32,000 nt of DNA from assembly GCF_008000775.2 (NCBI RefSeq), contig NZ_CP042905.2:3510001-3542000 (forward strand). Direction: 5' to 3'. Under the pieces are notes generated by a model, which saw only the letters and a program-made list of their open reading frames with translations, was not told the DNA's origin and made no database searches. This stretch comes from Promethearchaeum syntrophicum (lineage in GTDB: Archaea > Asgardarchaeota > Lokiarchaeia > Sigyniarchaeales > Promethearchaeaceae). This document shows, piece after piece, positions 1-32,000 of the stretch. The position numbers were made by a program, and so were the translations under genes. How positions within the stretch are numbered: position 1 is the stretch's first letter; every line of letters starts with the position of its first letter.

Positions 1-1
1 A

Positions 2-127
2 TTATTTCTTGGCCATATTTTTAAGCATTACAGCGTATTGGCCGAGGAGGAAGCATGTGCTGAACTATATGGGGAGATTTATGAAGAGTATAGGAAGAAA
101 ATCCCTAGATATTTGCTTTTTTTCTAA
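2..127 (+). CDS. Window-truncated C-terminal fragment of an ICMT/PEMT-family (isoprenylcysteine carboxyl / phospholipid) membrane methyltransferase
   Basis: Frame 2 reads LFLGHIFKHYSVLAEEEACAELYGEIYEEYRKKIPRYLLFF then TAA at 125..127. The EEE-x-L-x-x-YG-x-x-Y-x-x-Y-x-x-K-I-P-R tail is the typical C-terminus of this family. The track ORF 9..323 is in a different frame and looks non-coding. Confidence 0.5.
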   Translation, partial: LFLGHIFKHYSVLAEEEACAELYGEIYEEYRKKIPRYLLFF

Positions 128-343
128 CATTGATAGGTCAATTTTTACAATTAAAGGAAAATTTTTGACCTTTAATATTAGAGAGTTCAAAAATCAGAAA
201 TATTACATTAAGAAAAAGTCGCCCCACTCAAAATATAGGCCGCATAACTATATACTTACCGTCGGTACCTTGAAAGAAAACTTCTTCGATGTACCATTGA
301 TTAAAATTTTAATATTTTTATAAATTTCACAAAAAACTTTAAA

Positions 344-407
344 GAAATTCAAAATATATTGAATTTCACACTACGTAATGGGAATTACCTTAATGAATTT
401 AAATTCA
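344..407. promoter_or_regulatory. Pair of palindromes sharing TGAATTT/AAATTCA half-sites; possible DNA-binding-protein site or RNA structure
   Basis: 344..367 gaaattcaaaatatattgaatttc is palindromic at 22 of 24 positions (9-bp perfect arms). 394..407 tgaatttaaattca is a perfect 14-bp palindrome. Both lie in an ORF-free spacer between convergent genes. Confidence 0.3.
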
Positions 408-438
408 AATACAACATATTGCTTGTAAAAACAGTCAG

Positions 439-447
439 AAAAAAAAA
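439..447 (-). terminator. Oligo-T (T9 on the minus strand) archaeal-type terminator downstream of the Roadblock gene
   Basis: A9 run on the plus strand begins 10 nt past the minus-strand stop codon at 458..460. Confidence 0.35.
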
Positions 448-457
448 TGAGAGAAAT

Positions 458-829
458 TTAATCTTCTAAAATATCCAAAATTCGATTTGTCGTCGAACGC
501 ATATTTACAAAAGCCAAGTCCATCCGAGCGTCCTCGTCTAAAACACCAACGATAATATAGTCTAAACCCGCCTGCATTACTATAAACTTCCCGTCCGTGC
601 CCTGTATGATGCATATGTCGAGTTCCCCTTTTTTTAATTCAAGTAAAACTCGTTCACATGTTGATAAGATGATAGCAGACATGGCAGCGATATGCATTTC
701 TGAAATACCACTCTCGAGTATGGCGGAGACAATGAGTCCTTCACGCGAAACTAGGGCAGCTGATTCAAGGCCTTCTATTTTTTGCATAAGTTCCCGTAAT
801 ATGAAATTTAACTGTGCTTCTTCTTCCAT
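458..829 (-). CDS. Roadblock/LC7 (MglB-like) domain protein
   Basis: 123-aa ORF. The segments LESAALVSREGLIVSA and GELDICIIQGTDGKFIVMQAGLDYIIVGVL fit the Roadblock/LC7 pattern, and the size is typical for the family. Confidence 0.85.
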   Translation of the reverse strand: MEEEAQLNFILRELMQKIEGLESAALVSREGLIVSAILESGISEMHIAAMSAIILSTCERVLLELKKGELDICIIQGTDGKFIVMQAGLDYIIVGVLDEDARMDLAFVNMRSTTNRILDILED

Positions 830-1004
830 TTTGGCACCAACGTGATCAAAGGATTAACAAATTTGTAGATTTTTTTAGATTAACAATTCGATAAATCTTT
901 TATATCAATTATATTTTATTAAAGACTCTTAAAAAATTTACATAAATTAGTTAACATGGTGTTGGAGAAGGTAAAAATCTATTGTATCTAATTGAGGAAA
1001 AATG

Positions 1005-1025
1005 AAAAAAGTTAAGAAAAAAAAA
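1005..1025 (-). terminator. Oligo-T tracts (T9 and T6 on the minus strand) downstream of the PGI-like gene
   Basis: A6 (1005..1010) and A9 (1017..1025) on the plus strand lie 60-80 nt past the minus-strand stop at 1087. Confidence 0.3.
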
Positions 1026-1086
1026 GCAGAATTAACAAAAATGAAGAAGTTGAAATGATTTCAAAATCACGTAACCAATCATTAAA

Positions 1087-2439
1087 CTAATCATTGAAGA
1101 AGTTATCAAATTTTTTTATCGCTACTTCTATGCGATTATTGATTCGTTGATTTCTATCAAGTTTACTTTTAATTGCTTCATTACAAATTTTTTTCCCTAC
1201 ATTAACCATTGGGTTTGAGCTCCAATTTACATCGAGAAGCATACATAGATAATAAACAGTTGTTTGAATGAACGCAATACTGAATCCAAAAGAATATGGA
1301 GTTATAGATTTGAATGTCAACTTAGAAGCCGGAACTTTCTGTTCTAAAAGGGCTTGAAATGTAGCATCTAGCTGATAATTTACGACAGAAAGCGCGGTTG
1401 ATCCTTCTTGCATTGGATTTTCACCTTCCTGATGATTAACATCTCCATCGTGTTTCAAAATAACATCGGTGGGTTCTTGTAAGGTAGTCCAAAGAAGTGG
1501 GCTGGTATGTCCCTTACTTCCACCCAGCAATAATTCAAGAACTGAATGTTGACAGAGGGGTGCTGCTTGATATGTACCGAGGATCCCGTTACCTTCTTTT
1601 CCAGTGCTTTCGCTGATTTCTTGCACAAATAAGCCTGTGAGACCTTCTAACCATTGCGAATATGGCATTGAAAATATGTTTCTATACCCTTTTTTGATAA
1701 GGTGGTAAGCATAAACAGCAAATTGCAATGCACTATTCAGATCAATGTTTGATTTGTCCAAATTTTTATAGAGCGCGTATCCATCTTCAAGTCCTTTCTG
1801 AACTTGTTCAACTTTGATACCCGAAATTAAAGCAGGAACAAGCATTACAGAACAAACCGAAGCAGCAAATCTACCCGAAAGGTCGGGAACAGGTAAAATT
1901 GTTGCATTGAATTTTTTAACCATATCATTCATTGGACCTTGGGAGGATAGGGCTAAAATTTTATATTCTTTAAATAGTGGGAGTATCGAATTGACATCTA
2001 TGGTTTTTCCTCCTCGTGATATTGGGATTACAAGCGAATCGGATGGTAATGTTCGAAAAAGGACTTCGGAAAGCTCATGGGGGCGTGAACTGTATAGAAA
2101 ATGAATTTTTTTTTTTGCAAACAGGCTTAAGGCTTTCATAGTTTGATATGATCCGCCTGTTCCGAGAATAATGAGATTTTTTAAGCTTGGATCTTCTAAA
2201 AATGGTGTGCAAATTTCCTTAAAATGGGCGAGATCTGCATATCCGTAGACATCCATAAAGAATGGTTCATCCCAATGGGATTTATTTTCGTTAATTTTAT
2301 CAATTGCCCTTTTGAGCAGTTCTTGCGGAACTATGGGATAATATTCTAATTCTAAGGGATTTTCTGGCATGTACATCAATAACCTTTTTTCATTAATAAT
2401 TCTAATTGGATCATCAAGAATTTCCAAGGCAGCTATCAA
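1087..2439 (-). CDS. pgi: Glucose-6-phosphate isomerase-like (PGI family, SIS fold) protein
   Basis: Motifs seen: LIILGTGGSYQTMKAL (cf. GIGGS), SGRFAASVCSVMLVPALISG (cf. GGRFSV-S-VG), ESTGKEG (catalytic Glu context), QHSVLELLLGG (QH) and C-terminal VNVGKK. The usual SKSG(T/N)T loop is replaced by SRGGKT. The start may be Met22 (2376), which would remove the 26-nt overlap with the upstream gene. Confidence 0.55.
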   Translation of the reverse strand: MIAALEILDDPIRIINEKRLLMYMPENPLELEYYPIVPQELLKRAIDKINENKSHWDEPFFMDVYGYADLAHFKEICTPFLEDPSLKNLIILGTGGSYQTMKALSLFAKKKIHFLYSSRPHELSEVLFRTLPSDSLVIPISRGGKTIDVNSILPLFKEYKILALSSQGPMNDMVKKFNATILPVPDLSGRFAASVCSVMLVPALISGIKVEQVQKGLEDGYALYKNLDKSNIDLNSALQFAVYAYHLIKKGYRNIFSMPYSQWLEGLTGLFVQEISESTGKEGNGILGTYQAAPLCQHSVLELLLGGSKGHTSPLLWTTLQEPTDVILKHDGDVNHQEGENPMQEGSTALSVVNYQLDATFQALLEQKVPASKLTFKSITPYSFGFSIAFIQTTVYYLCMLLDVNWSSNPMVNVGKKICNEAIKSKLDRNQRINNRIEVAIKKFDNFFND

Positions 2440-2857
2440 TGATTTCTTTTGCTACCTCATAGGCTTTTTGAACTATTTCGGTGCATTTTTCGTGTCTACC
2501 TTTAAGATTCCAATTGATCTCTCCACTTTCTGAAAAAAAAGTTTTCATATAATCCTTACATAAAAGAGAATCGAACTTTTTTGTTAGTGTTCTTTTAAAC
2601 TGATTACTTAAATCTCTAATTTTATCATCATCTAGTCCATTTTTTGATAAAATGAGCCCAATGGCAGATAATGCGCCTGAAATAGCACCACAAACGGAAT
2701 ACTCACCAAAACCAGCACCAAAATGAATAAAAGCAGGATAAAAGATTTCTTTTCCTTCCAGATTATAGGAATCTAAGAGACCACATGAAACAGATTGAGC
2801 ACAGTTAGATTTTGCATCCCAGTACTTCATGACCAATGAAAATGAATTAATACTCAT
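2414..2857 (-). CDS. C_GCAxxG_C_C family putative redox-active protein
   Basis: SNCAQSVSCGLLDSY, then YSVCGAISGALSAIGL (the GCAxxG-type motif) and distal Cys residues (LLCKDY, HEKCTE). I prefer the ATG at 2855..2857 (MSINSF...). The track ORF extends to 2911 through a T12 run (FFFF) and overlaps the upstream gene. Confidence 0.7.
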   Translation of the reverse strand: MSINSFSLVMKYWDAKSNCAQSVSCGLLDSYNLEGKEIFYPAFIHFGAGFGEYSVCGAISGALSAIGLILSKNGLDDDKIRDLSNQFKRTLTKKFDSLLCKDYMKTFFSESGEINWNLKGRHEKCTEIVQKAYEVAKEIIDSCLGNS

Positions 2858-2872
2858 TGCATTAAGTAAACC

Positions 2873-2884
2873 AAAAAAAAAAAA
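2873..2884 (-). terminator. T12 tract (minus strand) 13 nt after the ACD-alpha stop; oligo-T terminator and/or TATA-like element for the next gene
   Basis: A12 on the plus strand at 2873..2884. The ACD stop is at 2898..2900 and the next preferred ATG at 2857. Confidence 0.3.
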
Positions 2885-2897
2885 TAAAGGTATGGAA

Positions 2898-4406
2898 TTA
2901 ATCCTTATCACTATAGATTTGAAATTTTTGTAAATACTCTCCGTATTTGATTAAATTGAAGAGTGCATCTACACATCGATGAGGAGTTTGATAAGTAGGA
3001 AAAAGATTTTCATTTAAATGTCTGAACATGCTATCGTTATACCCCCATAAATTAGCGAAAACCATGGGAAATTTATATTTCTTGACAATTTTTTGCGCAT
3101 CTACAACACTGGCTTCAGCCATCTCGCGCCATTGTAATAGAATTTCTTGAGGTTTTGGTTTTTCGATAAATTCCTTGCCAAAAGAGGTATAGTTGAAAAA
3201 TTGATCTCCATACGCACCGTAAATAACCATTCCATCAAATTCCCCAGATCTTGCAATTATTCTTGGAATTTTTATAAAAAAATCTACCGGATTAAGGCTG
3301 AATGTAAAATCTAATGGATTAGATGGTTGTGCAGTAGGGACTAAATATTTCTGAATTTTTTTCTTTACTTCTTCACTAAATAAGGGTAATTCTAATCCCT
3401 TTCTGCTAATTCTATCAGCCATTGTTGCACCAGGACCACCAGAATTCGTCATTACTACAATTTTTTTACCTTTCGGGATAACACCTAAAGGAATTAAATG
3501 AGAAAAAATCATAGCGGTATCAAAAAACTCTTCAACAGAATATGTCCGAATAATACCTGTCTGCTTAAATAAACCATCATAAATTTCGTCTTTTCCAGCC
3601 ATTGAACCGGTATGGCTACTTACAGCCTTCGCACCTCCTTCAGTCCCTCCCACATAAAGGGCAATTATGGGTTTTTTTCGGGATATTCGTTTAGCTATGT
3701 CGAAAAATAGACGCCCTCTTTTGATTTCCTCAATATAGATCATTATAACTTCTGTAAAAGGATCCGTCTCTAAATATTCCAAGCAATCACAGAGATCTAT
3801 TATTGCTTCATTTCCCAATGAAAATGTCTTATTCAGGTAGAGATTTCTTTCTTTAAGAATAGCAAACGTGTGGGAAACGAAAGTTCCACTTTGTGAAGCA
3901 ATTGATACATTTCCTGGGGGGAGTGAATATGATTGAACTGTAGTATTAAGAATACATGCTTCATTAGGATTATTAGAATAATTAGTATGAGTATTTAAGA
4001 TACCGATGCAATTTGGACCGAGGATATGCAAGCCAAATTTTAAAGCAATTTCTTTTAGTTCATTACTTCCCGTATTATTGTTTATTTCTCGAAAACCAGC
4101 GGTCACCAAAATTACATTGTTGACACCAATTTCACCTAATTCCGTTAAAATTTGGGGTACATGCTTCTTTGAAACAACAATTTCTGCAAGATCTACCTTC
4201 CCAGGGATTTCCTTTATTGATTTATAAGCTTTTAGTCCGAAAATTGTTTCTAAATTAGGATGAATTGGATAAATTTTTCCTTGAAAACCATTATCGATTA
4301 GAGTCAGTAATTGTAAAGCCCCCATATTATAAGGAACATTCTCATTAGCACCATAAAAAGCAACAGCATGAGGGTTCATAAATTTTTCTAAGAAATGTTG
4401 ATTCAC
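2898..4406 (-). CDS. ADP-forming acyl-CoA synthetase (NDP-forming, ACD-type) alpha subunit: CoA-binding plus CoA-ligase domains
   Basis: N-terminal PHAVAFYGANEN...GKIYPIHPN...GLKAYKSIKEIPGKVDLAEIVV...VILVTAGFRE (CoA-binding Rossmann). Also SIASQSGTF, and AVSSHTGSMAG carrying the phosphohistidine motif. No ATP-grasp beta subunit is adjacent. Confidence 0.85.
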   Translation of the reverse strand: MNQHFLEKFMNPHAVAFYGANENVPYNMGALQLLTLIDNGFQGKIYPIHPNLETIFGLKAYKSIKEIPGKVDLAEIVVSKKHVPQILTELGEIGVNNVILVTAGFREINNNTGSNELKEIALKFGLHILGPNCIGILNTHTNYSNNPNEACILNTTVQSYSLPPGNVSIASQSGTFVSHTFAILKERNLYLNKTFSLGNEAIIDLCDCLEYLETDPFTEVIMIYIEEIKRGRLFFDIAKRISRKKPIIALYVGGTEGGAKAVSSHTGSMAGKDEIYDGLFKQTGIIRTYSVEEFFDTAMIFSHLIPLGVIPKGKKIVVMTNSGGPGATMADRISRKGLELPLFSEEVKKKIQKYLVPTAQPSNPLDFTFSLNPVDFFIKIPRIIARSGEFDGMVIYGAYGDQFFNYTSFGKEFIEKPKPQEILLQWREMAEASVVDAQKIVKKYKFPMVFANLWGYNDSMFRHLNENLFPTYQTPHRCVDALFNLIKYGEYLQKFQIYSDKD

Positions 4407-4435
4407 ATTATATCACTTTTTTCATTCAATCTTAT

Positions 4436-4515
4436 GTAAATTAATGAAAAACGAGAACATTTTTAATTGCTATATTACGTAAATTAATGAAAAACGTGAA
4501 CATTTTTAATTGCTA
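4436..4515. repeat. Tandem direct duplication (period 43 bp, two copies) in a divergent promoter region
   Basis: 4436..4472 gtaaattaatgaaaaacgAgaacatttttaattgcta and 4479..4515 gtaaattaatgaaaaacgTgaacatttttaattgcta match at 36 of 37 positions. Each copy contains an A5-N8-T5 dyad and a tttttaat TATA-like box. Confidence 0.9.
4503..4510 (+). promoter_or_regulatory. TATA-like box for the alpha/beta hydrolase gene (leaderless geometry)
   Basis: tttttaat is centred about 26 nt upstream of the ATG at 4532. An identical box at 4460..4467 sits in the upstream repeat copy. Confidence 0.35.
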
Positions 4516-4531
4516 ATACATCTAAAAAAAT

Positions 4532-5455
4532 ATGTCATGGCTTCCATTTGCCGGGGGATTGTTAAGTGGTATAATTCTTGAAAAACTCCAAAAATATTTT
4601 CTAAGGGGAAAAAGATTACGAACTTTAGAAAAAAAGGAACTCCATTGGATACGCTCTTCACAAATTAACCGAGAAAATGAAATAATTACTATGCCAGATG
4701 GAAAAAAACTACAAGCTTATATCTACTCTTCAGATTTAACCCCAGAAATTGCCCCAAGTGTATTGTTTTTACACGGATTTGGGGGATTTGCACAAGATTT
4801 CAATTTTGAAGGATTATTAAGTTCAATTTGCCTTGCTGGGTATAGAGTATTTGCATATGATTTTCGGTCTTCTGGAAATTCACGAAAAAAAGGAGAACCC
4901 TCAATTTTTGGTGCAGCAAACGGAGATTTCATTCAATTAATATTTAAAGACGTTGTTACTGCGATAGATTGGATGTATCAACATGAAGGGATTGATAAAG
5001 CAAACTTATCAGTAATTGGAGGTTCACTTGGTGGCGGTATGGTTTTAAGTTCTGCATTACATGATGAAAGAATAAAAAAATTAATCGGATTTTGTGCACC
5101 TTATGATTTTTCTGATGTTTTTAGAGATGGTTTTATTGAAGGTTCTATAATAAATCGCCTGTATTTTAAGATTTTATTTAAAAAATTAACAGATGTTGAG
5201 GATTTCCTTCTGAAAGTTCATGATATTTCTCCAATTGTTAAAATAGATGAAAATTTCAATTATGAAAACCGTGTCTTTCTTGCTCATTCTCGAAATGATG
5301 ATGTTATTGCATTTGAAAAACATTTTTTAAAAAATGTAGAAAAAATGAAGATCCCAACACGAAATACAATAATTTTTGATAAAGGTGGACATGAATTCAC
5401 AGGAAATTCCGCCCCATTAATTGCTCGAATATTGTATTGGTTAGGAATTAGCTAA
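4532..5455 (+). CDS. Alpha/beta-fold hydrolase (esterase/lipase-like), N-terminal hydrophobic segment
   Basis: VLFLHGFGGFAQDF (oxyanion-hole region), nucleophile elbow GGSLGG, late D and H (NDDVIAF; GGHEF). Confidence 0.8.
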   Translation: MSWLPFAGGLLSGIILEKLQKYFLRGKRLRTLEKKELHWIRSSQINRENEIITMPDGKKLQAYIYSSDLTPEIAPSVLFLHGFGGFAQDFNFEGLLSSICLAGYRVFAYDFRSSGNSRKKGEPSIFGAANGDFIQLIFKDVVTAIDWMYQHEGIDKANLSVIGGSLGGGMVLSSALHDERIKKLIGFCAPYDFSDVFRDGFIEGSIINRLYFKILFKKLTDVEDFLLKVHDISPIVKIDENFNYENRVFLAHSRNDDVIAFEKHFLKNVEKMKIPTRNTIIFDKGGHEFTGNSAPLIARILYWLGIS

Positions 5456-6814
5456 TCCCTTTTTATACCAGCGAGGCAGAACTTTCGGAGGATATTTCTC
5501 ATAAACTTTACGTAGAATATTTCGAATTTGATCTTTTGTTGGAGGCTTGTCTCCAAGCTTCTGTTGATTCAATAATTCTCCATATAACTTCATTGTATAC
5601 CATTGATCTTCTTTTGTGCCATAATATTTGAATAACGCAATTCCGATCCCATAATCATACCCAATACAGGATTTAAGCATTTCTTCAGCATTACATTCAA
5701 CGCTATTTGTGATACAATAAATACTAGCATCTTTACCGTAGTCCTTAAAGCGGTGCGCCATATTTTTTTGGAAATACCAATGCATAATATTTCCCAAACG
5801 ACCCCATTTTTTTCCATCATCAACAGTTCCTGCCAAATAAGGATAATTCATTGGAATTGCTGAATCCATTGCATTGGTTAAACCCAAATAATCCTGAGCA
5901 ACCAATTTACGACTATAAATGCGAGGTCCGGGTAAATTAAACCAAGAAGTACTTATTTTTTCATCCACTGATTTGACTGCATCGTTGAATTTTCGACCAT
6001 ATTCAACAATATTAGCCATTCTAAATTGATCCCATTCCTTACACTTCATTATTTTATTGGCTTTAGAAGGATATTGTTCAGCAAATGCAGTTCGACATCT
6101 TTCACAGCCACAAAAATCTCTGAAACCATGATGATACCGTATATAATCTGCTAAAATTCCATGAACGTGATATTTTGAAGTTATTTCTTTTACGAGATCT
6201 ACCATATAATCAATATGTTCGGATCTTGGACAATGAAATGCCGTTAAAGGAATATATCCTTGCCCCCTTGCTCCACGAGAAGCCCCGATTTTTTCGTCAA
6301 CTTTATCTGTTAGAAAAGGGATTTTTTTCTGCATCTCTTTCAAAGTTACCCCTTCAGGCAAATCAACTCTCATTTCACCTTCCGGATGAATTCCGGGGTC
6401 GCCAGCTTTATGGTTTTTTCCATCTTTGATATGCATGCAAACGGTTTCTGGATGTTGCCATCCTTTGTATGCATCATTCATATTTGTGATCGAAAGCATG
6501 AATATGATATTCTTTTTTTCGCAAATATCAGAAAATTCCTCGACCAAATCGCGTCCTGTTGGATTCCATCCGATTTTAGTGTTTGCTATAGTTGCACCAT
6601 CAGTATCTTTTACAACTAATCCAAATGAATTGAAATTATGATCGATAATCTTATCAATAATTTCTTTGGGATTGATATGGTCGAGGTTGTAATCCAGTTT
6701 TCGAAATCCGTGAGGACCACGTACAGGCATCAAAGCTTGTGAATATATTTTTTTATCTCCCAGATGCATACGAAAAGGTAGCAGTTGTGTTTCAGATAAC
6801 ATTGGATGTTTCAT
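5441..6814 (-). CDS. Glycoside-hydrolase-like TIM-barrel protein (GHL6/GHL10-type); function uncertain
   Basis: 457 aa. The GILADYIRYHHGF...CGCERCRTAF segment resembles hypothetical glycosyl-hydrolase-like families that carry a CxCxxC...F motif after a DY(I/V)RY strand. Recognition is weak. Confidence 0.4.
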   Translation of the reverse strand: MKHPMLSETQLLPFRMHLGDKKIYSQALMPVRGPHGFRKLDYNLDHINPKEIIDKIIDHNFNSFGLVVKDTDGATIANTKIGWNPTGRDLVEEFSDICEKKNIIFMLSITNMNDAYKGWQHPETVCMHIKDGKNHKAGDPGIHPEGEMRVDLPEGVTLKEMQKKIPFLTDKVDEKIGASRGARGQGYIPLTAFHCPRSEHIDYMVDLVKEITSKYHVHGILADYIRYHHGFRDFCGCERCRTAFAEQYPSKANKIMKCKEWDQFRMANIVEYGRKFNDAVKSVDEKISTSWFNLPGPRIYSRKLVAQDYLGLTNAMDSAIPMNYPYLAGTVDDGKKWGRLGNIMHWYFQKNMAHRFKDYGKDASIYCITNSVECNAEEMLKSCIGYDYGIGIALFKYYGTKEDQWYTMKLYGELLNQQKLGDKPPTKDQIRNILRKVYEKYPPKVLPRWYKKGLANS

Positions 6815-6817
6815 TTT

Positions 6818-7672
6818 TTAATCTCCTTTTTGTGCTATACAAATTGTGGGTCTAATGTATTTTGCTGTAGATCTTTTTTGGAAGACAATCCATTTGACTT
6901 TTCTTTGTATTTTAAATTTTTTTTTGATTATGGGGCTTTTTCGCCATAAATAAAGCATAATCTTCGTAATTTTTCTAAAGTTTTTGAAACCTCCAACTAA
7001 TTGAAACAAATCACGTAAATTTAATTTTTTTTTCACGAAGTGTACCTGAATATCCTTAAAATTAAATTCAGTACACCATTTTTCATAATCCGATATGAAA
7101 GGTACGTTTAATTTAAAACCTGCTATCTCTTCGAATAAAGTTCCTGCTTCAAGAATTTGGTTTAATTTTTTTTTGGGTATATCCGATTCTAACATTAATT
7201 CATTAAATGCGACATATCCACTCGGTTTCAATACTCTGTGAAATTCTTTAAAAGCTCTAGGATGATCTAAGAAATAAGCCATATATTCAGTGAAAACTCC
7301 ATCAAATTCATTTTTATGAAAGGGTAATTCATGGGCGTCAGATATTTGGAATTTAACTTTATCTTCCAAATTTTTCCCCGTGGCAGTTTGTTTGGCAATT
7401 TCAATTGATTTTTCGGCAATGTCGATACCAGTTACATTTAAATCAAATTTTTCGGCTAAGTAAAATGCGCTTTTTCCTACTCCACATCCAACAATCAGGA
7501 TTTTTGATTTTGGAGGAAATTTATGGATATTCATTAATTCATTCCAAGTTTCTAATCCTCTCCAATTAAATGACTCTAATCCCATTTTACTCAGCAAATC
7601 ATACCAAGGGAGCTGTTCCCATTCTTTGACGTTTATTTCAGATCGTAATTTTCCCATTTTTTTGCACCTCAT
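6818..7672 (-). CDS. Class I SAM-dependent methyltransferase
   Basis: Motif I ILIVGCGVGKSAFYLAEKF, motif II VTGIDIAEKSIEIAK, then DGVFTEYMAYFL and LKPSGYVAF. Its stop is 3 nt upstream of the 5441..6814 start. Confidence 0.85.
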   Translation of the reverse strand: MRCKKMGKLRSEINVKEWEQLPWYDLLSKMGLESFNWRGLETWNELMNIHKFPPKSKILIVGCGVGKSAFYLAEKFDLNVTGIDIAEKSIEIAKQTATGKNLEDKVKFQISDAHELPFHKNEFDGVFTEYMAYFLDHPRAFKEFHRVLKPSGYVAFNELMLESDIPKKKLNQILEAGTLFEEIAGFKLNVPFISDYEKWCTEFNFKDIQVHFVKKKLNLRDLFQLVGGFKNFRKITKIMLYLWRKSPIIKKKFKIQRKVKWIVFQKRSTAKYIRPTICIAQKGD

Positions 7673-7730
7673 ATAATTTTACCTTTTAATCTTAAAAAAT
7701 ATTAATAAATAAAGTGAATGAAAGTAAATT

Positions 7731-8597
7731 ATGCAAGAAGAACACCAAAATCCGTTTAAATCATTTTTAAAAACGTTCAGATTTTTCATAGTGTTTGTGC
7801 TCATTATGCTAATAGGATCTATATTATTTATGATAAATGAAGGGGCGTTGGATATTGCGATTACAAATGTTTTTTATGATTCCAGTTTGTCCTTAGGGGA
7901 ACGATTTTTCTTGATAGAGGCTCAACCGTGGAAATTCTTAAATGATGAAAACGATTATTTTGAATATTTTCTGTATTTAACATTAATCCCTATGATTCTA
8001 ATTGGATTGATTGGTTTAATCATGAAAAAGCAATGGAAATTCCTTTTGCGTTATGGATTATATGCTTTTTTTTCAGCAGTTGTTGGTCCAGGTATTGTTG
8101 TAAATTTCATTTTCAAAGATTTATGGGGTCGTCCCCGACCAAGACAGACAGTTTTATGGCCCAATAGTGTAACTGCAGACAATTACGAATGGTATGCACT
8201 ATGGAAACCAGTATTTATTGAAGATCCTTCATTGATTGGTCAAGGAAAATCATTTCCTTCAGGTCACGTTGCTTTATTAGCCATATATGTGATATTTTTC
8301 TTTATGTTTATGCATCCCGTTTTATGGGCTCAGCTGTTCAAAAAGGGTAAGGAAAATTCTAAAATCAAACTCTTTTGTACTTTCAAATGGCTTGGATTAA
8401 TTTTTAGTATTATTGTGGGGATCTTCACTGGAATTGGTAGAATTGCAGTTGGAGCACATCATGCTAGTGATGTTTTATGGAGCTTTGGAATGGTTTACAT
8501 TGTAAATGCAATATTTTATTATTTGATATTTCAAATTCCTAAATTTGAGAAAAAAATGGTTCTTGATTATAACTTGTCAATAGAAATTCTGAAGTAA
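7731..8597 (+). CDS. PAP2-superfamily (type 2 phosphatidic acid / lipid phosphate) phosphatase, polytopic membrane protein
   Basis: All three PAP2 motifs are present: KDLWGRPRP, SFPSGHV, GRIAVGAHHASDV. A TATA-like aaaaatattaataaata lies about 29 nt upstream of the ATG. Confidence 0.85.
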   Translation: MQEEHQNPFKSFLKTFRFFIVFVLIMLIGSILFMINEGALDIAITNVFYDSSLSLGERFFLIEAQPWKFLNDENDYFEYFLYLTLIPMILIGLIGLIMKKQWKFLLRYGLYAFFSAVVGPGIVVNFIFKDLWGRPRPRQTVLWPNSVTADNYEWYALWKPVFIEDPSLIGQGKSFPSGHVALLAIYVIFFFMFMHPVLWAQLFKKGKENSKIKLFCTFKWLGLIFSIIVGIFTGIGRIAVGAHHASDVLWSFGMVYIVNAIFYYLIFQIPKFEKKMVLDYNLSIEILK

Positions 8598-8648
8598 AAA
8601 AAAACCTATGAGATAATTTCTTATAGAACTTCATTTCCATATATAATT

Positions 8649-10094
8649 ATGTCAGATGATAAGATAGTTGAATCAGAGCCTAAACCTCATTTAAAGCGAA
8701 TAATCACATTAGATTTTATCCGCGGATGCGCAATGATTGGTGTTCTCGGATTTCATTTACTTAACGTCGTTTATGATACAAACGCTCGAATTGATTTAGG
8801 AATTGAAAACCTTCCAATTGCATTTATTATTTTAGTAGCAATTTTAGGTTTTCTCGGATCCCTTTATCCAGCTTTTGTGTTAATTTCTGCAATTGGAAAC
8901 ACAATTTCAATGGATAAAAAATGGAAGAAATATGTAGTAAAAGCAGAAACACCGGAGAAACGGAAAATTGCCAGTTCTAAGATTTTAAAAACTCAGATTT
9001 TCCGAGGTTTATTTTTAATAATTGCCGATAAGATCATCGAAATTTTTCTAAATGGAGTTTTAACTTACACTCTAGCTTCCGAAACTGGAGAACGAATTAT
9101 AGGAAAAATGTTATCCGAATTATATCATGGTCAAATTTTATCATTAATTGGGTGGGGAATTCTTTTTACATCTATTGTGTATTTCATATGCAATAATAAG
9201 AATAAATCAAAGAAATTCACAAATACAACCCTTATTATTATTGGCATCGCTTTCATCGTTCTAACTCCTATTATTCTTATGATATTCGAAAGTGTACCAG
9301 GACTTGCGGGAAAACCAAATAACACTCTGGAAGACCGAACTTTTTGGGTGAATTTTTTATATGTTTTTCTATCACCAATCGCCAATGGCTGGTATCCGAT
9401 ATTTCCTGGTGTTTCAATTTTCTTTTTAGGCATGGTGATTGGTATAGAATTTTCTGAAGGAAATTTTTCAAAAAAAATTTTTAACCAAATAATCTATACA
9501 AGCCTGATTTATTTTGCAGCAGGACTTTTTTGGTTCATTTTACTTGAAGACGATAAATATACTAATGATATGTTAATTCCAACTGCGGGATCTTTACTAG
9601 GACTTGTAATATTGATATATTTTATAGAAATCAGAGGAAAAGGTACAGCCTTTGCGAGGAAAACAGTGTTTTTCAGAAGATTCGGTAATCTTTCGTTAAC
9701 TATTTGGGCATTACAATGGACTATGATGATTTTTCTACGGATTGTCCATTTAATTTTCTACGGTACATCAATATCTTTCATAGAAGGGCCAATTTTCAAT
9801 AGGGAATTGTCAGGAAACGCAACTTGGGGGTTATTTTTTGTTATGATCCCCCTTTGGTTTCTTATTCTTTGGAGCTGGGAGCATATAAATTATAAGGGGT
9901 CCTTAGAATGGTTATTTGCAAAGGTAATTTCTAAAGAAAGTTCAAAAGTAGACCTTAAATTTGCACTTCATAACGTTGATTCTGTTATCTCTAAAGATAA
10001 GGCTCAAATATTTTATAATCCATGGGAAATATTAGGCATATTCTTCCTCTTACTAATATATATGATTGGTTCCCTGGCAGTTCTTTTATTGTAG
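8649..10094 (+). CDS. DUF1624 / heparan-alpha-glucosaminide N-acetyltransferase-like (acyltransferase-3-like) polytopic membrane protein
   Basis: N-terminal RIITLDFIRGCAMIGVLGFH matches the R-x(3)-D-x(2)-RG-x(n)-H signature of the DUF1624/HGSNAT catalytic region. About 10 or more hydrophobic helices follow. Confidence 0.5.
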   Translation: MSDDKIVESEPKPHLKRIITLDFIRGCAMIGVLGFHLLNVVYDTNARIDLGIENLPIAFIILVAILGFLGSLYPAFVLISAIGNTISMDKKWKKYVVKAETPEKRKIASSKILKTQIFRGLFLIIADKIIEIFLNGVLTYTLASETGERIIGKMLSELYHGQILSLIGWGILFTSIVYFICNNKNKSKKFTNTTLIIIGIAFIVLTPIILMIFESVPGLAGKPNNTLEDRTFWVNFLYVFLSPIANGWYPIFPGVSIFFLGMVIGIEFSEGNFSKKIFNQIIYTSLIYFAAGLFWFILLEDDKYTNDMLIPTAGSLLGLVILIYFIEIRGKGTAFARKTVFFRRFGNLSLTIWALQWTMMIFLRIVHLIFYGTSISFIEGPIFNRELSGNATWGLFFVMIPLWFLILWSWEHINYKGSLEWLFAKVISKESSKVDLKFALHNVDSVISKDKAQIFYNPWEILGIFFLLLIYMIGSLAVLLL

Positions 10095-10120
10095 AGTGCA
10101 ACTTCATTCTTTTATATTAA

Positions 10121-10129
10121 TTTTTTTTT
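10121..10129 (+). terminator. T9 oligo-T terminator after the DUF1624 gene
   Basis: T9 run about 27 nt after the stop at 10092..10094. A second T9 lies near 10190. Confidence 0.4.
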
Positions 10130-10321
10130 AACCTCGAAATTCTTATAAATCTCATCAAAATTTCCCGAGTGAATTTCTAAATTGATTGGTTTTTTTTTCA
10201 TTTTATAGTTCTTTTTTAAGAAAGAGATTTATTTTTTTAATAGTTCATCCAATTCTTTAAATTTCAGTCACTTTGAATATTGGAAGGAAGATGATTTAAG
10301 AGATTTTGGGAGTAAATCAAT

Positions 10322-11575
10322 TTGTTTGGAGAAATTAAAACTATTTATCAGGAATATCCGAAAACATTCTGGATTTTGATGACGGCTACCTTTATAGATA
10401 GAATAGGTGGAGCACTCTTATTTCCATTCTTTGCGCTATATATAACAGATCATTTTGGAGTTGGAATGACAGAGGTAGGAATATTATTCGGTCTCTACGC
10501 AGCCGGAAGTATAATTGGAGGGATAGTAGGTGGCATAATTACAGATAAATATGGTCGAAAATTTATGCTGCTTTTTGGGTTAATTGCGAGTGCATCATTT
10601 AGTCTATTAATGGGATTTATAGATAATCTAAATGTTTTTTATAGTTTAGCTATTTTTTGGGGATTAGTTGGTGATTCTGGAGGACCGGCACAACGAGCAA
10701 TGGTTACAGATTTACTTGTTGAAGAAAAACGTGTTGAGGGATTTGGAGTCATTAAAATTATAGGTAATTTGGCAATTTCAATAGGACCGGCTATTGGGAG
10801 CTTTCTTGCTACTCGTTCCTTTTTATTGCTTTTTATTGCAGATGCAATAACTAGTTTAATAACAGCAATAATCGTTTTCATTACAATTCCTGAAACGAAA
10901 CCTGAGATAAAAATTGAAAATCCTAATCATTCAATCTGGCAAACCTTTATTGGCTATAAGGATGTCTTGAAAGATAGAATATTTATGGTATTTATGGCCA
11001 TTACTGCTTTAGTAACTTTAGTTTACATGCAAATGAATGGCACTCTCTCAGTATTTTTAAGAGATAACCACAGCTTTTCCACTGAGAAAATTGGTTGGTT
11101 ATTAAGTATGAATGCAGGAATGGTTGTGCTGTTTCAATTTTGGATCACACGCAAAGTTAAGAATTTTTCACCAATGATTATTACTGCTATTGGGACTTTA
11201 CTGTATGGAATAGGCTTTGGTATGTATGGTTTTATAAAATCAGATATCATGATGTTTATTGCTATGATCATTATAACGATTGGAGAAATGATTCGAGCTC
11301 CATTTACTTTATCTATTGTCTCAGATATCGCATCTGAAGATAATAGAGGAAGATATATGGCTGTTTTCAGTTTTTCATGGACATTTCCTACTTTATTTGG
11401 ATTATTAGTTGCTGGAACTCTTATGGATAATTATAATCAAAATTTAGTTTGGTATGGTGGAGGATTATTTTGCATTATTGGGGTATTATTTTATGTTCTT
11501 TTAAATAAGACATTTGAGAATAGGATTATCCTGTCGAAAGTAGAAAAAAATGCACTTGAAATTGCAATCGAGTAA
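10322..11575 (+). CDS. Major facilitator superfamily (MFS) transporter
   Basis: 12-TM-like profile. MFS motif A is present in loop 2-3 (GGIITDKYGRKFMLLFG). A TTG start is forced: an in-frame TAA lies at 10313..10315, there is no ATG before TM1, and GGGAG lies about 10 nt upstream. Confidence 0.85.
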   Translation: MFGEIKTIYQEYPKTFWILMTATFIDRIGGALLFPFFALYITDHFGVGMTEVGILFGLYAAGSIIGGIVGGIITDKYGRKFMLLFGLIASASFSLLMGFIDNLNVFYSLAIFWGLVGDSGGPAQRAMVTDLLVEEKRVEGFGVIKIIGNLAISIGPAIGSFLATRSFLLLFIADAITSLITAIIVFITIPETKPEIKIENPNHSIWQTFIGYKDVLKDRIFMVFMAITALVTLVYMQMNGTLSVFLRDNHSFSTEKIGWLLSMNAGMVVLFQFWITRKVKNFSPMIITAIGTLLYGIGFGMYGFIKSDIMMFIAMIIITIGEMIRAPFTLSIVSDIASEDNRGRYMAVFSFSWTFPTLFGLLVAGTLMDNYNQNLVWYGGGLFCIIGVLFYVLLNKTFENRIILSKVEKNALEIAIE

Positions 11576-11644
11576 AATAATTTAACAAATGATTTTCATT
11601 TATTTTTCTTATTTTGTCCTTTCTTCAATCAATTTATTGAGTAA

Positions 11645-11657
11645 AAAATATAATTTA
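11645..11657 (+). promoter_or_regulatory. BRE/TATA-like element for the HAD hydrolase gene
   Basis: aaaaatataattta is centred about 26 nt upstream of the ATG at 11676, which is leaderless geometry. Confidence 0.4.
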
Positions 11658-11675
11658 CCTCACATTTATGTCCAT

Positions 11676-12419
11676 ATGCTTCACGCAATTACATTTGATC
11701 TATGGAACACCTTAATAGCAAATCGATTTTATGGAAATCAAAGACTCGATTATCTTATTGATTTCTTACACGATAATTCCTTTAAAGTTTCTTGGGATGA
11801 ACTCAAAGAAAAATATAATCGCGTATTAGAGAAGCACAGAACAACTGAGAAGAAATTTGGAATAATTCATTTTCAATTAGAAGATAGATTGATAGAACTT
11901 TTTACTTCTTTAAACTTGGATATAACTCCTATGCTTCTCAAGAAGATAATAGTAGATTTGGAAGATATAATGATGTTAGATCCTCCTCCTTTAATGGATA
12001 ATGTAAAGGAAACAATAGAATATTTGTCAAAAGATTTTAAATTGGGACTTATTTCTGATACAGGAATTACCCCTGGGAGAGTTTTACGAAAAGTCTTAGA
12101 AAAACATGAAATTCTACGTTATTTTCAAACAACTGTATTTTCAAATGAAACTGGGTACTTAAAACCTAGCAATGTTATGTTTGAAACTGCTTTAAAAGAG
12201 TTAGGGATTAAATCACCGAATGCACTCCATATAGGAGATTTACTGCAAACAGATATTAAAGGAGCTAAAGACTATGGGATGAAAGCAATTTGGATTTCAT
12301 ATGATAGAATTCCATTAGAAACTAATTCTAAAATTCAAATAACTCCTGATTTTATTATTTCAAATATCCAAGAAATAATTCCTATTGTTGAAAAACTAAA
12401 TAAAAAAAATGTAAAATAA
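11676..12419 (+). CDS. HAD-superfamily hydrolase (subfamily IA-like)
   Basis: Motif I ITFDLWNTLI lies directly after Met30 of the track ORF. Motif II is GLISDTG. Motifs III/IV are K...HIGDLLQTDIKGAKDYGMKAIW. I prefer the start at 11676 (track ORF 11589) because of the TATA spacing and the usual N-terminal position of motif I. Confidence 0.8.
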   Translation: MLHAITFDLWNTLIANRFYGNQRLDYLIDFLHDNSFKVSWDELKEKYNRVLEKHRTTEKKFGIIHFQLEDRLIELFTSLNLDITPMLLKKIIVDLEDIMMLDPPPLMDNVKETIEYLSKDFKLGLISDTGITPGRVLRKVLEKHEILRYFQTTVFSNETGYLKPSNVMFETALKELGIKSPNALHIGDLLQTDIKGAKDYGMKAIWISYDRIPLETNSKIQITPDFIISNIQEIIPIVEKLNKKNVK

Positions 12420-12433
12420 AAAACCGCAGAAAG

Positions 12434-13324
12434 CTATTGAATAAATGTTCCTGGAGGAAATACTTGTAATACAATAAGTCCCGTTGCAATAAAAATAATT
12501 GTTAATACTACAAATATTATAAATGGGACAAAGGTAATTAGTTTTGCATAAGAAATCTTAACTTTATCTGGGAAATCAGTTTTTTTCATCCATTTATCTG
12601 CAGCATCTAACAAGAAATTTATGAAATAAAGTAATACTACAACAATGATAAACTCTAATCCATAAAAATAAAAAGGCATATTATTAATTTGATTTGTGCT
12701 AATCACTCCTAATTCATTTCCAGGTGTCCAAAATGGCCATTTTTGTAAGAAAATTTTCGCTAAATAATATAAAAACCATGTAAACATGATCATTGGAGCC
12801 ATTTTTTTAAAATCAACAATTTTCTCATTCTTCTTGGCAGTATTGTAAAGAATAGTCACTCCCATTACCATTCCACAGATATGATTAAGGTCATAAAATA
12901 TCTGTAAGAAATATGAATGATATCGAAATATTTCCCATGTAAAAATATCTTTGGCTACAAATGGATTTATTGTTGAAAAGAAGCTTACTACGGGAAAAGC
13001 TAAGGTTGCTATTGAACCCTTTTTAAACCATTCATTCCCAGTGATTAACCCTATTACCGATCCTAATCCGGTGTAATAACAAATATATACTAAATTATGA
13101 AGATTGTTTGTTGAAGTGATTACTCGCTCACCTTCACTATTAAGAGACCAATCCATATCGGAAAAAATATTAATATCAAAATGCTGATTTATTCCATCAT
13201 ATCCATAGTTTAACCATTCGTAATGCCATCCATCCCAGAATAAATAGACGATAAAAATTAAAATATAGATGGATAAACAGATGTAACCCATTTTTCTCTC
13301 TTTTATGTTCTCATTTAATTTCAT
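12434..13324 (-). CDS. Polytopic membrane protein, unknown function
   Basis: 296-aa ORF with about 7 or more hydrophobic segments and aromatic-rich loops. No motif recognised. Confidence 0.5.
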   Translation of the reverse strand: MKLNENIKERKMGYICLSIYILIFIVYLFWDGWHYEWLNYGYDGINQHFDINIFSDMDWSLNSEGERVITSTNNLHNLVYICYYTGLGSVIGLITGNEWFKKGSIATLAFPVVSFFSTINPFVAKDIFTWEIFRYHSYFLQIFYDLNHICGMVMGVTILYNTAKKNEKIVDFKKMAPMIMFTWFLYYLAKIFLQKWPFWTPGNELGVISTNQINNMPFYFYGLEFIIVVVLLYFINFLLDAADKWMKKTDFPDKVKISYAKLITFVPFIIFVVLTIIFIATGLIVLQVFPPGTFIQ

Positions 13325-13387
13325 ATATTAATTTTTATAGAGGTTTAATATATAATTTTCTTTTCTGAACAAAAACAGCAAAAAAGA

Positions 13388-14326
13388 TTACACATTTCTG
13401 AACTTTTCCCCACAAGAACTACAAAAGGTGGCATCTTTTGGATTTTCAGTTCCACAAATTGGACAAAATTTTAAAATTGATTCTTTATCAGATGATAAAA
13501 AATTTATTGCAGAATCTAAGACTTCATCTTCAGATTGAACAGAATTGTAAAAATCTTTTTCCAGTGAATCTACAGGTAAAGAACCATCAGAAGTTTTAAT
13601 AGGGTCCACTAGTTTTACAGAACGAAAGTGGGATTTATCATCCTTAATTTCTAATAATTCAGATGGTTTTTCTTTCATATCTGGTATTAAACGTGAAAGT
13701 CTTGAGAAATCAACATTTAATTTTGGATAGGCACATTTCTCGAATTTGAAAGATTTTAAATGTCCTTCAACGGTGCCTAATGAAATTATGTTTAAATAAT
13801 TAGATTTCTTAAACCAGATTCTTTCCAGATTGGGTGCTTTAAGTAATGATAAATTAATTTTAAAGAAATTACAACCGTCCAAAAAAAACAAATTTTGCAG
13901 ATAAGGTAGATTAGTAGAACTATTAAAGATCTCAGATCTTTCCACATTCGAAAAATGCAAAGTATTGAGGTGATTATCCCCAGAAAATTGCCCTTTAAAC
14001 TTTATAAATTTTGAATTTTCAAATTTCCAACTGTAAAATTCAGGGAAAATACCCTTAATATCCATAATGTCAACATATTCAGTATTTGCAAAAAAAATTT
14101 GTTTGATTTTCGAAGATTTACTAAAATCAAGAGAAAATTCAAAATATCTACAACCAATAATTTCAATGTATTCAAGATTTGGCCAATTTTCTGAATTTAT
14201 TTTGAAGGTTCCATTTGTACAAAAATGAAATGATAGTTTTTTTGCATTTTTAGTGTCTTTATTTACACTTGAAATTGCTGCAGGCAATTGAAGATATTTT
14301 TTTTTCCGGAAAACAATTTCATGCAT
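13388..14326 (-). CDS. Leucine-rich-repeat-like protein with acidic/Ser-rich linker and C-terminal zinc ribbon
   Basis: About seven units of 23-24 aa with an L-x-x-(I/L)-x-(F/I)-x-x-(C/S) pattern, e.g. PNLEYIEIIGCRYFEF, NHLNTLHFSNVERSEI, PYLQNLFFLDGCNFFKI, PNLERIWFKKSNYLNI. The C-terminus is CPICGTENPKDATFCSSCGEKF. Confidence 0.5.
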   Translation of the reverse strand: MHEIVFRKKKYLQLPAAISSVNKDTKNAKKLSFHFCTNGTFKINSENWPNLEYIEIIGCRYFEFSLDFSKSSKIKQIFFANTEYVDIMDIKGIFPEFYSWKFENSKFIKFKGQFSGDNHLNTLHFSNVERSEIFNSSTNLPYLQNLFFLDGCNFFKINLSLLKAPNLERIWFKKSNYLNIISLGTVEGHLKSFKFEKCAYPKLNVDFSRLSRLIPDMKEKPSELLEIKDDKSHFRSVKLVDPIKTSDGSLPVDSLEKDFYNSVQSEDEVLDSAINFLSSDKESILKFCPICGTENPKDATFCSSCGEKFRNV

Positions 14327-14367
14327 TTAATTAAACCACTTATGAATGTAATCTAAAAATAAACATA

Positions 14368-15360
14368 TTAATTTTGAGTAAGATCAATTCGACCAGCTTT
14401 TTTTAACACATACAGAGCATCAAGAGTTACCCATGGATTAGACTTGCGTTTATTTACTCCCCCCCAATCTACGGGAGAAATATTACTTTTTGCAGAGCCT
14501 AAATAATACCTAGCCTCAGCGGGAAACCCTCCATCATCCAATCTTTTTTTTTCGAGGAGATCTAAAGCATCATTACATCGTTTATCTTTGATTCTGTTTG
14601 CTTCTGCGAGTACTTTTAATATGGAGAGAATCTCATAATGCCAATATGGGGGATAGGAGAGTTTTATCCATTTGGGATTAATAATTTCCCCTGTATGCAT
14701 ATTTTTATACAAATCACGTTTTAGGAATACTTCAGCAGCTCTATTGATAGCAATTTTAACTTCAGGTTTGTCAATTATGCTCGAATATAAATTTAAACTG
14801 CGCAATGGGAATAAACTTTCATTATATGACGAATTAATTGCTTTGGGTTTCTTATCACAGTTCCAACCACCATCATCCCATTGATATTTGATCAATCGAT
14901 CAGCTAATTGTGAACAACGCCCGTCATCCAATTTAAGATATAAAAGTGAATAAAGAGCATTTCCCTCCATGGATGCGCAAAATCGTTTGCGTCCATCAAT
15001 TGTTGGTTTTTTTAACCAGTGTTGATCACTAAACAACCAATCAAGTTCAAAGTTTCGACTGGGTATCAAGGATAAATCTCCAGGAGGATAACCCAAATCT
15101 GCAAGTACATATAAAATCCAATGAACACCATACCATTTATGATACACGCCTTTAGCGGGAATTTCTCCTTTTTTGGGTAAGTGTGAAAATAATGATTTAT
15201 ACACCCTAGATTTAGTTTTTATATTTTTAGTTAATTTCTTTACTTCATTAGATCCGTAGTCATGTTCTAGTAATTTTAAATATGTTTTTAACCGAATCGC
15301 AAGTTCTTTTGAGCCAATTAAGGTATTTATAATATTAGTCTTACTCAAAGTTAACACCAT
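14368..15360 (-). CDS. Alpha/alpha-toroid repeat protein (prenyltransferase / squalene-oxidase-repeat-like)
   Basis: Repeated QW-type motifs: KYQWDDGGWNCD and KKRLDDGGFPAE. Helical-pair periodicity. No signal peptide. Confidence 0.4.
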   Translation of the reverse strand: MVLTLSKTNIINTLIGSKELAIRLKTYLKLLEHDYGSNEVKKLTKNIKTKSRVYKSLFSHLPKKGEIPAKGVYHKWYGVHWILYVLADLGYPPGDLSLIPSRNFELDWLFSDQHWLKKPTIDGRKRFCASMEGNALYSLLYLKLDDGRCSQLADRLIKYQWDDGGWNCDKKPKAINSSYNESLFPLRSLNLYSSIIDKPEVKIAINRAAEVFLKRDLYKNMHTGEIINPKWIKLSYPPYWHYEILSILKVLAEANRIKDKRCNDALDLLEKKRLDDGGFPAEARYYLGSAKSNISPVDWGGVNKRKSNPWVTLDALYVLKKAGRIDLTQN

Positions 15361-15361
15361 T

Positions 15362-16363
15362 TCATTCTAGTTTGAAAATACCGCCACAACTGTATTGAAT
15401 TCCATTTATCCCTAAATGTATTCTATCATTACTTGCTATAGCAACTGCATTATTAATACCCTTCAGCACTCGTTCCATCATAAATTCGAAAGCATTTAAT
15501 AACTCAAGTGAAATCGTAAAATTTTTCTTTTCAAGAGCATCCGAGATATTTATCAGTAAGTCGGGGAGAAATTCAGTGCCGATCATAATTTTTTCCCCAT
15601 CAATCATATGATCACCGCTAAATGCAAAAGGATGGGGAACATCTAATTTCATAAAAAGAAATTTACTAACAAAGAGTGATGATTTTATCCCTCGCATCAT
15701 AAAATTGATCCCACTATTTGGTGTTTCTTTTCGTACATAAGTTAGCATAAGTCTTAACATATCTGAAGAAATTCTGGAAGTAAATAAATTCCTAGTATTT
15801 CGAGAGATAGTTTTTTTGGGTGAGATTAGATCAAAATATTTCAAAGTTGAATGGAAATAATAATCATTTAAGTAGTCTTTGACCGTTAGGGGGACATTTT
15901 CAGATTTTGGTTTATAAAAACTAAGATCGAATTTGTGTTCTGCAAGATGGTATAAGAAATTCTTAATAAGTAAATATTTTATTTTGAATCGATCTAATGC
16001 AAAAAATAGAGGAACTCGCGAGGCTGAATATGCGTCTACAGAACCCATCCTGCGGTGTCTAAAAGATGTTTTTTGCCATCGATTTCGCATTTCAATCGGT
16101 TTTAACCTATTATGGACATTATAATATCGATCAACGATATCTTTAAACATCTCGTCTTTGATATCCATTAGTTTGCAGAAATTCTTAGGATTTGGATTAC
16201 TCTGTATCACTTTTTCCATATTTTTATAGTTCCCATATATCAAAAGAATTGAGCTCATAACCTCAAGTTCTAAAATAGGGCGACATGGAATGAAAACTCG
16301 ATTAATATCGACATTTAAGGTATTTTCTAATGTATCAGATGAAATTAATATATCTTGGCTCAT
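15362..16363 (-). CDS. Hypothetical protein (333 aa), translationally coupled to the toroid protein
   Basis: Long ORF with coding-like composition. Its TGA and the downstream ATG are arranged TGAaATG at 15358..15364. No family recognised. Confidence 0.55.
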   Translation of the reverse strand: MSQDILISSDTLENTLNVDINRVFIPCRPILELEVMSSILLIYGNYKNMEKVIQSNPNPKNFCKLMDIKDEMFKDIVDRYYNVHNRLKPIEMRNRWQKTSFRHRRMGSVDAYSASRVPLFFALDRFKIKYLLIKNFLYHLAEHKFDLSFYKPKSENVPLTVKDYLNDYYFHSTLKYFDLISPKKTISRNTRNLFTSRISSDMLRLMLTYVRKETPNSGINFMMRGIKSSLFVSKFLFMKLDVPHPFAFSGDHMIDGEKIMIGTEFLPDLLINISDALEKKNFTISLELLNAFEFMMERVLKGINNAVAIASNDRIHLGINGIQYSCGGIFKLE

Positions 16364-16507
16364 GAAAAATCACAATTTTAACTATGGGGAAATTAATCCT
16401 TTGTTTTTTATTTTGAAATTCATCCAAATAAGTTCTTTTCTTTTTTCGTATTTCTTATTTTAGAAAATGAAATAATGGTTTGAAAATGGGAAAGATTAAT
16501 TGAATTA

Positions 16508-17218
16508 TCAAAGAAGAGATTTCGGATCAGGCAAATCTTCTTGAGCTTTAGCATCGAACATTGATCCCATACCCTGTCCGTTCGAAGAACGGGTAACTTT
16601 AAAAATTTTGTTTATTATTGTTGAAACAGTGAAACTACATAGCATATACCAACCGGTAAAACCGATAAAACCATGATCTATAACAATATTCCCTAAAACT
16701 GAATACATCTCTGATTGTAACATACTTGTAATAAAAACCGGAAATTCTTGCATAGGATTCATTGAACCACATGCAACAGGAAATTGCATTGAAGAACCTT
16801 CAAGAGTAAACATAGTCCGAATTATTGCGAAAAATATAAAAATAGGTAAAAGGGTAAAACAACCGGGTTTTATTTTCTGTAAACTCATCCTTTGTTCCAT
16901 TTTTTTAATACTGGGATCTCTTCGTTGCCACTTTGGATATTCATTAGCATATTTTTTTGGATTATCTTCTGATAATTGCAATAATTCTTTTTTTCTTTTC
17001 TTATGATTATTAATAACTTCTTGTAGGCGATTCATCTTATCATGATCAACTAAGACTTTGTTAAGAAAGGTCGAAAACAAGGAAACCAGAATGCTAACAC
17101 CGAATATAAACCATATTGAGACTGGAGGCGTCGTCAACCATAAAATAAAATCTACCCAAGCTAGTATCATACAATAATAATATATTAATGGGGTTAAAAA
17201 AACAATTCTGAAAACCAT
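16508..17218 (-). CDS. DUF106 / EMC3-TMCO1-like protein (archaeal Oxa1/YidC-superfamily insertase candidate)
   Basis: The layout is TM1 (VSILVSLFSTFLNKVLVDHDKMNRLQE), then a basic coiled-coil (NNHKKRKKELLQL...KKMEQRMSLQKIKPG), then TM2 and TM3. The LVD-x-xKM-x-x-LQ signature after TM1 is characteristic of DUF106. Confidence 0.55.
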   Translation of the reverse strand: MVFRIVFLTPLIYYYCMILAWVDFILWLTTPPVSIWFIFGVSILVSLFSTFLNKVLVDHDKMNRLQEVINNHKKRKKELLQLSEDNPKKYANEYPKWQRRDPSIKKMEQRMSLQKIKPGCFTLLPIFIFFAIIRTMFTLEGSSMQFPVACGSMNPMQEFPVFITSMLQSEMYSVLGNIVIDHGFIGFTGWYMLCSFTVSTIINKIFKVTRSSNGQGMGSMFDAKAQEDLPDPKSLL

Positions 17219-17273
17219 TAGTTATCATTTATCTACTTATGAGAATAAAGAGAAAAAAGACAGAGTATTTCAG

Positions 17274-19142
17274 TCAGTGATCATCTACTTCAGGGGAGCG
17301 AATTCGAGTTATTTTTTTTTTCAGAATTTCTCGCAGTAAATATGCAATAATGATAAGAACAATAACTATTAGAACGGAAAGCCAGATTCCTAATACTTGG
17401 GTTTTTCTACCCATTATAAATATCCCTAATAGAAATGCAATGAAAACACCCATTTTTCTTTTCCAAAAACCATCGCCTTGATTAGACATGACATATTTCA
17501 ACTTAAAAACAAATCGACTAACAAAATTCTTCTCTTTAAGCAACTCATTTTGTTCACTGGAGAGAATTCCAGGTATGTTATATTCATAATTGAAAAATTG
17601 ATTCTTGAGAAATAGAACATTCACAGGCCTAATAATTACATTGAGAGTGAAAATAAGTAAAAGTGAATCACCAAAAATATGCATTATATTCATCCAAATC
17701 ATATTTGGTGAAGTCCAGGGATTAAAATACAATACTCCACTTATATCCAAACCTACCACAAATGGTACAAAAATCATTAGTAAAATGTCGAAGAAATTAA
17801 GTTTACTTAAGCGAAATTCAAATTTATGATCGATTTTATTAAACTTATATATAGATTTAAACCACAACCAGTTTTTCTTAACAATCAATTCTTGATTTTC
17901 ATTTGACTTTAAGATTTTAAAACCATTTTTTGAAGTAGAAAAGTCCTCTTTAATGCCTTTCACAACGAGGATGAATCCAAATATATATAAAACAATTCTT
18001 AATGGATCTCCAGCAAATCTAAATGTAACCACACTAATAATAGCCGTTATGAGAAATATCAATCCGATGATTAAATTCCTCCAATCTTTTATTTGAGTTT
18101 GCTTTAAAATCGACTCATTCTCTCCTGTAACATTCAAATCAAAACAATTGGAAATTGCTTCAACAAGATCTGGATTTTTAACTGCAGGAAGATTGAAATT
18201 AATCTCATATATTTTCTCTTTTGTAACAATCTCTAACAGAGTTTGATGCTTCAATAATAAAATACATAAAGCTAACAGATGAACAAACCCTGTTAAAATA
18301 TAAAATTTACCAACTAATAAACCAGCACCGAACGCGTACGGGTTCAATAGGAAATGAAAGCCATCTGTAAAACATAAAATTAAGTTTAAGGACATCAAAA
18401 TTATCCAGAAATATTTGGGTCCTGTTTTTGCATTAGTCAATCTTGCACTTATTACTTCATCTCTTGGGATTTCTGTCATCCATGGCATTGGAAATCTAAA
18501 TTCTTCTATAAAGTAGAAATTTTTACTCTTTGAAAATATTATATTAACTGATGAAAATATCGAGTAAATTAGAAGCCCTATTCCCACCAATAACATGAAA
18601 GCACTCATGGGAAAGAACATAGAAGGTCCACCTAAGAAAAACCAACTCCCTATATGATTTTCTGTATCAATATCAGTGCCAAATACAGAAATATTAATCG
18701 TTGCCATCCCTATCATTAAAATTGCAGCAATAAATCGACTTTTAGCAAAACTACGAAATTTAACCATATCAATTTCTTTTAGCAATTTCTTTTCCTTGGA
18801 TTTAAATAACAATGATTCACGTTTAGAGCCCCATTTAGGTAAATGGAATGAATTTTCATTATAGTTATTTGTATTCATTAATATCTGAGAAATTAAGATC
18901 ATACTGAAAGTTAACAAAAGCGCGCCGAAAAATACTGAAAGATTGAGGGGCCTAACCTCATTATCATAGGTCATTTCTATCACAAAGGAATCAATAGTCA
19001 ATTCAAAAATAAAGAATAGGATCGAGATCACGAAAATTATTATTCCTAACCAAAAGAAGACCCATTTTAAAATCTTCTTTTTTTGGGATTGTTGTTTTAA
19101 CAAATCCAATTCTTCTTTAGACAAAATTTTTGTACGCTCCAT
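17274..19142 (-). CDS. Large polytopic membrane protein built from repeated TM-hairpin plus about 50-aa soluble modules; unknown function
   Basis: 622 aa. About 12 hydrophobic helices are arranged as six pairs. Five pairs are each followed by a 45-60-aa polar, beta-strand-like insert, and the last by a basic tail. Confidence 0.6.
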   Translation of the reverse strand: MERTKILSKEELDLLKQQSQKKKILKWVFFWLGIIIFVISILFFIFELTIDSFVIEMTYDNEVRPLNLSVFFGALLLTFSMILISQILMNTNNYNENSFHLPKWGSKRESLLFKSKEKKLLKEIDMVKFRSFAKSRFIAAILMIGMATINISVFGTDIDTENHIGSWFFLGGPSMFFPMSAFMLLVGIGLLIYSIFSSVNIIFSKSKNFYFIEEFRFPMPWMTEIPRDEVISARLTNAKTGPKYFWIILMSLNLILCFTDGFHFLLNPYAFGAGLLVGKFYILTGFVHLLALCILLLKHQTLLEIVTKEKIYEINFNLPAVKNPDLVEAISNCFDLNVTGENESILKQTQIKDWRNLIIGLIFLITAIISVVTFRFAGDPLRIVLYIFGFILVVKGIKEDFSTSKNGFKILKSNENQELIVKKNWLWFKSIYKFNKIDHKFEFRLSKLNFFDILLMIFVPFVVGLDISGVLYFNPWTSPNMIWMNIMHIFGDSLLLIFTLNVIIRPVNVLFLKNQFFNYEYNIPGILSSEQNELLKEKNFVSRFVFKLKYVMSNQGDGFWKRKMGVFIAFLLGIFIMGRKTQVLGIWLSVLIVIVLIIIAYLLREILKKKITRIRSPEVDDH

Positions 19143-19148
19143 CTTAAA

Positions 19149-20681
19149 TTAGACCTCCCTATATCCAGATGGTAAAATAAAACCAAAAGCTCTTCCAATC
19201 CAATAAGGTGTAGTAAAAGTCATTCCAGGTTCTTCATGAAGTGGTGCATCATGCCAGTAAGTAGTATTCTCCCATGCATTTCTCTCCCACATGTAATGAC
19301 CAGTTCTTCTATATTCAACTGTTAAAGGTTCTGTAAAATACACATCATCCCAATCGGTTTCAATAAACGCTATATGATATAAACTAGCCCAATTATGATT
19401 ATCAATTTCTGCCTTCCACTGCAATATTTTTTCTACTTCCTTATATTCAGATGGAACAGGCAATAATGGATAATGTCTATCCGGGAAATGATTGATCTCT
19501 AATCGATGTAATTGATCCTCAATATCTCGCTCAATATCAATTCGATCTCCTACTTCAGTACTTAAAGCCAGATATACGATATTGAACCACGCATTTCGAT
19601 GAAATTCAGTGTAATAGCGTAATGTATTCAAATATCCTTTATAATAATGAGACCCAATCTCGGATTCAATGCCTTCTAATAATAGAAATGCAAATACAAC
19701 GCAATGCGCGAAATTGAAGGCATAATAATTCGCCATAACTTCATTTTTTGAACTTTCGGTATTCGCCATAAAAGCCATTTCTGCGCTTACAAAGTGGTGA
19801 TAATCCACTAAGTATTCATCAGGATTTACCATCGAGGCCATTTTAAATAAAAGAGAAAGCCAATATGCCCCAGTATAAACTCTAGGTTTTTGATCGACCC
19901 CAGATGGCCCTCCAGGTCCATTAATACCAAGAAAATTAGTCTCCTTCATATAGTTTGCAATCTGTTCAATTATTAATCCTACGGTTGTTTGAACATAAGG
20001 ATCATCAACATATTTTAGACAAAGTGCTAAACCCATATAGTAACCTCCATATTCATCATTTGAAGTATGACCTCGCCAGCGATATTGAGAGTACTCTCCA
20101 GTGCCATTATAGTGCCGAATGTGCTCATTAAATAGACTTGGGTGAATTTCTTTATGTTCTGGTCCCGCCCATCCTCGACCTAAAATTCCTGGAAATTCAG
20201 GACCTAGCCCCCCATTCGGAACAATCATTAACATAGACATACCGTTAACCATGCGTTTAATAACATCAAGCGAGTATTCTTGATCGGTTGTGTTTCCTTC
20301 GTTTATTGCTGCAACGTAATGAAAAACCCATCCTGCCATAGCAACACCAGTCCATAAAGCTCCATTATCAGAAAAACCATAATTTGCAATATCAGTATAA
20401 TTACCATCCACATAATCGCACGTTGCAGTATAATTTAATGGTAAGTGGTTTTTTTGAAATAAATCATCATATACTCTTGCCATTTCATCTAATCGTGTAT
20501 AATTTGCAGTAATAAACTGATCGATGTCAGGAGGGGGAGCTTCAAATTGAAATGAAAGTATTTCATCATAGATATTGCCAACTCGAATTCCAAAATAAAT
20601 AAAATAACTGAAAGGTGAAACAATGATCAAAATTGTAGATATTAATTTCCAATAAGTTTGGTTTCTGGTTCTAATTCTCAT
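19149..20681 (-). CDS. N-terminally membrane-anchored, probably extracytoplasmic helical-repeat protein with several N-x-S/T sequons; unknown function
   Basis: Single N-terminal TM (WKLISTILIIVSPFSYFIYFGI). Sequons NYT, NYT, NTT, NGT, NTT. Gly/aromatic-rich helical repeats (DNGALWTGVAMAGW, SNDEYGGYYMGLALCL, ANYYAFNFAHC). The track start at 20711 is a TTG without a Shine-Dalgarno-like element, so I prefer the ATG at 20679..20681. Confidence 0.55.
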   Translation of the reverse strand: MRIRTRNQTYWKLISTILIIVSPFSYFIYFGIRVGNIYDEILSFQFEAPPPDIDQFITANYTRLDEMARVYDDLFQKNHLPLNYTATCDYVDGNYTDIANYGFSDNGALWTGVAMAGWVFHYVAAINEGNTTDQEYSLDVIKRMVNGMSMLMIVPNGGLGPEFPGILGRGWAGPEHKEIHPSLFNEHIRHYNGTGEYSQYRWRGHTSNDEYGGYYMGLALCLKYVDDPYVQTTVGLIIEQIANYMKETNFLGINGPGGPSGVDQKPRVYTGAYWLSLLFKMASMVNPDEYLVDYHHFVSAEMAFMANTESSKNEVMANYYAFNFAHCVVFAFLLLEGIESEIGSHYYKGYLNTLRYYTEFHRNAWFNIVYLALSTEVGDRIDIERDIEDQLHRLEINHFPDRHYPLLPVPSEYKEVEKILQWKAEIDNHNWASLYHIAFIETDWDDVYFTEPLTVEYRRTGHYMWERNAWENTTYWHDAPLHEEPGMTFTTPYWIGRAFGFILPSGYREV

Positions 20682-20736
20682 ATAATAAATTTCAATCCTT
20701 AGGTTTTTCAAACTTTCGATATATTACTATATAATT

Positions 20737-22158
20737 ATGAGAGCAGCTTTCGGTAAAATAAAACTCACCCCCAAAGATTATATTGGGAGAAATTTAGCAG
20801 GTTATGTTCCCATCGTTAAATGTAATGGTAAATTAGATGATATTTATGCAAGGGGAGTATTAATTGAATCATCCCACCAACCTGATAATCTTCTTATTAT
20901 TTCGTTGGATTTCTTAAAATTTTCCATAAAACTCTCAAATTATATTAAGGACAAGATATATAGTCGGTATAAAATACCACAAGAACAAATATTACTTCAT
21001 GCAATTCACACTCATAAATCATTCGATTTAGGAAACGAATATAGTTTCTCAGGTGGGGGATTAATAATAATAAAAAATTTACTTTTCGGTCAATATTTTA
21101 CAGACGATAAGTATAAAATATGGGTTTCTAATCAAATTGTAAAACTTGTAGGAAATCTCATAAGGAAAGTAAAACAAAGTGATCCTTGTAAAATTTCATG
21201 GAAAAAGGAAACTATCAAAGATAACATAATTATAAATCGACGCCATCCTGAAATTGAATCAAAATCCCAACTTGGAATTATTAGCTTTAGAAATCTCTCA
21301 AACGAAAAACTAATAGGGATTATTATTAACTTCGGAACCCATCCAACAACCTTAAATCTGACTGTTCGAAAGCTTTCAGCGGATTATCCGGGAAGAGTTT
21401 GCGCACGTATTGAACAGACAACTAATAATCAAATCTCAGCTGTTTTTTTCACAGGTCCTGCAGGAGATTTAAATCCAATAACAACATGTGGTGATGATTT
21501 TAAAGTTCTTACTGAAGATATGACTCCCATATATGACCAAATGGGAACTTATAAGCATACTAAGAAAATTGGTTATTTTCTAGGTGATGAAGCACTTAAA
21601 ATTGCGCAAAAAATCCCCTCGGACGAATATTTTACGGATTTAGATTTTACTGTATATAATCAGTTTTTCGAGATTCCATTTGAGGATTATAAGAAATTCT
21701 GGACATCTAAATCATTAAAATCGAGATTATTGCATCTAATTAAGAAATGTTTCTTATTTCGATTGCCAATTTTTATGGGAAGTCAAAATCCTCCAAATTT
21801 TTCAACTTTTAATATTCGTTATTCTGGGCATAAAATAGTTTCTCAGACTCAGATTCAATTCATACTTATAAAAGCATTTTCAAAATCAAATGAAAGAAAA
21901 AAATCACTATCAATAACTGCAATCCCTGGTGAACTTTTTGAAGAAATTGGTAAAAAAATTCTAAAAAATAGTCCAACAGGAGCAGAAAACTCATTTATTT
22001 TTCAAAATTCGAATGATTGGGTAGGTTATCTATTTCCTCTAAAAGAATATATACTGGTTGGAGGGTATGAGCCTTCAGTTAGTTTTTCTCCCGTAACGGG
22101 TGCCTATGTGCAAAATAATTTTATTAAATTAGTGCATAAAATTAAATCTTCCAAATAA
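20737..22158 (+). CDS. Neutral/alkaline ceramidase-like amidohydrolase (N-terminal catalytic domain only)
   Basis: N-terminal AAFGKIKLTPKDYIGRNLAGY...DDIYARGVLIE...LLIISLDF...LLHAIHTHKS matches the G-x-a-K-x-d-I-T-P...GY...AR...D...ATHTHS pattern. Later FGTHPTTL...LSADYPG and FTGPAGDLNP also fit. No signal peptide, and too short for the C-terminal ceramidase domain. Confidence 0.55.
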   Translation: MRAAFGKIKLTPKDYIGRNLAGYVPIVKCNGKLDDIYARGVLIESSHQPDNLLIISLDFLKFSIKLSNYIKDKIYSRYKIPQEQILLHAIHTHKSFDLGNEYSFSGGGLIIIKNLLFGQYFTDDKYKIWVSNQIVKLVGNLIRKVKQSDPCKISWKKETIKDNIIINRRHPEIESKSQLGIISFRNLSNEKLIGIIINFGTHPTTLNLTVRKLSADYPGRVCARIEQTTNNQISAVFFTGPAGDLNPITTCGDDFKVLTEDMTPIYDQMGTYKHTKKIGYFLGDEALKIAQKIPSDEYFTDLDFTVYNQFFEIPFEDYKKFWTSKSLKSRLLHLIKKCFLFRLPIFMGSQNPPNFSTFNIRYSGHKIVSQTQIQFILIKAFSKSNERKKSLSITAIPGELFEEIGKKILKNSPTGAENSFIFQNSNDWVGYLFPLKEYILVGGYEPSVSFSPVTGAYVQNNFIKLVHKIKSSK

Positions 22159-22170
22159 TAATTCTTTCTT

Positions 22171-23316
22171 ATGTTAGAAAAAGAACCAAAAACAGCATTC
22201 GTGTTTTCTGGGGGAGCTAGTCTTGGCGCTGTTGAAGTAGGGATGTTAAAAGCCATAGTAGAAGAAGGACATACAGCAGACATGGTTTTTGGAACTTCAG
22301 TAGGAAGTCTAAACGGCGCGTTATACGCATTTGATCCTACCATTGAAGGAGTGAAGAAATTAGAGGAAATATGGCGTAAAATTAAAACATTTGATGTTTT
22401 TTCCCCTTCAGTTATAACCCCGATCAAAAATATTGCTACATTTGGTCAATATTTGATATCTCCAAAGAATATAAAAAAATTAATATTGGAGAACATTAAT
22501 TATTCGAGGATAGAACAAACTAAAATTCCCCTTTTCATAACTGCAACAGATATTAATACCGGAGATGAGATAGTACTGAATAAAGGATTAATATTAGAAG
22601 CACTATTAGCAAGTATAGGGATACCAGGGCTATTTCAACCTCAAAGAATGGGACATCGATTGCTAGTTGACGGGGGTTTAGTAAATAATTCTCCAATCTC
22701 ATCCGCTGTTAAACTTGGAGCAGATAAGGTAGTTGTATTTCCTATAGGATTTCCTTATACACCTAATCAAGAACCTAAAAATTTGACCGAGATATTGATT
22801 CGAACTTTTATTTACCTACTTAATCGCCAATTATCTGCTGATTATCATCTTTATAAAGATAAAGTCCAGTTAATTATTATACCCCCTCCAGAAAATATTG
22901 ATGTTGGTCCTCATGATTTCTCTAAATCAGATATATTGATTGATAGATCATATCAAAATACAAAACAATGGCTTATGAAAGGGGGATATTATGATTTAAC
23001 GAGTGAATATAAACATCCTGGTGATATTCATTCTGACATTTTAAACTTATCAGAGGCTGTAAAAACTGAACCAGGGCGACCTGCAAAGGAACGGGTAAAA
23101 GAAAACGTCACACTAATAGGCGCAGCACTTAAAGAATCAATTGCTAAAGAAAAAGCAGAAAGGAAAGAGAAATATCATGCCTCAAAAGAAAAACTTAAGG
23201 AGAACATCTCTGATACGAAGGATGAAATTGAAAAAGCTTTTTCGAATACAGCAAAAAGAATTAAGAAAAAGTATGATAATATAACCAAAAAGAAAGATAG
23301 AAAGAAATTAGAGTAA
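22171..23316 (+). CDS. Patatin-like phospholipase with Lys/Glu-rich C-terminal tail
   Basis: Oxyanion FVFSGGASLGAVEVG, nucleophile GTSVGSLNG (GxSxG), catalytic Asp LVDGGLVNNSP. The last roughly 90 aa are K/E-rich (KEKAERKEKYHASKEKLKE...). It starts 12 nt after the ceramidase-like stop. Confidence 0.9.
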   Translation: MLEKEPKTAFVFSGGASLGAVEVGMLKAIVEEGHTADMVFGTSVGSLNGALYAFDPTIEGVKKLEEIWRKIKTFDVFSPSVITPIKNIATFGQYLISPKNIKKLILENINYSRIEQTKIPLFITATDINTGDEIVLNKGLILEALLASIGIPGLFQPQRMGHRLLVDGGLVNNSPISSAVKLGADKVVVFPIGFPYTPNQEPKNLTEILIRTFIYLLNRQLSADYHLYKDKVQLIIIPPPENIDVGPHDFSKSDILIDRSYQNTKQWLMKGGYYDLTSEYKHPGDIHSDILNLSEAVKTEPGRPAKERVKENVTLIGAALKESIAKEKAERKEKYHASKEKLKENISDTKDEIEKAFSNTAKRIKKKYDNITKKKDRKKLE

Positions 23317-23408
23317 TTTCTATATATTTCTCACTATTAAAGAAATCTAATAAAATTATACCCGGAAAAAGCAATCAATTTTTTTAATTATAAATGAGGG
23401 AATTTAGA

Positions 23409-23957
23409 TTATTTTTCTAGTTTTGAATTACATCCAATGCAAAATTCACTTTCAATACTATTTGAAGTCCCGCAATAAGAGCAAATCGTTACAGTGTTAG
23501 GTTTTGATCCCGGTTCTTTCCTAGAACCCGATTTATAACCAGAATGTGATGTTTTATAAGCTTGACCATATTTATTAACCGGATTTTGTGCATTATTAAC
23601 CCGATTCTTTTGACTAAAAATCTTATTCGCAAAATTCATATATCGTCCCATTATTCGAGAATTTGGAGCAATACCGGAAGCTATCGAGCGATTTCTAATC
23701 CCAATCATTAGAGTTACCACTCCTATAATAATTATAATAAAACCTCCAAAAAAGAAGGGAAACATTAAGAAAATATTATCAAACATGATAGGAACAAAAA
23801 CAGCACAAAAAAAGGTGATAATACCCAATACCATAATTAATGCACCTCCTATCACCTTAAAATTTGATTTGGAGTGATCAGATTGATTAAGGGGATTGTA
23901 AGCTACCATAGTCCAATAACCTAAAATCAACAAGGTTTTTAAAATTCTTGCCTGCAA
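23409..23957 (-). CDS. Small membrane protein with C-terminal zinc ribbon
   Basis: Two to three TM helices (GGALIMVLGIITFFCAVFVPIMF; FFFGGFIIIIIGVVTLMIGI), a polar linker, then CSYCGTSNSIESEFCIGCNSKL. The track start is TTG; an alternative ATG (Met17) is at 23909. Confidence 0.55.
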   Translation of the reverse strand: MQARILKTLLILGYWTMVAYNPLNQSDHSKSNFKVIGGALIMVLGIITFFCAVFVPIMFDNIFLMFPFFFGGFIIIIIGVVTLMIGIRNRSIASGIAPNSRIMGRYMNFANKIFSQKNRVNNAQNPVNKYGQAYKTSHSGYKSGSRKEPGSKPNTVTICSYCGTSNSIESEFCIGCNSKLEK

Positions 23958-24037
23958 ATTTACTTATAAAAATTTAATAATCTAAATATAGAAATTCAAT
24001 TAAATATTTATTAATTTCAAAAACCGAGGTAATTTTA

Positions 24038-25750
24038 TTGAGAAATGCAGAAATGGATAAAGAATGTATAGAAAGATACGATGAAATGAAAAAAAGTAAG
24101 AATAAAATGTTTGATTGGCTAGATTATTGGGCTAAAAAAAAACCAAATGAAATTGCATTGATAGAATACAATACTGGTGCAGAAATAACTTGGAAAGATT
24201 TTGCAACGAAAAGTAAAGCTTTTGCTGCTAAACTTTTATCAATGGGAATTGGAAAAGGGGATGTTGTTGCTACTACTCTAGTTTTATTAAAAGAACATGT
24301 CTATTTAATGTATGCATGTTATAGAATTGGCGCAATTATTGCCCCACTGGATCCAAGGTTGAAAGTGAGCGAAGTAGATTATTGCTTTTCACAAATGAAA
24401 CCCAAAGCATATTTATTTTTAGGTCCCACACCTAATGCCGATTTTAGTAAAATTGCAGCAGCAATGATGGAAAAATATTCTGAATATTGTAAAATATGGA
24501 TTCAATTTACAGGTGAACAAGCGATCCAGGGAGCACAACTGGTTAAAGATTTTGCAATTGATATAAAGAAGATATACATTATACAGGGATTACTCTTAGG
24601 AAAGGTAAAGAAGGCTCAGAAAAAAGTAAAAAGTAAAGATCCTTGTTTGATCATTTTTACCACAGGTAGTACCGGAAAACCGAAACCAGCATTACTATCC
24701 CATAAAGCAATATTAGTCCAAAATATTAGTCTTATGGTTGGGTTCGGTATGAATGAATCTGATAGAATGATAATAAATCTTCCTCCGAGCCACGTCGGAT
24801 GTACAACTGAACAACTCAGTACCACAATTTATGGAGGAGGCGTTTCAGTTTTACTCCATATATATACTCCAGAAAATTCTCTTGATGCGGTTCAAAAATA
24901 TAAAGCCACTTTAATAGGGCAAATTCCCGCATTATTTGCAATGGAGTGGCGCTTACCTAATTATAATGATTATGATATATCTTCTTTGAGATTCGCATTA
25001 TATGGTGGACAATCAGTTACTCGTAAGTTTTTGGAACAACTGAAAGCCATGGCACCTCTTGCCGGTACTGGATTGGGATTAACAGAAACTGCAGGTTTTG
25101 TGACTTATAGCCCTCTAGATGGTACAGTTGATGATATTTTAGCCAGTGTCGGGTATGATTCACCACTTTATCCTATCTCAATAAGAGAGCCATTGAAACC
25201 CGATGGATATGCAGGTGATGAAAAACCAAAAGGAATTGTTGGTGATGTCTGTTTCAAAGGACCTCAGAATTTTTCAGGGTATCTAAATAATCCCGAACAA
25301 ACTGCACAAACAATATCGAAAGATGGGTATTTATATACTGGAGATCTTGGAACTTATGATGAAAAAGGATTGCATTTTGCAGGGAGGGCTAAATTTGTAA
25401 TTAAACCAAAGGGGTATCAGGTTTATCCACCCGCAGTTGAAGAATTTTTAATGGCAAAGCTTAAAGATAAATTGAGTGCGATTGCAATTGTAGGAGCCCC
25501 TCATGAAGTTTTTTCTGAAGGGATTGTTTGTTATGTTGAACAAAAACCCGGTTCAGTTGTTTCTGATGATGATGTCAATACAGCTGCACAAGAAATGGCA
25601 TCTTATAAAAGACCGAGTCATGTTGTCATTTTAGAGCAAGGTGGGATTCCATTAAATCGAGTGGCAAAAACGGATTATAAAACTCTAAGTGATATGGCAA
25701 AGGACCTAACAGAAAAATTGAGATCCGAAGGGAAATGGGACGCTGAATAG
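24038..25750 (+). CDS. ANL-superfamily acyl-CoA synthetase (AMP-forming, fatty-acid--CoA-ligase-like), paralog 1
   Basis: IIFTTGSTGKPKPALLSH (A3), YGGQSV...GLTETAG, YLYTGDLG (A7), GRAKFVIKPKGYQVYP (A8). TTG at 24038 is preceded by GAGGT 9 nt upstream. An alternative ATG is at 24053. Confidence 0.9.
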   Translation: MRNAEMDKECIERYDEMKKSKNKMFDWLDYWAKKKPNEIALIEYNTGAEITWKDFATKSKAFAAKLLSMGIGKGDVVATTLVLLKEHVYLMYACYRIGAIIAPLDPRLKVSEVDYCFSQMKPKAYLFLGPTPNADFSKIAAAMMEKYSEYCKIWIQFTGEQAIQGAQLVKDFAIDIKKIYIIQGLLLGKVKKAQKKVKSKDPCLIIFTTGSTGKPKPALLSHKAILVQNISLMVGFGMNESDRMIINLPPSHVGCTTEQLSTTIYGGGVSVLLHIYTPENSLDAVQKYKATLIGQIPALFAMEWRLPNYNDYDISSLRFALYGGQSVTRKFLEQLKAMAPLAGTGLGLTETAGFVTYSPLDGTVDDILASVGYDSPLYPISIREPLKPDGYAGDEKPKGIVGDVCFKGPQNFSGYLNNPEQTAQTISKDGYLYTGDLGTYDEKGLHFAGRAKFVIKPKGYQVYPPAVEEFLMAKLKDKLSAIAIVGAPHEVFSEGIVCYVEQKPGSVVSDDDVNTAAQEMASYKRPSHVVILEQGGIPLNRVAKTDYKTLSDMAKDLTEKLRSEGKWDAE

Positions 25751-25769
25751 TTATCAATCCAAGTACACA

Positions 25770-25781
25770 TTTTTTTCTTTT
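25770..25781 (+). terminator. T-rich tract (T7cT4) in the 35-nt convergent gap after ANL ligase 1
   Basis: tttttttctttt begins 20 nt after the TAG at 25748..25750. Confidence 0.3.
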
Positions 25782-25785
25782 AATT

Positions 25786-26703
25786 TTAATTGACTTTTGT
25801 TATTCTATTCATTCCCATTATTAAGATATATCCTATTAGCGGGCCAATCACTGCTAATAAAGGTTGATACCATATAAAATTGATAAACATATATCTGACT
25901 GCGATAATTGAACTTGAAAAAAGAATGGTGACCACAACAAAGATTAAACTCCAAAGAAATTCTTCCCCCTTCCCATAAATTTCCAACTCTCCTGATTCTC
26001 GCTTTGGGATCTTGAAAACAGTAAAATATAACCACGAAACCATTGCAATGCCTATGATCATTGACCAAAAAACATCACTTGGGTAATGTTTAACAGCAAC
26101 AACTCTTGAAAACCCCATCAAGATAGCCCATGCAATTGATATCAAAAAAGAAATGACGATTTTCCACGGTTTGTGAGTTTTTGTTATGAAAAAGGCAAAA
26201 GTAATTAAATAAATTGCAATCAAAGTATGACCCGAAATAAAACTACCTTTACTTATCGCATCATCCAAAGAATATTTACCGAATGTCCACATCGGAGAAT
26301 AAAGAGAAAGATCTCCTACCACTTGATATGGTCGTACACGTGCAAAAATCGCTTTGAAAGCCCTTCCAATTATAGTGGTGGATAAACCGACTGCTATCAA
26401 GAAACCAGAATACATTCTCATTGTTTTCATGTATTCTTTTATTGGTTTGATAAATGATATTGGATAAACAATCAAGGATATGATGATAAATATATACGAA
26501 ACATCTTGACCACCAAATCCATCACCATCAAACATAGTACGATTCATAAAAAACGTGATTTTATCCAAAAACGAGCCAGAAATATTCTGTTCTGACCAAT
26601 AGATACTGAAATTTATTTCAATTGGAGCTAAAATGATTGATATAATAATTGAAAACACGAGATACAGAGTTAACAGAAGGAGATTTCTCTTTTTTTTTTC
26701 CAT
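25786..26703 (-). CDS. PAP2-superfamily lipid phosphate phosphatase, paralog 2
   Basis: KAIFARVRP, SFISGHT, SRVVAVKHYPSDV. Same topology and motif spacing as 7731..8597. Confidence 0.85.
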   Translation of the reverse strand: MEKKKRNLLLLTLYLVFSIIISIILAPIEINFSIYWSEQNISGSFLDKITFFMNRTMFDGDGFGGQDVSYIFIIISLIVYPISFIKPIKEYMKTMRMYSGFLIAVGLSTTIIGRAFKAIFARVRPYQVVGDLSLYSPMWTFGKYSLDDAISKGSFISGHTLIAIYLITFAFFITKTHKPWKIVISFLISIAWAILMGFSRVVAVKHYPSDVFWSMIIGIAMVSWLYFTVFKIPKRESGELEIYGKGEEFLWSLIFVVVTILFSSSIIAVRYMFINFIWYQPLLAVIGPLIGYILIMGMNRITKVN

Positions 26704-26758
26704 ATAGATATTTGAAACTTTATATTATAATAAATTTATATTTCATTAGTGAATAAAC

Positions 26759-27325
26759 ATGCAAATTATTACCGAAAACCAATACGAGCAAACGCAAAAG
26801 GAATTTAATCATCTTATTGACATAGGTATCCCACCAGCAAACATGTTAGAAAACAAAATATCATTTACTGTTCGGGATGGTATCGAACATGTAGGTTTTC
26901 TAATGTTAGGAGATTTACTTGTTTTTAAACACGAAACCTCAGTTTTAGAAGCACATCCGTTTCCTGAATGGGTTATACAACTCCACCAAATTGCTAAAAA
27001 AAGTGGAAAAGTATTTGTAATTTTGCCAAAATTTTCGATTAAGCAAATGAAACGTTTAAATAGGAATTCGGTAGATCTTAGAATTGAAAAAACTAAAGAA
27101 ATGCTAGAAAAATTAAATGTGGAAGATTTTATTGCAATTGAATATATTGAGGGAATTAGTATAAAAATTAATGCAAATGTTCCACATGAATTCATAAGTA
27201 TTGTGGGTGAGGGTGAAGTGGTTCCTTATTGCCAAGTTTTCGAACCAGATTTCTCCCATATTTCAGAAACGTTAAAAATTAACTCTACATCATTTTTCGA
27301 TCTGAAAGATAACTTAAAGCTTTGA
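26759..27325 (+). CDS. Hypothetical 188-aa protein, first gene of the PIG-L/ANL operon
   Basis: Coding-like ORF with a TATA-like ctttatattataataaa about 30 nt upstream. There are weak hints of a GNAT-like strand (ISFTVRDGIEHVGFLMLGD) and a cupin-like strand (ISIKINANVPHEFISIVGEG), neither convincing. Confidence 0.55.
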   Translation: MQIITENQYEQTQKEFNHLIDIGIPPANMLENKISFTVRDGIEHVGFLMLGDLLVFKHETSVLEAHPFPEWVIQLHQIAKKSGKVFVILPKFSIKQMKRLNRNSVDLRIEKTKEMLEKLNVEDFIAIEYIEGISIKINANVPHEFISIVGEGEVVPYCQVFEPDFSHISETLKINSTSFFDLKDNLKL

Positions 27326-27331
27326 TGAAAA

Positions 27332-28141
27332 ATGAAGTATTTATTTGTATGTGCTCATCCAGATGATCTGGAGTTTAGCTGTGGGAATCTTTTATATTAT
27401 CTTACACAACACGGCAAGGAAGTCGCAATTTTGTCTTTATCTCGTGGAGAATTTGGCATATTTGAACCCATTTGGAAAGGTCCACGTTTAGCAAAAATAA
27501 GATCTCAGGAACTTAAAAGAGCTTCCAAAATTAACGGCATAGAGAAAAAACATGTACATTTTGGTGGAATAATTGATGGTTTTATTCGGTTCACAAAAGA
27601 AAATGTCAATTTGGTTATTACTTGGATAAATAAATTGAATCCCGATATTATTTTCGCCCCCGAACCATATTTTACTTATTATTGGCACGAAGATCATATT
27701 TCAACGGGAAAAATTTTATATTACATTTCAACTAAACTCCAAAATCGATTAAATAATAAAATTCGTTCCCTATATTACTATACTACAGCCAAAGGCAATT
27801 TTTCATGGCCTTTTAACAGTGCAGAACATAGTTTTAAAGCACTTTATGAACATAAGAGCCAAATGTGGCTACTTAAATGGGCGAAGTTATTTTATCCCTT
27901 AGAAAAACATAATTTTAAGAAACAAAAATTAGGTAATTGGAAAATGGTAGAAATATATAGAAGAGTTTCATTTTATGGTAAACAACCAAAAGCTAATACA
28001 ATTGTTCGGGGAATTCTTGGTCTTATCAGTCAACTCAACATTATTAATCCTCCTGATTCTCATTTTATTCTTCCTGATATGAAAACTGAGTTTGGTCAAA
28101 AAGTTAAGAAATTACGCGCGAGATACAAATTTAAAGATTAA
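27332..28141 (+). CDS. PIG-L / LmbE-family de-N-acetylase, copy 1
   Basis: LFVCAHPDDLEFSCGNLL (AHPDD metal/base motif) and WHEDHISTGK (HxDH). 269 aa. Starts 6 nt after the upstream stop. Confidence 0.85.
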   Translation: MKYLFVCAHPDDLEFSCGNLLYYLTQHGKEVAILSLSRGEFGIFEPIWKGPRLAKIRSQELKRASKINGIEKKHVHFGGIIDGFIRFTKENVNLVITWINKLNPDIIFAPEPYFTYYWHEDHISTGKILYYISTKLQNRLNNKIRSLYYYTTAKGNFSWPFNSAEHSFKALYEHKSQMWLLKWAKLFYPLEKHNFKKQKLGNWKMVEIYRRVSFYGKQPKANTIVRGILGLISQLNIINPPDSHFILPDMKTEFGQKVKKLRARYKFKD

Positions 28142-28197
28142 ATAAAATGATCTTTGATAGTCATAATTTTTTTTAAGCTCACCACAGACAGATAAAT

Positions 28198-29130
28198 ATG
28201 GATGAAAAGAAATTTGAAAATAATTTATGGCCACTAAAATCACCTTGGATATATCCACGAGATAATCAATCAAAGAAATTCCTTAAGGTTATGGTGATTT
28301 GTGCTCATCCAGATGATGCAGATCTTTTAGCAGGAGGTTTAGCCTTAAAATTAACTACTCTTGGTCATAAAATAAAATTCGTTTCAGTTACAAATGGTAA
28401 TATCGGTCATTATAAGATAAATCCAATAGAACTTGCCGCCATTCGTCAAAAAGAAGCAAAAGCTTCAGCTCAAGCACTAGGTGCAGAATATGAATCCCTA
28501 AATATTAATGATGGTCAAGTATATGTAAATCGGGAACAGACTGAAAAAGTAGTAAATATAATTCGAAAATATGATCCTGATCTTGTAATTACACACAGAC
28601 CGACAGATTACCACCGAGATCATAGATATACAGGACAATTGGTTATGGACGCAAGTTACATGTTAATTGTTCCACATTATTGCCCCGAAACTCCTGTTCC
28701 CGCATCAAGAAAAATGCCCGTAATTTGTTATGCATACGATGATTTTCAAAGACCATATGCGTTTGTTCCTAATGTTTTATTGGATGTTTCGGATGTCTAT
28801 AAGCAAAAATCAGCAGCATTAATAAATCACGAATCACAAATGATGGATTGGCTTCCATGGACGATGAATCAAGAAGATATGATTCCGGAAGATTATGACA
28901 TACAAAATCGGCTTGAAGTTTTAGAAATGATGATTATTGCTGTCTTTTCGCGAATATTAACAGATTTTCGTAAATTATGGAGAAAAGGTTATCCAGATAG
29001 AAAAGTAACAAAAGCGGAAGCTTTTGAAATATGTGAATATGGTAGACAGCCCAGTGTGCAAGAATTGAAAGATTTGTTTCCGGGAGCATATATTCCTCGT
29101 AAAAAGGATTTGAAGGAGATGCTAAAATAA
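28198..29130 (+). CDS. PIG-L / LmbE-family de-N-acetylase, copy 2
   Basis: VMVICAHPDDADLLAGGLALKL and DYHRDHRYTGQ. 310 aa. Very divergent from copy 1 outside the motifs. Confidence 0.85.
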   Translation: MDEKKFENNLWPLKSPWIYPRDNQSKKFLKVMVICAHPDDADLLAGGLALKLTTLGHKIKFVSVTNGNIGHYKINPIELAAIRQKEAKASAQALGAEYESLNINDGQVYVNREQTEKVVNIIRKYDPDLVITHRPTDYHRDHRYTGQLVMDASYMLIVPHYCPETPVPASRKMPVICYAYDDFQRPYAFVPNVLLDVSDVYKQKSAALINHESQMMDWLPWTMNQEDMIPEDYDIQNRLEVLEMMIIAVFSRILTDFRKLWRKGYPDRKVTKAEAFEICEYGRQPSVQELKDLFPGAYIPRKKDLKEMLK

Positions 29131-29132
29131 CT

Positions 29133-30890
29133 ATGGTTATTAAACCAGAATATAAAAATGGCGTTCCTATGGTAACTTGGAAGATGTATGAAGAAGATTA
29201 TTCTGATCGACATCTTGTTCATGAGGTTATTGAAAAATGGGCTAAAGAAAAACCAAACGAAATTGCTTTTTATGCTGTTGAAACAAATCAAGAATATACA
29301 TGGAAAGAATTTGATGAGAACGCTACATGTATTTCATTAAAACTAATTTCAATGGGGATTAAAAAAGGAGATTTCATTGCGACCTCATTACCCTTCTTAC
29401 CAGAACATATATTTCTCCAATATGCTTGTTTTAAAATTGGTGCTATTCATGTTCCACTAGATATTAGATTAAAACCAACTGAAGTCATACGTTGTTTAAC
29501 ATTAGTGAAAGCTAAGATATATTTCCATCTAGGAAAGACAGATTTCGCGGATTTTGCTGCATTGGCTGAAATTGTAAGAGATAATTTGGATTTTATCAAA
29601 TATTTTATACAGTTTAGCAAACCAGAGGAATTAATAGAGGAAATCGGAACAGCTAAAATAATTTCCGCATGGGAATTTGCCAAAGATGCACAAAATCTAG
29701 CACTTCAAATTAAAAATGGCGAACATAAGATATTATTAGAAGAATTCGAGAAACTGCATAAAAATATTCAAGAAACTGATGGATGTCAAGTAATTTACAC
29801 AACTGGATCTACTGGATATCCAAAACCCGCACTTTTATCTCATCAAGGAATCACAGTTCAAAATTTGTGTTTAACCCTTGGATTTAACATGGATGAAAAC
29901 GACATTATGCTTTGCAATCTCCCCCCTAGTCACGTGGGCGGGCAAGCGGAGCAATTAATGTCTCCATTTTTTATCGGAGGGAAAGTAGTAGTTATGGAAA
30001 TATTCAAACCAGATCTTTCTCTTGAGTCTATTCAAAAATATCATGTGACAATTATTGGACAAATTCCTGCCCTCTTCAATTTGGAATGGAGATTACCCAA
30101 TTACAATACATATAACCTATCTTCGTTAAAATTCGCCTTATATGGTGGACAATCAGTAGGAAAACCTTTCCTGGAAAAGATGAAATTGATGGCACCGAAA
30201 TTCGGTTCTGGGATGGGATTATCAGAACTTTCCGGATTCTGCACATACACCCCACTCGACGGAACTGTTGAAGATATTCTAAAGGGTATCGGATATGCAA
30301 TGCCGATTACACCAATCTCTATTAGAGAACCCATGAAAGAGGATTTTACTGCGGGTAATGAAAAACTCAAAGGTGAAATCGGGGAAATTTGCTTCTCGGG
30401 TCCACAATTATTTTTAGGATACGTATCAGATGAAGAAAATTCTAGTAATACCACTAGTAAGGATGGTTGGTGTTATACTGGTGATTTGGGTTCATATGAT
30501 GATGAAGGTTTACATTTTGCTGGGCGATCTAAGCTCATGATAAAACCAAAAGGATATAATGTATATCCTCCTGAAGTGGAGAACTTTCTAATGAATGAGC
30601 TCAAAGATAAAGTTGAGAATATTGGGGTAGTTGGGTATGAACATGAAGTATTTAGTGAAGGAATTGTAGCATTTTTAGAAAAGAAAAAAGGTGAAAATTT
30701 AACTGAAAATGAAGTTAATAAAGCCGCTAAAGGACTAGCAGCCTATAAAAGACCATCTTTAATAGTTATTTTGGAATATAATGATCTACCATTAAATCGG
30801 CTTGAAAAAACGGACTATATATCTCTTAAGAATATGGCTGCACAAAAAATCAAAGAATTAAGGAAAAATGGGGGTTGGGATAAAAAATAA
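29133..30890 (+). CDS. ANL-superfamily acyl-CoA synthetase (AMP-forming), paralog 2
   Basis: VIYTTGSTGYPKPALLSH, YGGQSV...GLSELSG, CYTGDLG, GRSKLMIKPKGYNVYP. The ATG is 2 nt after the PIG-L copy 2 stop. By eye it is closely alignable to 24038..25750 over its full length. Confidence 0.9.
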   Translation: MVIKPEYKNGVPMVTWKMYEEDYSDRHLVHEVIEKWAKEKPNEIAFYAVETNQEYTWKEFDENATCISLKLISMGIKKGDFIATSLPFLPEHIFLQYACFKIGAIHVPLDIRLKPTEVIRCLTLVKAKIYFHLGKTDFADFAALAEIVRDNLDFIKYFIQFSKPEELIEEIGTAKIISAWEFAKDAQNLALQIKNGEHKILLEEFEKLHKNIQETDGCQVIYTTGSTGYPKPALLSHQGITVQNLCLTLGFNMDENDIMLCNLPPSHVGGQAEQLMSPFFIGGKVVVMEIFKPDLSLESIQKYHVTIIGQIPALFNLEWRLPNYNTYNLSSLKFALYGGQSVGKPFLEKMKLMAPKFGSGMGLSELSGFCTYTPLDGTVEDILKGIGYAMPITPISIREPMKEDFTAGNEKLKGEIGEICFSGPQLFLGYVSDEENSSNTTSKDGWCYTGDLGSYDDEGLHFAGRSKLMIKPKGYNVYPPEVENFLMNELKDKVENIGVVGYEHEVFSEGIVAFLEKKKGENLTENEVNKAAKGLAAYKRPSLIVILEYNDLPLNRLEKTDYISLKNMAAQKIKELRKNGGWDKK

Positions 30891-30919
30891 TGATATTTCA
30901 AGATAATTTATAAAAACCA

Positions 30920-31414
30920 TTATAAAATTGATTTAAATCTATCTTCGGTTTTTAAAGCAAGTTCTTGGAAAATAATTTTTAATCTCTTGTTAAATTTTTT
31001 AAATTTGCTTGCATCTTTAGTGGTAATATCATATACACTGAATCTGTTTAAAAATTGTATAATCGCATCATCCATACACATGTTTACCTGTTTTTGATTA
31101 GTATCTTTTTCTACAATGCAATAAATAACTAACGGGGGATTTTTTTGCGGTTCGATAAGTTGTAAATGATCTTTTTGCTCGTTTTCCTCATCTGTCGCTT
31201 TTAAGATTTTTAAATCTTTCAATTTAATTAGAATTTTATGCTCACCAATGGAAAAATTTTGAATTTTATCATCAAAAGCAGATTTTGCTAGGGCAATAAC
31301 AGCTTCGGTCAAAACATTACGATCTTTTTGATTTAGAACATCCTCAGATGAATAAAAATATGTTTCGCTTAGACTAATTCCTTTGAATAATATTGCGGTT
31401 TCCAGTATTGTCAA
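30920..31414 (-). CDS. Hypothetical protein; predicted beta-beta-alpha-beta-beta-beta-alpha pattern suggests a longin/Roadblock-like fold
   Basis: 164 aa. Alternating segments ILETAILFKGISLSETYF / NVLTEAVIALAKSAF / NFSIGEHKILIKL / PLVIYCIVEK / VNMCMDDAIIQFLNRF / FKKFNKRLKIIFQEL. A TTG start is forced (TAA two codons upstream, no early ATG), with GGAG about 8 nt upstream. Confidence 0.4.
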   Translation of the reverse strand: MTILETAILFKGISLSETYFYSSEDVLNQKDRNVLTEAVIALAKSAFDDKIQNFSIGEHKILIKLKDLKILKATDEENEQKDHLQLIEPQKNPPLVIYCIVEKDTNQKQVNMCMDDAIIQFLNRFSVYDITTKDASKFKKFNKRLKIIFQELALKTEDRFKSIL

Positions 31415-31543
31415 GTCTTACACTCCAAGTATAATGTTAATTTAGTTGTTGAATTTTTTATATTTAATATTTTAGAATATTTCTAACAATAAGATGTATT
31501 AAATCTTAACGTTATTAGAAATGAAATTGAAAAAAAAGTTTAT

Positions 31544-32000
31544 TCATAATATCATTTTAAACCTTTCAACAAGAATTTTTCCTTCAATTTTTTCGTCTGT
31601 CATTATTTCTACACGTGGATTCCATTCCAATTTTTGTATTTGACAATCATTTTGAAATATCTTAAAAATCCAATGGTAATGGTGCAAAAATTCGAAATAT
31701 TCCTGCATTTCAATATTTTGCCATTTGGAAAAATTTGCAACCCGAATTCTTCTGTCCTTTTCCTTTAAATCATAAACACAAGTTGGAACAAACCCACTAC
31801 TAGTAATAACCTTCATAATTGCAAGATTTCCAACCATGGATTCAAAATCTTTAAATTGTGAAATTTGAAGTGTAATGTTAACGGATTTCATTCGATTGGG
31901 GTTTACATCATTTAAAAAATCTAAATTATTAATCGATTCAATTGCAATTGCTAAATTTCTTGAATCAGGGGCACTATAATTCGAATATAAAAATTTCTTT
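31544..32000 (-). CDS. Hypothetical protein, N-terminus truncated by the window edge
   Basis: The reading frame of the 31544..31891 track ORF stays open upstream to position 32000 (..KKFLYSNYSAPDSRNLAIAIESINNLDFLNDVNPNRMKSV..), so the Met at 31891 is probably internal. No family recognised. Confidence 0.45.
   Translation of the reverse strand, partial: KKFLYSNYSAPDSRNLAIAIESINNLDFLNDVNPNRMKSVNITLQISQFKDFESMVGNLAIMKVITSSGFVPTCVYDLKEKDRRIRVANFSKWQNIEMQEYFEFLHHYHWIFKIFQNDCQIQKLEWNPRVEIMTDEKIEGKILVERFKMIL

Follow-up and report, generated by a model that had tools for sequence, protein, structure and literature searches.

Gene content of the locus

We analyzed a 32,000-nt window of the genome of Promethearchaeum syntrophicum MK-D1. 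Attention centered on four plus-strand ORFs that a preliminary description of this DNA had proposed to form one deacetylase-ligase operon. Their order, shared direction, and intergenic gaps (6, 56, and 2 nt) were all reproduced from the ORF calls. The features considered below are as follows.

24038..25750, + strand: ANL1, 52% identical to its paralogue ANL2 and without a linked PIG-L gene
25786..26703, - strand: PAP2b, a PAP2-superfamily membrane phosphatase (PAP2, 76.3 bits), divergent from the cupin gene
26759..27325, + strand: DSAG12_03775, a 188-aa cupin-fold putative metalloprotein, outside the conserved pair and associated with the PAP2 cluster
27332..28141, + strand: PIG-L A, 269 aa, a divergent second PIG-L deacetylase paralogue
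28142..28197, + strand: PIG-L A/PIG-L B spacer, 56 nt, containing cATAATTTTTTTTAAg (T8 at 28167-28174)
28198..29130, + strand: PIG-L B, 310 aa, first gene of the conserved pair, PIG-L/LmbE (CE14) fold
29113..29135, + strand: PIG-L B/ANL2 junction, with AAGGAGA within the 3' end of PIG-L B, a TAA stop, a 2-nt gap, and the ANL2 ATG
29133..30890, + strand: ANL2, 585 aa, second gene of the conserved pair, class I adenylate-forming enzyme of the acyl/aryl-CoA-ligase type

The divergent PAP2 gene and ANL1, the second ANL of the window, had not been mentioned previously. Hydrolases are frequent in the window (patatin, ceramidase-like, and PAP2 proteins), and a gene of the ADP-forming acetyl-CoA-synthetase type lies at positions 2898-4406.

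PIG-L B and ANL2 form a conserved gene pair

PIG-L B and ANL2 adjoin each other in 10 of 10 archaeal loci, the window included, whereas none of 79 bacterial loci with a PIG-L B orthologue has an ANL within 10 kb (Fisher p ~2e-13, for loci that are not phylogenetically independent). Adjacency thus exceeds chance for the PIG-L B-ANL part of the stretch only. The archaeal loci cover Promethearchaeum, other Lokiarchaeia, Sigynarchaeota, Hodarchaeota, and one bin labelled Bathyarchaeota. Across them, PIG-L B identity drops from 91% to 48%, GC content spans 0.31-0.64, and the flanking genes are wholly different. ANL2 orthologues (56-91% identity) lie directly 3' of PIG-L B in the nine loci other than the window, and approximately 13 further pairs were inferred from entries in the lists of PIG-L B and ANL2 homologues whose longest contigs have the same length. 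The PIG-L-linked ANLs constitute one clade that diverged in step with PIG-L B. ANL1 is missing at the corresponding position in L006, and no PIG-L neighbor was found for ANL1-type relatives in metagenome contigs.

At their junctions, PIG-L B and the ANL gene overlap by up to 4 nt or lie up to 12 nt apart. In the window and in L006, L088, L089, L170, L172, and L173, a GGAG(G)-like motif, which doubles as codons of conserved residues, precedes the ANL start by 9-14 nt, an arrangement consistent with translational coupling. A single MAG contig carries an in-frame 915-aa PIG-L::ANL fusion (P0278; the fused protein is listed as P0278/P0193), whose relatives at 90% identity or above are encoded by two separate adjoining genes. 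Since the bacterial PIG-L B orthologues never occur with an ANL, the ligase is likely an Asgard-specific addition that has always been retained, as expected if one product needs both enzymes.

Beyond the pair, the 10 loci have little in common. We found no conserved acyltransferase (GNAT, LpxD/NodA-like, or condensation type) beside it, no linked glycosyltransferase, flippase, or lipid-carrier gene, and no further shared pathway gene. At L087, the genes directly next to the pair resemble UDP-GlcNAc 3-dehydrogenase, PseC/LegC-type sugar aminotransferase, and the GlmS isomerase domain. Neighbors elsewhere include an N-acetylneuraminate-lyase/DHDPS-family (NAL-like) gene and a sulfatase, both co-directional with the ANL (L171), thiolase, MaoC, and peptidases (L172), a glycyl-radical enzyme (L089), and an ArgE/DapE-type M20 deacylase with an MFS transporter (L006 and L007). 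Several of these contexts (L171, L089, and L172) look catabolic.

The conserved unit is two genes, PIG-L B and ANL2, rather than a four-gene operon. Of the remodelling module envisaged earlier, the tight and specific coupling of deacetylase to ligase stands, and the 188-aa protein and PIG-L A fall outside it. The pair is held together across Asgard archaea and is without a described counterpart: as the preliminary description had supposed, a literature search turned up no characterized system with a PIG-L plus ANL architecture.

The cupin gene and PIG-L A lie outside the pair

The four-gene order was found again only in L006 (84% identity). In Promethearchaeum, the pair is preceded by two other genes, the cupin gene of the adjacent PAP2/lipid cluster and the genus-specific PIG-L A.

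The 188-aa protein matched no Pfam or NCBIfam family. It has 35 homologues, the few with an organism name being Promethearchaeota, in which E64, H66, E70, H143, and PYCQVFEP, among others, are invariant. Its AF2 model (pLDDT 92.9) retrieved DUF4867, RmlC, AllA, and JmjC cupins in Foldseek; we know of no activity for DUF4867. On this modelling basis, we are confident in predicting a cupin (double-stranded beta-helix) fold with a putative H66-x3-E70...H143 metal site. The predicted fold is shared with DUF4867 (SqvB/SftX) and with AllA/RmlC-type cupins, and the H-x3-E plus distal His pattern recurs in the SqvB metal site, His99/Glu103/His150 (PMC11968277). The 188-aa protein nevertheless has no detectable sequence similarity to these cupins, superposes on them with a TM score of only ~0.5, carries an extra helical insert (helices 94-117), and is encoded beside PAP2 phosphatases rather than sugar-catabolic genes.

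The cupin gene adjoins PAP2 genes, orthologues of PAP2b, in L001, L002, L003, L006, and L087, and at the loci of its most divergent homologues a methyltransferase and a CN-hydrolase follow instead. Of the 10 pair loci, 8 lack it, among them that of congeneric L007, where it is absent upstream of PIG-L A. It belongs to the neighboring membrane-lipid (PAP2) cluster. The protein had been put forward as the candidate for a missing acylation step. The cupin is no known acyltransferase fold, and a cupin-fold metalloprotein with conserved PAP2 neighbors is not a plausible acyltransferase.

PIG-L A retains the AHPDD (H9/D11/D12) and HEDH (H119/D121/H122) motifs, and its Pfam PIG-L match (81.7 bits; cut-off, 28.2) covers residues 4-129 only. 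The two PIG-L copies are indeed very dissimilar, with 30% identity confined to the N-terminal 138 residues. At E≤1e-30, homologues of PIG-L A fell into only 14 representative clusters among 1.84 billion proteins. Its orthologues (83-85%) occur in L006 and L007 only, and the second PIG-L genes of L087 and L088 are just 29% and 24% identical to it. PIG-L A is thus a rare genus-specific paralogue at this position, and its conservation does not follow that of the pair; of the PIG-L-PIG-L-ANL neighborhood, the PIG-L B-ANL adjacency extends across Asgard archaea and the PIG-L A part does not leave the genus.

Predicted activities of PIG-L B and ANL2

PIG-L B matched Pfam PIG-L with 106 bits (cut-off, 28.2). 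Like PIG-L A, it was correctly described as motif-intact: AHPDD (H37/D39/D40) and HRDH (H139/D141/H142) are conserved, leaving the Zn triad and the catalytic Asp and His in place. R83, E86, and D105, at positions common to sugar-acting PIG-L enzymes, are conserved as well, and a membrane anchor is absent. PIG-L B is a putative cytoplasmic Zn-dependent de-N-acetylase. The top structural matches to its AF2 model (pLDDT 89.6) were Pyrococcus diacetylchitobiose deacetylases (E 1e-15; TM 0.69-0.72), and its best curated family match was BshB1, with 119.9 bits, under the 182.5 cut-off. Its nearest non-Asgard relatives are bacterial (40-46% identity) and sit among carbohydrate-processing genes, with Tat-signal GFO/IDH/MocA oxidoreductases (15 of 79 loci), CBM9, enolase-superfamily, and Amidohydro_2 proteins as neighbors.

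Among solved proteins, both PIG-L copies come closest in sequence and structure to the Thermococcales diacetylchitobiose deacetylase (Dac, CE14; TM ~0.7; 25-29% identity), with which they have the Zn triad in common and whose acetyl-methyl pocket is similar. Dac works in the archaeal chitin pathway together with a glucosaminidase, a kinase, and the GlmD deaminase but has no ligase partner. In Pch-Dac, the acetyl methyl is held by pocket residues Ile46, Phe219, and Trp227 (PMC9779004), which align with L43, M215, and W221 of PIG-L B. These counterparts suggest a small, hydrophobic acyl pocket, which looks acetyl-sized by alignment rather than from a ligand-bound structure. The catalytic His259* of Dac is supplied by the C terminus of the neighboring subunit, whereas the C-terminal region of PIG-L B (residues 220-310) is longer, different, and without an invariant His.

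ANL2 matched Pfam AMP-binding (201 bits) and AMP-binding_C (28 bits). As claimed for the ligase, the ANL core motifs are kept: TTGSTGYPKP (A3), G-L-S-E365 (A5), YTGD451 (A7), GRSKLMIKPKG474 (A8), and K559 (A10) are invariant among orthologues. The best matches were medium/long-chain and aryl-CoA ligases, and the closest solved sequences were 4-coumarate-CoA ligases and fatty-acyl-CoA synthetases. An invariant glycine, G362, stands two residues ahead of S364-E365; in acetyl-CoA synthetases, a Trp at the equivalent position closes the acetate pocket. Judged from these residues and matches, ANL2 would be specific for acids other than acetate. Taken together with the acetyl-sized pocket predicted for PIG-L B, this indicates that the two enzymes probably act on different acyl groups.

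Possible roles of the pair

We tentatively propose, with a probability of about 0.35, that PIG-L B and ANL2 form a co-translated module that exchanges an N-acetyl for another N-acyl group on an amino sugar. PIG-L B would act in the cytoplasm on a GlcNAc-type amino sugar or glycoside, removing N-acetyl and leaving a free amine. ANL2 would spend ATP on converting another, larger acid of medium-chain, branched, or aryl type to its acyl-adenylate or acyl-CoA, and the activated group would then take the place of acetyl on the amine. Transfer could be performed by ANL2 itself as an amide-forming ligase, or by an acyltransferase encoded elsewhere. The genes next to the pair at L087 count in favor of such an exchange. 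Counting against it, no acyltransferase is conserved beside the pair, no glycosyltransferase, flippase, or lipid-carrier gene is linked to it, ANL2 keeps K473/G474, typical of CoA-thioester-forming ligases, PIG-L B is structurally closest to the catabolic diacetylchitobiose deacetylases, its bacterial orthologues have carbohydrate-processing neighbors, and several of the archaeal contexts look catabolic. We know of no N-acyl-glucosamine compound from P. syntrophicum.

Among the closest precedents are MshB/MshC (mycothiol) and BshB/BshC (bacillithiol): once a deacetylase of the PIG-L family has exposed the 2-amino group of a GlcNAc-glycoside, a ligase driven by ATP acylates it directly, without an acyltransferase. 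MshC and BshC are, however, cysteine ligases of other folds, whose genes neither overlap nor are fused with those of the deacetylases. The pair also lacks a linked GT4 glycosyltransferase (MshA/BshA), and ANL2 appears to be a fatty/aryl-acid activator. The same logic, in which a longer acyl chain takes the place of the removed N-acetyl group, is found in teicoplanin/A40926 (Orf2*/Dbv21 plus an acyltransferase), tunicamycin (TunE/TunC), LpxC/LpxD, and NodB/NodA. Those pathways employ a dedicated acyltransferase with an acyl-CoA or acyl-ACP donor, and none is conserved near the pair. LpxC and NodB have folds other than PIG-L, and Orf2*/Dbv21, the parallel drawn in the preliminary description, are the PIG-L structures farthest from PIG-L B (TM ~0.5). 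Eukaryotic GPI-anchor synthesis follows the proposed succession of steps, PIG-L de-N-acetylation and then acyl-CoA-dependent PIG-W, but the pair has no linked PIG-A/PIG-W homologue, and PIG-L B is related to bacterial proteins and unanchored.

A catabolic or salvage role is somewhat less probable and would invoke only the two conserved genes: PIG-L B would cleave an N-acyl amide bond in an amino-sugar compound that is imported or recycled, and ANL2 would convert the released acid to its CoA thioester. The product of the first enzyme would be the substrate of the second, and channelling between them would agree with the fusion. The chitin-catabolic Dac enzymes are nearest to PIG-L B, and the bacterial neighborhoods, the catabolic-looking neighbors in L171, L172, L089, and L006/L007, and the hydrolase-rich window point the same way. 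The bacterial orthologues, however, manage without a ligase, which leaves its constant retention in Asgard lineages unexplained. For a fermenter that excretes acetate, activating it with an AMP-forming enzyme would presumably make no energetic sense. The mismatch between an apparently acetyl-sized deacetylase pocket and a ligase lacking the acetate-pocket Trp mildly favors removal of acetyl and attachment of another acyl group over hydrolysis and activation of the released acid.

It is unlikely that the enzymes treat two groups of one scaffold, with PIG-L B deacetylating an amine and ANL2 activating a carboxylate of the same molecule, such as a uronic/sialic-type sugar acid or an acidic aglycone (GlcNAc-malate), for CoA-dependent breakdown or amidation instead of putting a new acyl group on the amine. 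Obligatory pairing and fusion would suit two steps on one substrate, L171 offers its NAL/DHDPS-family gene and sulfatase, and GlcNAc-malate, the substrate of BshB1, carries carboxylates. The BshB1 score is nonetheless below its cut-off, ANL2 resembles fatty/aryl-CoA ligases with no known sugar-acid-activating ANL among its matches, and the 10 loci share no additional pathway gene.

Reversible acetylation of the A10 lysine controls many ANL enzymes, and in B. subtilis a deacetylase gene adjoins the ligase gene. With its canonical P553-x5-K559 spacing and strict adjacency to PIG-L B, ANL2 could in principle be reactivated by deacylation of K559, as AcuC/sirtuins act on acetyl-CoA synthetase. We consider this very improbable: we know of no PIG-L enzyme that deacetylates proteins, PIG-L B keeps its sugar-binding residues and has bacterial orthologues without a nearby ANL, and it would be unusual for a regulator to be fused to the enzyme that it controls. 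The four-gene operon with the 188-aa protein as the missing N-acyltransferase, for all its short gaps, shared direction, and retained order in L006, is the least credible reading given the cupin metal site, the PAP2 or methyltransferase/CN-hydrolase neighbors, and the absence of the gene from most pair loci.

The spacer ahead of the pair

The cATAATTTTTTTTAAg box of the PIG-L A/PIG-L B spacer occurs identically in L007, and in L006, L087, and L088 AT-rich boxes precede PIG-L B by 20-40 nt. The box could be an internal TATA-like promoter, in which case the PIG-L B-ANL2 transcript would be near-leaderless, or else an oligo-T terminator.

Conserved unit of the locus

The 3' part of the window carries the following genes:

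24038-25750, + strand: ANL1, a paralog of ANL2
25786-26703, - strand: PAP2b, a PAP2 phosphatase gene divergent from the cupin gene
26759-27325, + strand: 188-aa cupin protein
27332-28141, + strand: PIG-L A, 269 aa
28198-29130, + strand: PIG-L B, a 310-aa PIG-L/LmbE deacetylase
29133-30890, + strand: ANL2, a 585-aa acyl-activating enzyme
30920-31414 and 31544-31891, - strand: convergent ORFs downstream of ANL2, 164 and 115 aa, without family match

The ORF read-out confirmed the four consecutive plus-strand genes, with gaps of 6, 56, and 2 nt, and Pfam agreed with the initial assignment of two PIG-L domains and an AMP-binding/AMP-binding_C enzyme, the 188-aa protein being without a match. The preliminary description had read these genes as one "deacetylate then re-acylate" operon, with the 188-aa product as the missing or novel step. 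As a conserved unit the operon did not stand, since beyond the window this gene order was found only in L006, a relative's locus. The congeneric locus L007 (Promethearchaeum sp. CSMAG_2442; PIG-L B 91% identical) has no cupin gene upstream of PIG-L A; a TumE-family toxin-like ORF (110-487, 60 bits) lies at the position that the cupin gene has in strain MK-D1. Neighborhood conservation, proposed as a check, thus upheld one part of the description and not the other: the order PIG-L B-ANL2 is kept across Asgard loci, whereas PIG-L A and the cupin gene are not. PIG-L B and ANL2 together make up the conserved unit.

Relatives of PIG-L B number in the thousands, at 48-93% identity in Asgard archaea and 40-46% in bacteria. 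Synteny of the pair was compared in nine archaeal loci and the window. In eight of the nine (L006, L007, L087, L088, L089 [Sigynarchaeota], L170 [Hodarchaeota], L172, and L173), the ANL2 ortholog follows PIG-L B in tandem, with junctions that range from an overlap of 4 nt to a gap of 12 nt. In L171, the most divergent locus (PIG-L B 48%), the two genes are divergent neighbors 280 nt apart. The linked ANL orthologs have 56-91% identity to ANL2 and are in every case nearer to ANL2 than to ANL1. The loci range in GC content from 0.31 to 0.64, and their flanking genes are wholly different from locus to locus. In most lineages a GGAG-like motif precedes the ANL start by 9-14 nt. Another ~13 pairs can be inferred from the longest contigs of identical size, several <10 kb, that the PIG-L B and ANL2 homolog lists share. 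In a neighbor-joining tree, the PIG-L-linked ANLs form one clade; by the shared-contig test, neither its sister clade (55-58% identity) nor a nested group of 576-aa Thorarchaeota ANLs was linked to PIG-L.

The two genes have also fused in nature. The protein P0278/P0193 (NCBI MHA1371840.1), encoded on a 5252-bp Promethearchaeota MAG contig, is a 915-aa in-frame PIG-L B::ANL fusion in which the stop codon and the first five ANL codons have been lost. It is known from this one contig only, and its relatives at ≥90% identity are encoded by two consecutive genes (e.g., MHA1700605/MHA1700606).

The pairing was absent from the bacterial loci compared. As a control we took 79 bacterial loci among the matches listed in the genome scan with PIG-L B (one further match listed is an Asgard locus), and none of the 79 had an ANL gene within 10 kb (archaeal versus bacterial linkage, Fisher p ~2e-13, the loci not being independent). 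On the ligase side, 16 loci of ANL relatives among the matches listed on higher-GC metagenome contigs (43-62% identity, GC 0.48-0.65) had no PIG-L gene and no shared neighbors, so that their contexts were uninformative as to the ligase substrate.

PIG-L A was considered as a conserved partner and rejected. The two PIG-L copies are dissimilar, as first described; their identity is 30%, over the N-terminal 138 residues only. The PIG-L A family is rare (14 representative clusters at E ≤1e-30 among 1.84 billion proteins), and orthologs beside the pair occur only in Promethearchaeum (L006 and L007). In L087 and L088 the pair is likewise accompanied by a second PIG-L gene, which lies on the opposite strand and has only 29% and 24% identity to PIG-L A; the Sigyn, Hod, and other pair loci have none. 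The second deacetylase is hence a recurrent but non-orthologous Lokiarchaeial accessory, which weakly echoes the earlier idea of two steps.

In Sigyn/Hod-type loci, a protein of ~410 aa with DUF362 and 4Fe-4S domains (Npun_F2552-family-like) is encoded just upstream of it and could be a third component in these lineages:

L089, 5568-6803: DUF362 + 4Fe-4S protein
L170, 501-1733: DUF362 + 4Fe-4S protein
L173, 5689-6915: DUF362 + 4Fe-4S protein
L172, 5880-7052: Fer4 domains only

Where the window has the two convergent ORFs downstream of ANL2, L006 and L007 encode a deacylase of the M20 (ArgE/DapE) type together with an MFS transporter. ANL1, 52% identical to ANL2, lies between a TM/zinc-ribbon gene and PAP2b. 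It is missing from the corresponding position in L006, an 84%-identical relative, and its placement is thus specific to MK-D1; ANL1-type relatives elsewhere have no PIG-L neighbor. The window as a whole has a GC content of ~32%, and its genes include one of EMC3/TMCO1-like and one of Roadblock/LC7 type; all three features fit an origin from the cultured Lokiarchaeon MK-D1.

Signals of transcription were sought by visual reading of the upstream regions. The cupin gene is preceded, ~30-45 nt from its start codon, by a conserved BRE/TATA-like GAAA(C/G)TTTA(T/A)A box in the window, L006, and L004; in the window this box lies in the 55-nt divergent intergenic region (26704-26758) common to the cupin gene and PAP2b. 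Its sequence fits an archaeal BRE/TATA promoter, and in MK-D1 the cupin gene and PIG-L A, 6 nt apart, probably share a transcript. Between PIG-L A and PIG-L B, the 56-nt spacer holds cATAATTTTTTTTAAg, 21-35 nt from the ATG, with an identical box in L007, and in all other lineages PIG-L B is preceded by its own intergenic region of 100-260 nt. Taken together, these features suggest that the pair may have its own promoter even in MK-D1, although the T8 stretch (28167-28174) might alternatively be a terminator.

A cupin family associated with PAP2 phosphatases

With 100% identity, the 188-aa protein corresponds to DSAG12_03775 of Promethearchaeum syntrophicum, which places the window in strain MK-D1. 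The profile and Foldseek searches that had been named for it gave no sequence-family match and PDB neighbors that are all cupins. At the sequence level, Pfam and NCBIfam gave no family match, nor did relaxed Pfam scans or its family profile against PDB sequences; the DUF4867 (PF16161-type) profile gave no Pfam match even at E ≤1, and an exact-sequence look-up returned no record. We found 35 homologs (41-100% identity), of which few are named, all of those being Promethearchaeota. The family has an invariant cupin-like two-motif pattern (E64-x-H66-PFP-E70 and P142-H143, plus PYCQVFEP), with E64, H66, E70, and H143 invariant across 24 aligned sequences. Foldseek with the AlphaFold model (pLDDT 92.9) returned DUF4867 SqvB, RmlC, the ureidoglycolate lyase AllA, and JmjC from the PDB at TM scores of only 0.4-0.53, and all top neighbors are double-stranded beta-helix (cupin) proteins. 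The protein thus has the two hallmarks of the cupin superfamily, the double-stranded beta-helix and an H/E-x-H-x3-E ... H site, and a metal site is predicted. It shares the H-x3-E...H spacing with the metal site of SqvB, whose ligands are His99, Glu103, and His150 (PMC11968277).

The neighbors of the gene differ from those of the pair. In more divergent relatives (L001, L002/L003), it is flanked by PAP2 genes; encoded nearby are a ceramidase-like protein, an MFS transporter, and two paired unknown proteins of ~500 and ~620 aa, and these loci have neither PIG-L nor ANL. In L087 it sits between two PAP2 genes, and in the most divergent relatives (L004/L005) it overlaps a UbiE-type methyltransferase gene. 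These PAP2 neighbors, and the absence of the cupin gene from L007, indicate that the gene is part of a PAP2-centered cluster, and the role of missing acyltransferase was rejected on both fold and synteny. With PAP2 phosphatases as its partners in a conserved cluster of Lokiarchaeia, the protein represents a new cupin family. The more striking claims of the preliminary description, a four-gene machine and a novel acyltransferase, accordingly do not hold.

This cluster is present in the window (7731-11575 and 17274-27325; MK-D1 has it as two parts separated by ~17 kb) and in L001, L002, L003, and L087. Besides the cupin it encodes two phosphatases of the PAP2 type, a membrane protein of 481 aa, an MFS transporter, a ceramidase_alk-like protein, a patatin-like lipase, and two paired unknown proteins of ~520 and ~620 aa. 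The 481-aa protein has a weak, near-full-length Acyl_transf_3 match (12.4 bits; 24.6 bits for its L002 ortholog), both below cut-off. The cluster looks like one for lipid or glycolipid head-group processing.

Predicted activities of the enzymes

Both deacetylase copies belong to the PIG-L/LmbE family (PF02585, CE14) and, as noted at first reading, retain intact AHPDD and HxDH residues. PIG-L B scored 106 bits against a cut-off of 28.2, and its zinc triad and catalytic Asp (H37/D39/D40 and H139/D141/H142) are invariant in 19 homologs. PIG-L A scored 81.7 bits, with only its N-terminal half (residues 4-129) fitting the profile, and H9/D11/D12 and H119/D121/H122 are invariant in its alignment. 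Neither reached the BshB1 equivalog cut-off (TIGR04001, 182.5 bits; PIG-L B 119.9 and PIG-L A 60.9 bits). The model of PIG-L B (pLDDT 89.6) matches the fold of all solved PIG-L enzymes; nearest are the Pyrococcus diacetylchitobiose deacetylases (Dac; TM ~0.7), then BshB, TT1542, LnmX, and MshB, and last Dbv21 and Orf2* (TM ~0.5). Although Dac is the best structural match (TM 0.69-0.72), sequence identity is only 25-29%. In Dac a C-terminal extension gives the catalytic His259* to the neighboring subunit; the C-terminal region of PIG-L B has no invariant His. Aligned to Pch-Dac, PIG-L B keeps the triad, the catalytic Asp, and the R83/E86/D105 positions. The acetyl-methyl pocket of Dac is lined by Ile46, Phe219, and Trp227 (PMC9779004). 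Their PIG-L B counterparts in the alignment, L43, M215, and W221, suggest that its acyl pocket is acetyl-sized.

ANL2 is an ANL class I acyl/aryl-CoA ligase by profile (AMP-binding 201 bits, AMP-binding_C 28 bits). The core motifs reported initially (A3, A5, A7, A8, and the A10 lysine) are present, and T223-K231, E365, Y448-D451, R465/K471/K473/G474, and K559 are invariant, K473/G474 being typical of thioester-forming ligases. It scored highest with 4-coumarate-CoA ligases, with fatty-acyl-CoA synthetases of luciferase type, and with the "long-chain" subfamily PRK06187, in no case reaching the curated cut-off. The best, PRK06187 long-chain fatty-acid-CoA ligase (NF004837), gave 247.3 bits against a cut-off of 476, and a substrate is therefore not assignable. 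In acetate-specific ANL synthetases, a Trp two residues before the A5 T-E (WWQTE) closes the acyl pocket. ANL2 reads G360-M-G362-L-S-E365, with the invariant G362 at the Trp position, unlike an acetyl-CoA synthetase, and no acetyl-CoA synthetase model is among its top NCBIfam matches. Read from sequence, PIG-L B and ANL2 have neither signal peptide nor membrane segment.

Possible reactions of the pair

We favor an exchange of N-acetyl for another N-acyl group, at a probability of about 0.35. PIG-L B would free the amine of a GlcNAc-type substrate, and ANL2 would activate a different, larger acid that ends up on this amine, either by direct transfer (a ligase logic as in MshB/MshC and BshB/BshC) or via an unlinked acyltransferase; the re-acylation step is one that we infer in its entirety. 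This reading is preferred because the ligase is obligatorily retained in Asgard archaea, the genes have fused once, and an acetyl-sized deacetylase pocket stands against a non-acetate ligase. No acyltransferase family was found among the called genes beside the pair in 10 loci, which argues against the module of lipoglycopeptide type suggested at first, where a dedicated N-acyltransferase is encoded with the deacetylase; the nearest acyltransferase-like gene in the window is the weak AT3-like membrane protein, 17 kb off. No glycosyltransferase was found conserved with the pair. A GPI-anchor reading was set aside, as the pair is linked to neither PIG-A nor PIG-W and PIG-L B has its closest relatives outside Asgard archaea in bacteria.

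Somewhat less probable is a self-contained salvage route, in which ANL2 activates the acid released by PIG-L B. Genomic context and the resemblance of PIG-L B to Dac favor salvage, but the mismatch between the PIG-L B pocket and ANL2, and energetics, count against it. Catabolic-looking sets include an N-acetylneuraminate-lyase-like gene and a sulfatase in L171, a glycyl-radical enzyme with its activase in L089, thiolase/MaoC in L172, and the M20 deacylase of L006/L007. L087 has a biosynthetic-looking set, with genes resembling UDP-GlcNAc 3-dehydrogenase, a PseC/LegC aminotransferase, and a GlmS isomerase domain, and overall the neighboring genes do not settle the direction of the reaction. Bacterial PIG-L B orthologs adjoin Tat-signal GFO/IDH/MocA oxidoreductases (15 of the 79 loci among the matches listed) and also Amidohydro_2, CBM9, and enolase-superfamily genes.

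That the two enzymes act on different groups of one scaffold is unlikely. An equally doubtful, narrower form of N-acyl exchange would be independent of any acyltransferase: a PIG-L B-ANL2 complex, which some strains would make as one polypeptide, would deacetylate a GlcNAc head group, and the ANL would ligate a fatty or aryl acid directly, making N-acyl-glucosamine glycolipids or glycoconjugates. In Lokiarchaeia, the module lies beside the PAP2/ceramidase-like/AT3-like membrane-lipid cluster. If such a machine exists, it would supply the archaea closest to eukaryotes with a building block that bears a fatty-acyl group and resembles GPI or lipid A. A role of PIG-L B as regulatory deacylase of the ANL's A10 lysine seems very improbable, and the original four-gene model is scarcely credible.

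Both enzyme families and the deacetylate-then-acylate logic are already known; what is new is that the two are strictly paired, that the pair is distributed across Asgard archaea, and that it has fused. The literature searched held no description of a PIG-L-ANL pair in archaea and nothing relevant on Asgard PIG-L deacetylases or ceramidases or on archaeal LmbE with acyl-CoA synthetase. So strict a pairing throughout Asgard archaea, with genes that overlap and have fused once, marks an as yet undescribed amino-sugar pathway among the archaeal relatives of eukaryotes. If N-acetyl is swapped for a longer acyl group, an archaeon whose membranes are isoprenoid would carry out fatty-acyl chemistry on sugar head groups, with implications for the "lipid divide" and for how GPI-like chemistry arose. 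A catabolic pair would define the way in which these sediment archaea obtain N-acylated amino sugars. Being small and soluble and coming from an organism in culture (MK-D1), the module is directly testable in vitro.

Ceramidase-like genes also occur near bacterial orthologs of PIG-L B. In L011 (Prolixibacteraceae), a neutral-ceramidase-like gene (10001-12210; 68 bits, above cut-off) lies directly downstream, and in L049 one lies 3 kb away, echoing the ceramidase-like gene near the pair in MK-D1, L006, and L087.
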